A DNA stretch of 64,000 nt, taken from the IMG/VR virus record IMGVR_UViG_3300045988_176129, positions 24,700 through 88,699 of that record. One strand, 5' to 3'. Positions 1 through 64,000 of the stretch are shown piece after piece. The translations under genes were made by a program, and so were the position numbers. This stretch comes from a virus. Every line of letters begins with the position of its first letter. Within the stretch, counting starts at the first letter, position 1. The notes under the pieces were generated by a model. It saw only the letters and a list, made by a program, of their open reading frames with translations, had not been told where the DNA came from and searched no databases.

Positions 1-234
1 CATCTTCTAGTTCAAACAGCTTATCATTCATAGAGTCCAACTCGCCATCACTATCACAAGCCGCATTAAACAAATCTCCTAATCCAACTTTATAAGCTAA
101 CCTTATATTCTTTTTTAAATACTTAATATAGTATTTTATAAATGCGGCAGCTGCCTCTTTATTCTCACCCTTATCTAAATCACAAAATGCCATTTCTAAC
201 AAATCATCTATATCTCTTTTAACTGTTGTAATCA

Positions 235-525
235 TTAATATACCCCCACTTCCTTCGCTAAATCAAATATTCTACTATAAACTAAATTCCTATCACTTTT
301 ATTAGATACGCTATCATCTACTACTTTAAGCATATCTTTCATAGCTTTATAATAAAGCTCTTGTTCCTGATCGCTATATTCTCTTTTATAAGATATATCT
401 AAAGTCTTATTAAAAGGAATTCCATCACATAAATATTTTTTTATCTTACCTACTTGTGCAACAACTGCACTATCAGTAAGCTTTTCATCTTCAAGAGTTA
501 AATTTATTTTTACTTTATACTTCAT
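235..525 (-). CDS. hypothetical phage protein
   Basis: Intact ORF, part of a co-directional minus-strand gene block with short intergenic gaps. Confidence 0.5.
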   Translation of the reverse strand: MKYKVKINLTLEDEKLTDSAVVAQVGKIKKYLCDGIPFNKTLDISYKREYSDQEQELYYKAMKDMLKVVDDSVSNKSDRNLVYSRIFDLAKEVGVY

Positions 526-534
526 ATAGCCCTC

Positions 535-909
535 CTACTTATCTGTTCCTAACTTTGCATAATTCCATAGTGTCTTTGAATTAGCGGTAAAACTTGCTTT
601 TCCATAATCCCAAGCATAAATACTTCCATTTGAATATCCCGCAAAATATCTTGGTATCCATTCATCATCCTGATGCGCCTTAACATAAATAGGAGTATCA
701 ATCTTTACTTTTGACCAATCAACCACTGGTCGATATTCAGATTCTAGCCATGCTTTTTTAGTACCCTTTTTCCAACATTCAACATCATTAAAAATACAAT
801 CCTTACAATCAAAAGTTTCAGTAAGTTTACAATTAATAACTTCGCCAGTCTTTCTATTTACTCCTATCTCTTTCATAATCCCATCTATATAATAATCATA
901 ATTTGTCAT
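535..909 (-). CDS. hypothetical protein
   Basis: Intact ORF, abuts neighbouring genes. Confidence 0.5.
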   Translation of the reverse strand: MTNYDYYIDGIMKEIGVNRKTGEVINCKLTETFDCKDCIFNDVECWKKGTKKAWLESEYRPVVDWSKVKIDTPIYVKAHQDDEWIPRYFAGYSNGSIYAWDYGKASFTANSKTLWNYAKLGTDK

Positions 910-1378
910 GCTTTTTACCTCCTACACATACAAGAATTTCAATATCTTCATCCGCAAAAATTTCTTTAATCATCGCGGAGACCCTGTCCCACTGTAATCT
1001 ATCTAATCCGCATCCTATAAGTGGCATTGCAATCTTCTTAATCTTACTACGTCGGCATTTAATTCTCATTAATACCAAAGCATCACAAAGACTATTATAA
1101 GTAGGTTTTTCATAATATCTTCCTTTTGTTACAAGGTTTATTACTCTTCCTGTTACTATGCACGACATAATACAATGTAAATTAGAATAACGCATCCACT
1201 CTTCATAAAAATCAGAGTTCTCTTTTTTCAACTCTTCTCTTATATTAAATCTTCTATCTATCTCTTTAGTAATGCCTGCGCCCAAAGCAAAATCTGCACT
1301 TATGCAATGCGCAATATAATAACTATCGTCTACAGAAAATAAATTCCTTTTCTCTTCTTTATATATCATATATATCAC
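896..1378 (-). CDS. macro domain (ADP-ribose binding/processing) protein
   Basis: Motifs HCISADFALGAGI and IAMPLIGCGL-DRLQW resemble the macro domain Gly-rich loop and the IAFPxISTGxYG motif. Confidence 0.6.
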   Translation of the reverse strand: MIYMIYKEEKRNLFSVDDSYYIAHCISADFALGAGITKEIDRRFNIREELKKENSDFYEEWMRYSNLHCIMSCIVTGRVINLVTKGRYYEKPTYNSLCDALVLMRIKCRRSKIKKIAMPLIGCGLDRLQWDRVSAMIKEIFADEDIEILVCVGGKKHDKL

Positions 1379-1593
1379 CCCTTTATATTAAGTTCACAAT
1401 CTAATTTAACTACAAAAGTACCATCATCAATATGATTTAATATATTTTGAGTTAAATTAAAAACATTGTAATATTTATTGTATTCACCACTTACTGCCTT
1501 TATATAAATTATTTCTTTAAACTCAAATACATCACCTGGAACTAAATCTTTAAATTTCCATACATCTAATGGTCTTTCATCATTAATTGTCAT
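1375..1593 (-). CDS. hypothetical protein
   Basis: ORF with 4-nt overlap to the downstream gene. Confidence 0.5.
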   Translation of the reverse strand: MTINDERPLDVWKFKDLVPGDVFEFKEIIYIKAVSGEYNKYYNVFNLTQNILNHIDDGTFVVKLDCELNIKG

Positions 1594-1776
1594 ATCCTAT
1601 CTCTCCTTTCCAATAGCAACCCCATCGAATTTCTTTTTCTCTTATTTTATATAAATATTATATCATAAAAATAAAAAAGTATCAACTTATAGCGTCATTA
1701 AAACCGTCTTTTATTGCATTTTCCCGAGTTTTATTGACTTTTTAAAATCTTTATAAGTTGATACTTTTTAATAAAT

Positions 1777-2001
1777 CTAATCTTTTGTTTTTATACGTAA
1801 ATCCGCATTAATCTTATTTACCATATAAAAATCTTCAAAATCATATAATTTTCCATCTGACAAAGAAACAGCATTCTTTTTAAGCTTTTCTCCTTCTATC
1901 TTCATATAGTATATTCCATCATTATTATAAACAAAGACCTCTCCAAGGCTTAAATCTACAAAAGGATGTCTTCTATCTTTAATTTCTATTGATATTTTCA
2001 T
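1777..2001 (-). CDS. hypothetical protein
   Basis: ORF in co-directional block. Confidence 0.45.
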   Translation of the reverse strand: MKISIEIKDRRHPFVDLSLGEVFVYNNDGIYYMKIEGEKLKKNAVSLSDGKLYDFEDFYMVNKINADLRIKTKD

Positions 2002-2002
2002 T

Positions 2003-2302
2003 CTATCTCCTTTTAAAAACTTTTTTAAACTCTTCCTCTGTTAATTTTCTAAATAAAGTATAAGAATAGCGAGGCGGAGCTTCCTGGAATTTTCCATCTA
2101 CTAAATCAGCAAAGAAACCGTTTTTCCCGCTTATCTCAGCTTTCTTTGCTAATTCTAATAAAGTTCCTCCTCCAAGAGGATAATTTCTATAAAAGTTACA
2201 AAGAGCTTCATTATCTTTAGAATAAGCAGAATAAAAATTCTCTGGTGCTTTGATAAAAAACTTCTTTAAATCATTAATTGAATTAATCGACTTAGATTTC
2301 AT
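2003..2302 (-). CDS. hypothetical protein, paralog of the 2299-2607 gene
   Basis: Shares a C-terminal EAPPRYSY / EAEPRYVY motif with its neighbour. Confidence 0.5.
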   Translation of the reverse strand: MKSKSINSINDLKKFFIKAPENFYSAYSKDNEALCNFYRNYPLGGGTLLELAKKAEISGKNGFFADLVDGKFQEAPPRYSYTLFRKLTEEEFKKVFKRR

Positions 2303-2607
2303 TTAACAATACCTCCAAAAATTTCGTCATATTGCTCCTGTGTTAAACTACATTTAATATCATATACATAGCGCGGTTCAGCCTCCTCGATTCTCCCATT
2401 ATTAATGCCAATATAGTAATATTGTTCACCGCGAGCTTCCGCCTCATCTCTTATCTTGTCTATATCCCCCTCATATTGAGAAAGATAACCAAAAGACGAC
2501 TTAAATGCTCGCTTCCAACTTACCTTCTTTCCATTTATATAAATAGAAAGCCTATTTATACATCTTTTAGATATATACTTATCTCGAAATTCACTAAGAT
2601 TATCCAT
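2299..2607 (-). CDS. hypothetical protein, paralog of the 2003-2302 gene
   Basis: Tandem paralog with start/stop overlap. Confidence 0.5.
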   Translation of the reverse strand: MDNLSEFRDKYISKRCINRLSIYINGKKVSWKRAFKSSFGYLSQYEGDIDKIRDEAEARGEQYYYIGINNGRIEEAEPRYVYDIKCSLTQEQYDEIFGGIVK

Positions 2608-2618
2608 ATATGTTCTCC

Positions 2619-3251
2619 TTATCTACGAACAGAGCCGTCATTATAAAAACTTATAGCATTATCGCCCTTGTTAGAGTCTTTATCTAATTCCATATAAGCT
2701 TTCAATCTATCTATATCATACTGTACATCTACATAATCAAAAGATTCCTGTATCCTATCAATTGCCGCAATACCTTCTTTTACTAACTTCAATTGCTGTT
2801 GTTTAATTATTCTATCTCTTGCGGAAGTCAGCGTTTTTCGCATTTCTTTTGATGTAGCTGCTGCTATTGCATTATTAATTATATCTATATTAATTTCAAG
2901 ATTATTATTCTTTTTATCTTTAATATAGTGACTTCTATATATTAGAATTATAACACCTATGACTATTAAATCAATAATCCAACCATACATATAAATATTA
3001 ATAAATTTCATTATCCTTATCCCTATTACCGCGAAACAGATTTCTCCTCCTGCAATCATTATATCAGTCATAATCCATCCAATTGAGAAGCCTCCAATCT
3101 CTTTATCGTCAAAGAAATCAATTTGCATAATTTTACATATATCACGGCTATATTTAGATTCCAAAAATTTATTGTATATTATTGTAATAATACTTAAATA
3201 AATGGGAATAGCGTATATCCCGTGAAAAAATACAAGAGCTTTAGCAACCAT
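2619..3251 (-). CDS. membrane protein
   Basis: Several hydrophobic segments followed by a C-terminal coiled-coil-like region. Confidence 0.5.
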   Translation of the reverse strand: MVAKALVFFHGIYAIPIYLSIITIIYNKFLESKYSRDICKIMQIDFFDDKEIGGFSIGWIMTDIMIAGGEICFAVIGIRIMKFINIYMYGWIIDLIVIGVIILIYRSHYIKDKKNNNLEINIDIINNAIAAATSKEMRKTLTSARDRIIKQQQLKLVKEGIAAIDRIQESFDYVDVQYDIDRLKAYMELDKDSNKGDNAISFYNDGSVRR

Positions 3252-3266
3252 TCCTTAATATACCCC

Positions 3267-3767
3267 CTAACAATCAAGATAATATATAATATAATAATCT
3301 TCTATTGGATTATCCGTTATAATATTAGAAATAATATTTTTATCAGGATTATATATATTCTCATATACCATAAACGTATATAATTCTGGATGCTCAATAG
3401 CTTCTACATTGGTTATTACTTCATCCTCATCTGGAACATAACCCTTATTTTCAATTAGCCACTTATCGTACTCAGTAAAATATCCAGCTCTAATTTGAGG
3501 CTTATATTGAAGAAACCAATCAACATAATCTTTTAACTTCATATAATAAAAATTATAATAGCAATCTTTAATATGGGCATCTTCAATCTTCTTTGGTATC
3601 TTTATATCTTTTGGCAATCCATAGTGAGCTGGATAATGCTTATATTCAGGATCAGCGCCCTTTTCAGTTATATTATCAAACCAGTGATAATTTCTTTCAT
3701 CATAAAGATTGTCATTTATTATATTACCTTTATTATCAATAAGATACATATGTATATCTGCTCCCAT
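3267..3767 (-). CDS. hypothetical protein
   Basis: Intact ORF. Confidence 0.5.
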   Translation of the reverse strand: MGADIHMYLIDNKGNIINDNLYDERNYHWFDNITEKGADPEYKHYPAHYGLPKDIKIPKKIEDAHIKDCYYNFYYMKLKDYVDWFLQYKPQIRAGYFTEYDKWLIENKGYVPDEDEVITNVEAIEHPELYTFMVYENIYNPDKNIISNIITDNPIEDYYIIYYLDC

Positions 3768-3770
3768 GAT

Positions 3771-4193
3771 TTATGCCTCCTTTGTTTTTTTTGCAGTTAC
3801 AACCTTGGTTACCTTTGTACGATTATCGTCATACTTATGCGGATATAATTCTTCACAATTTATAGCGTCTGTAATTTCATACATCTGCATATCTCTATTT
3901 ACTAAAAAATTTCTATCAAATAAATTAGAATATTCATATTCCTCGTCATTTGAGTCAAGATAAAAATATGAATTATAAGCTATGTCATTATATAAAAGAA
4001 AACACTCCTTTTCATCCATTAATGTACGAATTGTCTTTAACTCCTCTAACCTTTCTTCTAAATCAGCAATCTTAGAATTTAATAAATCATCAAATTCTTC
4101 TCTAAGCTGTATTTTTATTTCTGGCTTTATATTTTTTGAACTTCTAAATGTCCCACTTGCTAAATCAAATTTTGTTAATGCACTCTTACTCAT
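3771..4193 (-). CDS. hypothetical coiled-coil protein
   Basis: Intact ORF. Confidence 0.5.
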   Translation of the reverse strand: MSKSALTKFDLASGTFRSSKNIKPEIKIQLREEFDDLLNSKIADLEERLEELKTIRTLMDEKECFLLYNDIAYNSYFYLDSNDEEYEYSNLFDRNFLVNRDMQMYEITDAINCEELYPHKYDDNRTKVTKVVTAKKTKEA

Positions 4194-4264
4194 AACTCAT
4201 ACCCTCTTTCTTCATTTTGTATATATATTATATTATAATTTTTATAAAATATCAATAGGGAGAG

Positions 4265-4642
4265 TTATTCCTCTCCCTTAATGTGCGCGATTGCAGCTTC
4301 TATGCTTCCATCATTCTTAGCTGTTATCGTCAGATAATCTCTAACATCAGATTCCGACCATCCACTTTCCGCGCTTAATGTAATACATTGCTTATCGCTT
4401 ATTCCAAAATCATGTGCTTCTTCTCTCAATCTTATATTTATCGAAAAAATTAACCAAGCAATAGCTATAAATACCATGGCTATTGTTTTTAAACAAGCAT
4501 TTCTATAGAAGGCTGCCTTTTTTTCATTCTTTGATTTTTCTGCTCTTGCAATGTCTATATATATAGAAAGAGGTACAATAGCAACAGCCAATGAAAAAAT
4601 AATATACATTATCCACATCCAAATCCCTGTAGCATTCCACAT
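4265..4642 (-). CDS. membrane protein
   Basis: Two N-terminal transmembrane-like segments. Confidence 0.5.
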   Translation of the reverse strand: MWNATGIWMWIMYIIFSLAVAIVPLSIYIDIARAEKSKNEKKAAFYRNACLKTIAMVFIAIAWLIFSINIRLREEAHDFGISDKQCITLSAESGWSESDVRDYLTITAKNDGSIEAAIAHIKGEE

Positions 4643-4643
4643 A

Positions 4644-4838
4644 TTATTCGTACCTCATTTCCCTTTTATTTATTTTATCCATCTTTCTGCGGCGGTTATC
4701 AGTTCTTGCAGGCTTTCCGCCAGGTAATTTACGGTAAGTTTTACAATGCTGGCAAGCCGCATAAAAAGTTCCTTCTTTACCAAGATCACAATTACCCTCT
4801 GCCTTATAATGCAAGCAAGCTATTTCTCTATTCTTCAT
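4644..4838 (-). CDS. small zinc-ribbon-like protein
   Basis: Cys pairs CLHYKAEGNC and CQHC. Confidence 0.45.
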   Translation of the reverse strand: MKNREIACLHYKAEGNCDLGKEGTFYAACQHCKTYRKLPGGKPARTDNRRRKMDKINKREMRYE

Positions 4839-5044
4839 TATTTTACCTCCCCATACGCCAACATATGCAATAAAACAGTACCAATCATTGTAAATAAAAG
4901 AAAAATAATAGTTAAATAACTATAAAATGTTGTAGAATCTACATGTTTTTCTTCTTCTACTTTTGATGAAATGTGTCCTAGAATTATAGTTATCGCCCAC
5001 ATTACAACTGATAAAACCCATATAGCATATACCCATATTTTCAT
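4838..5044 (-). CDS. small membrane protein
   Basis: Hydrophobic ORF. Confidence 0.4.
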   Translation of the reverse strand: MKIWVYAIWVLSVVMWAITIILGHISSKVEEEKHVDSTTFYSYLTIIFLLFTMIGTVLLHMLAYGEVK

Positions 5045-5047
5045 TAT

Positions 5048-5278
5048 CTAGTCACACCTCCTTTTATAAATACAAAGGCATGGAGATCCATCTTCTATTG
5101 TATCAAGAAAAATGCCTTCTCCAATATCATCTGTATCAACAATCCCCTCTGCCATCTCCCATGGGCAGTTATATACCTCGCCTTTCCAAAGAACTTCCCA
5201 ATCTTCAGGTCCAACGTATTCTAAAATCTTAATATAAGCATAGGTATCAAGATTCTTTAATAATTTTCTAATCTTCAT
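5048..5278 (-). CDS. hypothetical protein
   Basis: Intact ORF. Confidence 0.45.
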   Translation of the reverse strand: MKIRKLLKNLDTYAYIKILEYVGPEDWEVLWKGEVYNCPWEMAEGIVDTDDIGEGIFLDTIEDGSPCLCIYKRRCD

Positions 5279-6017
5279 AATCTTCCTCCCATCCCCACTG
5301 ATAGATAAAACCTGAATAATCTATCAAAACTGGCTTTCCTTTTATATAACCAATATTTGCCTCGTGTAAGTCATTGTTATAACTAGCATCTATTAAAAAA
5401 TCAAAAAACTTTATAGTTTCTTCAGTGCCAATCGCGCCAATTAAATCTGCTATCCATCTATCTGGAATACAATTAAAGTATTCATCAAAATTAAAAAAAC
5501 TTGAAGTTACATTTTTTACTAAGGCGATTTCTTCTTTTGTCCTTAAAGCGTCACCGTCAAAAGCGTCATAATAAATTATTGCTTTTTCCTGTATATAAAT
5601 AGGAATATTGTTGTCTATATTTCCATAATAATATTCTTTTGCTATTAAGTTCCCATAGCCTTTTTTACAAATATCATAACATCTATCTACTTCAATTGCA
5701 CAAAAATCATCATGTCCTTCCGGATCGAACCTTGAAAAAGATTCATAATCTTCATTTATCTTTTCATCATAATCATTATTGATAAAATGAGCATCATATA
5801 TTCCCAGAATAGGAATTTTATATACATAATTAGTATTTGTATTAATTGGAATAAGGGCTACCTTAGTTGCGCCTACCCCTATCTCAAAATTTGAAGTAAT
5901 TTCCTCATCCTTATAAAGCCAATCAAAATCGTCCACACAATCAATAGAAGGATTTTCTCTTTTAAAACATTTCTTTATTATAGATATATATTTTTTCTGC
6001 TCTTCATTAATATTCAT
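5268..6017 (-). CDS. hypothetical protein
   Basis: 249-aa ORF. Confidence 0.55.
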   Translation of the reverse strand: MNINEEQKKYISIIKKCFKRENPSIDCVDDFDWLYKDEEITSNFEIGVGATKVALIPINTNTNYVYKIPILGIYDAHFINNDYDEKINEDYESFSRFDPEGHDDFCAIEVDRCYDICKKGYGNLIAKEYYYGNIDNNIPIYIQEKAIIYYDAFDGDALRTKEEIALVKNVTSSFFNFDEYFNCIPDRWIADLIGAIGTEETIKFFDFLIDASYNNDLHEANIGYIKGKPVLIDYSGFIYQWGWEEDYED

Positions 6018-6087
6018 AAAACATCAATTCCTTTCATATCTTATAAATATATTATATAATATTTTAATAAAAATGTCAATAGAGAAA

Positions 6088-6654
6088 TTACTTCCTTTTA
6101 CCTCTGGTAATTATTGTTTGGCGGCGACCCTTATAAACATCATGCTTTTTTACTGTAAAAGCAAGAGTAAAGTCATTTACATCTTCATCAAGCCACACAT
6201 CCGTAAACCAAATTAACACATTCTCACCAAGAGTAAAAGTGTAAGCGACTTTATCCCCATAATAAGAAGTATAACAGCTGCGGTTTTCGAGGTGTAAGGT
6301 TTCCGTATATCTCTGCCCCACTTTTCCATAGAAATCACTGTTTTTATGGGGTAACTCTGGTATAATGATTCGTGATACCGTGTCTTCCGCATGCTCTTTA
6401 ACTTCAACAGTTCCAATCATAGGATTAAAAAGGTAAACATCATTAAAATCCATTTCCGCAGGTATTAAAGGGTTTTCTGCCCCAAGATTGATTGCTGTCG
6501 GAGAGTGCCACTTTAATAATTTATCAAACTTAGCTCCCGCCGCCTTAAGCTGTTCTTTATAAGGATAGGTGTTTCCAATATAAAGAAAAGTCTTTAAGTC
6601 TTTATTAAAGCCATGATCTAATGCCCATTCCATCCTAGATGAATATTTCTTCAT
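6088..6654 (-). CDS. hypothetical protein
   Basis: 188-aa ORF. Confidence 0.55.
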   Translation of the reverse strand: MKKYSSRMEWALDHGFNKDLKTFLYIGNTYPYKEQLKAAGAKFDKLLKWHSPTAINLGAENPLIPAEMDFNDVYLFNPMIGTVEVKEHAEDTVSRIIIPELPHKNSDFYGKVGQRYTETLHLENRSCYTSYYGDKVAYTFTLGENVLIWFTDVWLDEDVNDFTLAFTVKKHDVYKGRRQTIITRGKRK

Positions 6655-6664
6655 ATTAAAACCC

Positions 6665-6847
6665 CTACCAATATTTTACTATTGTACCTATATTATACAT
6701 TTCTCCTATAGCTTTTGGTTTAGTAATCTGCTCTCCGCATTTAGTACACTGAACTATATATTTATTCTTATCTTTTTCACAAGCAATTATTTTTACTGAT
6801 TTATGTTTACAAAAAGCCTTTATTAAACTCATAATTAAGCACCCCAC
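6665..6847 (-). CDS. small zinc-ribbon protein
   Basis: CxxC pairs (CEKD...CTKCGEQ). Confidence 0.4.
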   Translation of the reverse strand: MGCLIMSLIKAFCKHKSVKIIACEKDKNKYIVQCTKCGEQITKPKAIGEMYNIGTIVKYW

Positions 6848-7155
6848 TCCATAATATACTTAGCCATAGTATTCTCAAGTCCCCAAATAGGAGGCTCTCC
6901 ACCTTCAATATCACTATAAAGAATTTCTGGATAAATTCTTTCTACTGCATCTCTAAGAGTTGCAAAGCTTGGACGAAAATAATGCGTCTTATACTGAATA
7001 ACAAGAGCTGAAAGCTCATATGGAGTAATGTCATCAATTCCAGCAATTTCATACCATTCGCTTACCTCTATTGACACATCTGCTTCTGTACCATCCAAAT
7101 GCTTTTCATCTAAATAATCCATAACCAATTTTGTTGCTCTTGTAATAACTTTCAT
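6835..7155 (-). CDS. hypothetical protein
   Basis: Intact ORF. Confidence 0.5.
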   Translation of the reverse strand: MKVITRATKLVMDYLDEKHLDGTEADVSIEVSEWYEIAGIDDITPYELSALVIQYKTHYFRPSFATLRDAVERIYPEILYSDIEGGEPPIWGLENTMAKYIMEWGA

Positions 7156-7158
7156 ATA

Positions 7159-7353
7159 TTAATCCACCTTTCTAACAAGCTTTTCAAGCTTTACTAAATA
7201 AGTTTCAAAATCATCTGTTTCTTTAGGGCAAAGAGTTTTATCTTTTAAGCCCAAATCATAAGAACAATATCCTGGATGTTCTCGGTTGCCCCACATACAT
7301 TCATTACTCTTATCACATTTTTTCATCTTTTCTCCTCTCTTTATCTTACACAT
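7159..7353 (-). CDS. hypothetical Cys-containing small protein
   Basis: First gene of the minus block, preceded by a divergent promoter region. Confidence 0.45.
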   Translation of the reverse strand: MCKIKRGEKMKKCDKSNECMWGNREHPGYCSYDLGLKDKTLCPKETDDFETYLVKLEKLVRKVD

Positions 7354-7557
7354 ATATTATATAATAAAAATAGAAATTTTTCAAGTCATGCGGCATTGCA
7401 GCTTCCGCGAATTTTCCATCAACTGAAAAACTTCCTTTTATATATATTATGCGCGTATAATAATATAATTTTTTATTTTTGTCAACATAATATTCCTTTT
7501 ATTGACAGAAAAAATTTTTTATGATATAATTTTTATAAAGGTAAAGGAGATATAAAT

Positions 7558-7815
7558 ATGGACAAATTGGAAATTCTTGAAAAAAGAATAAAAAATTTAG
7601 AAAATATCGCTCTTCAACAAGGAGAGCAAATAAAAAATATTATAGAAGCATTACAAGCAGAAAATACTTTTATGAAAAATCAAACTAATGTTAATAAACA
7701 GATAACAGAAGCAATACATGAAGCTTTTGTCGAAATTAATGAATTATCTACAAAAGTATCTTCATTAAATAATAAAAAAGAAAAGAGGAGCATGTATGAA
7801 ACCAGGAACCATTAA
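7558..7815 (+). CDS. hypothetical coiled-coil protein
   Basis: RBS aaaggagat upstream. Confidence 0.55.
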   Translation: MDKLEILEKRIKNLENIALQQGEQIKNIIEALQAENTFMKNQTNVNKQITEAIHEAFVEINELSTKVSSLNNKKEKRSMYETRNH

Positions 7816-8014
7816 TATGTCGATAGATTATTTTCAATATTTAATAGACCCATATCCAAAATGGTTTTTTGAAAAATTTAAAGATGTTCGAGAGATTCTA
7901 ATAAATGGAGAAAAATATTTATCATTTCCGCACGGGGAATTATGCGGAAAGGGCGATTATGTTCTTTCTATTGGTTCTTATATGATTCCTTTACGGCAGG
8001 AGGATTGCAAATAA
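7796..8014 (+). CDS. hypothetical protein
   Basis: ORF with RBS. Confidence 0.5.
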   Translation: MKPGTINMSIDYFQYLIDPYPKWFFEKFKDVREILINGEKYLSFPHGELCGKGDYVLSIGSYMIPLRQEDCK

Positions 8015-8244
8015 TGGAGCCTATAAAATTTAACGGAATTATTACTGAACCTCATGTTACAGAAGATGATAAAATAATAGCGACTTGGACTCAGCTCAGA
8101 AAAGGGGAAATTACTTTAAATAATGCTTTTCTTAATTTAAATAATGCTTTCTTTAATTGGGATTTATTAAAAGAGTTAGCAGAATTGAATAAGAATACAA
8201 AAGATAGAGATAGATACAAGGGGATGTTTAAAAATGAAAACTAA
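8014..8244 (+). CDS. hypothetical protein
   Basis: ATG overlaps the upstream stop (TAATG) with RBS aggagg; the longer 7942 start lacks an RBS. Confidence 0.5.
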   Translation: MEPIKFNGIITEPHVTEDDKIIATWTQLRKGEITLNNAFLNLNNAFFNWDLLKELAELNKNTKDRDRYKGMFKNEN

Positions 8245-8557
8245 GCATTATTTATTATATTCAGGCAATAAAGGAAATATAGATGCTCTTTTTGGTGCAT
8301 TAAAGATAGAATTTAAAAATGATATAAAAAGAATAACAAATGAAAATTTTAAGAAAGAAATATATATTGAACAAAATGGGATAATGTATATTTATACTTG
8401 GTATAGGGATTTGCGAGGACGACATTTTGAGGTTGGAGAGTTTGAAGCGGTTTATGTAGATGAATGTTTCTATAATACTAAATATTATTTTAATTTAATC
8501 AATATGAATGATTGGGTTACTCCAGAATCAATTTGTTCAGATATAAGATTTTTTTAG
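8234..8557 (+). CDS. hypothetical protein
   Basis: Intact ORF. Confidence 0.5.
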   Translation: MKTKHYLLYSGNKGNIDALFGALKIEFKNDIKRITNENFKKEIYIEQNGIMYIYTWYRDLRGRHFEVGEFEAVYVDECFYNTKYYFNLINMNDWVTPESICSDIRFF

Positions 8558-8565
8558 GAGAGATT

Positions 8566-8979
8566 ATGTATAAACAAATAATAATAGCAAGGAAAGATTT
8601 GAATATGAGTCCGGGAAAGCTTGCCGCTCAAGTATCACATGGATCAATGGTATTTCTTAGCTGGTTTATTAGAAATAATGCTGATTTAGATGGACATATA
8701 GATGCTTGGTTTGATGAAGGAATTCTTCACAATTGGATTGAGGGTGAGTTTACAAAATGTGTTCTTCAAGCTAAAAATAAGAACCAGTTGCTAAAAGCTA
8801 AAACTATGGCGGAAGGATTAGGGATGACAGAAGGAAAAGATTTTTGGTTGATAAAAGATAATTGCCACACAGAATTAGAACCGGAAGAAGATGGTAGGAC
8901 TCTTACTTGCATAGGTTTCCGCCCAATGGATAGTGAGATAATAGATAAAATAGGTAAAAAATATCATTTATATGTATAA
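8566..8979 (+). CDS. peptidyl-tRNA hydrolase, PTH2 family
   Basis: KQIIIARKDLNMSPGKLAAQVSHGS matches the PTH2 core (VVRTDLxMGKGKIAAQCSHA); start chosen at MYKQ with RBS aggaga. Confidence 0.7.
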   Translation: MYKQIIIARKDLNMSPGKLAAQVSHGSMVFLSWFIRNNADLDGHIDAWFDEGILHNWIEGEFTKCVLQAKNKNQLLKAKTMAEGLGMTEGKDFWLIKDNCHTELEPEEDGRTLTCIGFRPMDSEIIDKIGKKYHLYV

Positions 8980-9385
8980 GAGGGTTTATATTATGAATAA
9001 AAATGTAGAAACTACATGTTATATAGCAAGAGCTATTGATAAAGGTGTTGCATATCTTGGATTAAAAGAAAATGAATATTATACCTTATTTCCTTGCGGC
9101 GATGATGCTTGGATGGTCTATAGACATGGAAAATATATAGGAACTGGCAAGACTTGTTATTTTGAAATTCTATCTTTTAGACTAATGAATAGACCAGTTT
9201 TTAATATTGGGGATGATGTCGCCGCAGAAATAATATTAGATGATTTATCTTTTAAATGGATTAAAGGAATTATTAAAGACATAGAAATATCCAATGTTTT
9301 TGATTCTTATTATTATACTATTGAAGATAAAGAAAATAATGAAATATATGATAATATATGGGAAGATAATATCAAGTTCACATAG
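8972..9385 (+). CDS. hypothetical protein
   Basis: Intact ORF. Confidence 0.5.
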   Translation: MYKRVYIMNKNVETTCYIARAIDKGVAYLGLKENEYYTLFPCGDDAWMVYRHGKYIGTGKTCYFEILSFRLMNRPVFNIGDDVAAEIILDDLSFKWIKGIIKDIEISNVFDSYYYTIEDKENNEIYDNIWEDNIKFT

Positions 9386-9414
9386 AATTACCTATTGACT
9401 TTTCTTTAAAAATT

Positions 9415-9696
9415 TTGTATAATATATACATAATAAAAAGAAAGGAAATGATGAATATGTTTGATGTAGGTAGCCCATATCATATGTATATGATGGAAAA
9501 GGAAGGTATGCTTGATACGCACGCTTCAAAAGTAAATAAACTTATTGAAACATTTAACAGATTGGTGGCATATGGACACGATATTAATGATTCAGAAGTT
9601 CAGGAATATGCTTTTCAGGAATGCGGCATTAGTTATGAAGAACTTTCTGACAGAGACCTTCATAGAATAAAGTCAGCAATTGAAAATTCTTATTAA
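9415..9696 (+). CDS. hypothetical protein
   Basis: Intact ORF; the start may be at the internal MMNMF. Confidence 0.45.
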   Translation: MYNIYIIKRKEMMNMFDVGSPYHMYMMEKEGMLDTHASKVNKLIETFNRLVAYGHDINDSEVQEYAFQECGISYEELSDRDLHRIKSAIENSY

Positions 9697-10086
9697 AAAG
9701 TTTGACTTTTGAAAAAATTTTTGTTATAATAATTATACAAAGTTAAGGAACACAAAGTTCTCTTAACAGGAAAACCAGACCCCGCGGGGAATAAACGGAG
9801 TGACCTGTGAGCGATCAGGGGATAATGACCAGAACATTAAAGATATTACTACTCATGCTTCACTTTTAAAAGAAGGTATACCGGGTGCGGTTTATGGAGA
9901 ACTATTAAAGTTGCAACTTATCCAAAAGAAAAAATCTCCTTTTGGCGAAATCCAAAAGAAAAACTAGCTAGGTTAAATGATAGTATAGAAAACCTAGCAA
10001 TTGTCAAGATATAAATAAATGCATTGACATTTTAAAAAAATTATAGTATAATAAATATATAAAAGAGAGAAAAGGAGAAATGCGCT

Positions 10087-10479
10087 ATGGAGAACACAGC
10101 AAAGATGACACAGATTGATATTTATGAGAAGATTAAGGAGATTGTTTCAGCATCAGAGGATGCAGATGTTGCTACAATTGTAGAGTTCTGTGATAAGAAG
10201 ATTGCTCAGGCAATTGATAAGAGAGAGAAGGCACAGGCTAAGGCTGCTGAGAAGAAGGCAGAGAGTGATGAAATGACAGATGCAATTGCTGAGATTCTTA
10301 CTGAGGATGGTAAGACAGCAGAGGATATTGCTCAGGCTCTTTCAGCGAGATTTGAGGATATTACAAAGGCTAAGGTTGTTTCAAGAATGGGCAAGCTTGT
10401 AGCAGCTGGTAGAGCTTCTAAGGTTAAGGAAGGCAAGAACCCTATGGTTTACATGCTTCCAACAGCAGTAGCTGAGTAA
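10087..10479 (+). CDS. acidic Ala/Glu-rich small protein, paralog family with 60376 and 62421
   Basis: RBS aaaggagaaatg upstream. Confidence 0.55.
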   Translation: MENTAKMTQIDIYEKIKEIVSASEDADVATIVEFCDKKIAQAIDKREKAQAKAAEKKAESDEMTDAIAEILTEDGKTAEDIAQALSARFEDITKAKVVSRMGKLVAAGRASKVKEGKNPMVYMLPTAVAE

Positions 10480-10548
10480 TTATATATTTAGATTATAAAG
10501 TGTTAGGGTAGGAAGGTAACTTTCTACCCTATTTTAATAGGAGGAATT

Positions 10549-11415
10549 ATGTCTTATTTTAATTTAGAATATACAGAAAAATTTAAGTATAAAAATGCGA
10601 ATAATGTTAGTTACTGGATTCTTTATAATGGACATGATGAAGGAGTTAAAGATTTTCTTATAAGAAATAAAGAAAAGCATATAACTATTTGTTTTGCTGA
10701 TAAAATTTTAGAAAATATGGAACTTTATTCAAGCGGAGATAAGTTAATTGATTTTATCATTAATGGAAAAGAAAAATTCTATATAAATTTAGTAAAAGAA
10801 GGAATAAATAATTTTGTTTTACAAATTCCTTATCATGTAGAGGGGGCCAGAGAACTGGCAATCACGCTTAAAGAGAATGGAGTGCCTTTTTATTTTATGG
10901 ATGCGGTTACATCATGGGAACAGTTAAATAGTTTTATTGAAGATGGAGTATCAGATGTTCTCGTGTCTAGCTCTTTTGCTTTTAATATTAGAGACATCGC
11001 AGAAAAATGTCACAAAGAGGGTGTTCAAGTTAGAGTGATTCCGAACATCTATCAATCCGCAGAATATAATGATGGATCAATGGGCTTCTTCATAAGACCA
11101 GAGGCTATTGGTTTATATTCAAAATATATAGATATATTTGAATTAAGATGCTCAAAAGATGTTTGTAACACAATATATGAGATTTTTGCTATTGATAAAG
11201 AATGGTATGGAGACATAAGTGAGATTATAGCGGGTGCCCCAAAAGGAATAACCAATAGGAATATAGTAGAATTATTTGATATAGCAAGAACCAATTGTGG
11301 CAAAAAGTGCGTAAAACCTATGAATGGTTGTAATATATGTGATACTGCTATAAGATTAAGTAAAACTTTTACCGATTATAATATTGAATATAAAAACAAT
11401 AAATTGAAAAAGTAA
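10549..11415 (+). CDS. hypothetical protein with C-terminal Cys cluster
   Basis: RBS aggagg; contains CGKKC...NGCNIC. Confidence 0.55.
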   Translation: MSYFNLEYTEKFKYKNANNVSYWILYNGHDEGVKDFLIRNKEKHITICFADKILENMELYSSGDKLIDFIINGKEKFYINLVKEGINNFVLQIPYHVEGARELAITLKENGVPFYFMDAVTSWEQLNSFIEDGVSDVLVSSSFAFNIRDIAEKCHKEGVQVRVIPNIYQSAEYNDGSMGFFIRPEAIGLYSKYIDIFELRCSKDVCNTIYEIFAIDKEWYGDISEIIAGAPKGITNRNIVELFDIARTNCGKKCVKPMNGCNICDTAIRLSKTFTDYNIEYKNNKLKK

Positions 11416-11464
11416 TAAAAATATATTATAATATATATAGAAGATAAAGAAAGGAAGGGTTCTT

Positions 11465-11743
11465 ATGGCGGCAAGAGGAACAGAAGTAAAAGAAAAATTA
11501 ACTCAGGTATTAACAAAATTATTTCCAGAAAGCTTTATGGATGGCAAGACTCTTAGAATCCCAATGAAAGAGAATGGAGAAATAGTTGAAATAAAGGTGA
11601 CACTGACAGCGGCTAAGGATGTTTTAGGTGGTGCAAATACAGAAGCTTTTACATCAAATAGCTTTATTCCAGTATGTGATATGCCAACAGAGGAAGAAAT
11701 AGAAGAAGTTAAAAAGTATTTAAGTTCAATGGGGATGATATAA
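11465..11743 (+). CDS. hypothetical protein
   Basis: Promoter and RBS upstream. Confidence 0.5.
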   Translation: MAARGTEVKEKLTQVLTKLFPESFMDGKTLRIPMKENGEIVEIKVTLTAAKDVLGGANTEAFTSNSFIPVCDMPTEEEIEEVKKYLSSMGMI

Positions 11744-12030
11744 TGATAAAATATGATGAATGGCAGGATGGCGCAGGTATGTGGCATTGTGGAAATACAT
11801 CTGATCTTACACATGGAAGTAATGATTGGTGGCTTCCTGCTAGATATTTAGGCATTGCCCCATATGAATTTGCTAAACTTTTGGTTGAAAAATTTCATGT
11901 AGATAGAATAAAATACCTTATAAATGGCAATAATATTGGAGTATTAACATATTCTTGGAAAAAGCAATCGGATATGCGAGTTTTTAAAAATTGGTTAAAT
12001 AAAGAGATAAGGACTAGGAAAATATCATAA
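11743..12030 (+). CDS. hypothetical protein
   Basis: Start/stop overlap with the upstream gene. Confidence 0.5.
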   Translation: MIKYDEWQDGAGMWHCGNTSDLTHGSNDWWLPARYLGIAPYEFAKLLVEKFHVDRIKYLINGNNIGVLTYSWKKQSDMRVFKNWLNKEIRTRKIS

Positions 12031-12082
12031 AGATATTTTCCTATTGTTTTATAATAAAATTTTATTATTCTGAGGTGATAAA

Positions 12083-12412
12083 ATGAGTAGAAGTTATAAA
12101 AAACATCCATTTTGCAAAGATGGAAATAGAAGTTCTAAAAAAGATAAAAGAATCGCTAATGGAGTGATAAGAGCAAAAAATAAAAGGATTATTAATGGCG
12201 CAGAAAAGGAAGATATTTCAATAAGATCAAGAGGTGCATATAAGAAAGCCTATAATTCTTATAATATAAATGATTATATTATAAGAAAAACAGAAGAAGA
12301 AAACAGAAGATGGTGGGATGAGCACTCTGTTTTATATGACTCATCATTTGGTGGCTGCCATACTTTTAAAGATTATAAACAAAAGTGGGAAAAAATATAT
12401 AAAAGAAAGTAA
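12083..12412 (+). CDS. basic (Lys/Arg-rich) hypothetical protein
   Basis: RBS gaggtg. Confidence 0.5.
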   Translation: MSRSYKKHPFCKDGNRSSKKDKRIANGVIRAKNKRIINGAEKEDISIRSRGAYKKAYNSYNINDYIIRKTEEENRRWWDEHSVLYDSSFGGCHTFKDYKQKWEKIYKRK

Positions 12413-12556
12413 TTTGGACAAAATATTTTAGTTGACTTCATAAAAATTTTATGTTATAATATGATTATAAGTTTCTTAAGTTAATAAAACTGCTATTGAA
12501 CAGACAAATTTTTTTAACAATTAGGCTACGTACTATAATAAAGATAAGGAGATTTT

Positions 12557-13198
12557 ATGAAGCTACGAAAAATATTTATAGTTGGAGCAACTTTAGTTGT
12601 TCTAATTGCCACTACTAAAACAGGAAAAGTTCAATCAACTGAACGTGTATATGATTTATCTTCTTCTAAAGTAGAGGTTAAGGAATTAACAACAAAAAAA
12701 GTATCAACAGAACAAGAAATAAAAATTGAAACTGGTGGTTTTATGATTCCTACAACAACAGAAGAAATGACTACTGAGGAAGAATATACTACAGAAGCTA
12801 TAACAGAAGAATATTTTGAGTCAGAAACAACAGAGGCGGCAACTGAAGATTATAGTCTTCCTGAACCTATCATAGAAGACACTGAAGAAGAAAGCGCAGA
12901 GGTTTCCGAAGACCCCGCAGCCGCATATTCTTTTGATGAACTCATGTGGATGGGAGTTATTTATTGGGGAGATTATAGATGGACATATTATTCTGAATCT
13001 GTTTTGCCGGGAGAGGGACTTAATATTCCAGGAAGATATACAGATGAAACAGGATTTGTATGTGATGAAAATGGATATATTTGTTTAGCATCAAGTGATT
13101 TAAGTTATGGCACTATTGTTTCTACTCCTTTTGGGCGAATGGGTTGTGTTTATGATTCGGGCTGCCCGAGCGGAACTTTAGATGTATACGTAAGATAA
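12557..13198 (+). CDS. secreted protein with C-terminal 3D (MltA-like) domain
   Basis: Signal peptide, Thr/Glu-rich linker, C-terminal block ending in DSGCPSGTLDVYV that resembles the 3D domain. Confidence 0.55.
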   Translation: MKLRKIFIVGATLVVLIATTKTGKVQSTERVYDLSSSKVEVKELTTKKVSTEQEIKIETGGFMIPTTTEEMTTEEEYTTEAITEEYFESETTEAATEDYSLPEPIIEDTEEESAEVSEDPAAAYSFDELMWMGVIYWGDYRWTYYSESVLPGEGLNIPGRYTDETGFVCDENGYICLASSDLSYGTIVSTPFGRMGCVYDSGCPSGTLDVYVR

Positions 13199-13292
13199 AA
13201 TAAATGTCCAAGTTAATTCTTGGGCATTTTTATTTGATAATTTTTAAATTTTTTTGTATAATATATACAGAAATTAAGAAAGGAATAAAACG

Positions 13293-13505
13293 ATGAAAAA
13301 TAAATATGCAATTGCAGTATGTAATCTTTTGACTCTTCATACTGAGATTTATTTTCTTAATGGATCAAGTAAGTTAGAAGCATTGCAGCATTGGGCAACA
13401 TGGTATTTACATAAAGATTTTGCTTCTTTTGATAATTTTGAAACCTTTAAAACTTTTTTAAGTGATGATGAAGATTTAATAACTCAAGTTAGAAGAGTCG
13501 CTTAA
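13293..13505 (+). CDS. hypothetical protein
   Basis: Promoter and RBS upstream. Confidence 0.45.
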   Translation: MKNKYAIAVCNLLTLHTEIYFLNGSSKLEALQHWATWYLHKDFASFDNFETFKTFLSDDEDLITQVRRVA

Positions 13506-13638
13506 TTGAAAAAATAAAAAAATTATATTATAATATATATACAAAGTTAAGAAAGGGATATAAAAAATAAATAAAAATTTTCTTGACAAAAATGTTAAAA
13601 TATGTTATAATAAAAAAGAAATAAGATACAAAACATTT

Positions 13639-13713
13639 TGGGATGTGGTCTAGTTTGGCTAAGACGCAGGATTTGGGTTCCTGAAATCGAGAGTTCGAGT
13701 CTCTCCATTCCAA
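13639..13713 (+). tRNA. tRNA-Pro(TGG)
   Basis: Hand-folded cloverleaf: 7-bp acceptor, D-stem gtct/agac, anticodon loop tttgggt, T-arm gagag-ttcgagt-ctctc. Confidence 0.8.
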
Positions 13714-13843
13714 TTTTCATAAATTAAATATAATAATTGATATTATAAAAAATTTATGATATAATAATTATATAAGATGAAGGAATGTGAAACATTCCCA
13801 TGTAAGTTCCCTTTGCGGTTTTCTTCTTTATCTTATATATTAT

Positions 13844-13981
13844 TCCCTAGTAGCTCAGTTGGTAGAGTGTCTGACTGTGCGGAAATAGTATAAGCAGTAC
13901 GTCTGTAGCCCAGAAGATTTGAGTTCAAATCTCAATTTCCGATTAATCAGAATGTCGTAGGTTCGAGTCCTACCTGGGGAG
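13844..13981 (+). tRNA. tRNA-like gene with GTG-type anticodon loop interrupted by a ~65-72-nt insertion
   Basis: Canonical acceptor, D-arm and T-arm; the anticodon-stem halves (tctga / tcaga) are separated by 72 nt. Confidence 0.4.
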
Positions 13982-14120
13982 CTAGGTTAAGTTATTCATA
14001 GACTCGCCGATTGCAGAAAGTAGGAATGTTGTTATTTAAAATGGTAACACAGTCGCCGAAAGGACTGTCTGTCAGACTCCTTGACGGAGAATAGGAGTAG
14101 AGTTATAAGTGAAGATGATT

Positions 14121-14145
14121 GGAGGTTCGAATCCTTCCCCGCCGA
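14121..14145 (+). other. orphan canonical T-arm plus 3' acceptor-like element (unresolved tRNA or tRNA-like RNA end)
   Basis: ggagg-ttcgaat-ccttc followed by cccgccg; no 5' partner found within 100 nt. Confidence 0.3.
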
Positions 14146-14312
14146 AAAGTGGTGGGCGCGAAAGGAGTGCTAATCGAAGAACTTATTTTAGTTGAAGTAC
14201 AAAGTGTGTTGCAGCATATGGAGTAAATACTAAAGTAACTCGACAAGATTTACTGCAATAAGTCTTGATAGCTTAGTCATCTAATTGGAAGGATGCCACG
14301 GTATGTGGTCAC

Positions 14313-14337
14313 AGAGGTTCGATTCCTCTCTAAGATT
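14313..14337 (+). other. orphan canonical T-arm element (unresolved tRNA-like)
   Basis: agagg-ttcgatt-cctct followed by ctaagat; a possible 5' partner attttag lies 145 nt upstream. Confidence 0.3.
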
Positions 14338-14548
14338 TAGGCTCGGACTTTAACCCCGAGGGTAATAATTAGGGTTATTGCGTACAGAGAGATTGCCGAA
14401 CATTACGTATCCTCACTCTACCTTAACGAGATAAGGTGTAAAGATGTCTATGAAATGTCGTTTGAAAGAGATTTAGAGAGTTCACGAAGTAGCTCACCTT
14501 GTATCTTCAAGTTATGCTTCTTGGGGATATAGACAAAAAGCATTTTAA

Positions 14549-14620
14549 TCCGATTTAGTACAATGGCTAGTACCCTGGCTTTGTAACCCAGTGATAAGTG
14601 TTCGATTCACTTAATCGGAA
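14549..14620 (+). tRNA. tRNA-Thr(TGT)
   Basis: Acceptor tccgatt/aatcgga, D gtac/gtac, anticodon loop tttgtaa, T aagtg-ttcgatt-cactt. Confidence 0.75.
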
Positions 14621-14744
14621 CTTAAAAATCATGCCATAGCGTAAGCAAAAGGTAGTTAGCTCAAAAGTAATAGATATAGGTCAGCCTTTTTACCTGTCTA
14701 TAGGATAGAGTGTTAGTTTTCTAGGTATGTTCTAACGAATAAAT

Positions 14745-14816
14745 GCCGATGTAGTATAATGGTTAGTACACCTGTCTTCCAAACAGGATATGCGAGTTCG
14801 ATTCTCGTCATCGGCT
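14745..14816 (+). tRNA. tRNA-Gly(TCC)
   Basis: Acceptor gccgatg/catcggc, anticodon loop cttccaa, T gcgag-ttcgatt-ctcgt. Confidence 0.8.
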
Positions 14817-14828
14817 TTAAAATAATTT

Positions 14829-14900
14829 GGGGTTATAACTCAATGGAAGAGTAATTGCTTTGCAAGCAATAGGTTGAGAGTTCGAGTCTCTCTGGCTCCA
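14829..14900 (+). tRNA. tRNA-Ala(TGC)
   Basis: Anticodon loop tttgcaa, T gagag-ttcgagt-ctctc, acceptor with G-U pairs. Confidence 0.75.
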
Positions 14901-14903
14901 CCT

Positions 14904-14976
14904 GCGAAAATAGTTCAGTTGGTAGAGCACACGTCTGATACGCGTGAAGTCGATGGTTCAAATCCATCTTTTCGCA
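14904..14976 (+). tRNA. tRNA-Ile(GAT)
   Basis: D-loop agttggtagagc, anticodon loop ctgatac, T gatgg-ttcaaat-ccatc. Confidence 0.8.
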
Positions 14977-14982
14977 TTATAT

Positions 14983-15055
14983 ACTGGTTTAGTTTAATGG
15001 ATAAAATATTTAGCTACGAACTAAAAGAGTATAGGTTCAATTCCTATAACCAGTA
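14983..15055 (+). tRNA. tRNA-Arg(ACG)
   Basis: Acceptor actggtt/aaccagt, anticodon loop ctacgaa, T atagg-ttcaatt-cctat. Confidence 0.75.
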
Positions 15056-15135
15056 TTAAATGTATTTATAATGGTAACTGGCAAACTTATTTGACTTAGA
15101 ATCAAATATTTGAGAGTTTAAATTTTTTAGACGCA

Positions 15136-15164
15136 TTGACAAAAATAAAAATTTTTGTTATAAT
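15136..15164 (+). promoter_or_regulatory. sigma70-type promoter (TTGACA-17-TGnTATAAT) driving a non-coding region
   Basis: ttgaca ... tgttataat. Confidence 0.6.
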
Positions 15165-15300
15165 ATTATTAAGGAAGTTGCGGAAAGAAAACTGTTTAAC
15201 CTTATCAAAAATAAACAAAACTGCTGACCTTATTTCAGTGGAGAATAGGGTATAAAGGAAAATATAAGAGAGAACCCGTGCAGCAACCGGTACGTAAAAT
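15165..15300 (+). ncRNA. candidate small non-coding RNA (no ORF; flanked by promoters)
   Basis: Lies between two promoters; locally GC-richer; contains paired segments gcaaccggtacg...ggttgcccc. Confidence 0.25.
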
Positions 15301-15439
15301 AATGGTTGCCCCTTTAATTTGATATTTTTAAAAATTTTTGATATAATATATATATCAAATAAAAAAGAAAAATACTGAGTTGTCATTCTTCTAAGTATTT
15401 GGATAGTAATAACAAAAGAATGTTCGCTGGATTGGTTAG

Positions 15440-15490
15440 TTGGACTTGAGAATTTTCTCAATTGTGGTTCGATTCCACTTTGACCACTTA
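15440..15490 (+). other. degenerate tRNA-like element (acceptor + anticodon-like arm + T-arm, no D-arm)
   Basis: tggttag ... ttgag-aattttc-ctcaa ... gtgg-ttcgatt-ccac-tttgacca. Confidence 0.25.
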
Positions 15491-15504
15491 TCATAAAACA
15501 ATAT

Positions 15505-15533
15505 TTGACAAAAATAAAATTTTATGATATAAT
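15505..15533 (+). promoter_or_regulatory. sigma70-type promoter upstream of the large non-coding element
   Basis: ttgaca-17-tgatataat. Confidence 0.6.
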
Positions 15534-15634
15534 AATTATATAAGAAATCTTGTCAATGGATTAATTAATAGCATAAGCGCAGAGATGGGTTAGTTATAAT
15601 AGTGAAGAAAGCTAATCAGTTCGCACTTTGATAA

Positions 15635-16291
15635 TTGAATACTTTAGTCAAAATATAATGTAATAACTCAGTGCAGAATGGTGAATTCAGCCATGCTGAG
15701 AAATCTTGAGAAACTCCAGTAACAACCGAAGCAAGGATACTTGCGGATATTGCTGTTTTCTTAATTGTGAAATTAAGAAAAGAAAGGATAGGCTCCAACG
15801 AGTAGAGAGATTGTGCTGTGGGGATTACGGTTTATAGCGTAGGACGTGTCTCGGTGATGGAATAGAGGCGAAGGTTAATAGCTTTCGCTGAATCAAAGTG
15901 AGGGTTTAGCTGGTGACTGTATCAAACCTTTGAAATGCCAATAAATCATTTTGTCGTGATGTTTTAGAAATAGAACTATAAGAGATGCAGATGACCTGAA
16001 AGTAGCCTAAGACAAAATTAAAGAAGAACAATTTTAATTCAAGTTGTATGTAAATGGAAATTACATAAAAGATTGAAAATATTGCTGAAAGTAATGGTGA
16101 AATCTAGGGGTAGTCATTCCCCTCTAAGTTAAGTGAGTTTCGACTCATGGGGTAAAGAAGTACAGACTAGCTATCTGGTTGCTATTTATAGCATTTAACT
16201 CAGCCTTTATCTCCTTAGTTGCGTAATAATAAACAAGTAATACATAGTAAGAGGAAGCTCTATTATAATATATTTTGACTAAAGTATTCAA
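15635..16291 (+). ncRNA. ~650-nt non-coding element bounded by perfect 23-bp inverted repeats (candidate large structured RNA, or MITE-like insertion)
   Basis: ttgaatactttagtcaaaatata at 15635-15657 is the exact reverse complement of 16269-16291; no ORF over 60 aa inside; higher GC than flanks; sits between a promoter and tRNA-Glu. Confidence 0.45.
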
Positions 16292-16300
16292 GATGGCGAT

Positions 16301-16372
16301 GGCGGTATCGTCTAGTGGTTAGGACAGCGGCTTTTCACGCCGCAAACCCGAGTTCAAATCTCGGTACCGTCA
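16301..16372 (+). tRNA. tRNA-Glu(TTC)
   Basis: Acceptor ggcggta/taccgtc, anticodon stem gcggc/gccgc, loop ttttcac, T ccgag-ttcaaat-ctcgg. Confidence 0.8.
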
Positions 16373-16562
16373 CTTTTAAGACTCATCATCTTAAAATGGG
16401 AAGAAATTGCTCCCAATGTAAAGTAATTTGACTTGATATTTCAAGAGGTAAATATCCCTGTATACTAGGAGACGGTATAACAGTTATTTGATGGTTTCTC
16501 TGTTAAAAGAAAAGAATTATTAGGGTTGCAACCTGGTGATGACAAATAGCTATAGTTAATAT

Positions 16563-16635
16563 CGCGAATTGGACAGTATCGGTAGCTGCGTAGCCTCATA
16601 AGCTAATCAGAGGGGTTCGACTCCCCTATTCGCAA
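16563..16635 (+). tRNA. tRNA-Met(CAT), initiator-like (C1-A72 mismatch)
   Basis: Acceptor cgcgaat / attcgca with a C:A mismatch at the top; anticodon loop ctcataa; T agggg-ttcgact-cccct; irregular D-arm. Confidence 0.6.
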
Positions 16636-17035
16636 GCAAAAGTACAATGATTTCATTTTTCCTTTCAGATATGTGTTTGTTGTATTGTACTTTTATATTT
16701 GGTGGTTGGTTTTTTCCAAGAGTTTACCAACTAAAAAACAAAACTTGTTCATATATAGTTCTTTTCATAATAGGCGGAGGAGCCTTTCTTCCGCCTTTAA
16801 TTCTGACTATTATTGAATTTACATATAAATTTCAAAGAAGGAGATTGATATTATGAAAGATAGAGAGTGGGGCAATTAAGTAGGCTAGGAAAAGTAAAAC
16901 ATCAGGTGGGTTTATAATTCCATAGACCTACTTGCCGCAAGTTTAATATTCATTAAGAGATATGAAATATTACTTGAAAAAATAAAAAAATTATAATATA
17001 ATATATGTATAAGATAAAGAAAGGAAATAAGAATT

Positions 17036-17158
17036 ATGACAAATGAAATCAAACTTGCAACATTAAAGAACAGATTGGCTACTATTGAAGCAAAGGGAAA
17101 GAGTACTCCTGGAGTTTTAAGAAAGTTAAGAAGACAGATTCGCTCTCTTGAGCGTTAA
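17036..17158 (+). CDS. 40-aa basic peptide (MTNEIKLATLKNRLATIEAKGKST...)
   Basis: Promoter and RBS aaaggaaat upstream; not in the supplied track because under 60 aa. Confidence 0.4.
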   Translation: MTNEIKLATLKNRLATIEAKGKSTPGVLRKLRRQIRSLER

Positions 17159-17169
17159 TCTGTAAAAAA

Positions 17170-17243
17170 GGGAAATTAGCTTAGTTGGTTAAAGCAGGCG
17201 GCTCATAACCGCAAGAGCCTAGGTTCGAATCCTAGATTTCCCA
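17170..17243 (+). tRNA. tRNA-Met(CAT) (elongator or Ile-lysidine type)
   Basis: Acceptor gggaaat/atttccc, anticodon loop ctcataa, T ctagg-ttcgaat-cctag. Confidence 0.75.
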
Positions 17244-17247
17244 CTAA

Positions 17248-17320
17248 GGATCGTAAGCTAACTTAGTAGAAGCACAAGACTGAAAATCTTGGGGACTTGG
17301 AGCGTAACCAAGACGATCCA
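17248..17320 (+). tRNA. tRNA-Phe(GAA)-like with non-canonical T-loop
   Basis: Perfect acceptor ggatcgt/acgatcc; anticodon stem caaga/tcttg, loop ctgaaaa; T-arm cttgg-agcgtaa-ccaag lacks the TTC. Confidence 0.45.
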
Positions 17321-17486
17321 CTTGGCGGGTAATGCATTTGCCCCACCACCTAGTGCCTAAGCTGGGGAACTTTGGGAAAGATTCTCAATAGTAAAGGATT
17401 AAGACTTTGCAAATTATTAGATGAAATGGGCGATAATCATAAACAGGAACAATTACTTCGCCTCCTGTGGTAATCAAATATTATAT

Positions 17487-17570
17487 GGATGGGTATGTCT
17501 AGTGGCGATGACAGCGGTCTGTAAAACCGTGACGTAAGATACACCGTAGGTTCGACTCCTACCCCATCCA
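17487..17570 (+). tRNA. tRNA-Tyr(GTA), long variable arm
   Basis: Acceptor ggatggg/cccatcc, anticodon loop ctgtaaa, variable arm about 14 nt, T gtagg-ttcgact-cctac. Confidence 0.75.
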
Positions 17571-17768
17571 CTTAGATAAGATAAAAACAGGCGGGAGACG
17601 CGGCTCGCTAGTGAAAAGTCTTTAAGAATGACAAATAAACAAAACATTCAAGCTATATTTCTCTTTGAGACAAGGTACCTCTGAGTTCGCGCTATTGAGG
17701 TTTAAAGCACCGTGCGGTTCCGGAAAAACATAGCAACCTTGGGAGAAATATATCATCTTATCTATTAA

Positions 17769-17850
17769 GTCGAGATGGCGAAATTGGTATACGCGGTAGA
17801 CTCAAACTCTACTCTAGAAATAGTTGTGGGTTCAACTCTCACTCTCGACA
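17769..17850 (+). tRNA. tRNA-Leu(CAA)
   Basis: Acceptor gtcgaga/tctcgac, 3-bp D-stem, anticodon loop ctcaaac, long variable arm, T gtggg-ttcaact-ctcac. Confidence 0.7.
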
Positions 17851-17856
17851 TTATAT

Positions 17857-17939
17857 GCGCCCGTGGTGAAATTGGTAAACACATGAGATTTAAGCTCTCA
17901 CGACTTCGGGTCTTGCGGGTTCGAGTCCCGCTGGGCGCA
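17857..17939 (+). tRNA. tRNA-Leu(TAA)
   Basis: Acceptor gcgcccg/tgggcgc, anticodon loop tttaagc, long variable arm, T gcggg-ttcgagt-cccgc. Confidence 0.75.
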
Positions 17940-18169
17940 CTAAAATTGAGTAGAAAGTTTGGAATCTTTCTAATAAATCTCAACCTGGGTGCTCAATTTT
18001 ATATATAATCTTATGCGCAAAAAGATTAAAGAACAATGGTAAGTTTCCATTACAGAGTATTGCTTTTATATAGAATAATGGATTGGATAAAAGCAATAGA
18101 TGAAATTACAAGAGGTTGATTCTAAACCTTATGGAGCTTGAAATACAGGTACACATAAAAAGAATCATC

Positions 18170-18240
18170 GCGGGTGTAGCTTAATGGGTAGAGCACTTCA
18201 ATGTTAATGGAGGGATGAGGTTCGAATCCTCCGCCCGATC
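18170..18240 (+). tRNA. tRNA-Asn(GTT)-like with irregular acceptor stem
   Basis: D gctt-aatgggta-gagc, anticodon stem cttca/tggag, loop atgttaa, T (t)gagg-ttcgaat-cctcc; the acceptor pairs only with a bulge. Confidence 0.45.
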
Positions 18241-18315
18241 TCTTTATTGATTTTTTATGAATTTTATATTATAATATATATATAAGATATAAGATATAAA
18301 AAGGAGATAAAATAT

Positions 18316-18633
18316 ATGTTTTTTAACATTTGGATAGATGATATGCGGCAACCGCCCCATAAAGATAACTTAGTAGTATTCCGAAATGCAGAATCTGCAA
18401 TAGAATGGTTTGAAAATGAAGAAGAGATAACCTCTAATGACTGCTTTTGTTTATATTTAGACCATGATTTAGGAGAAGGAATGTCTGGATACGACTTCTG
18501 TAAATGGTTTATAGAATGGAACTATAACAAATGTTATGATGCTACTTTTGTATTATTGACAGCTAATCCTGTTGGTAGAAATAATATGCGGCAGCTAATG
18601 ACTCATTATGGCTATGAAGAAAAATATCATTAA
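18316..18633 (+). CDS. receiver (REC)-like domain protein, hypothetical
   Basis: Promoter and RBS aaaaaggagat; DD pair (IWIDDMR), LYLDHDLGEG and T...K positions fit a CheY-like fold. Confidence 0.5.
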   Translation: MFFNIWIDDMRQPPHKDNLVVFRNAESAIEWFENEEEITSNDCFCLYLDHDLGEGMSGYDFCKWFIEWNYNKCYDATFVLLTANPVGRNNMRQLMTHYGYEEKYH

Positions 18634-18772
18634 TGACATTTATTAAAAAATATTATATAATATATATAGACTCACATAGTTTAAGTTAGGAAAACAACCG
18701 AATCCCAGGTAAAAGACCAATATTAAGTTATTGAAGATTTTCAAGCGCAAATCTTGATGTGGGTTCTACTTA

Positions 18773-18857
18773 GCGCGTGTCGCCTAGTGGCTAGGGCAAC
18801 GGACTTTTAATCCGTCGATGTTCAGCATCATCGCAGGTTCAAATCCTGTCACGCGCA
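18773..18857 (+). tRNA. tRNA-Lys(TTT) with an unusual 17-nt variable arm
   Basis: Acceptor gcgcgtg/cacgcgc, D gcct/gggc, anticodon stem acgga/tccgt, loop cttttaa; extra hairpin gatg-ttcagca-catc before T-arm gcagg-ttcaaat-cctgt. Confidence 0.6.
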
Positions 18858-18928
18858 TTGACATATTATAAAAAATATGTTAAAATATTTATATAATGAT
18901 AAGAAAGAAGAAGTCATTATAAAATTTT

Positions 18929-19002
18929 GGCTCTGAGGTGTAACTGGTTTGCATAATACCCTGTCACGGTATAGGTAACGGGTTCAAGTCCCGTCTGAGT
19001 CG
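18929..19002 (+). tRNA. tRNA-Asp(GTC)
   Basis: Anticodon stem atacc/ggtat, loop ctgtcac, T acggg-ttcaagt-cccgt; one U:U in the acceptor. Confidence 0.7.
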
Positions 19003-19115
19003 CTTCACTTAGTAGATTGAAGTCGCGAATATAATATCTACTGAAGAAGATAATAAGTCTATCCGCGGAGATTGTGATAGAAACTGTTATTTTGGCAGAT
19101 AAGTGGACTGCCGTT

Positions 19116-19188
19116 TGTCCTAGGGGTCAGGTTGGTTCTGATGCAGGTCTGCAAAACCTGAGAAGTGAGTTCAAATCTCACCAAGGAC
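19116..19188 (+). tRNA. tRNA-Cys(GCA)
   Basis: Anticodon stem caggt/acctg, loop ctgcaaa, T gtgag-ttcaaat-ctcac, discriminator U. Confidence 0.65.
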
Positions 19189-19451
19189 TTAACAATAGTT
19201 CATTTGTATTGTTGAGGAGTAACGACCCTTGACCTAGCTGTGGTAGCTAGAGGAACGAAAAAATAACCATATTAATATTTTATAAGTAAATTTAATAATA
19301 AGCGAAAAACCCGGTGACATGATTTCCTGCTTCTGTAAGCTGAAGGGAAACAAAAAGATGTGAATTACAGATATGCTTATTATAAAAATGCAGTTTGTGT
19401 TCTAATTACGTTCTAATTATAGGGTTATTGAAAGTAAAATATTAATATTAT

Positions 19452-19539
19452 GCCGTCTTACTCAAGTTTGGTTGAAGAGGTCGCATTGCTAACGCGATAG
19501 GCTGTAACAGGTGCGGAGGTTCAAATCCTCCAGACGGCG
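19452..19539 (+). tRNA. tRNA-Ser(GCT)
   Basis: Perfect acceptor gccgtct/agacggc, 3-bp D-stem, loop ttgctaa, long variable arm, T ggagg-ttcaaat-cctcc, discriminator G. Confidence 0.7.
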
Positions 19540-19578
19540 CTTATACTTATAAGAAATTGTTTGTAATTTCATAATAAT

Positions 19579-19652
19579 ATCTCGGTAAAGATAATTGGAA
19601 ATCGCTTGGTCTCCAAAACCATAGTACCTGGGTTCGATTCCTAGCTGAGATG
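19579..19652 (+). tRNA. tRNA-Trp(CCA)
   Basis: Acceptor atctcgg/ctgagat, anticodon loop ctccaaa, T ctggg-ttcgatt-cctag; weak D-stem. Confidence 0.55.
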
Positions 19653-19917
19653 TTTTCTTCCTTTGTAATTCATAGAGAAGATATGATGATCGCCTAACTG
19701 GATAAAGGTTATAATACCAGTACATAAAGGGTAATCCAAGTAACCGAAAATGGGAGATAACCTGTGTGACGTTTATTGTTTACGTCTTAAAATAATATGA
19801 CGAGTTTTATAGTCTTTTAGCGATGACAAGCAAAGAGTGCGGCAGCTGACTTTTATAGCAGTTAGCCTAGAGTGGTGCGTTGGCGGCTTGAGCCAATAGT
19901 CAAAATCAAGCATATAT

Positions 19918-19989
19918 TGGGTTATCGCCAAATGGTAAGGCAGCGGGTTTTGATCCCGCGATTTGCAGGTTCGAGTCCTGCTAGCCCAG
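19918..19989 (+). tRNA. tRNA-Gln(TTG)
   Basis: Acceptor tgggtta/tagccca, anticodon stem gcggg/cccgc, loop ttttgat, T gcagg-ttcgagt-cctgc. Confidence 0.75.
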
Positions 19990-20000
19990 TTTATAAATAT

Positions 20001-20085
20001 GCCGAGGTACCTTAGTGGGGAGGAGGCGTTGTCTTGAAAACAATCGTCCTTCACGGGACTGGGAGTTCGAATCTCTCCCTCGGCG
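20001..20085 (+). tRNA. tRNA-Ser(TGA)
   Basis: Acceptor gccgagg/cctcggc, loop cttgaaa, long variable arm, T gggag-ttcgaat-ctctc. Confidence 0.75.
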
Positions 20086-20087
20086 CT

Positions 20088-20160
20088 GTGACATTAGTTC
20101 AGTTGGTAGAACATTGGATTGTGGTTCCAAATGTCGTGAGTTCAAGTCTCACATGTCACC
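20088..20160 (+). tRNA. tRNA-His(GTG) without an encoded G-1
   Basis: Acceptor gtgacat/atgtcac, D gttc-agttggta-gaac, loop ttgtggt, T gtgag-ttcaagt-ctcac, discriminator C; base -1 is T. Confidence 0.75.
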
Positions 20161-20272
20161 TTTTTATCACATATATTAGCTAAGGACGTAAAAATAAAAA
20201 GCAAAAAGTTAAAGAATAGATGAAGAAATATAATGCTGATGTAGAGTTTAATGGAACAGGAGAAATTATAAA

Positions 20273-21238
20273 ATGAGAAAAATAACAGAAACACATACAG
20301 GAAAGATTGTAACTGATACAGATTTAACTCTTGAATATTTATATGTTGGTGATTATGGAAAAGAGAATAATATTAAGGCATCATTTCTTGGATATGATAA
20401 AAGAATTGATAAGGTAGAGCATAAACCTGTAGATATTACTGATAAGCTTGTAGTGACTGTATCTTCACAAAAAGGTTGTCCTATGAATTGCAATTTCTGT
20501 GACTGTCCTAAACTTGGATTTAAAGGTAATGCAACTTTGCCAGAGTTGATTACGGAAATTATGTCAGGTGTTGCTTTATCTGGAATTAAGCATGGACAAA
20601 GATTGAATGTACATTATGCAAGAATGGGTGAACCAACATTTAATCCAAATGTTATTACATCGGCAAAGTTTATTGCGCAAATGTTAATGAGTGAAAATTC
20701 AGATGTAACTTTTGATACATACCATCCTGTAGTGTCTACTATGATGCCAAAATCAAATAAAAACCTTAAAGAGTTTTTACATAAATGGATAACAACTGGA
20801 TTTGTATATGGCGGAGAGGATGGTTTTGGATTACAGTTTTCTATAAATACTCTTAATGAGAATGATAGAAATGAAATGTTCAGAAACAGGTCTTTATCAT
20901 TGCAGGAAATTAGTAATATTATCAAAGAACTTCCTTATCCGAAGAAGAGAAAATATACATTAAATTTTGCGGTTACTTCCAAGAGTAATCTTAATGTAGA
21001 CCTTATGAACAAATATTTTGATAAGAAGAAATGCATTGTTAAAATGACGCCAATTCATGAGACTGTTGAAGCTGTTGATGAAGGATATGAAATTGTGCAT
21101 GATTTTGATGTATATGAGCAGTTTGAGCAGCCACTTGTAAATGATGGATGGGATGTAATTGTCTTTGTTCCCTCAAAAGAGGAAGATGAGGACAGAATTA
21201 CATGTGGAAATTCGTTAATTGCATTAGGAAACAAGTAA
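20273..21238 (+). CDS. radical SAM enzyme, RlmN/Cfr-like (candidate rRNA/tRNA adenosine C2 methyltransferase)
   Basis: VSSQKGCPMNCNFCDC has the CxxxCxxC cluster inside a vSSQxGC...C.FC context typical of RlmN; a C-terminal ITCGNS may hold the second catalytic Cys. Confidence 0.55.
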   Translation: MRKITETHTGKIVTDTDLTLEYLYVGDYGKENNIKASFLGYDKRIDKVEHKPVDITDKLVVTVSSQKGCPMNCNFCDCPKLGFKGNATLPELITEIMSGVALSGIKHGQRLNVHYARMGEPTFNPNVITSAKFIAQMLMSENSDVTFDTYHPVVSTMMPKSNKNLKEFLHKWITTGFVYGGEDGFGLQFSINTLNENDRNEMFRNRSLSLQEISNIIKELPYPKKRKYTLNFAVTSKSNLNVDLMNKYFDKKKCIVKMTPIHETVEAVDEGYEIVHDFDVYEQFEQPLVNDGWDVIVFVPSKEEDEDRITCGNSLIALGNK

Positions 21239-21276
21239 CAAGAATCGCTCATTTCTTATGAAATTTTGGAGGTAAT

Positions 21277-21681
21277 ATGAAGAAAAGAATTAAGGAAATA
21301 TGTGAAAAATTAGATGGAGATATTTATGGGAAGGGTTGTAATTTCTTAGAAAACGAAGATGATGATGAAATACCTACATTTTACAGTAGAGATGATTGTC
21401 ATTCTATATCTTTTAGAGAACTATTATTATGGTACTTGCCAAGGTTGGGAAGTTGGCAAGATGGGCCAGATTGTAATGATTGTGATTGTAAGGATTGTGA
21501 TGATTTTAGGCATATAAAAAACTGTAGAAAGATGGTTTTGGATGAGCAGATTAAGAAAAGACACTATGAGTTATTTCTTGAACTTGTTGACATTTATGCT
21601 TATTACACGCAGCAAGATCATATAAAGTATAGACAATTAAAAGAAAAGTGTAAAAGTGTTTTAAGAGAAATTATGGAGTAA
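21277..21681 (+). CDS. Cys-rich hypothetical protein
   Basis: GPDCNDCDCKDCDD cluster; RBS ggaggt. Confidence 0.5.
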   Translation: MKKRIKEICEKLDGDIYGKGCNFLENEDDDEIPTFYSRDDCHSISFRELLLWYLPRLGSWQDGPDCNDCDCKDCDDFRHIKNCRKMVLDEQIKKRHYELFLELVDIYAYYTQQDHIKYRQLKEKCKSVLREIME

Positions 21682-21684
21682 AAT

Positions 21685-22263
21685 ATGTCAAATTTATATG
21701 TATATCTAATGTGCTCTCGTAACAAGGATAATAAAGATATTCCAAATTTTAAGGAACGAGCCAAGACAATTCTTGAGTATAAAGAGAATGAAGATAAAGT
21801 AGTCGAAGCTTTTAAAAGTTTTGCAGCTGAAGGAATTCCTAGCGAACAGACAAGGTTATACAGGTCAGTTAATTCAAGAAATGAAGAAAAAATCAGAGAA
21901 GAATTTATTATTCGTCTGTTAAAAGATAAGCCAAGTATGACACAGCTTAATCGCACATTAGCTTCAGTTGCACAACAGGTACAAAATCGTGATGAAAGTA
22001 AATGGCTGTTTGATTTTGATGTGGATGATGATAAATTGACAGAAGATTTCAAAAAAGACATTAAAAAATTCGCATATGATAACAGTGGTATATTCTTTTG
22101 CGATTATGAAATAGAAGTTCACAAGACTCCTCATGGCTATGCGATTGTAGTACCGCATGGTTTCGGCATAAGAGAATTGGTGGAAAAGTGGAAAGATTAT
22201 GATGTTACATTGAAAAGAGATGGGTTGTTGTTTTTGGATATGATAACGAATGAGCGAGGTTAA
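21685..22263 (+). CDS. hypothetical protein
   Basis: 192-aa ORF tightly packed with neighbours. Confidence 0.55.
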   Translation: MSNLYVYLMCSRNKDNKDIPNFKERAKTILEYKENEDKVVEAFKSFAAEGIPSEQTRLYRSVNSRNEEKIREEFIIRLLKDKPSMTQLNRTLASVAQQVQNRDESKWLFDFDVDDDKLTEDFKKDIKKFAYDNSGIFFCDYEIEVHKTPHGYAIVVPHGFGIRELVEKWKDYDVTLKRDGLLFLDMITNERG

Positions 22264-22267
22264 ATGA

Positions 22268-22597
22268 ATGAATAAAAAGTATATTCCACAAATAGGAGAT
22301 GTTGTTTTTGATAATAATATCCCTATGGTTGTAGTAACTATGAAAAGCTATGAGGATGCTGGAAGTTGCAGTTATGATAGGAAATATTTTTTGTGTGAAG
22401 AGGAATATTTTCATAAGTTAAGTGAATGTATGACAACAATGGATGCAATGGGTGAACATGGTAGATGGGTTCAAGTTAAGGGAACAGAATTTCCTAATAT
22501 TAAACAGGTTATGGATATTGCACCATATGAAATTATTCCAATTCAAGGATTTCGTATAAGACAAAAAAAGGCAAAAATGATAACAATTTATGAGTAA
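22268..22597 (+). CDS. hypothetical protein
   Basis: Intact ORF. Confidence 0.5.
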   Translation: MNKKYIPQIGDVVFDNNIPMVVVTMKSYEDAGSCSYDRKYFLCEEEYFHKLSECMTTMDAMGEHGRWVQVKGTEFPNIKQVMDIAPYEIIPIQGFRIRQKKAKMITIYE

Positions 22598-22615
22598 ATA
22601 ATTATAACTTATTAT

Positions 22616-22912
22616 TTGTTAAAAAGAAAGGAATTAGATATGAAAAAGAAAATAGCAGCGATTGCCGCACTTTTAGTATTAAGCTTTTGTCTAAGTGGTT
22701 GTCAAGAAATTACTAGGAATTATGGTGGAACAACAGAAATAGACCTTGAACCAGGACTAAAACTTGAAGAAATAACTTGGAAAGACGATGATCTTTGGTA
22801 TCTTACAAGACCAATGACAGATGAAGATATTGCGGAAACACATACTTTTGAAGAAAGTTCTCTTTGGGGCATTTGTGAAGGAACGGTTATTATAAGAGAG
22901 CATAAGAAGTAA
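22616..22912 (+). CDS. lipoprotein
   Basis: Signal peptide with lipobox LSGC. Confidence 0.6.
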   Translation: MLKRKELDMKKKIAAIAALLVLSFCLSGCQEITRNYGGTTEIDLEPGLKLEEITWKDDDLWYLTRPMTDEDIAETHTFEESSLWGICEGTVIIREHKK

Positions 22913-22916
22913 TTAC

Positions 22917-22957
22917 AAGCGAGTGATATAAAAAATCACTCGCTTTTTTGTGCATTT
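22917..22957 (+). terminator. Rho-independent terminator
   Basis: gcgagtgat-loop-atcactcgc followed by tttttt. Confidence 0.7.
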
Positions 22958-23086
22958 AAGAGATTGGGCTGAAGACTAGCGTAATTGCAAATTAAAAATA
23001 GACTTTGGAAATTTTGTTTTTACTTTTGGTCATATTAAATTAATTTGATATATTTAAACTAGATATTTATAAAAAGGAGGTTCTTT

Positions 23087-23458
23087 ATGGCTTTATATAT
23101 AAATAATAAACAAACTGGAGAAATTTCTCAAATTGCAGGAATTCAAGCAGTAGATGAATTATTAAATGAAGAATCCATTAATCCAGTTCAAAATAAAACT
23201 ATTACAGCTAAATTAAAAGATATAAATAAAATTATTGATGAAGTAAAAAAATCTGTCAGTGATGGCAAATCTAAGGTTGCCTTGGCTATCACTGAGAAAG
23301 GCGTAAACACAGAGGCAACAGATATATTTGACACGATGGCGAAGAATATTGGGAAAATACAAACAGGTACATCGAATACACCGATATTAAGCACAACAAT
23401 GACATCCGATATTGTACAATGCCGAGTGACACACGAAATAGATAATACATTGGATTAA
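23087..23458 (+). CDS. tail-associated protein with conserved N-terminal module (paralog 1 of 3)
   Basis: RBS aaaggaggt; N-terminus KSKVALAITEKGVNTEATDIFDTMAKNIGKIQTG is shared with 23981 and 28979. Confidence 0.6.
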   Translation: MALYINNKQTGEISQIAGIQAVDELLNEESINPVQNKTITAKLKDINKIIDEVKKSVSDGKSKVALAITEKGVNTEATDIFDTMAKNIGKIQTGTSNTPILSTTMTSDIVQCRVTHEIDNTLD

Positions 23459-23472
23459 AGGAGGAAGTATGT

Positions 23473-23964
23473 ATGTTAACAAATAATTTCGCTGGTCTTG
23501 TCAGCCTAAACTGTCAACTGGGTTCAGGCAATTATACTGTGTGTAAAACCACAGAAAATAAAACAGCTAGTGCAAGTTACTCTTGGTTTAGACAGCTGCT
23601 TGGTGCATCGTTGCTTTTAAAAAATGTGTCTAGCTCAGCCACAACCGGAGTTTATATAGTGTTAGGAACAGGCACAACACCAGCAACAGCGGCAGATATA
23701 AAGCTTGAAAATGTGACAGAGGACTATGAAATCCTCACGCAAACTAAAGATATACCGCAAACATTTTCAAGTTCCATCATAACTATTACCAGAGTCATAC
23801 GAAATACAGGCAATGCGCCACTAACCATATCAGAAGTAGGGTTATATGCTAGCTATACAGGCGCCTTCACAGGAGCAATAATGTTAGCACGTGAGGTCAT
23901 TGAGCCGGTAACATTACAACCCGGCGAGAAGCACTCGTTCACAATGGATTTGTGTGTAGAATAG
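23473..23964 (+). CDS. hypothetical structural protein
   Basis: RBS aaggagg. Confidence 0.55.
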   Translation: MLTNNFAGLVSLNCQLGSGNYTVCKTTENKTASASYSWFRQLLGASLLLKNVSSSATTGVYIVLGTGTTPATAADIKLENVTEDYEILTQTKDIPQTFSSSIITITRVIRNTGNAPLTISEVGLYASYTGAFTGAIMLAREVIEPVTLQPGEKHSFTMDLCVE

Positions 23965-23980
23965 AAAAGGGCTGATAAAT

Positions 23981-24370
23981 ATGGCATTATATAAAAATGA
24001 TTTACTAACAGGAAAATTAAATCTTTTAGCTGGCACTTCCGCAATAGATAAGGTCTTTAATGAAAATAGTAATAATCCTATTGAAAATAAAGTTATTACT
24101 ATAAAAATAAAAGAAATAGAGCAAAGCTTTGAAGAAACAAAACAAACAGTTCAAGAAGGAAAAGAAAAAATTGCAAATTCCATTACTAATAAAGGGATAG
24201 AGACAAATTCTTCAGACACCTTTGACACAATGTCTCAAAATATAAATAAAATAACTGGTAGTATAAAAAACTATGGAATCAGCATAAATACATCTCTATA
24301 TGTAAACCCTCTTGGATATGTAACAAGCATATATGGAATACTACCAATAGAAAGTGAGGAGATAAGCTGA
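23981..24370 (+). CDS. tail-associated protein with conserved N-terminal module (paralog 2)
   Basis: KEKIANSITNKGIETNSSDTFDTMSQNINKITG. Confidence 0.6.
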   Translation: MALYKNDLLTGKLNLLAGTSAIDKVFNENSNNPIENKVITIKIKEIEQSFEETKQTVQEGKEKIANSITNKGIETNSSDTFDTMSQNINKITGSIKNYGISINTSLYVNPLGYVTSIYGILPIESEEIS

Positions 24371-25119
24371 TGGGATATAATATACAAAGAATAAGGCTGG
24401 GGAAAAAAGAAGCTGACTCTACGTATTACAATGCGGATATAAATGACACAAAAATGCAGGAGATTGCGTCAACCCTTGGCATGAAACTAAATATTGTAGA
24501 GTCTAATACTACGTGGATATTATACATGGGAGATGATGAACACAATACAACAGGTTATAGATTTCGTTTCGCTTCACCTAGATTATATATGGAGACTGTA
24601 ATTCAGGGGGTGACCCCTTCTACATCTGGATATTTTTTTTCATATAGTGTGGATTTAACAAGATCAGCCACGTCTAATGCGGCTAATGCATTTTTACATT
24701 TTATATCATGTAAAGAAGGAGTAGTATTCGGAATTGGAAACATTAGCGAGGGAGCTAACATTACTGATTTATTACATATCGTATTGCCTGCAAAAAATCT
24801 AAAAACAAATGAAGACAGAATAGCTTATATGTCATTCACTTCTGCTAGATACATCATTTATTCTGATGTAGATGAGACATCTTATTATGCTCAATCTTGG
24901 AGCCAGGAAAGCAGCATACATGACGTGGTAAGTCTTGCTCAATATGTATATCCTGCAGAATATCTCGTTATTCCATCAGCATATTATGTAATGGCTGGAC
25001 CGAATGTTGCGTCAGGTGCTTCTGGTGAAAGTTTTATTATAAATGACCAAGAGTATTTCATTCCAGGCAATACAAGCTCAATTTGGAGAATAGCAATAGA
25101 ACTGCCAAAAGCAGAATAA
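24370..25119 (+). CDS. hypothetical structural protein
   Basis: Start/stop overlap with the upstream gene. Confidence 0.55.
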   Translation: MGYNIQRIRLGKKEADSTYYNADINDTKMQEIASTLGMKLNIVESNTTWILYMGDDEHNTTGYRFRFASPRLYMETVIQGVTPSTSGYFFSYSVDLTRSATSNAANAFLHFISCKEGVVFGIGNISEGANITDLLHIVLPAKNLKTNEDRIAYMSFTSARYIIYSDVDETSYYAQSWSQESSIHDVVSLAQYVYPAEYLVIPSAYYVMAGPNVASGASGESFIINDQEYFIPGNTSSIWRIAIELPKAE

Positions 25120-25178
25120 ATAAATATTGATTTTTAATAAAATTTTTGTTATAATATAATAAAGAAAGGAGATATATT

Positions 25179-25397
25179 ATGACAAAAAAAGAAAAATTAA
25201 AGATAGAAGAAAGAGCGAAAAAATATAAATGTGATGGTATTTGTTACTGGACAACTGGCATGTGTCCTCTAGTAGAAACTTGCCCTGAAACAAGAGATAA
25301 AGAATGGAGAGCAACTTTATACACATTATTAACTATAGGACTTGTCCCGATTGGAATAGTTATAGGAATTATTTTAGCGTTTTTTAATCTCATTTGA
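25179..25397 (+). CDS. small membrane protein
   Basis: Own promoter; C-terminal transmembrane segment. Confidence 0.5.
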   Translation: MTKKEKLKIEERAKKYKCDGICYWTTGMCPLVETCPETRDKEWRATLYTLLTIGLVPIGIVIGIILAFFNLI

Positions 25398-25486
25398 CTT
25401 TTAAAAAAATTTTTGTTATAATATATATAGAAAGTTGAGAAAGGAATCAACTTAAAAAATTTTTTCATAAAAAGGAGTATGAAATT

Positions 25487-25822
25487 ATGAAGTTTTATAG
25501 TGAAGTAACAAAGAAGCTCTATGATACTGAGGCAGATCTTAATGATGCAGAAAATGCTATTAAGAAGGCTGAGTGTGAAAAGAAGGCAAGAGAGACCAAG
25601 TTAAAGAACGAACGTGCGGCAAGAGCTAAGGTAGTAGATGCAGCATTTGAAGATTATCGGAAAGCTAAGGAAATAGCTAAGAAGAAGTATTCTGATGCTA
25701 ATGCTTTACTCGATGCTTTTGTGAAAGATTATGGTACTTATCATGTATCTATTTCAGAGAAGAATAAGCGTGCTGATGATTTCGATGAATTGTTCTCTGA
25801 GTTGATAAATTCTTTATTCTAA
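25487..25822 (+). CDS. Lys/Ala-rich coiled-coil protein
   Basis: Promoter and RBS aaaaggagt. Confidence 0.5.
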   Translation: MKFYSEVTKKLYDTEADLNDAENAIKKAECEKKARETKLKNERAARAKVVDAAFEDYRKAKEIAKKKYSDANALLDAFVKDYGTYHVSISEKNKRADDFDELFSELINSLF

Positions 25823-25896
25823 TTTATATAAAAAATTATTTAGACACTTTTAAATTCATTATTATTTAAAAATGTCAATATAATTTTTTATTAATA

Positions 25897-25933
25897 AAGT
25901 GCAAACATTTAAAAGTGTTTGCACTTTTTTTTA
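25897..25933 (+). terminator. Rho-independent terminator
   Basis: aagtgcaaacac-loop-gtgtttgcactt followed by tttttttt. Confidence 0.7.
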
Positions 25934-25982
25934 ATTTAATATATTTTACTTTCTAATATTAATATATAAGGAGGGAAATAAA

Positions 25983-26162
25983 ATGATAAACATATTAAAA
26001 AATGGCAACAATCCTAGCAAATATGTTATGGAATATATAGCTGATACAGAAGATGATATTAAAAGTCTTACTACAAATGTAACTCCAGGAAGTATATGTC
26101 TAGTAATAGAAACCGCAGAAGTTTATATGATAAATGGAAACCATGAATGGAAAAAGCTTTAA
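25983..26162 (+). CDS. 59-aa hypothetical protein
   Basis: RBS taaggaggg; not in the supplied track. Confidence 0.45.
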   Translation: MINILKNGNNPSKYVMEYIADTEDDIKSLTTNVTPGSICLVIETAEVYMINGNHEWKKL

Positions 26163-26174
26163 GGAGGGATATAG

Positions 26175-27179
26175 ATGGATATAACGACTTATGTCTTACT
26201 TAAAAAGAAAATTGATTCATTGGGAATTAGCGACAAAAAAATTCAAGAAGTAATTGAATCTTTCCTGTTAGCACATCCTGAATATATTGGGGCAACAGCA
26301 GAGCAAGATGCTTTAATTAAGGCAAATGCCGCAGCCATTTTAGAGCTTCAAGCGGATGATATTGAGATTCTTACTCTTGATGAGTACAATGCTTTACCAG
26401 AAGAAGATAAAACAAAGAAAAATTATTTAATTTGGGATAGTGATAGTAGTTCTATAACTATTGATTCTGAATTAAATATTAATAGTTCTAACCCTATATC
26501 TAATAAAATTGTAACAAAAGAAATAGAAAGTATAAAATCTCATATTTTATTAGAAGAAGATAGCAACATTATTAATATGTATACCTTAGATGAAAATAAT
26601 ACTCAAATAAAAAATGAGAATCCTTTCTTATCTTTAGTAGGTGGAACTTACGAACGTTTAGAGTTATATGGAGATAGGTTAGTAGGAAAGCAAGCCGCTA
26701 GTACAGCTACTTTTAATGGCAATGGAATTTCTATTATTAGCCGAACAGGCAATGCGGAATATGGCAGTTCAAAAATTCAATTAAATACTAGTGGAAAAAT
26801 TATAAAGCTAGAGAATGGAGCAATCTCAACAACAGACACTATAACTTCTCAAACTGATTTTGTAATATCCAATGCTACAAAAAATATCTCTCTTTCAGGT
26901 TTAAGCGATGACTTAAATAATAAAATGAATACAACAGATATTCAATATGGAACGATAGAATTGGAATATATTTCAGAGGATATTTTATATGGAGAAAAAA
27001 TATTAGACAAAGATATTCATGGGGCAACTGTTTCTTTAATTTCAAAATCAGATACCAAACATCTTAATGTAACTAATTTAAGTATGAATTGTATAAGTAA
27101 GACATTAAAAATTACTGCAACTGGTTCAAGTTTTGTTAGTGGAGATACTGTTGCGGTTTCATATATAGCTATTATATAG
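26175..27179 (+). CDS. tail fibre-like protein
   Basis: RBS aaggaggg; Ser/Thr/Asn-rich beta-rich sequence. Confidence 0.55.
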   Translation: MDITTYVLLKKKIDSLGISDKKIQEVIESFLLAHPEYIGATAEQDALIKANAAAILELQADDIEILTLDEYNALPEEDKTKKNYLIWDSDSSSITIDSELNINSSNPISNKIVTKEIESIKSHILLEEDSNIINMYTLDENNTQIKNENPFLSLVGGTYERLELYGDRLVGKQAASTATFNGNGISIISRTGNAEYGSSKIQLNTSGKIIKLENGAISTTDTITSQTDFVISNATKNISLSGLSDDLNNKMNTTDIQYGTIELEYISEDILYGEKILDKDIHGATVSLISKSDTKHLNVTNLSMNCISKTLKITATGSSFVSGDTVAVSYIAII

Positions 27180-27258
27180 GGATGATTTATTTCATCCCTA
27201 TTTTTTATTTGACTTTTTTTATTTTTTATGATATAATTAAAACAAGGAGGAATAATAT

Positions 27259-28518
27259 ATGGTGGATGAAGAAAAGAAGATTCCTGACCCAATAGATATT
27301 GATGGAATCCAAATTGGAGAAGATAGATTTAGAATTAAATCTAATTTAGACTTAAATAGAAGAGAAAATAGTATAATAGGATTAAATAGTGTAGCAAGAT
27401 CACCAGAAAAGGAAGTTATTGCTGCTGATGGACAAGATCCCCAAGATGCAACTGCAATAGCTTCCGGAATTGGCTCTTATGCATTAGGGCCTGGCGCAAT
27501 CGCCCAAGGACATTATTCATTCGCAATTGGGTCTGGCGCTAATGCAGTTGGGAATGATAGCTTTTGTCATGCTGCTTTTGGGGTATATGGAAATAACCCA
27601 ACGGCTAGTTTAATAAATCATTATCCATATGGAAGGGCTCTTGGAGAAGGATCTGTTTCTTTTAATAGAGGCGGGGCACTCGCAGATTATTCATTTGCGG
27701 AGGGTGTTGCTCGAGCTGGGACTGCTGGTTCAGCAACAACTGATGGTGGCCTGTATTCTCATGCAGAGGGCGCTTCTCAAACTAGAGGAGACTATTCTCA
27801 TGCAGAAGGATCAGGAATTGCAGAAGGAATGTATTCTCATGCAGAAGGTGCTGGCAGAGCTGGGGGAGATTATTCTCATGCAGAAGGATCGGGAGTAGGA
27901 GTTCTTATAGATGCCCCATATGCAAAAGGAAATTCTTGTCATGCTGAAGGAATAGGAACTTTTGCTAATGGATATGCCTCTCATGCAGAAGGATATGGCT
28001 CAATAGCAAACGGATATTATTGTCATGCGCAAGGACAGTTTTCTCAAGCAGGGGGAGAAAAAGAAGATACTAATTTTTTAAAAAATGTTAACTGTACTGC
28101 TATCGGACAACAAGTTATAGCAAAAGGTAAAAATACTACTGTATTTGGAGATCACACGGCTGCAGTAGAAGATAATCAATTTGTAATAGGTAAATGGAAT
28201 ATTCCTAAAACGAATACAGCTTTTATTGTCGGTGGAGGAACCAGCGAAACTGACGAGAAAAAAAATATTTTAGAATTTGATTGGAATGGAAATTTATGGA
28301 TTAATGGTAGTTTTAGCTATGGGGAGGATAATAAACCTATAGATTTTAATAATTATTATACAAAAACAGAAAGCGATGAAAAATTTTCAACAAAAGAAGA
28401 AGTTAAAAACAAATTATTGCCTTCTGTATCTACTTCAGATAACGGAAAGATTCTTATGGTTGAAAATGGAGCCTGGACAGCGACTGTTATCGTTAATTCA
28501 GAGGAGGTAGCTTATTAA
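27259..28518 (+). CDS. tail fibre protein with tandem G-x-YSHAEG repeats
   Basis: At least six YSHAEG/CHAEG/SHAEG repeats spaced about 10-20 aa apart; Gly-rich. Confidence 0.6.
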   Translation: MVDEEKKIPDPIDIDGIQIGEDRFRIKSNLDLNRRENSIIGLNSVARSPEKEVIAADGQDPQDATAIASGIGSYALGPGAIAQGHYSFAIGSGANAVGNDSFCHAAFGVYGNNPTASLINHYPYGRALGEGSVSFNRGGALADYSFAEGVARAGTAGSATTDGGLYSHAEGASQTRGDYSHAEGSGIAEGMYSHAEGAGRAGGDYSHAEGSGVGVLIDAPYAKGNSCHAEGIGTFANGYASHAEGYGSIANGYYCHAQGQFSQAGGEKEDTNFLKNVNCTAIGQQVIAKGKNTTVFGDHTAAVEDNQFVIGKWNIPKTNTAFIVGGGTSETDEKKNILEFDWNGNLWINGSFSYGEDNKPIDFNNYYTKTESDEKFSTKEEVKNKLLPSVSTSDNGKILMVENGAWTATVIVNSEEVAY

Positions 28519-28979
28519 TGGGAAAGGCTTTTATACAAGAAGAAACTTTAACCAATATAGCAAATGCCATAAGACAAAAAAATTTAAGTGATATTAAATA
28601 TAAGCCTGTGGAAATGCCTGCTGCAATTCTTGCATTAACTAGCTTTTCAGATGAACAAAAACAATCTATAATAGATGCTCTTGCTGTCAAGGGAGTTAAT
28701 GTTTTAATAAATGAATTAACATTAGATAACATTGCAACCTATATTTTACAAATAAAGATAGACTCTAATAGAGAGCAATTTTTTGCTCTTAGAAAAGATT
28801 ATAATGAATTAATAGAATACGCTCAAAATCAATTAAATATTTTTAATAACACTCAATTATTAGCTAATTTTTATCCAGATTTAGATGATTCTAAAGATGT
28901 AAATACACAGTTAACTGAATTAACTGAAAAATTAAATGAATTAAAAACATATTTAATTGATGAATTAGGAGGAATTTAA
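28518..28979 (+). CDS. hypothetical tail assembly/chaperone-like protein
   Basis: ATG overlaps the upstream stop. Confidence 0.5.
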   Translation: MGKAFIQEETLTNIANAIRQKNLSDIKYKPVEMPAAILALTSFSDEQKQSIIDALAVKGVNVLINELTLDNIATYILQIKIDSNREQFFALRKDYNELIEYAQNQLNIFNNTQLLANFYPDLDDSKDVNTQLTELTEKLNELKTYLIDELGGI

Positions 28980-30310
28980 TGATAGATCAAAATATTCAAG
29001 ACGGTTTCACAAAAATTCATAATGATAAAGAGAAAATTGCTATCGCAATTACTAATAAAGGAATAAAAACAAATGCGTCAGATACACTGGAAACAATGGC
29101 AACAAATATAAATAAAATAGAACAAACTGGAAGTATAGACGCATCTTCTCAAGAAATATTAGAAGGCACTAGTGAAATATTAGAAAATAACAAAGCGATA
29201 AAAATTCAAAAATATTTATTTTATCAAAATTTAAACTTAAGAGAATTAAATCTTTCTAATGTAACAGAAATTGAGTTAAGAGGATTTTATGGATGTGCTA
29301 ATTTAAAAAAGATTAACTTGCCAAAATTAGTTACTTTAGGAAGCTATGCTATAAATGCTTTTTCTGGAGAAAATATTGTTTTAGAAAATTTAGTAACTGC
29401 TAACGGAAATAATTTTTCTACTAAAAATATAAATTTAGTATCTTTTAATTTTCCAAAGTTAAGTAAAATTACAGGAAATAACTTTATGGCTTTACAAGAT
29501 GGATATTCAATACCAGAAACAATTGATTTTTTACCAGAATTGATTTCAACAAGCACTAATGCTTTTTATGGAACGGCAAGTACATTTAAGAATAATTGTA
29601 AAAACATTATTTTTCCAAAATTACAGTATGCTTACAATACTTTTTTTGGAGGTACTTCTACTAAATGGGACTTATTAGAAACTGTAAATTGTCCAAAATT
29701 ACAATGGTGGGCGCCAATAGTTCCCGCTTGGATTTCTTCGTCTTCTATAAAAACATTAATTTTTTCAGCTTGGTATGCATGCACACCTACCAATTGGTCA
29801 AATATTATAAAACTAACAAATTTAACTACTCTAAACTTAAAAAATTTGACCACTTTTGCAACTGGAACAGGAAGTAATATGACAACAGGATATGAACTAA
29901 CTGCAGAGCAAGCCTCACTTAAAAATACAAAAATAGAAACTCTATATTTAGGAACAACAAGCCCTGATACAAATAATAAAGATGATAGTAACATATATAA
30001 AGATTGTAATACATTAAAATATTTAATTTTTCAAAATTCTCAGAATCCATGCGAAATTCCTAATATCCCTCAATCTGATGTGCTAGTTGCAATTATATAT
30101 TTATCAGATTATACTTCTGCTGTTTCATTATTACATGAAAATAGATTGACAGAAAATGTTTATATTTATGTTACAGATAACACTTATAATACAATACAAA
30201 AAACGAATATTTCTATTTTAAATAAATTCAGAAAAATTAATGAATATAAAGACCTTTTAGAAAATAGTTATGGAATAGATTTATCTTTGGCGGAAAGCGA
30301 CAATAGTTGA
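28979..30310 (+). CDS. receptor-binding protein candidate: conserved N-terminal module (paralog 3) + BspA-type leucine-rich repeats
   Basis: N-terminus KEKIAIAITNKGIKTNASDTLETMATNINKIEQTG; repeats NLxxLxLPKLxxIxxxAF. Confidence 0.55.
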   Translation: MIDQNIQDGFTKIHNDKEKIAIAITNKGIKTNASDTLETMATNINKIEQTGSIDASSQEILEGTSEILENNKAIKIQKYLFYQNLNLRELNLSNVTEIELRGFYGCANLKKINLPKLVTLGSYAINAFSGENIVLENLVTANGNNFSTKNINLVSFNFPKLSKITGNNFMALQDGYSIPETIDFLPELISTSTNAFYGTASTFKNNCKNIIFPKLQYAYNTFFGGTSTKWDLLETVNCPKLQWWAPIVPAWISSSSIKTLIFSAWYACTPTNWSNIIKLTNLTTLNLKNLTTFATGTGSNMTTGYELTAEQASLKNTKIETLYLGTTSPDTNNKDDSNIYKDCNTLKYLIFQNSQNPCEIPNIPQSDVLVAIIYLSDYTSAVSLLHENRLTENVYIYVTDNTYNTIQKTNISILNKFRKINEYKDLLENSYGIDLSLAESDNS

Positions 30311-30383
30311 TTTTTTAAAAATTTTTATTATAATATATATAGAAAAAGAAAAGAAATAATAATTTTTAAAGGAGATAATAAGT

Positions 30384-30608
30384 ATGAATAAGTGGAAGAG
30401 TGTTTTTAATAATTCAATAGGAACCCCAAAGGATATGTCAATAGAAGCAAAGAGAATCGCTAAGAATGTGAGAATATTATCTCTACATGAGCTTAAAGAG
30501 CAGAATGAAAAGGCGTATGCGGAAAAGCTTGCTCGAAAGGAGTATTTAGATAGTTTAAAGACTCCTAAGAAAAGCGGCTGCCGCACAGTAAAAAGGAGTA
30601 ATAATTAA
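30384..30608 (+). CDS. hypothetical protein
   Basis: Promoter and RBS aaaggagat. Confidence 0.45.
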   Translation: MNKWKSVFNNSIGTPKDMSIEAKRIAKNVRILSLHELKEQNEKAYAEKLARKEYLDSLKTPKKSGCRTVKRSNN

Positions 30609-30851
30609 ATGAATGATGATTATATAATTGAACAAACAAAGAGTATTTTAATAGATAGCTTGAATAAAAGCAGACTCCCATCAGGAGTGCTAATCTATAT
30701 TTTAAGAGATATTTTAAAACAGCTTGAAGGGCTTTACGACTATAATGTAAAGCGAGGGGTTGAAGAGGGAAAAACCTCAGATAATGAAGCCTTCCTTTCA
30801 GAATCTTCAAATGAGGATTCTAATAATATAAATGAAAACGGTGAAGAATAA
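30609..30851 (+). CDS. acidic hypothetical protein
   Basis: Intact ORF. Confidence 0.45.
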   Translation: MNDDYIIEQTKSILIDSLNKSRLPSGVLIYILRDILKQLEGLYDYNVKRGVEEGKTSDNEAFLSESSNEDSNNINENGEE

Positions 30852-30872
30852 AATCTTCACCGTTTTTTTATT
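30838..30872. terminator. bidirectional Rho-independent terminator between convergent genes
   Basis: ggtgaagat-loop-atcttcacc flanked by T-runs on both strands. Confidence 0.65.
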
Positions 30873-32340
30873 GTGTCCAAATAGAATTTTGCTTGATATA
30901 AGGTCTACCTTTTTGCCAAGCCCCATCAATTTTTACATATAATTCTCCGACTTTCCACCCTCCGCCATCTTTTATATAAACAAAATCTGGTTTCCAGACT
31001 GCATATAACGTAACAGTTGGCCATAATTCTTCAAAAATGCTATCAGTGACAGTCTGTTTAACTTCATATTGTGCTGTTGTAGCATCTCTACTTTTATTCC
31101 ATCCTAATAATTTATATCCTAAATTATCCCAAGCACCAAATTGACCGCCAGTAAAAGATGTATTTCCAAAAAAATCTTCTTTTCCTTTTATAAAAGTCTC
31201 AATGTATGTCTCTGTATCGTTTAAATTTTGATTTCTATAAAAAGTCACTGTTAATTTTTTTACCCAAACTGCATAAAGAGTTAAATTAGCAGTAATTTCT
31301 TCTGAAAAACTTTGCCCCGGTTGATATTGAGCAGATGTAGCGGTATTTGATTTAGCCCAACCTAAGAAATTATAATTATCTCTTGTTGGTTTCGTAGAAG
31401 ATAATGTAACAGAAGAACCATAAGTTTTTGTAGTCGCGGGAGGAGCTCCGCTTCCTCCATTGGCATTATAAGATATTGTAAATGTTTTTTTCTGCCAAAC
31501 CGCGTATAAATTTAACCCTCCGCTATATCCTGTAATAAAGCTATTGCTGACTGACGCAAAAGTATCCCAATATTTAGTAGTAGCATTAGCCTCTTTTGCC
31601 CATCCTAAAAGGTTATATCCAGTTCTTGACCAAGTGCCGAAATCTCCTGTATTTGAGGTTAAATTCATACCAAATCTTTGATTGCTAACATCATAAGTAT
31701 ATGTCTCTGAATAAGTATTAGAAGTAGTAGAGCCATCGTTTTTATGAAAAGTTACTTTTGCGGTTAGTGGATGAGCATATGCTCCAAAAGAGGTATCTCC
31801 AACTATATTTGTAAAAGTATATGTATGACTACTTTTTCCTTTACACTCTGTTACAGTGGTTGTAGTAGATCCTCTCGATCTAACATAATGGTCAAGTCTA
31901 TATCCAGTTTTTGCAGTTGCAGTAACTTTCGCGTTAGCATGTAAATTTACAGTTGTAGGGCCAGTAAAGGAGTCTACTCCTGTATGGACGTTATATTTTA
32001 ACGTACATTTTGTAGCGGTTACCTTTAATATGAATTTTGAATTCTTAATAGATGCAGTACTAGAATTAAAAGTAAAGGTTGCAGTATATGTTGATAATAC
32101 TTTTGATCCAGTCCACCATGATTTCCAAGCACTATGTGCAGGAAAATCTGCTCCTTTAGTAAGAGAAGAGCCATTCAAAAGTACAGTACAGTCATTATCA
32201 TAAGTTCTAGTTGAATCGGTTCTACAACCTTCCACTTTTGTAATTGTAATTCCCGAACCATTTTCAGTATAAGTAATTCTCATTTTCATAGGATAAGTAG
32301 TTGTACCAGAATTACTTACTATAGTCGTTGCCATATTCAA
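30868..32340 (-). CDS. tail/host-adhesion protein with Listeria-Bacteroides (Flg_new) repeats
   Basis: Three repeats YN(L/F)LGWAK...T..YQ/YW with T/S-rich beta segments. Confidence 0.65.
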   Translation of the reverse strand: MNMATTIVSNSGTTTYPMKMRITYTENGSGITITKVEGCRTDSTRTYDNDCTVLLNGSSLTKGADFPAHSAWKSWWTGSKVLSTYTATFTFNSSTASIKNSKFILKVTATKCTLKYNVHTGVDSFTGPTTVNLHANAKVTATAKTGYRLDHYVRSRGSTTTTVTECKGKSSHTYTFTNIVGDTSFGAYAHPLTAKVTFHKNDGSTTSNTYSETYTYDVSNQRFGMNLTSNTGDFGTWSRTGYNLLGWAKEANATTKYWDTFASVSNSFITGYSGGLNLYAVWQKKTFTISYNANGGSGAPPATTKTYGSSVTLSSTKPTRDNYNFLGWAKSNTATSAQYQPGQSFSEEITANLTLYAVWVKKLTVTFYRNQNLNDTETYIETFIKGKEDFFGNTSFTGGQFGAWDNLGYKLLGWNKSRDATTAQYEVKQTVTDSIFEELWPTVTLYAVWKPDFVYIKDGGGWKVGELYVKIDGAWQKGRPYIKQNSIWTQ

Positions 32341-32344
32341 CCTC

Positions 32345-32644
32345 CTATATTAATTTAATATATATGTCTCCATCTTTACCCAAGGTTGAGCTTGGAGTAT
32401 CACTTCCACTATAAACCATAGGAGTTGTTAAGCTAATTGTTGTATCTGAGGTTTGATTTAAAGTAAAAGAGCCAAGTGAAGCTCCGTTTTGATTTATTGT
32501 AACCTTTCCATTTCCAACAGTTTGCGTATTTGCTTGAACAGATATATTTTTATCTACGTATTTTTTAGCAGTATTGAACGTAGCGGTTTCTCCTGGATTT
32601 ATATTAACAACCCAAGCTCCATTTTTTACTGTCGTTGTTGCCAT
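32345..32644 (-). CDS. small fibre-associated protein (MATTTV N-terminus)
   Basis: Start trimmed to the Met with RBS aaaaggaggaat; shares the MATT.V / KYVD.NI motif with adjacent fibre genes. Confidence 0.5.
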   Translation of the reverse strand: MATTTVKNGAWVVNINPGETATFNTAKKYVDKNISVQANTQTVGNGKVTINQNGASLGSFTLNQTSDTTISLTTPMVYSGSDTPSSTLGKDGDIYIKLI

Positions 32645-32723
32645 TTTTATTCCTCCTTTTTCAATAAAAAAATGGTAGAATACCCTTAATGATATTCTAC
32701 CATAATTTTTATTATTTGTCAAT

Positions 32724-34559
32724 TTAACCAAGAGTATAGGTTCCTGTATAAACTTCAAGATATTTAGTTGCGGCATGTGCTGTACCATTATAAACATTTC
32801 CAGCTGTCATGCTACCATTACCGTTTAAAGTCACATATGCAGAAAGTCCTGTTGTGGCAGTCGCAAGGGTTGGAGCCGTATAGCCATCAGTAATAGAACC
32901 AATAGTAAGGCTACCTGTAATTGCTTGTTTTGTAAGAGAGCTCGCACTATCCGCAGCGGTATAGTATTTATCTGTTGGATAATAACCAGCTCCTATTTTT
33001 ACTTGCCTGCCTGCAGGAATTGTACCACTTGAGGTTCCTCCAGATGTATTGTTAGTAACAACACCATCTTTAATATATATAGCAGAGCTTGCATTTTTTG
33101 AAGCCCCATTTACGGTAGCTTTGACAGAAGTTGCATTTGTATAACCAGCTGTCAAACTTTTTGTAGCTGATATATTTTCAACAGATGAACTTGCAGATGC
33201 ATTTACTTTATATGTATACCCTTCTGTTTCAGTGGTTTTATACATTGAACTATCAATAGTAGTTGTGACTGAAGCGCTAGCATTTGCTGTAGCAGTTGCA
33301 TCTGAGCCTGAAACAGTTGATGCTGTTACTGGATAATACTTTGTTGCTGTATGTGAAGTTGTAGAGCTGGCTGTAATGTAACCCGTACCCGTTGAAACAG
33401 TACCATTGCCAGTAGTTGTAATAAAGAATCCTGATGTTGGTTCTGTTGTTGTTGCCGTGCCGAGAGCAACATTATCACTTGTAGCATTTACATTTCCAGC
33501 ACCCGCAGTTCTTGAGGTATTTGGCATCGTACCGGTTAATTTTTTACCATCAACATCATAAGCTATCTTGCCACTTCTAATATCAGGTGCAGAAGTACCG
33601 GCTGTATCAGCCTTACCATCAAGCATTTGGTCAAGAGTAATCTTAATAGCAGGAGTATATCCTTCTTCAATATATAATGCGCCTTCTGAAGGAATTATAA
33701 CGCTCGTATTCTCAGAATAAGTAATTCCCTCTTTTGCACTGTTACCAAGAGTAGAAGATGTAATAGGAATATAATATTGACTTCCTGCTCCACCAGCTAC
33801 AGAACCACTTGTTGATATTTCTGCGACATCACCTAAATAACCCTTTGTGGTTAATTTCTTTGTCTGTGTAATTGCTGTACTTGCGGCAGTTGATGGCGTT
33901 GCAGATATATAATAGCCTGATTCCGGTTCAGTTGTCGTAGCAGCAGATGCAATCTTTGCAGTTCCATTTGCCGCAGATAATGCATTTGGTTTTACTGTTG
34001 CTGATCCTGCTACCGAAGCGGCAGCTGCACTTAAAGATCCACTTAAATGAGCTGTACCAGAAATAGATCCACTAGCCTTAGTAACTCCTCTAGCTGCCCA
34101 TCCGCTTGTAGTTGTAGAAGCATTAGCTGTACCTGAAATGCTTGCACTTCCTGTTAAAGGATATTTGCCACTAACTTTTGCACCAACTGCTATTGTTCCT
34201 ACTGTGGCACTTGCGCCAGATGCGGTTACAGTTAATCCTGCTTCGTCAACTGTAGAGCTTACTGTTGCTGTACCTGATATATTACTACTAGCACCTGGAG
34301 CAATCCATCCCGCAGTACCTGAAGTAGAAGCCTTACCAGAAATAGTTCCAGAACCTGACACTGGGAAGTTTCCATCACTATTTTTTGTATCAGAGACAGA
34401 AATAGTTCCTATAGTTGCTGATGCTCCTGTGGCACTTACATTTAAAGCGCCTTGCTTTACACTGACTTCAATATTTCTATCTACATATTTACCACCAGTA
34501 GTTAAAGTATGCTTTTTATTTTCAGAAATAACAATACTAAAATTTGTTGTTTCAGCCAT
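32724..34559 (-). CDS. tail fibre protein, Ser/Thr/Gly/Ala-rich
   Basis: 611 aa of low-complexity beta-rich repeats (TGTMP, SGSISGTA). Confidence 0.65.
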   Translation of the reverse strand: MAETTNFSIVISENKKHTLTTGGKYVDRNIEVSVKQGALNVSATGASATIGTISVSDTKNSDGNFPVSGSGTISGKASTSGTAGWIAPGASSNISGTATVSSTVDEAGLTVTASGASATVGTIAVGAKVSGKYPLTGSASISGTANASTTTSGWAARGVTKASGSISGTAHLSGSLSAAAASVAGSATVKPNALSAANGTAKIASAATTTEPESGYYISATPSTAASTAITQTKKLTTKGYLGDVAEISTSGSVAGGAGSQYYIPITSSTLGNSAKEGITYSENTSVIIPSEGALYIEEGYTPAIKITLDQMLDGKADTAGTSAPDIRSGKIAYDVDGKKLTGTMPNTSRTAGAGNVNATSDNVALGTATTTEPTSGFFITTTGNGTVSTGTGYITASSTTSHTATKYYPVTASTVSGSDATATANASASVTTTIDSSMYKTTETEGYTYKVNASASSSVENISATKSLTAGYTNATSVKATVNGASKNASSAIYIKDGVVTNNTSGGTSSGTIPAGRQVKIGAGYYPTDKYYTAADSASSLTKQAITGSLTIGSITDGYTAPTLATATTGLSAYVTLNGNGSMTAGNVYNGTAHAATKYLEVYTGTYTLG

Positions 34560-34577
34560 TTAATATTTCACCTCTCC

Positions 34578-35138
34578 TTAATTCATTTTTAAATTACAGT
34601 AAGATATTTCTTTTTCTTTATGCGTAGAAGGAATTAATACACTATCATTAGTAGTATTTCCTTTTATTTGCATTGTATATTCTTTATTTTTACTTTTTAA
34701 TTTGTTGCCTTGATTTTCCATTTGATATACTGGCGGCTCTGCTATAGCCTGTCTATCTAATTGTAATTCTGATACCAATTCAATAATTTCTTGATCTGAA
34801 ATAACTTCTCCATTATATGTTTCAATAGTAACATCCGCAGAACCATCATAAACTTTATCACCTATTGTCAATTTACCTTTTAACTTTTCAGCTGATAAAG
34901 CAATAGAAATAAGATTCTTCCCATCATATATTTTTAAAGTATTCTCTTTTAAATTAATATATAAAGTATTTAGCTCTGGAGAATCAGGATCTTCAGAAAT
35001 TATAGCAAATTTACCACCATATAAATGATTTCCAATATATATACTTCCATCATCTAACCAATATATTGCAGTTTTATTTTTTTCTTGAAGATTTTGATAC
35101 TCAGATGGGCTAATTTTTATTAAACTTAATTTGCTCAT
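34578..35138 (-). CDS. hypothetical structural protein
   Basis: Co-directional with fibre genes. Confidence 0.5.
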   Translation of the reverse strand: MSKLSLIKISPSEYQNLQEKNKTAIYWLDDGSIYIGNHLYGGKFAIISEDPDSPELNTLYINLKENTLKIYDGKNLISIALSAEKLKGKLTIGDKVYDGSADVTIETYNGEVISDQEIIELVSELQLDRQAIAEPPVYQMENQGNKLKSKNKEYTMQIKGNTTNDSVLIPSTHKEKEISYCNLKMN

Positions 35139-35147
35139 ATTAGCCCC

Positions 35148-35756
35148 CTATTCCCAATTAGACCATGTAATTTCATCATCTAATTTAATAGGATTCCCTA
35201 TTGGCTCTCCATTACTATAAAATAAAATAGTATTATTCTCTTCATTGTAATCAAATTTTTTATCTATTTTATTTTTCTTTATATCTTCAACTTCATTTTG
35301 CAAATTAGTAAGAATATTATCAAAATCATTATCTTCTAATTCACTAGAACCAGTAGAGCTAGATGGTTTTATATTAATAGTAACAGGACTAGTTTTTAAT
35401 AATTTTATTTTTTCTGTATTTGTCATATCAAATATTAATAACCAAAGAGCTACATCTCCAGCTGCTTCTGTCAGTGTAGTGGTTATAGGAAGTAAAGTTC
35501 TATATCTATTTTTATATAAGTCTTCTTCTAAATCCATATATCTCATCTTGTTGGTTGTGGGAGAATTATGTTCTTTATCTTCAATTGGAAGAATAGCTTG
35601 CAGTATTATTTTGTAATTTTTTTGAATGTCTTCTCCTAATAATTTAGAATCAATTAAAAACTGAATTTCATCAATTCTACTTTCTTTCTGATATATAGTT
35701 CTAAAAGAAGTTTTTTCTAATGTTTTATCTAAATTTACTAATATTGTATTTAGCAT
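35148..35756 (-). CDS. hypothetical protein
   Basis: First gene of the minus block. Confidence 0.5.
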   Translation of the reverse strand: MLNTILVNLDKTLEKTSFRTIYQKESRIDEIQFLIDSKLLGEDIQKNYKIILQAILPIEDKEHNSPTTNKMRYMDLEEDLYKNRYRTLLPITTTLTEAAGDVALWLLIFDMTNTEKIKLLKTSPVTINIKPSSSTGSSELEDNDFDNILTNLQNEVEDIKKNKIDKKFDYNEENNTILFYSNGEPIGNPIKLDDEITWSNWE

Positions 35757-35872
35757 AATATAAACCCTCCTTTTAGTATTATCAAAATAAAATTATTATA
35801 TTTAACTAAATTTGCCCATTGACAAAATATAGAAATTTTGATATAATTATATAGAAAGGAAGGGATAGAAAA

Positions 35873-36811
35873 TTGAATAAAATTACCGATGATAAAATTA
35901 ACTTTTTATTACAAAAGAAAAAGCAGTCTTTATTAAAATGTATAGATAAAGATGGATTGCTTGCTATTTTTGTTATAGGAAAAGCAAATTATGGCTTTGC
36001 AGAAAATGAAGATGATTTAAAGTATCTTGCATTTTATTTACCTACTTTTGAAGAATTATGTTGTGCACCTCCTTACTCAGAGCCAATAGATGGAGTTATT
36101 GTAAAAGATGTGCGAACGGTTTATCTGGCGGCAACCACTTCAAGGGAATATTTTTTAGAAGTTTTATTTACTCCATACTATTATATGAATCCAAAATATG
36201 TTCATATATTTAAAGAATATTTTTTAAATAATAGAGAAGAAATAGGCAGGTGTAATCCTAAAGCAAGAATAACTCAAGCAAAAGAAAGAGCGCAAGAATC
36301 TTTTAATAATAAAGATTATTTTGAAGTGGCACGGCTTTATACTGCCGCAAAATGTTATACAGCTGGCTATCCTATTGATTATTGTTTTCATATGACAGAG
36401 CAAAGGCATATTGATAAAATAGCTAATGCTAATAATTATATTAAAAGTTCTTCTTGGAATGATTATCTTAATGGAGATTTTAAAGATATGATTATTGCTA
36501 CAGAAAGAGAAGATATTGTAGATCCTACCTCTGTTAAGAAGGGAGTTATTGCATTTATGGGGGAAAGGCTTAGAGACCGAGTGTCTTATGATAATTTCTA
36601 TGAAACACTAACTGCCGCAGAAAAGAAGGCTTTGACTGAAATAAAGAATAAAACAGAGAATGGAATAGCTCAAATTTCAATTAGTAAAATAGTTGAAGAA
36701 ACAGGAATATCAAGACCTGTATATAAAAATTTACTTAATAAATTAGAAAAAAATAATATTGGTAAAATAACTTCACAAGGAGTCAAAGGTACTTTAATAG
36801 AATTTTTATAG
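35873..36811 (+). CDS. putative regulator: nucleotidyltransferase-like N-terminus + CodY-like winged-HTH C-terminus
   Basis: C-terminus ISKIVEETGISRPVYKNLLNKLEKNNIGKITSQGVKGTLIEFL resembles the CodY DNA-binding domain; N-terminus has GxxxxG...EDD. Confidence 0.5.
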   Translation: MNKITDDKINFLLQKKKQSLLKCIDKDGLLAIFVIGKANYGFAENEDDLKYLAFYLPTFEELCCAPPYSEPIDGVIVKDVRTVYLAATTSREYFLEVLFTPYYYMNPKYVHIFKEYFLNNREEIGRCNPKARITQAKERAQESFNNKDYFEVARLYTAAKCYTAGYPIDYCFHMTEQRHIDKIANANNYIKSSSWNDYLNGDFKDMIIATEREDIVDPTSVKKGVIAFMGERLRDRVSYDNFYETLTAAEKKALTEIKNKTENGIAQISISKIVEETGISRPVYKNLLNKLEKNNIGKITSQGVKGTLIEFL

Positions 36812-36820
36812 GAGAGAAAA

Positions 36821-37168
36821 ATGACAGAAAAACAAAAATATGATATTTCTAAATATATTAATTCGCAAAAGGGGCAAAAATATCCATGCGGCAATCAAGT
36901 TGTATGTTGTGGATATTTTTCTTCTGAAGAAAATTGGCAAAAATTTTGTGAGAAAAATAAAAATTTAATACTTTACAAAGCAAAAGACAGAATTAAATTA
37001 AAAAATGAAGAAATATGGAGATTCTTTAATTTTATTTCTTTTTCAGAGAGTCTAAGAGGATTTAGATTTTATAAGATAAAAGTAGATGAAAATATACCCT
37101 CTTTATTATTTTTTAAATATATCATGCCTTGTTGTTATCTTTACTGCAAAGAAATTGTATGGATATAG
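36821..37168 (+). CDS. hypothetical protein
   Basis: RBS ggagag. Confidence 0.45.
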   Translation: MTEKQKYDISKYINSQKGQKYPCGNQVVCCGYFSSEENWQKFCEKNKNLILYKAKDRIKLKNEEIWRFFNFISFSESLRGFRFYKIKVDENIPSLLFFKYIMPCCYLYCKEIVWI

Positions 37169-37396
37169 GAGAATAGCACTATGCAACAAATTTTTTTAAT
37201 TCCTATTGGAAAAGTAGATATTGATATGCTTGAACAAACAATACCTCCAATAAATAAGTTTTTAAGCGATAATGTAAATGCGCATATATCTAAAATACTT
37301 CCTTTTTCAGCAGATTTTAATATAGCAGTTATTGAATTTTAATAAAAATTTTGTTATAATATATTTATAAATAATAAAAGAAGAGAGAGGAGAAAT

Positions 37397-37714
37397 ATGA
37401 TATTAAATGCTAATAAAATTTATTTAAGAACTAAAGCAGTTGAAGAATATAAAAATAAAAAATTTCTAAAAGAAACAGAAAAAAATAGAAAAAAGAATAG
37501 AAAACATGTTTATCGTGATATTAATAATGAAATATTACATTCTTCCAAGATGGGCAAAACAAGTGCAAAAATACTACTTCAAAAAGAGGATTTTTCTTTA
37601 GTAGAAGTAAAAGAAATATTTAATAAATATATTCATAAAGGTTTTGTTTGTAATATAGAAGATAAATATTGTGGTATATATTATATACATATCAGTTGGG
37701 AGGAAGCAGAATGA
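37397..37714 (+). CDS. hypothetical protein
   Basis: Promoter and RBS gagaggag. Confidence 0.5.
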   Translation: MILNANKIYLRTKAVEEYKNKKFLKETEKNRKKNRKHVYRDINNEILHSSKMGKTSAKILLQKEDFSLVEVKEIFNKYIHKGFVCNIEDKYCGIYYIHISWEEAE

Positions 37715-47527: not shown

Positions 47528-48303
47528 TGTCAATATTTATTACTGGGGATACCCATGGTGATTTCCGCAGATTCTCAAGTCAGTATTTCTCAGAAGGAAA
47601 AAATCTAAATAGAAATGATTATGTTATTATATGTGGAGATTTTGGCGGAATTTGGGATATAGATAAACACAATCTTTCTGAAAAATATTGGCTTGATTGG
47701 TTAAATGCAAAACCTTGGACTACTCTTTTTGTAGATGGAAACCATGAAAATTTTACTCGTTTAAATAGTTTCCCGCAAGTAGAATTTTGCGGAGGTCTTA
47801 CTCATCAGATACGTCCGCATATTTATCATTTAATGCGAGGAGAAATTTTTGAAATAGATAATTGTACTATTCTTGCTTTTGGCGGTGCGCCATCACATGA
47901 CATCCAGGATGGTATAATTGATCCTTCAATAGATAAGGATTGGAAGGATACAGCTAGGTTATGGAGAAAGCAACATAAACTCTTTAGAATTAAAGGTATC
48001 TCTTGGTGGGAAGAAGAGGTGCCTACTGCCGCAGATTTTGACAATGCAAAGAAAAATTTAGCTTTATATAATAATAAAGTTGATTTTATTGTTACACACG
48101 AAGCACCCGCTTCTGCTTTTTATGAAATGGCTTTATGGGGGAAAGTGCCACCATCACAATATTTGCCAAGCGAAACGTCAAAACAAATTCAAGATTTAAT
48201 ATCTAATGTGGAATATAAACAGCATTATTTTGGTCATCATCATCTTGATAAAAGATTTAATTTTTCTGAATGTTTATATACATCAATTCAGCAAATACAT
48301 TAA
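47527..48303 (+). CDS. calcineurin-like metallophosphoesterase
   Basis: GDTHGD ... GDFGG ... GNHE ... H motifs. Confidence 0.7.
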   Translation: MSIFITGDTHGDFRRFSSQYFSEGKNLNRNDYVIICGDFGGIWDIDKHNLSEKYWLDWLNAKPWTTLFVDGNHENFTRLNSFPQVEFCGGLTHQIRPHIYHLMRGEIFEIDNCTILAFGGAPSHDIQDGIIDPSIDKDWKDTARLWRKQHKLFRIKGISWWEEEVPTAADFDNAKKNLALYNNKVDFIVTHEAPASAFYEMALWGKVPPSQYLPSETSKQIQDLISNVEYKQHYFGHHHLDKRFNFSECLYTSIQQIH

Positions 48304-48307
48304 TTAA

Positions 48308-48340
48308 AAGAGGATTTAATAATCCTCTTTTTGTTTTTTA
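48308..48340 (+). terminator. Rho-independent terminator
   Basis: agaggatt-taat-aatcctct followed by ttttgtttttt. Confidence 0.6.
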
Positions 48341-48392
48341 TAAAAAAATATGATATAATATTTATAGAAAGTTATGAAAGAGGTGTATAAAA

Positions 48393-48695
48393 ATGAGTAT
48401 AAGCATTAGTGAGATGTACTGCACTGAATGTGGGAAAAGAGGAATAGATATTCCTAGAAAAGTAGGAAAAGAACGAGAAGCTGGACACTTAAAATCATTA
48501 TATTGTATAAACTGTAAAAAAATAACTAATCATGCAGAGGTTCGTCCTTTTGGAAAGTATAATAAAGAGGATTTTTTAATTGAATTTGAAAACGGAAATT
48601 TTAAAAACGGAGAAAGAATTGTAAAGTCATATAAACAATTTATATCTTCAATTGTAAATAACACTGAGAAAATAGAAAAGCAAAAGGAGGAATAA
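48393..48695 (+). CDS. zinc-ribbon protein
   Basis: CTECGK ... CINCKK. Confidence 0.5.
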   Translation: MSISISEMYCTECGKRGIDIPRKVGKEREAGHLKSLYCINCKKITNHAEVRPFGKYNKEDFLIEFENGNFKNGERIVKSYKQFISSIVNNTEKIEKQKEE

Positions 48696-48698
48696 AAA

Positions 48699-49193
48699 AT
48701 GGCAAATATTATTATGATGTGCGGTATTCCTGGAAGTGGAAAGTCTACTTATGTAGAAAAACATAGAGGAGAACATGACCTTTATATATCAAGAGATTTA
48801 ATAAGATTTTCAATGCTTGAAGAAGGACAGGAATATTTTGGAAAAGAAAAGCTTGTTTTTGATACTTTTGTTAAGACAATAAATCAGGCTTTAAAAGTTA
48901 ATAGTATAGAAAATATATGGGTAGATGCAACTCATATCAATCCGCCATCAAGATATAAGATTCTTAGAAGAATATCCAAGCAGTATAAGTTCCTTAAAAT
49001 TATAGTTATGGATATTCCTCTCTCAGTATGTATAGATAGAAATAATTATAGAGAGGGGCGGGCAAGGGTTCCTGAGTCCGCAATTAATGGCATGTATAAA
49101 AATTTTAGAATGCCTACTTTTGAAGAAGGTTATAATGAAATCATAACAGTAGATATGTATGGTAATGAAATAAGGAGGAATAGAAATGTCTAA
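48699..49193 (+). CDS. polynucleotide 5'-kinase (T4 Pnk kinase-domain-like, P-loop)
   Basis: MMCGIPGSGKST Walker A; RD..R, DATHINPPSR and R..RVPE.AINGMYK parallel the T4 PNK kinase domain. Confidence 0.7.
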   Translation: MANIIMMCGIPGSGKSTYVEKHRGEHDLYISRDLIRFSMLEEGQEYFGKEKLVFDTFVKTINQALKVNSIENIWVDATHINPPSRYKILRRISKQYKFLKIIVMDIPLSVCIDRNNYREGRARVPESAINGMYKNFRMPTFEEGYNEIITVDMYGNEIRRNRNV

Positions 49194-49749
49194 TATTTGG
49201 ATAACTAGCGATACTCATCTGGGGCATGATCGAGATTTTATCTGGAAGCCTCGAGGTTTTAATTCAGTTGATGAAATGAATAATGAAATAGTTAAGAGAT
49301 GGAATGAAAAGGTTCAGCCAGAAGATATAGTATATCATTTGGGGGATGTTATGCTTGGAGATAATGAAGTTGGAGAAAATCTTCTTAAGCAGCTTAATGG
49401 AAATATAAGGTTTATAATTGGTAATCATGATACCAATAGTAGACTAAGAATATATGAAAAGTATGGTGAAATTCTTGGCTATGCAACAGTAATAAAGTAT
49501 AAAAAGAAAATGTTATATCTTAGTCATTATCCAACTTTAACAGGAAATTTTGATGATGTAATAAAAGGCGGAACTCTAAACTTAAACTTATGCGGTCATT
49601 TACATACTTTTAATAAATTTTTAGATATGGATAAAGGAGCTATTTATCATTGTGAAATGGATGCACATAACTGTTATCCCATTTTACTTGATGATGTAAT
49701 AACAGATATAAAAAATTATTGTATAAATGAAAGAGGTAATAAAGAATGA
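49186..49749 (+). CDS. metallophosphoesterase (candidate 2',3'-phosphatase of the RNA-repair module)
   Basis: SDTHLGHD ... LGDV ... GNHD ... GHLH. Confidence 0.7.
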   Translation: MSNIWITSDTHLGHDRDFIWKPRGFNSVDEMNNEIVKRWNEKVQPEDIVYHLGDVMLGDNEVGENLLKQLNGNIRFIIGNHDTNSRLRIYEKYGEILGYATVIKYKKKMLYLSHYPTLTGNFDDVIKGGTLNLNLCGHLHTFNKFLDMDKGAIYHCEMDAHNCYPILLDDVITDIKNYCINERGNKE

Positions 49750-50318
49750 TAATGAAAAAATATCATATTGCAAAAGCAGAATATAATGGGGATACGGGAT
49801 TTTCTCTAATTGAAATATCCACTCCTATTGGAAGCTTTTTTGGGTATGCCTGTTTAAACCCAGAGGATAGAGAGGCTGGTTATGATTCTCGTTTTTTTGG
49901 TTGTCAGCTTGCAGAACTTAGAGCAGTAATAAAATATTATAAGGCACTAGTTAGAATAGAGAAGGAAGTTTATAAAAGAGAGATTAATTTTTTAAACACT
50001 CTTCGTCAGGCAAAAGAGTATGACAATGATGCTTTTTATGCTAAAAGGCTAAAAAAGAAGTGTCGAATTACAGAAAATGAAAAAAATAATCTTATTAGAG
50101 ATTTAAAAGCACTTCAAGAGAAAGAGAAAATAATGCCATATACACGAATTGAGTCAATAAAAGAATCTCAGGCGGCATTACAGAAGCGCAGAGATAGAGA
50201 AGATAAAATGAATAAACTTAGAGAAGGCATTAGGAAAAATTTAGAGAACCAAGCTGCTAAAAAGAAGAAGAGTCGCATTGCCGCAACTTTAAGTGATACA
50301 ATGGACAAGAATAATTAA
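49746..50318 (+). CDS. hypothetical coiled-coil protein
   Basis: ATGA overlap with the upstream gene. Confidence 0.5.
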   Translation: MIMKKYHIAKAEYNGDTGFSLIEISTPIGSFFGYACLNPEDREAGYDSRFFGCQLAELRAVIKYYKALVRIEKEVYKREINFLNTLRQAKEYDNDAFYAKRLKKKCRITENEKNNLIRDLKALQEKEKIMPYTRIESIKESQAALQKRRDREDKMNKLREGIRKNLENQAAKKKKSRIAATLSDTMDKNN

Positions 50319-50343
50319 AATAATGTATAATTTTTTAATATAT

Positions 50344-50385
50344 GAGAAAGTAGAAATAGTTCTACTTTCTCATTTTTTTATTTTA
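50344..50385 (+). terminator. Rho-independent terminator
   Basis: gagaaagtagaa-atag-ttctactttctc followed by attttttt. Confidence 0.65.
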
Positions 50386-50399
50386 AGGAGGAAAAGGAT

Positions 50400-50750
50400 A
50401 TGCAAGATAAATTAACATTAATAATAATTATTTTATTTGGAATCTTTATTCTTTTTGAAATTGGAGTTTCTATTGTTAAATTTTTTAAAAAACCAAAAGA
50501 CCAACAGATAAAAGACTTAAAAGAATGGCTTTTATATGCTGTTATTAAAGCTGAGAAATATCTTGGTAGTGGAACTGGTGAATTAAAGCTTAGATATGTA
50601 TATGATTTAGCAATTAGTAAATTTCCTTTTGTTTCAGTTTTCATTCCTTTTGAAACATTCAGTAAATATGTAGATGAAGCTCTCGATCAAATGAAGGATA
50701 TGTTAGATAAGAATGAGAATATAAAAGAATATATAGAAAAAGATGAATAA
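50400..50750 (+). CDS. holin-like small membrane protein
   Basis: RBS aaggaggaaaagg; N-terminal transmembrane segment and charged C-terminus; immediately upstream of the endolysin. Confidence 0.5.
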   Translation: MQDKLTLIIIILFGIFILFEIGVSIVKFFKKPKDQQIKDLKEWLLYAVIKAEKYLGSGTGELKLRYVYDLAISKFPFVSVFIPFETFSKYVDEALDQMKDMLDKNENIKEYIEKDE

Positions 50751-50762
50751 GAGGTAATTAAA

Positions 50763-51836
50763 ATGGGTTTTACAAATAGTAAATTAGTGAATTATAAACA
50801 GATAAGCCCTAATAAAGACACTAATAGGAATCATATTATAGATACTATTTCTATTCATTGCATGGCAGGAGATTTATCTGTTGAAACATGTGGTAATTTA
50901 TTCTCAAGAACATCAACTGATGCAAGCTCTAATTATGGAATTGGCTCTGATGGTAGAATAGGATTATATGTTGAAGAAAAAGATAGGAGCTGGTGTACTT
51001 CTAGTGCATCTAACGATAATAGGGCAGTTACTATTGAGGTAGCAAATGATGGCCCGGGACCTGAGTGGCATGTAAGCTCAGCCGCAATGAAATCTTTAAT
51101 TAATCTTTGCGCAGATATATGTAAACGTAATGGTATTAAAGAGTTAAAATGGAGAGCTGATAAATCTCTTATAGGTCAAGTTGATAAACAAAATATGACA
51201 GTTCACCGTTGGTTCGCAGCAAAATCATGTCCGGGAGAATACCTTTATAATAAGCACACCTATATTGCCCTTGAGGTAAATAAAAAGCTTAAAAAGACTA
51301 AATCAAAAGTTCCAGATATTGCAAAGCCTTATCTTGGGAAAGGCTATGAGGGAATTGAAGTAGCTTATCTTCAACAAGATTTAAACTATCTTGGATTTAA
51401 AGATGCAAAAGGCAATAAGCTTGATACAGATGGTATTTTTGGAGCTGGTACAGAGTATGCTCTTAAAGCTTTTCAAAAGAAATACAAGCTTACTATTGAT
51501 GGAGAATATGGTAATAGTTCATACAATAAGATGAAACGAGTTTTTGCAATATCAAAAATCAAAAAACCTACAACAACCGTTGTAAAAAAGAAAGCTCCTG
51601 CAATAGCAAAGCCTTATCTTGAACAGGGCTATTCAAATACTCAAGTCAAATATCTTCAGCAAGACTTAAATTATCTTGGATTTAAAGATAATAGTAATAA
51701 AGCGCTTGTGGTTGATGGAATCTTTGGAGTGGCAACCGCGCAAGCTTTAAAGAAATTTCAAAGGAAATATAAACTTGCAGTTGATGCAGAATATGGCAAC
51801 GCTTCTTATGCAAAAATGAAAAAAGTTTGCAAATAA
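50763..51836 (+). CDS. endolysin: N-acetylmuramoyl-L-alanine amidase (Amidase_2) + 2x PG_binding_1
   Basis: IHCMAGD...KSCPGEY amidase core; two YLQQDLNYLGFKD...DGIFG...ALK.FQ.KY repeats. Confidence 0.8.
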   Translation: MGFTNSKLVNYKQISPNKDTNRNHIIDTISIHCMAGDLSVETCGNLFSRTSTDASSNYGIGSDGRIGLYVEEKDRSWCTSSASNDNRAVTIEVANDGPGPEWHVSSAAMKSLINLCADICKRNGIKELKWRADKSLIGQVDKQNMTVHRWFAAKSCPGEYLYNKHTYIALEVNKKLKKTKSKVPDIAKPYLGKGYEGIEVAYLQQDLNYLGFKDAKGNKLDTDGIFGAGTEYALKAFQKKYKLTIDGEYGNSSYNKMKRVFAISKIKKPTTTVVKKKAPAIAKPYLEQGYSNTQVKYLQQDLNYLGFKDNSNKALVVDGIFGVATAQALKKFQRKYKLAVDAEYGNASYAKMKKVCK

Positions 51837-51847
51837 AATTATAATAA

Positions 51848-51885
51848 AGCAGATATGAAAAATATCTGCTTTATTTTTTTGCTCT
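51848..51885 (+). terminator. Rho-independent terminator
   Basis: aagcagatat-gaaaa-atatctgctt followed by tattttttt. Confidence 0.7.
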
Positions 51886-51983
51886 TTTTTAGAGTAAAAT
51901 AGTTGACAGAATATCAAAAATATGATATAATAATTATATAATAAAAAAGAAGTTAGCACTGTATAAATAAAAAAGGAGACACT

Positions 51984-52376
51984 ATGGAAAGATTTAATAA
52001 TTTTGCTATTGGAGAACATATATGGTTTAATCAGGTATGGGTTGGACCCTCTGGAGGAACTATTTTAGGTTTTAATTCAACAATTGATCCAGATGGGAAA
52101 CCTGCTACTAATGTTACAATTCATCTTGATGATGGGGGCGTGTCGGCATCTTTATTAAAAAATATTTATCATACAAAAGAAGAGCTTCTTGAAATTAATA
52201 AAAAAGAAGAATCTATTCTTATTGCTAATTATAAATCTGAAATATTAGATATTGAAAGTCTTGTTCGTTTTATGTTTAATAATACAATTTCTACAGGTTC
52301 ATGTGAATATACTGATTGGGAAGCGCGTCAAGCTGCCAAAGAACGAGCAAAAGAACTTCTTAATATTGATTTATAA
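51984..52376 (+). CDS. hypothetical protein
   Basis: Promoter and RBS aaaaggagac. Confidence 0.5.
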   Translation: MERFNNFAIGEHIWFNQVWVGPSGGTILGFNSTIDPDGKPATNVTIHLDDGGVSASLLKNIYHTKEELLEINKKEESILIANYKSEILDIESLVRFMFNNTISTGSCEYTDWEARQAAKERAKELLNIDL

Positions 52377-52391
52377 AAAGGAGGGGTAAAT

Positions 52392-52949
52392 ATGTTAAGA
52401 ATATATACTGATGGAGCATGTAGTGGAAATCCTGGATCAGGTGGATATAGTGTTATTGGACTTATACAAATATATGACCATATTTTTTTTACTTTTTTCA
52501 ATAGCGAAAGATGTGAAAATACCACTAACAATAGAGAAGAATTAAAAGCAATAATTTCTGCTATTGATATAGTTCAAACATTACCTTTTACATATAATAT
52601 ATATTCTGATTCAGCTTATTGCGTTAATATAATTAAAGATTGGATGTGGTCTTGGGCGAAATCTAATTGGCGCAATAGTAAAAATGAGGAGGTTAAAAAT
52701 CTTGATTTAGTAAAAAATCTTTATTACTTATATGATAACAAAAAAACTTCAATTTGTCAAATCCATAAGGTTAGAGGACATCTAGGTTTTGATGTAAAAG
52801 GAGACATAGACGCAATAGGAAATGAATTAGCGGATGCTTTTGCTACGAATAATCTTAAAAAAATAATTAATATTATAAATAGACATAAAATTATATGTAC
52901 TTCTAAAGTGAAAGAAGATTTAAAATTACTCTTAAAATCTAATAATTGA
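52392..52949 (+). CDS. rnhA: ribonuclease H (RNase HI)
   Basis: YTDGACSGNPGSGGYSV, NNREELKAI, IYSDSAY, RGH...NELADAFA catalytic D-E-D-(H)-D pattern. Confidence 0.8.
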   Translation: MLRIYTDGACSGNPGSGGYSVIGLIQIYDHIFFTFFNSERCENTTNNREELKAIISAIDIVQTLPFTYNIYSDSAYCVNIIKDWMWSWAKSNWRNSKNEEVKNLDLVKNLYYLYDNKKTSICQIHKVRGHLGFDVKGDIDAIGNELADAFATNNLKKIINIINRHKIICTSKVKEDLKLLLKSNN

Positions 52950-53030
52950 CAAAAAATAAAATTTTTAATATAATATTTATTGAGGTTAAAAATAATAAAT
53001 AAAATTTTAATAAAGAAAGGAGTTATACAG

Positions 53031-54908
53031 ATGAGTAATAATTTGTATAATGAGGAAAGTATTAAATCACTAAGCCCATTGGAATTTACCCGTCTTCGTC
53101 CTGGTGTCTATTGTGGATCTACGGAGTATGCAACTCAACCATTAATAGAGATAGTATCTAATGCTATTGATGAATATAAGGCTGGACATGGAGATACAAT
53201 AGATGTAACTATAAATAAAGATAATTCTTGCTGTGTAAGAGACTATGCACAGGGATTTTTAATTAATAGTAAAAGGGATGATGGTAAGACTATTCTTCAG
53301 GCAGCATTTGATACACTTAATACTTCAGGAAAATTTACAGACGATGGAGTGTATGAAGGTACTGCTTTAGGTCTTAATGGTATAGGAAGCAAGCTTACAA
53401 ACTTCTTGTCACATTGGTTGATAGTTACTTCTTTTAGAGACGGAAAATTTGAAGAGGTATCCTTTAAAGAAGGAGTTTTTTCAGATCGTATAACAGGAGA
53501 CAGTAATGAGCATGGAACTGAAGTAGAGTGGCTTCCTAGTGAAGAATTTTTTACTTCAAATAAAGTTGAAATAAATAGAGTAAAAGAATTATTTGATGTT
53601 CTTGTTTGTCTATGTCCTGGATTGACAATAAATCTTACAACTTCAGATGAAAAGGTTTCATTTTTCTCAAAAAATGGTTTAAATGATTTAGTTGATAAAA
53701 AGGTTAAAGACAATGAACTTATTAACAATAGAATGAATATGTCTTTTGAGAATGGTAGAAATAAAATGGATATGGTTATTACATATACTTCTAATTATTC
53801 TTTAAATATGATTTCTTATGTTAATACAGGTGAAACTGATGCAGGCCCACATATCACGCAGATAAAAACTATTTTAACCAGAGAGTTTAATAAATTCTTT
53901 AAAGAGAAAAAATGGTTAAAAGATAAAGATACTAATTTTTCAGGTGATGATATACAGGAAGGATTATTAATTGCTTTTAATATTACTGCTCCAGGAGTTT
54001 CATATGATGCTCAGACCAAGAGTAGAATTGTAAAGTTAGACATGACACCTTTTACATCTGCTATTGTTGAAAACTTACAATATTGGTTTAATAATAATGA
54101 AAAAGAAATTAAACTAATATTTGATAAGGCGGCAAGTGCTAGAAAAGCTAGAGAAGCAGCTAAGAAAGCAAGGGAAGCTGCAAGAAAGCCAAAAGAAAAA
54201 GGTTTAAAAGCTAAAATGAAACTTAGCAATAAGTTTATTGATTGTGCAAATAAAAATCCTTCAGAAAGAAATCTTCTGTTGGTAGAGGGCCTTTCAGCTG
54301 GGAGCGCCGCAGTTGAAGCAAGAAATGCAAAAACAGATTGTATATATATGTTAAGAGGAAAGATTATTTCTCCTTTAAAGACATCTATTGATAAAATTTT
54401 AGCTAATCAGGAAATGTCTGATATAGTTAGAGTCATAGGGGCAGGATTTGGTGACACTTTTGATGTGTCAAAAATGAATTTTGATAAGATTGTAATAACA
54501 ACAGATATGGATTCTGATGGAGCAGATATTGAACTTCTTTTGATTACATTTTTCTTTACATATATGCGTCCTTTAATAGAAGCGGGAAAGCTTTATCGAG
54601 CAGTAACTCCTCTTTATATAGTAAAGCTTGGAAAAGAAGAATTGTATTTCTATACAGAAGAAGAAATGGATAAATTCAAAACAACTCATAAAAACAATTA
54701 TGAAGTATTGAGAGCAAAGGGTCTTGGAGAACTTGATGCAGCTGATCTTCATAAGGTTTGCTTTGAAAAGCAGAGATTTAAGAGAATTACTATATCTGAC
54801 TTGCAGAAAACAAAAGTATTATTAGATACATTGCAGGGACAAGCGGTTACTCCAAGAAAACAATTTATTTATGATAATGCAAAGACTCTTGGATTTGAAT
54901 TTGATTAA
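53031..54908 (+). CDS. type II DNA topoisomerase, ATPase/TOPRIM subunit (GyrB/gp39-like)
   Basis: GHKL ATPase N-terminus and TOPRIM LLLVEGLSAGSA; start set at MSNNLY with RBS aaaggagt. Confidence 0.8.
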   Translation: MSNNLYNEESIKSLSPLEFTRLRPGVYCGSTEYATQPLIEIVSNAIDEYKAGHGDTIDVTINKDNSCCVRDYAQGFLINSKRDDGKTILQAAFDTLNTSGKFTDDGVYEGTALGLNGIGSKLTNFLSHWLIVTSFRDGKFEEVSFKEGVFSDRITGDSNEHGTEVEWLPSEEFFTSNKVEINRVKELFDVLVCLCPGLTINLTTSDEKVSFFSKNGLNDLVDKKVKDNELINNRMNMSFENGRNKMDMVITYTSNYSLNMISYVNTGETDAGPHITQIKTILTREFNKFFKEKKWLKDKDTNFSGDDIQEGLLIAFNITAPGVSYDAQTKSRIVKLDMTPFTSAIVENLQYWFNNNEKEIKLIFDKAASARKAREAAKKAREAARKPKEKGLKAKMKLSNKFIDCANKNPSERNLLLVEGLSAGSAAVEARNAKTDCIYMLRGKIISPLKTSIDKILANQEMSDIVRVIGAGFGDTFDVSKMNFDKIVITTDMDSDGADIELLLITFFFTYMRPLIEAGKLYRAVTPLYIVKLGKEELYFYTEEEMDKFKTTHKNNYEVLRAKGLGELDAADLHKVCFEKQRFKRITISDLQKTKVLLDTLQGQAVTPRKQFIYDNAKTLGFEFD

Positions 54909-54952
54909 AAAATATGATATAATAAATTATAAAATAAAGAAAGGACATAAAT

Positions 54953-57325
54953 ATGGAAGATTTTATTACTGAAGTAGATATATATGATGAAAGTAAAGAG
55001 TCTTTCCTTACCTATGCTTCAGAAGTTTTAACTGATAGAGCAATTCCATCCGCAGAGGATGGACTTCTCTCTGCTCAGAGAAAGATTCTTTGGACAATGG
55101 AAGATTTCTTAAAAATGTCTAATAAAGGTAAGACAAAGAAATGTAATGCGATAGTCGGAAGCACATTAGCCACTAGCTATTTTCATGGAGATCAAGCTTG
55201 TTATGGAGTTTTGTGTAAAATGTCTCAGCCTTATTTAATGAGATACCCTCTTATACAAGGACAGGGTTCTTTGGGAACTCAGGAAAATAATGATATGGTA
55301 GCTAGTTCAAGATATACAGAAGCTAAGCCATCTAAATTTGCAGACTTAATGATGGAAAATTTTAAGAAGAATGCAGTTCCTCTGAAAGAGACCTATAATG
55401 GAGAATTTTATGAGCCAGTTATTCTTCCAGGAATGTTTCCTAATGCGATGTGTAATGGTAGACAGGCTATTGGTATTAGTATGTCTCATTCATCTATGCC
55501 ACATAATCTATCTGAGGTATGTGACGGAATTATAGCTTATATTCGCAATAAAAATATAACAATAGATGAATTGATGGAATATATTAAAGGCCCAGACTTC
55601 CCACTCGAGAATGTTGTTATAAATAGCAAAGATATAAGAACAGCTTTTGCAACAGGACATTCAGCAACATCTTTAAAGGTAAGAGGAAAATATAATGTAA
55701 AAGGACAGGTTATTACATTTTATACTATTCCATATAGAACATATAGAAACAAAATAAAAGAGCAGTTAGAAAAAAATATTGATATTTTTGATGATTTGTT
55801 AGAAGACTTTAATGATGAATCTTCTCTTGGCGAGAACAAGCTAGTGTTTACAGTTAAAAAAGGAGTTAATCCTGAATCAGTAGTAAATAAACTTTTTGCT
55901 TTAACTGATTTACAGACTACGCTTTCATATAATATGAATTATATTGTAAATGGAACTCCTAAAATGTGTTCTATGCTAGATTTGGTAAAAGCTTATGTAA
56001 CTCATCAGATTAATGTGTTACTTAATGTAACTAATTTTGATAGAGATAAAGCTGTAGCACGTAAGCATATTTTGGATGGACTCTTAATAATAATTAAGAG
56101 TATAGATAGAGCCATTGAAATTATTAGAGGTTCAATTGATTCTAAAGAAGCAAAAGATAAGCTTCAGAAAGAATTTGGATTAGATGAAATTCAGGCTAAA
56201 GCTGTTCTTGACTTAAAATTAGCTAGATTGACAAAGCTTGATAGCAATGATTTAATAAAAGAACTTGAAGAAAAAATCGCTATTATAGCAGAATGTGATA
56301 GAATTATTAATGAAGAGGATTACAGAAATACAAAACTTATTGAGTTAATAAATAAGCTGAAAGAAAAGTATGGAGATGCTCGTAGAACAGAACTTCTTAA
56401 TATTGAAGTTCCAAAAGAAGAAAAAGAAATTGCAGAAGTAATTCCAGAAGATGTAGTTGTAGTTCTTACAAAGACTGGTTTAATAAAGCGAGTTCCCGCA
56501 AAATCATTTAAGGTTCAAAAGAGAAATGGAGTAGGAATAAAAAATGCGGATTCCGCAATCCTCAGTTCTATCTCAACTAATACTGTTGATATACTTATGG
56601 CTTTTTCATCAAAAGGAAAAATGTATAGATTGGTTGTTGACAACGTACCAGCTGGAACTAATGTATCAAAAGGTTCTTCAATTAGAGATTTAATTCCTAT
56701 TGAACCAGATGAAGAAATTATTGCAATTACTTCTTTGTATAGAAAGAGTGAAGCTAAGTATGTAGTATTTATTACTAAGAATGGTTTACTTAAAAAGACT
56801 GAGCTTGATGAATATAAATCTGCAAAAAGAAATTGTGGTATTGCGGCAATTAAATTAAAAGAAGGAGACAGTCTTGCGAATGTAACTTTCTTAAATGATG
56901 AACAAATAATGATTATCACAAAGAAAGGTATGTCTATCCGTTTTGAAACAAAAGATATTGGAGCTGTTGGTAGAATAGCTATGGGAGTAAAATCTATTAA
57001 ATTAGATGAAGGAGACAGCATATTATGCGGACTTCCAGTTCATAAGAATACAGATAGTTTAGCAATATTTACTGAAAAGGGATTAGGCAAAAAGATGGAG
57101 CTGTCTGAATTTCCAGTTCAAGGTAGAGGTGGAAAGGGACTCCAGTTATATAAAGGAGATAACATTGTCGGCGCAGAAATGATTAGTGATAATGATTCTA
57201 TCCTTATTGTAGGTAACAGGTCTACGATATGTATTTCTGCAAAAGATATTCCAAACTTTGGAAGAACTGCCGCAGGCAATATAATGATAAAAAATTCTAC
57301 AATATTAAATGTAGTAAAAATATAA
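54953..57325 (+). CDS. type II DNA topoisomerase, DNA breakage-reunion subunit (GyrA/gp52-like)
   Basis: AEDGLLSAQRKILW and the active-site SSRYTEAK block. Confidence 0.8.
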   Translation: MEDFITEVDIYDESKESFLTYASEVLTDRAIPSAEDGLLSAQRKILWTMEDFLKMSNKGKTKKCNAIVGSTLATSYFHGDQACYGVLCKMSQPYLMRYPLIQGQGSLGTQENNDMVASSRYTEAKPSKFADLMMENFKKNAVPLKETYNGEFYEPVILPGMFPNAMCNGRQAIGISMSHSSMPHNLSEVCDGIIAYIRNKNITIDELMEYIKGPDFPLENVVINSKDIRTAFATGHSATSLKVRGKYNVKGQVITFYTIPYRTYRNKIKEQLEKNIDIFDDLLEDFNDESSLGENKLVFTVKKGVNPESVVNKLFALTDLQTTLSYNMNYIVNGTPKMCSMLDLVKAYVTHQINVLLNVTNFDRDKAVARKHILDGLLIIIKSIDRAIEIIRGSIDSKEAKDKLQKEFGLDEIQAKAVLDLKLARLTKLDSNDLIKELEEKIAIIAECDRIINEEDYRNTKLIELINKLKEKYGDARRTELLNIEVPKEEKEIAEVIPEDVVVVLTKTGLIKRVPAKSFKVQKRNGVGIKNADSAILSSISTNTVDILMAFSSKGKMYRLVVDNVPAGTNVSKGSSIRDLIPIEPDEEIIAITSLYRKSEAKYVVFITKNGLLKKTELDEYKSAKRNCGIAAIKLKEGDSLANVTFLNDEQIMIITKKGMSIRFETKDIGAVGRIAMGVKSIKLDEGDSILCGLPVHKNTDSLAIFTEKGLGKKMELSEFPVQGRGGKGLQLYKGDNIVGAEMISDNDSILIVGNRSTICISAKDIPNFGRTAAGNIMIKNSTILNVVKI

Positions 57326-57392
57326 GGGGGCTTGTGCTCCCTTATTTGATTTTTAATAAAAAATATATTATAATATATATAGAAGTTAAGAG

Positions 57393-64000: not shown

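Follow-up and report, generated by a model that had tools for sequence, protein, structure and literature searches.

The tRNA-His of the gut phage studied here is encoded without the extra 5' guanosine (G-1) that bacterial tRNA-His genes normally encode, and the same genome carries what is, judged by its domains and motifs, an intact gene for a bacterial-type Thg1-like protein (TLP). A functional link between them is possible in this phage, but they do not form a dedicated pair. Absent G-1 is common among phage tRNA-His genes, TLP and G-1-less tRNA-His dissociate in both directions among phages, and the TLP most probably serves in general to repair or mature tRNA 5' ends. By the window we mean the whole stretch of DNA that was analysed, 64,000 nucleotides of phage DNA with 31% GC. 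The tRNA gene and the position in question are as follows.

20088..20160, plus strand: tRNA-His(GUG), called by ARAGORN as His(gtg), matching the full Rfam tRNA model and numbered from the T-loop
20087, plus strand: position -1 of the tRNA-His, a T in the sequence and in each of six independent assemblies

The boundaries, for which the preliminary description had proposed tRNA prediction and a covariance model, came out identically in both, as RF00005 matched 20088-20160 on the plus strand over the full model at 68.4 bits (gathering score 29) with the coordinates given by ARAGORN. Direct reading with the T-loop-anchored numbering gave an acceptor stem GTGACAT/ATGTCAC with 7/7 pairs, including G1-C72, along with U8, the anticodon GTG and the T-loop TTCAAGT. 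The discriminator is C73 at 20160, as in canonical bacterial tRNA-His, and it is followed by ttttt, hence the gene does not encode CCA. The T at 20087 is unable to pair with C73, and the encoded G-1:C73 pair of the canonical bacterial form, which makes an 8-bp acceptor stem, is absent. The stem, the discriminator C and the T before +1 were thus as first described. The tRNA-His and its flanks were identical in six independent human-gut metagenome assemblies of the same phage, with scaffolds including some of 137 and 140 kb.

An alternative fold which would place a G at -1 was examined and rejected. If G20088 is taken as -1 and paired with C20159, the fold needs a 4-bp T-stem, brings in a T.C mismatch at 7:66 and loses U8, and it is also against the Rfam alignment, which places 20088-20160 on the full model. 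The alphaproteobacteria are given as the known bacterial exception to the G-1 rule in a tRNA identity review (PMC9976931). Their tRNA-His, with A73, U72 and a G-1-independent HisRS, shares the missing encoded G-1 with the window tRNA-His, whereas the latter has C73 and G1:C72, and its likely hosts are Lachnospiraceae (see below).

The tRNA-His is the final member of a tRNA array.

13638..20160, plus strand: tRNA array with an embedded ROOL RNA, with 21 ARAGORN tRNAs and 2 further Rfam tRNA matches
20001..20085, plus strand: tRNA-Ser(UGA), directly upstream of the tRNA-His, found by ARAGORN and Rfam

The spacer between tRNA-Ser(UGA) and tRNA-His is 2 nt (CT), and the same Ser(UGA)-His unit occurs with a 1-nt spacer in two related gut-phage arrays (L248 and L359). 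Among the 20 array tRNAs that could be parsed, 15 have T at -1 and none encodes CCA, so the tRNA-His is formatted like any RNase P substrate of the array. The array, 6.6 kb in length, is absent from the closest relatives at the syntenic site; DNA homology with these (L097 and L099, 94% identity) begins only at 20247, right after the tRNA-His. Likewise, the gene next to the tRNA-His on its downstream side encodes a radical-SAM protein, and the array is missing upstream of all 80 relatives of this gene. In the array of a near-identical phage (L178, 2650-9888) an additional tRNA-Leu(tag) follows tRNA-Arg, tRNA-Glu is absent and an ORF with an HNH domain is included. A megablast of 19400-21400 against INPHARED gave no close relatives with the same tRNA-His, and an exact scan of IMG/VR with the 17-nt anticodon arm returned unrelated phages only, all of the G-1/C73 type.

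The array holds several unusual RNAs. A full-length ROOL RNA (RF03087, 255.9 bits, model positions 1-574) lies at 15643-16280 on the plus strand between tRNA-Arg and tRNA-Glu. A 138-nt Rfam tRNA match at 13844-13981 (plus strand, 54 bits) was missed by default ARAGORN, while the intron mode placed a 65-nt insert in its anticodon loop; the insert contains a T-arm-like hairpin, and the whole could be an interrupted or nested tRNA. The 85-nt tRNA-Lys(UUU) at 18773-18857 (plus strand) has a long, stem-forming variable arm, which is type II-like and unusual for a lysine tRNA. Finally, a weak Rfam tRNA match of 29.9 bits at 19580-19651 (plus strand) has no ARAGORN call, and by eye it shows a CCA (Trp) anticodon loop, a good T-arm and a poor D-arm.

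The second component is a protein gene about 24 kb further downstream.

44117..44977, plus strand: Thg1-like protein of the bacterial template-dependent type, 286 aa, identified by Pfam Thg1 and PDB 4KGK

This ORF had been described as a Thg1-family enzyme, and the database searches bear this out. The N-terminal catalytic domain matched Pfam Thg1 (PF04446) with an E-value of 6e-30 and 104.2 bits (cut-off 29.2), and the closest solved structure was the Bacillus thuringiensis TLP (BtTLP, 4KGK; E 2e-61), with both halves aligned. For the C-terminal domain, Pfam Thg1C scored 23.4 bits, below the cut-off of 26.3, while the C-terminal half of BtTLP gave a 98.7-bit alignment with residues 156-283. 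D34 in RIDG, S78-D79-E80 in SDE and the stretch W176-R-Q-x-D-A-x-x-N184 are invariant across seven phage TLPs, and the catalytic metal-binding carboxylates D34, D79 and E80 align with those of BtTLP. The window TLP thus shares the catalytic carboxylates and the WRQxDAxRNS motif with bacterial TLPs (4KGK/4KGM), but differs from BtTLP in being phage-encoded and in a variable insertion of about 35 aa at residues ~121-155. The eukaryotic HINNLYN motif is not in the window TLP, which has WRQLDASRNSIQM at the site of yeast Thg1 WRYVDTHINNLYN.

From these features we expect the chemistry of the TLP to be template-dependent 3'-5' addition, for example of G opposite C73. Templated addition has been described for archaeal and bacterial members of the Thg1 family. 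BtTLP-type enzymes reportedly add G-1 opposite C73 on G-1-less tRNA-His in vitro, and they are also said to repair 5'-truncated tRNAs. On A73, templated addition by a TLP would yield U, not G.

Downstream of the TLP there are several further candidate RNA-processing genes.

45984..47219, plus strand: RNA ligase with an N-terminal OB and a nucleotidyltransferase domain (PF21189, E 1e-19; PF09414, E 3e-17)
47527..48303, plus strand: metallophosphoesterase, a candidate RNA end-healing phosphatase (Pfam Metallophos, E 1e-06)
48699..49193, plus strand: P-loop kinase (AAA_33), a candidate polynucleotide 5'-kinase (Pfam AAA_33, E 3e-14)
49186..49749, plus strand: second metallophosphoesterase (Metallophos_2, Pfam E 6e-10)

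The RNA ligase gene lies 1 kb downstream of the TLP gene, and 45984-49749 holds the RNA_ligase domain, the AAA_33 kinase and the two metallophosphoesterases in a row. By its domain set this region looks like a split RNA healing-and-sealing toolkit, as kinase, phosphoesterase and RNA ligase domains are those of T4 Pnkp + Rnl1 and of bacterial Pnkp/Hen1. It differs from the classical systems in that the ORFs are separate, the ligase carries an OB domain at its N-terminus, a TLP is added and the arrangement is not conserved in relatives. A conserved TLP/RNA-ligase operon was considered and dismissed, since the adjacency occurs in just 2 of 61 loci of the family.

No aminoacyl-tRNA synthetase domain, and hence no phage HisRS, was detected in any ORF of at least 400 aa within the window. 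Elsewhere in the window the NAD-dependent DNA ligase is seemingly split; one part, at 57393-58502, has the adenylation and OB domains, and the other, at 59064-59882 (plus strand), has HhH and BRCT. An ORF of 193 aa lies between the two parts (58505-59086), and an ORF for a GIY-YIG endonuclease is found at 60723-61697. The protein of the ORF at 38802-41255 (plus strand) is 817 aa long and contains a major-vault-protein shoulder / SPFH (Band 7) domain; it is 56% identical in two phages of a related lineage, L076 and L188.

To place the phage and its TLP we consider the relatives of the enzyme. We found 402 relatives in IMG/VR, mostly on gut contigs of 100-185 kb, and 59 loci in GTDB genomes. The isolate genomes with relatives at 50-70% identity are of Roseburia, Robinsoniella, Lacrimispora (within the chromosome), Eubacterium plexicaudatum, Blautia and other Lachnospiraceae. 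Such relatives in Lachnospiraceae genomes place the likely hosts outside the alphaproteobacterial exception to the G-1 rule, and we suggest that the hosts of the window phage are likely Lachnospiraceae (Clostridia), not alphaproteobacteria. As the TLP is found family-wide while the array is missing in relatives, the TLP is an old gene of the family, and the array has been inserted as an accessory element.

In the TLP clade of the window, a tRNA-His within 10 kb on either side of the TLP was found only in L076 and L188 among ~200 loci (in 0 of the 59 GTDB loci, and in these two only among ~140 IMG/VR TLP loci). These two form a third lineage, in which the tRNA-His is of the U-1/A73 type with G1-C72 and lies 4-7 kb from the TLP. 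In a second lineage, a tRNA-His subtype GTGACTA...TAGTCAC-C73 was present in 50 contigs, of which the 48 with a usable parse all have T at -1, and this tRNA-His follows 1 nt after tRNA-Ser(UGA). One of its members (L462) carries a TLP 48% identical to that of the window, about 9.4 kb upstream of the GTGACTA-type tRNA-His. A scan with this TLP gave 45 loci, and at least 32 of the 50 contigs with the GTGACTA tRNA-His were among them, as found by manual comparison of the contig names in the tRNA-His and TLP lists. Of the 45 loci, 21 have the tRNA-His within 10 kb of the TLP, in each case as T-1/C73. The combination of a TLP with a U-1/C73 tRNA-His thus recurs in a second lineage of the family, in about 45-50 contigs. 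One further TLP contig (L341) has its TLP next to a canonical G-1:C73 tRNA-His. Across the related lineages the acceptor stem varies by paired changes (GTGACAT/ATGTCAC, GTGACTA/TAGTCAC and GTGACCG/CGGTCAC).

As a baseline we ran a pattern scan of IMG/VR, which gave 84 unique tRNA-His genes, and sorted these by the bases at -1 and 73. The G-1/C73 type accounted for 54, T-1/C73 for 11 (two of them low-confidence parses), A73 for 16 and other combinations for 3; hence 30 of the 84, about one third, have no G-1/C73 pair. It should be noted that many of the 16 A73 genes look like those of alphaproteobacteria, having G1:U72 and a CCA in the gene, and form a separate class. Where C73 occurs without G-1, the base at -1 is T in 11 of 11 genes, including the two low-confidence parses.

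The presence of a TLP was compared with the -1/73 type through lineage-level examples. The T4-like Enterobacter phage EcL8g has a U-1/C73 tRNA-His at 152719-152791 on the minus strand, and tblastn with three diverse TLP queries detected no TLP in its whole genome (best E 0.04, against 1e-63 or better for the positive control). Besides EcL8g, T-1/C73 tRNA-His genes were found in three T4-like phages and one Vequintavirinae phage of enterobacteria, and no other T4-like groups were among the matches listed by the TLP tblastn. The tRNA-His of these T4-like (Straboviridae) and Vequintavirinae phages has the same format as that of the window, with T-1, a G1-U2-G3 start and a CAC-C end, at up to 84% identity, and at least EcL8g goes without a TLP.

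In the Bacillus phages a TLP may be present or absent beside another kind of tRNA-His. The TLP-positive phage PHZU0001 (L373, 43006-43079) has a tRNA-His with C1:G72 and A73 and without G-1, and tRNA-His genes of this type were detected in the TLP-positive phages Bcp1, BM15 and Bc431v3 by BLAST and in QCM8 by direct reading. Five phages that are missing from the complete list of 46 Bacillus records with a TLP also have this type: Tsamsa, Chewbecca and Deep Blue by direct reading, JBP901 and BCP8-2 by BLAST (96-99% identity). In the phages read directly, with or without a TLP (PHZU0001, QCM8, Tsamsa, Chewbecca and Deep Blue), the shared format is C1:G72, A73 and C or A at -1, hence without a G-1:C73 pair, and it is conserved, with covariation in the stem. 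The TLP-bearing phages with an A73 tRNA-His include Fnu1, L076 and the Bacillus Bastillevirinae. Fusobacterium phage Fnu1 (NC_055035) holds the closest cultured relative of the TLP, at 47% identity, and its tRNA-His has G at -1, A73 and an encoded CCA. Five tRNA genes at 2635-3137 of Fnu1 (Pro, Ser, Tyr, Cys and His) are missing from the RefSeq annotation, and a gene for an RNA ligase/metallophosphoesterase fusion lies 1 kb from the tRNA genes. In the 88-kb Staphylococcus phage PMBT8 (MK893987) a TLP is present and no tRNA gene was detected, so its TLP must act on host RNAs. Conversely, since G-1-less tRNA-His genes are kept in phages without a TLP, a TLP is unnecessary for such tRNAs to persist.

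Based on the above we suggest the following scheme, all steps of which we infer for this phage. The tRNA-His gene would be a functional member of a widespread phage class in which U stands at -1, the -1:73 pair is missing and CCA is not encoded. Host RNase P would cut the polycistronic array transcript at +1, leaving a 5'-monophosphate on G1 and no G-1, and this cut would be favoured by U-1 and by the lack of a -1:73 pair. The 3' trailer would then be trimmed after C73 and CCA added by the host enzyme. Finally, the phage TLP would activate (adenylylate) the 5' phosphate and add one G opposite the template C73, restoring the G-1:C73 pair as used by a canonical non-alphaproteobacterial HisRS. 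When a TLP and a 5'-monophosphate C73 tRNA-His lacking G-1 are together in a cell, some G-1 addition is expected. In the identity review, C73 is reported to covary with a G-1-dependent HisRS (PMC9976931). The scheme resembles the eukaryotic Thg1 route, in which G-1 is likewise not encoded and is put on by a Thg1-family enzyme after RNase P cleavage at +1. It differs in that eukaryotic Thg1, with its HINNLYN motif, adds a non-templated G opposite A73, whereas the window TLP lacks the motif and addition opposite C73 is predicted to be templated by Watson-Crick pairing.

The preliminary description went further and proposed a self-contained tRNA-His maturation pathway of the phage. The proposal is supported in part, by the C73 template, the intact TLP, the likely Lachnospiraceae hosts, the recurrence of the U-1/C73 pairing in a second lineage and the U-1/A73 tRNA-His beside a TLP in a third. 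A dedicated, self-contained pathway finds no support, as the TLP is family-wide, the array is accessory, PMBT8 has a TLP without tRNA genes, EcL8g and the Bacillus phages Tsamsa, Chewbecca and Deep Blue keep a G-1-less tRNA-His without a TLP, and the TLP-bearing L341 has a canonical tRNA-His. With the TLP found throughout the family and the array accessory, G-1 supply cannot be the reason for the TLP in these phages. Also counting against a link are the A73 tRNA-His in several TLP-bearing phages and the TLP/RNA-ligase neighbourhood in only 2 of 61 loci. The reading we put forward, tentatively and as close to an even call, is that a TLP for general tRNA 5'-end repair or maturation also supplies G-1 to the window tRNA-His as one of its uses. 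A stronger version seems unlikely to us; it would have a large, conserved class of phage tRNA-His deliberately omit G-1 in favour of U, with the TLP of the Lachnospiraceae phages adding G-1 opposite C73, and with phages lacking a TLP (T4-like, Tsamsa-like) needing another route of histidylation or use in hosts with a G-1-dependent HisRS.

We lean against a complete lack of functional connection, though it is a real possibility. The TLP would then serve purely for tRNA repair or counter-defence on damaged host or phage tRNAs, and the tRNA-His would be used without G-1. The double dissociation (PMBT8 on the one side, and EcL8g, Tsamsa-like and Deep Blue phages on the other) fits this well, as do the family-wide TLP beside an accessory array and the RNA-repair-type genes (RNA ligase, kinase and phosphoesterases) flanking the TLP. 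It is also established biochemistry that BtTLP prefers 5'-truncated tRNAs over tRNA-His lacking G-1. However, with both molecules in one cell the in vitro chemistry leads one to expect templated G addition, and some of it would be hard to avoid; moreover, a whole clade of about 45 contigs has a U-1/C73 tRNA-His within about 10 kb of the TLP. The absence of a link also leaves unexplained how a canonical HisRS would efficiently charge a C73 tRNA without G-1.

That charging might instead rely on the encoded U-1, if RNase P cuts one position upstream and the extra nucleotide with its phosphate suffices for HisRS with no TLP involved. The constancy of T at -1 would suit this, in 11 of 11 baseline C73 genes without G-1 (two low-confidence parses), in 48 of 48 of the GTGACTA clade and in four T4-like phages and one Vequintavirinae phage, and so would the contacts of HisRS to position -1, described as largely non-specific in the review (PMC9976931). 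Nevertheless we find it improbable that U-1 is retained, since U is the commonest -1 base of the other array tRNAs (15/20) and its conservation is then explained by ordinary cleavage at +1. Further, the shift of RNase P cleavage on tRNA-His precursors is known to depend on the -1:73 pair, and U-1 cannot form this pair with C73. Less probable again, and in our opinion very improbable, is that the tRNA-His does not serve translation at all and is a decaying copy, a decoy or some other non-canonical tRNA-like RNA. A major HisRS identity element is missing, and odd members of the array exist (the interrupted tRNA at 13844-13981 and the long-arm tRNA-Lys), but the high covariance-model score and perfect cloverleaf, the identity in six assemblies and the fold kept by paired stem changes across related lineages all speak against it.

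A literature search on phage TLP function or G-1-less phage tRNA-His gave no relevant study, even though 'tRNA-His guanylyltransferase' is annotated in many phage genomes, and a term search of the tRNA identity review (PMC9976931) gave no mention of phages. The host tRNA-His of B. thuringiensis encodes G-1, whereas the window phage genome encodes a G-1-less tRNA-His beside its TLP. We know of no natural G-1-less substrate for the TLP in B. thuringiensis. The physiological substrate of bacterial-type TLPs is, to our knowledge, an open question, because G-1 is already encoded in the bacteria that have them.

A phage with both a C73 G-1-less tRNA-His and a TLP makes this question directly testable. 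Should the link fail, the finding would amount to two ordinary and separately common phage features. If the TLP does add G-1 here, a bacterial-type TLP would for the first time have a natural substrate for G-1 addition in this tRNA-His. The wider implication is perhaps the weightier: many phage tRNA-His genes are without the main HisRS identity element, including those of TLP-less phages with E. coli-type or Bacillus hosts, which raises the question how, or whether, such tRNAs are charged.

What the first reader, a model, noticed from the sequence alone, without database searches (positions are those of the whole stretch)
20273..21238. RlmN/Cfr-like radical-SAM enzyme immediately downstream of the tRNA array
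The CxxxCxxC cluster lies in the vSSQxGC...C.FC context typical of RlmN (m2A in 23S rRNA and tRNA position 37) and Cfr (m8A2503, antibiotic resistance). At 321 aa it is a shortened version. A phage copy could modify its own tRNAs at position 37, or modify rRNA Cfr-like.
Basis: partly seen in the sequence, partly recalled or inferred. Interest (0 to 1): 0.5.

Follow-up and report, generated by a model that had tools for sequence, protein, structure and literature searches.

The report
Phage RlmN-fold radical-SAM enzyme, not RlmN
The gene is a real radical-SAM enzyme whose nearest known relatives are the RNA methylases RlmN and Cfr, but it belongs to a separate, mobile, mostly phage-borne family that lacks key RlmN parts and elsewhere sits inside NAD+ (vitamin B3) salvage operons, so it probably acts on a small molecule rather than on tRNA or rRNA.

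Summary
The ORF exists exactly as described: 20273-21238, + strand, 321 aa, with CxxxCxxC in a VSSQxGC...C.FC context. RlmN/Cfr is the closest characterised family by sequence (hhalign 98.4%) and by fold (Foldseek E 1e-11, TM 0.63).

It is not an RlmN/Cfr orthologue:
- It scores 44 bits against a cut-off of 290.
- It lacks the N-terminal RNA-binding domain.
- The resolving cysteine (RlmN C118) is absent in all 476 family sequences examined.
- The methyl-carrier cysteine (C355 equivalent, C311) is kept.

It is a full-length member of PHROG 24834 (function unknown). That clade is large and mostly phage-borne: at least 561 IMG/VR contigs and 693 clusters at 50% identity.

The tRNA neighbourhood is incidental. 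Only 8 of 80 viral loci and 18 of 53 genome loci have a tRNA within 6 kb. Copies 98% identical in protein sit in unrelated phage backbones that share only window 20248-21273, so the gene moves as a single-gene cassette.

The recurrent context is Preiss-Handler NAD+ salvage (PncB, PncA, NadE, NadD, PncC, NrtR, NadK). It occurs in 16 of 173 loci, always on the same strand, in 7 gene orders, and directly adjacent in 11.

Bacterial relatives are fused to isochorismatase hydrolases, or to an ECF transporter S-component plus MTA/SAH nucleosidase.

Best reading: a small-molecule radical-SAM enzyme linked to NAD+/pyridine metabolism. The reaction itself is unknown.

The parts
20273..21238 (+). Radical-SAM enzyme ORF (321 aa), RlmN/Cfr-like fold, member of PHROG 24834
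   Evidence: ORF call. phrog_24834 267 bits over residues 9-316. RlmN TIGR00048 44 bits vs cut-off 290. hhalign 98.4% to E. coli RlmN. AF2 pLDDT 92.5. Foldseek RlmN E 1e-11.
20258..20263 (+). Shine-Dalgarno-like AGGAGA, 9 nt before the ATG
   Evidence: Read directly from the sequence. It lies inside the stretch shared with other phages.
20477..20500 (+). Codons for C69-x3-C73-x2-C76, the [4Fe-4S]/SAM cluster motif
   Evidence: C69, C73 and C76 are invariant or nearly invariant in 476 family sequences. They align with RlmN C125/C129/C132.
20456..20458 (+). Codon for T62, the position equivalent to RlmN C118 (resolving cysteine); not Cys
   Evidence: Pairwise and profile alignments. Never Cys in 476 sequences: T in the phage clade, I/N/M/L in distant members.
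21203..21208 (+). Codons for C311-G312, the conserved C-terminal 'CG[NQ]' motif equivalent to RlmN C355-G356 (methyl-carrier cysteine)
   Evidence: hhalign aligns family 'CGQ' with RlmN 'AACGQL'. Cys in nearly all complete sequences.
20504..20506 (+). Codon for C78 ('FCDC'), a clade-specific extra cysteine two residues after the cluster motif
   Evidence: Cys in 390 of 433 sequences at 40% identity or more, Val in 41 of them; Ala/Val in the distant subfamily. A role in catalysis is speculative.
20248..21273 (+). Gene-sized block shared with otherwise unrelated phage contigs (a horizontally transferred cassette)
   Evidence: blastn of L093, L094 and L150 against the window gives one hit each, 94.3-94.6% identity, covering only 20247/8-21273. 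The flanks do not match.
20088..20160 (+). tRNA-His(GTG), the last gene of the 21-tRNA array, 112 nt upstream. A neighbour, not a demonstrated partner.
   Evidence: ARAGORN. The adjacency is not conserved in relatives.
21277..22912 (+). Four small co-directional ORFs downstream (134 aa Cys-rich; 192 aa phrog_8839; 109 aa; 98 aa lipoprotein-like phrog_12728), ending at a terminator-like hairpin at 22917-22945. A probable transcription unit with the rSAM gene, but not conserved with it elsewhere.
   Evidence: ORFs. PHROG and Pfam scans give only unknown-function families. Terminator scan. None of these four downstream ORFs falls in a neighbour cluster shared with the other genome, phage-record and assembly loci clustered.

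Best explanation
The ORF encodes a functional, self-contained radical-SAM enzyme with the RlmN/Cfr (class A methylase) fold. It belongs to a distinct clade (PHROG 24834) that is mostly phage-borne and horizontally mobile. It is not an RlmN/Cfr orthologue. It most likely acts on a small molecule in the nicotinamide/nicotinate (Preiss-Handler) branch of NAD+ metabolism, as an auxiliary or counter-defence gene that works with host or phage PncA/PncB/NadD/NadE, rather than on tRNA or rRNA.

Proposed mechanism:
- C69/C73/C76 bind a [4Fe-4S] cluster that reductively cleaves SAM to a 5'-deoxyadenosyl radical. This is inferred from motifs and fold.
- The conserved C-terminal Cys311 (the RlmN C355 equivalent) acts in the active site, either as a methyl carrier or as a hydrogen-atom donor/thiyl site. 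This is inferred.
- The canonical resolving cysteine is missing, so the RlmN ping-pong methyl transfer cannot run as in RlmN. This follows from established RlmN mechanism.
- The substrate and the reaction are unknown.

The position next to the tRNA array in this phage is incidental.
For: 1. A distinct clade.
- Full-length PHROG 24834 match.
- 693 clusters at 50% identity.
- At least 561 IMG/VR contigs.
- RlmN and Cfr models matched only far below their cut-offs.

2. RlmN features lost or kept.
- No C118 equivalent in 476 sequences (0/476); the C355 equivalent is kept.
- No N-terminal domain.

3. Stand-alone and mobile.
- No neighbour family is conserved in more than 10 of 86 loci.
- Copies 98% identical in protein, in other phage backbones, share only the gene itself at DNA level.

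4. NAD context.
- The top Pfam families among 149 neighbours are NAD_synthase, CTP_transf_like and NAPRTase; NUDIX, NrtR and isochorismatase also recur.
- The cassette was resolved as PncB, PncA-like, rSAM, NadE, DUF5662 or NadD, PncC, NrtR, NadK.
- PncB and NadE pass NCBIfam equivalog cut-offs. The isochorismatase's best NCBIfam hit is nicotinamidase in the two of three cassette copies that gave any hit (L013, L094); L006 gave none.
- 16 of 173 loci carry at least 2 of these genes, all on the same strand, in 7 gene orders, 11 with a gap of 100 nt or less. The rSAM proteins in these loci range from 41% to 98% identity to the window protein.
- One such operon lies on a 283-kb contig with LysR, HxlR and TyrRS genes, which looks cellular.
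- L094, whose copy is 98% identical to the window protein, has PncA-DUF5662-PncB-NadD-NadE 2.8 kb downstream.

5. Fusions to small-molecule partners.
- rSAM fused to isochorismatase in Elusimicrobiota, and an isochorismatase/Pyr_redox_2/rSAM operon.
- ECF S-component + rSAM + MTA/SAH nucleosidase in Bacilli chromosomes. The nucleosidase scores 224 bits vs a cut-off of 169.

6. The window encodes an NAD-dependent DNA ligase, a consumer of NAD+.
Against: - The NAD link is contextual only and covers about 9% of loci. Most copies, including the one in this window, have no NAD gene nearby (none found in the 64-kb window).
- Auxiliary genes of large phages tend to co-locate, and no matched background set was available to quantify the enrichment.
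- The Preiss-Handler pathway has no known missing step that needs a radical enzyme.
- The fused isochorismatase domains of the distant bacterial subfamily are not specifically PncA-like, and their neighbourhoods show no NAD genes.
- The only characterised homologues act on RNA.
- This phage is rich in tRNA-related genes: 21 tRNAs, Thg1, PTH2, RNA ligase, cREC_REC.
- Some relatives sit near tRNA arrays, RtcB or RNA ligases.
- C78 might substitute for the missing resolving cysteine in the phage clade.
Confidence: 0.45

Rival explanations
1. First reader's idea. The protein is a trimmed RlmN/Cfr-type RNA adenine C-methyltransferase that methylates phage or host tRNA (A37) or 23S rRNA (A2503), for example to tune decoding or to protect tRNAs from anticodon nucleases.
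For: RlmN/Cfr are the closest characterised relatives by HMM, profile-profile comparison and fold. The methyl-carrier cysteine motif 'CG[NQ]' is conserved. In the window the gene follows a 21-tRNA array, and the phage encodes Thg1, PTH2, RNA ligase and cREC_REC. Some homologues lie near tRNA arrays, RtcB or RNA ligases. C78 could in principle replace the resolving cysteine in the phage clade.
Against: The resolving cysteine C118 is absent in 0/476 sequences. C118 mutants of RlmN stall as a covalent enzyme-RNA adduct; PDB entries 5HR6/5HR7 are that trapped form. C78 is Val in 41 phage-clade members, so it is not essential. The N-terminal domain is missing. Scores are about 6-fold (RlmN) to about 20-fold (Cfr) below the family cut-offs. 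A tRNA lies within 6 kb in only 8 of 80 viral and 18 of 53 genome loci. Fusions to a membrane transporter component and to small-molecule hydrolases, and embedding in NAD operons, are hard to reconcile with an RNA substrate.
Confidence: 0.22
2. Queuosine-precursor salvage. The enzyme is a functional analogue of the radical-SAM queuine lyase QueL (queuine to preQ1) and supplies preQ1 for Q34 in the phage's Asn, Asp, His and Tyr tRNAs or for 7-deazaguanine DNA modification.
For: Three bacterial homologues carry an N-terminal ECF S-component whose best Pfam hit is QueT, above the gathering score in two of them. This mirrors the QrtT-QueL-QueK cluster of C. difficile (PMC11570991, PMC11130926). 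The window's tRNA array holds all four Q-type tRNAs, and the gene follows tRNA-His.
Against: C. difficile QueL (UniProt Q186P0) is catalogued under IPR006638 (Elp3/MiaB/NifB-like), not an RlmN-type entry (PMC11130926 Table S6). This argues against homology, though the QueL sequence could not be obtained to test it. No preQ1 riboswitch lies upstream of the fusion genes. No TGT/DpdA/QueC/D/E/F/K family appears among the listed (top-25) Pfam families of the window proteome or of the 149 neighbours. The fused nucleosidase is a bona fide MTA/SAH nucleosidase, which would serve any radical-SAM enzyme. The S-component could equally carry niacin or another substrate.
Confidence: 0.08
3. DNA modification or anti-restriction. 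The enzyme C-methylates, or otherwise modifies, adenine in phage DNA or in a nucleotide precursor to evade host nucleases.
For: In Bacteroides phage Versailles the homologue lies in the replication/recombination module. DNA methyltransferases are among the commoner neighbours: N6_N4_Mtase 4 and DNA_methylase 3 of 149. They flank the gene in L175 and L094. RlmN-type chemistry targets adenine C2/C8.
Against: DNA methylases are common in phages in general. There is no conserved partner such as a glycosylase, transferase or dNMP kinase. The same missing-cysteine problem applies as for RNA. Cellular copies inside NAD operons, and transporter fusions, are not explained.
Confidence: 0.07

Closest known systems
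RlmN (E. coli P36979; PDB 3RFA, 5HR7), dual-specificity 23S rRNA m2A2503 / tRNA m2A37 radical-SAM methyltransferase
   Same: Same radical-SAM core fold (Foldseek E 1e-11, TM 0.63). The cluster motif sits in the same 'SSQxGCxxxCxFC' context. Shared 'MGEP..N' and 'S(I/L)(N/H)' SAM-binding motifs. The conserved C-terminal 'CG(Q/N)' motif aligns with the methyl-carrier C355.
   Different: 16-20% identity. 44 bits against a 290-bit cut-off. No N-terminal RNA-binding domain: 53 residues, predicted beta-rich, in place of 109. The C118 equivalent is Thr and never Cys in the family. Genomic contexts are NAD salvage, transporter and hydrolase fusions rather than RNA-related ones.
Cfr (23S rRNA m8A2503 methyltransferase, antibiotic resistance; PDB 9P0P)
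   Same: Same class A fold and cysteine-motif context. Weak HMM matches (26-28 bits).
   Different: Matches are weaker than to RlmN (cut-offs 468-550 bits). The same missing cysteine and missing N-terminal domain. No evidence of a resistance role.
PHROG 24834 (phage protein family, function unknown), including the 'radical SAM domain-containing protein' WAK79139.1 of Bacteroides phage Versailles
   Same: Full-length HMM match, 267 bits. 46% identity to the Versailles protein. This is the family the protein actually belongs to.
   Different: Nothing functional is known for the family. Some sources label members '23S rRNA (adenine2503-C2)-methyltransferase' (JGI) or 'Fe-S-oxidoreductase' (NCBI).
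QueL, radical-SAM queuine lyase of Clostridioides difficile (Yuan et al. 2019, cited in PMC11570991 and PMC11130926)
   Same: A radical-SAM enzyme acting on an imported heterocyclic base, encoded next to an ECF S-component and a nucleosidase. This is the architecture seen fused in P0134 and P0142.
   Different: QueL is catalogued under a different InterPro radical-SAM type, IPR006638. No Q-pathway genes or preQ1 riboswitches accompany this family. Homology could not be tested.
Phage NAD+ reconstitution pathways NARP1 (Adps+Namat), NARP2 (Nampt+Nmnat), NARP3 (PnuC+NadR) (bioRxiv 10.1101/2024.02.11.579819; PMC13464706)
   Same: Mobile NAD+-rebuilding gene sets carried by phages. Relatives of this gene sit in or next to such sets.
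   Different: The cassettes found here are Preiss-Handler type (PncA, PncB, NadD, NadE, PncC, NrtR, NadK). Neither paper mentions them or any radical-SAM enzyme. The window itself shows no NAD salvage gene.

Membership tests
Radical-SAM superfamily | CxxxCxxC motif that ligates the [4Fe-4S] cluster | tested here: met
   C69/C73/C76 are invariant or nearly invariant in 476 sequences.
Radical-SAM superfamily | Pfam PF04055 match above the gathering score (29.5 bits) | tested here: not met
   23.6 bits, E 6.7e-5. Some close relatives carry a precomputed PF04055 hit. Fold and profile evidence still place it in the superfamily.
RlmN/Cfr (class A radical-SAM RNA methyltransferases) | Family HMM score above the curated cut-off | tested here: not met
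   TIGR00048 44 bits vs 290. NF008396 31.9 vs 633. Cfr models 26-28 bits vs 468-550. Only residues 46-136 matched.
RlmN/Cfr (class A radical-SAM RNA methyltransferases) | Methyl-carrier cysteine in the C-terminal motif (E. coli C355) | tested here: met
   C311 in 'ITCGNS' aligns with 'AACGQL'. Cys in nearly all complete family sequences.
RlmN/Cfr (class A radical-SAM RNA methyltransferases) | Second, resolving cysteine just before the SSQ motif (E. coli C118) | tested here: not met
   T62 in the window protein. 0 of 476 family sequences have Cys at this column.
RlmN/Cfr (class A radical-SAM RNA methyltransferases) | N-terminal accessory (RNA-binding) domain preceding the core | tested here: not met
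   HMM and profile alignments start at RlmN model position 92 / residue 110. The query has only 53 preceding residues, predicted as three short strands and one short helix.
RlmN/Cfr (class A radical-SAM RNA methyltransferases) | Overall fold of the catalytic core | tested here: met
   The top 10 PDB matches are all RlmN-type chains, E 1e-11 to 3e-9, TM about 0.6. The next radical-SAM enzyme is at E 4e-4.
RlmN/Cfr (class A radical-SAM RNA methyltransferases) | Formation of m2A or m8A in rRNA/tRNA | not testable with these tools
   Needs expression and nucleoside mass spectrometry.
PHROG 24834 | Full-length match to the family profile | tested here: met
   E 4.2e-79, 267 bits, residues 9-316 on profile 11-322 of 336.
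QueL (queuine lyase) | Sequence homology to C. difficile QueL (Q186P0) | not tested
   The sequence was not obtainable with the tools. Its InterPro label IPR006638 differs from RlmN-type entries.
QueL (queuine lyase) | Genomic association with Q-salvage genes (QueK, QrtT/QueT, TGT) or preQ1 riboswitches | tested here: inconclusive
   QueT-like S-component fusions exist. No preQ1 riboswitch was found. No Q-pathway family appears among the listed (top-25) Pfam families of the 149 neighbours or the window proteome.
Phage NAD+ reconstitution pathways (NARP1-3) | Presence of the defining gene pairs (Adps+Namat; Nampt+Nmnat; PnuC+NadR) | tested here: not met
   The associated cassettes are PncA/PncB/NadD/NadE/PncC/NrtR/NadK. 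None is present in the window.

The most novel reading that the evidence does not exclude
The family catalyses a previously unknown radical-SAM step tied to nicotinamide/nicotinate salvage. One possibility is recovery of a usable pyridine from a modified or otherwise unusable form. Another is modification of an NAD-related molecule. Gut and rumen phages would spread it as a single-gene cassette to sustain NAD+ supply, possibly against NAD+-depleting defence systems. This would be a new enzymatic component of phage NAD+ counter-defence, and a new reaction type for the RlmN fold (one catalytic cysteine, no RNA domain).
Probability: 0.3. Interest if true: 0.85.

Novelty: new variant of a known kind. 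Interest (0 to 1): 0.62.

Why it matters
- The family is very abundant in gut and rumen viromes. One 90% cluster was seen on 168 contigs. There are thousands of clusters and at least 561 IMG/VR contigs.
- Some pipelines label it '23S rRNA (adenine2503-C2)-methyltransferase'. The evidence here contradicts that label, which could also be misread as Cfr-like resistance potential.
- If the NAD link is real, it adds a radical-SAM enzyme to phage and bacterial NAD+ salvage. NAD+ metabolism is a central battlefield of anti-phage defence.
- It would also show that the RlmN scaffold has been re-used for non-RNA chemistry with a single active-site cysteine.
- The hypothesis can be tested directly with one soluble 321-aa protein.

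Tried and rejected
- **QueL lead.** It was raised by the QueT/nucleosidase fusions. I searched the literature. The primary QueL paper and the MMBR review are not held. QueL is listed as Q186P0 / IPR006638, its sequence was not obtainable, and there is no NCBIfam model for it. Three Rfam searches found no preQ1 or any other riboswitch upstream of the fusion genes. The lead was demoted to a minor rival.
- **tRNA linkage.** Tested over 53 + 80 loci. Not conserved.
- **Defence systems.** A PADLOC scan of the gene and three downstream ORFs found nothing.
- **Window DNA against the phage collection.** A megablast of window 20000-40000 against the phage-record collection found no match.
- **Genome scan with the broad alignment A1.** It failed because there was no conserved stretch. 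It was repeated with A2.
- **afdb50 fold search.** The library was unavailable.
- **Exact look-up of the L020 protein.** It was solved through a third homologue search.
- **Bacterial contexts.** The contexts of the isochorismatase fusions and of the transporter fusions gave no pathway clue beyond the fusions themselves.
- **Base composition.** The GC content of the gene (31.9%) does not differ from the window (31.7%), so composition gives no sign of recent transfer.
- **Protein charge.** The pI of family members (5.3-9.0) did not discriminate between RNA and small-molecule substrates.
- **Literature on radical SAM with phage, RlmN or NAD salvage.** Searches found nothing describing this family.
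Full report
**1.

- The ORF listing returns an ATG-initiated ORF at 20273..21238 on the + strand, 321 aa.
- An AGGAGA ribosome-binding site lies 9 nt upstream.
- The gene starts 112 nt after tRNA-His(GTG), the last of 21 tRNA genes at 13638-20160.
- The sequence 'VVTVSSQKGCPMNCNFCDC' carries C69-x3-C73-x2-C76. It aligns residue by residue with E. coli RlmN 'TLCVSSQVGCALECKFCST'.
- Among curated families the best matches are RlmN (TIGR00048, E 1.3e-11) and then Cfr.
- A profile of 34 family members aligns to E. coli RlmN residues 110-363 with hhalign probability 98.4%, E 6e-15.
- An AlphaFold model built on that alignment is confident (pLDDT 92.5, pTM 0.91).
- Its ten best PDB matches are all RlmN-type chains (E 1e-11 to 3e-9, TM about 0.6). 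The next radical-SAM enzyme, SuiB, is at E 4e-4.

**2. It is not an RlmN/Cfr orthologue**

- The RlmN and Cfr models are matched only over residues 46-136, at 44 and 26-28 bits. The curated cut-offs are 290 and 468-550 bits.
- The core alignment leaves only 53 N-terminal residues where RlmN has 109. These are predicted as three short strands and one short helix, so the accessory N-terminal domain is absent.
- Of RlmN's two non-cluster catalytic cysteines, the methyl carrier C355 has an equivalent: C311 in 'ITCGNS', aligned with 'AACGQL'.
- The resolving cysteine C118 corresponds to T62.
- I aligned 476 distinct family sequences to a family HMM. The C118 column is never Cys: Thr in the phage clade, Ile/Asn/Met/Leu in distant members. 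The cluster cysteines and C311 are essentially invariant in complete sequences.
- From established RlmN mechanism, C118 mutants stall as a covalent enzyme-RNA adduct. PDB entries 5HR6 and 5HR7 (C118A RlmN cross-linked to tRNA), among the best structural matches, are that trapped form. The canonical ping-pong methylation therefore cannot turn over here as it does in RlmN.
- One caveat: a clade-specific Cys78 ('FCDC') is present in 390 of 433 sequences at 40% identity or more, and is Val in 41. It could conceivably substitute for C118, although its replacement by Val argues that it is not essential.

**3. What family it does belong to**

- The protein is a full-length member of PHROG 24834, function unknown (267 bits).
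- The family is large:
  - 6,593 clusters at 90% identity with E of 0.001 or better, the top 120 all at least 98% identical, and one of them seen on 168 contigs.
  - 693 clusters at 50% identity.
  - 290 stretches in species-representative genomes, mostly gut and rumen MAG contigs carrying very mixed taxonomic labels.
  - At least 561 IMG/VR viral contigs.
- Isolated phages carry relatives. Bacteroides phage Versailles has a 46%-identical copy, and there are distant copies in Vibrio, Salmonella (Arash), Yersinia, Aeromonas and a crAss-like phage.
- Predicted viral structures show similar short COG0820-like proteins, including one in Pseudomonas jumbo phage 201phi2-1.
- Source annotations vary: '23S rRNA (adenine2503-C2)-methyltransferase' (JGI) and 'Fe-S-oxidoreductase' or 'radical SAM protein' (NCBI).

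**4. The tRNA neighbourhood is incidental and the gene is a mobile single-gene unit**

- A tRNA lies within 6 kb of the homologue in 18 of 53 genome-derived loci and in only 8 of 80 viral loci. The viral set includes the closest relatives, at 65-98% identity.
- I clustered all neighbours across 86 loci. The most frequent neighbour family occurs in only 10 of them.
- Three viral contigs (L093, L094, L150) encode a protein 98% identical to the window's. At DNA level they match the window only over 20247/8-21273 (94.3-94.6% identity). That is the gene plus 25 nt upstream and 35 nt downstream, and the flanks are unrelated.
- The gene has therefore been exchanged recently between different phage backbones as a self-sufficient cassette.
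- GC content gives no extra signal (31.9% against 31.7%).
- In the window the gene probably heads a short transcription unit with four small ORFs of unknown function. This unit ends at a terminator-like hairpin at 22917-22945. None of those ORFs falls in a neighbour cluster shared with the other loci clustered.

**5. Gene fusions point to small-molecule chemistry**

- P0134 and P0142 (Bacilli and other Firmicutes) are ECF-transporter S-component + this rSAM domain + a PNP_UDP_1 domain. P0139 and P0163, as called, show the S-component + rSAM; P0163 continues past the rSAM domain into nucleosidase-like sequence and is followed in L178 by a separate PNP_UDP_1 ORF.
- The S-component's best Pfam hit is QueT, above the gathering score in two of the four.
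- In P0142 the PNP_UDP_1 domain passes the equivalog cut-off for MTA/SAH nucleosidase, 224 bits against 169. This is the enzyme that clears 5'-deoxyadenosine and SAH.
- These fusion genes lie in ordinary bacterial chromosomes.
- A more distant subfamily (25-28% identity, 'SNCGQ' C-terminus) is fused to an isochorismatase-family hydrolase in Elusimicrobiota. Elsewhere it sits in an isochorismatase / flavoprotein / rSAM operon.
- A membrane substrate-capture component and amidohydrolase partners are not what one expects for an RNA-modifying enzyme.

**6. The queuosine lead did not hold**

- The QueT fusion first suggested an analogue of QueL, the radical-SAM queuine lyase of C. difficile. QueL is encoded next to an ECF S-component and a nucleosidase (PMC11570991, PMC11130926).
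- QueL (Q186P0) is catalogued under IPR006638, an Elp3/MiaB/NifB-type label. Its sequence could not be retrieved.
- No preQ1 riboswitch precedes the fusion genes.
- No TGT/DpdA/QueC/D/E/F/K family appears among the Pfam families listed for the window proteome or for the 149 neighbours of homologues. Each of those scans lists only the top 25 families.
- I keep this as a minor rival.

**7. The recurrent context is Preiss-Handler NAD+ salvage**

- I ran a Pfam scan of 149 neighbouring proteins from 55 dereplicated loci. The most frequent families were NAD_synthase (4), CTP_transf_like (4), NAPRTase N/C/catalytic (3 each), NUDIX (3), NrtR_WHD (2) and isochorismatase (2). The common phage families N6_N4_Mtase, AAA and DNA_methylase ranked alongside them.
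- Resolving the clusters gave a cassette:
  - PncB (NAPRTase)
  - a PncA-like isochorismatase
  - the rSAM gene
  - NadE
  - then DUF5662 or NadD
  - PncC (CinA)
  - NrtR (Nudix + winged helix)
  - NAD kinase
- NCBIfam confirms PncB (443 bits against 297) and NadE (195 against 64) above equivalog cut-offs. It gives nicotinamidase as the best hit for the small isochorismatase in two of the three cassette copies tested (L013, the sole hit; L094), below cut-off; the L006 copy gave no hit.
- With HMMs built from these clusters, 16 of 173 rSAM loci carry at least two cassette genes:
  - always on the same strand as the rSAM gene;
  - in seven different gene orders;
  - in 11 loci with a gap of 100 nt or less, for example PncA, 6 nt, rSAM, 11 nt, NadE.
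- The rSAM proteins in these loci range from 41% to 98% identity to the window protein. They come from ruminant-gut 'Alphaproteobacteria' MAGs, Patescibacteria and Peregrinibacteria contigs, and IMG/VR viral contigs.
- One operon (PncB-PncA-rSAM-NadE-DUF5662-NrtR) lies on a 283-kb contig alongside LysR, HxlR and tyrosyl-tRNA synthetase genes, so it is probably cellular.
- In viral contig L094 the 98%-identical copy is followed 2.8 kb downstream by PncA-DUF5662-PncB-NadD-NadE.
- The papers on phage NAD+ reconstitution (NARP1/2: 10.1101/2024.02.11.579819; NARP3: PMC13464706) mention neither radical-SAM enzymes nor a PncA/NadE route.

**8. Limits of the NAD inference**

- The evidence is guilt by association in about 9% of loci.
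- The window itself has no NAD-salvage gene in its 64 kb. The rest of the roughly 140-kb genome was not available.
- No matched background set was available, so the enrichment is not formally quantified.
- The Preiss-Handler route has no known gap that requires a radical enzyme.
- The fused hydrolase of the distant bacterial subfamily is not specifically PncA-like, and its neighbourhoods are uninformative.
- This phage is conspicuously invested in tRNA biology: 21 tRNAs, Thg1-like, PTH2, RNA ligase and a cREC_REC protein inside the array.
- Some relatives sit near RtcB or RNA ligases.
- An RNA substrate therefore remains a live rival.

**9. Verdict**

- Shown:
  - a genuine radical-SAM ORF with an RlmN-type fold;
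  - membership of PHROG 24834;
  - absence of RlmN's N-terminal domain and C118, and retention of the C355 equivalent;
  - non-conserved tRNA adjacency;
  - cassette-like horizontal transfer;
  - recurrent embedding in NAD salvage operons;
  - fusions to a transporter component, a nucleosidase and a hydrolase.
- Inferred:
  - SAM cleavage at the C69/C73/C76 cluster;
  - an active-site role for C311;
  - a small-molecule substrate related to nicotinamide/nicotinate or NAD+;
  - a benefit to the phage through NAD+ supply.
- Unknown: the reaction itself.
- I rate the small-molecule, NAD-linked reading at about 0.45, the RNA methyltransferase reading at about 0.22, queuosine-precursor salvage at about 0.08 and DNA modification at about 0.07. 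The remainder is unassigned.

Noticed in passing
window 18316-18633 (+): A 105-aa ORF inside the tRNA array, between tRNA-Asn and tRNA-Lys. It is a clear cREC_REC 'cyclic-phosphate processing receiver' domain protein (Pfam PF20274, 71.8 bits; phrog_1479). This domain is associated with RNA-repair systems.
   Followed up: partly
window, exact ORFs not located (whole-proteome Pfam scan): The 64-kb window encodes a tRNA/RNA-maintenance toolkit: Thg1 (tRNA-His guanylyltransferase-like, E 6e-30), PTH2 peptidyl-tRNA hydrolase (E 1e-20), an RNA ligase with PHA02142 OB domain, an AAA_33 kinase-like protein and two Metallophos_2 phosphoesterases. It also encodes gyrase A/B, NAD-dependent DNA ligase, ThyX, RNase H and a DenV-like pyrimidine-dimer glycosylase.
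   Followed up: no
window 13583-13611, 15136-15164, 15505-15533 (+): Three perfect 12/12 sigma-70 consensus promoters (TTGACA-17-TATAAT with an extended TG) and several 11/12 sites lie within and upstream of the tRNA array. There are 61 promoter-like sites against 44.8 +/- 7.4 expected.
   Followed up: no
L094 11814-15465 (IMGVR_UViG_3300032007_000029); also L006, L140-L143: Viral contigs carry a Preiss-Handler NAD+ salvage cassette (PncA-DUF5662-PncB-NadD-NadE, or PncA-PncB). The two NARP papers checked do not mention this route in phages. DUF5662 (PF18907) travels with it repeatedly.
   Followed up: partly
L035 1406-4280 and L077 180-3508: Two phage-like loci carrying a homologue also encode suppressor-type tRNAs (anticodons CTA and TTA) next to a tRNA array. 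This suggests stop-codon-recoded phages.
   Followed up: no
window 21277-21681 (+): The ORF immediately downstream (134 aa) has a cysteine/aspartate-rich stretch, 'GPDCNDCDCKDCDD'. It has no Pfam, PHROG or PADLOC match.
   Followed up: partly
window 28979-30310 (+): A 443-aa protein with BspA-type leucine-rich repeats (LRR_5, E 1.7e-10). It follows tail-fibre-like ORFs at 23087-25119, so it may be a host-recognition protein.
   Followed up: no
L090 4510-6936 (GCA_900174595.1 contig FWPV01007313.1): A distant bacterial member of the family forms an apparent operon of isochorismatase, Pyr_redox_2 flavoprotein and rSAM, with overlapping gene ends. This is an uncharacterised three-gene module.
   Followed up: partly
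L083 2553-3719; L086 12166-16960: Large phage contigs carrying homologues also encode T4 Rnl1-type RNA ligase, RtcB, an ATP-dependent DNA ligase, a nucleoside deoxyribosyltransferase, a second RNA ligase and a reverse transcriptase within about 8 kb.
   Followed up: no
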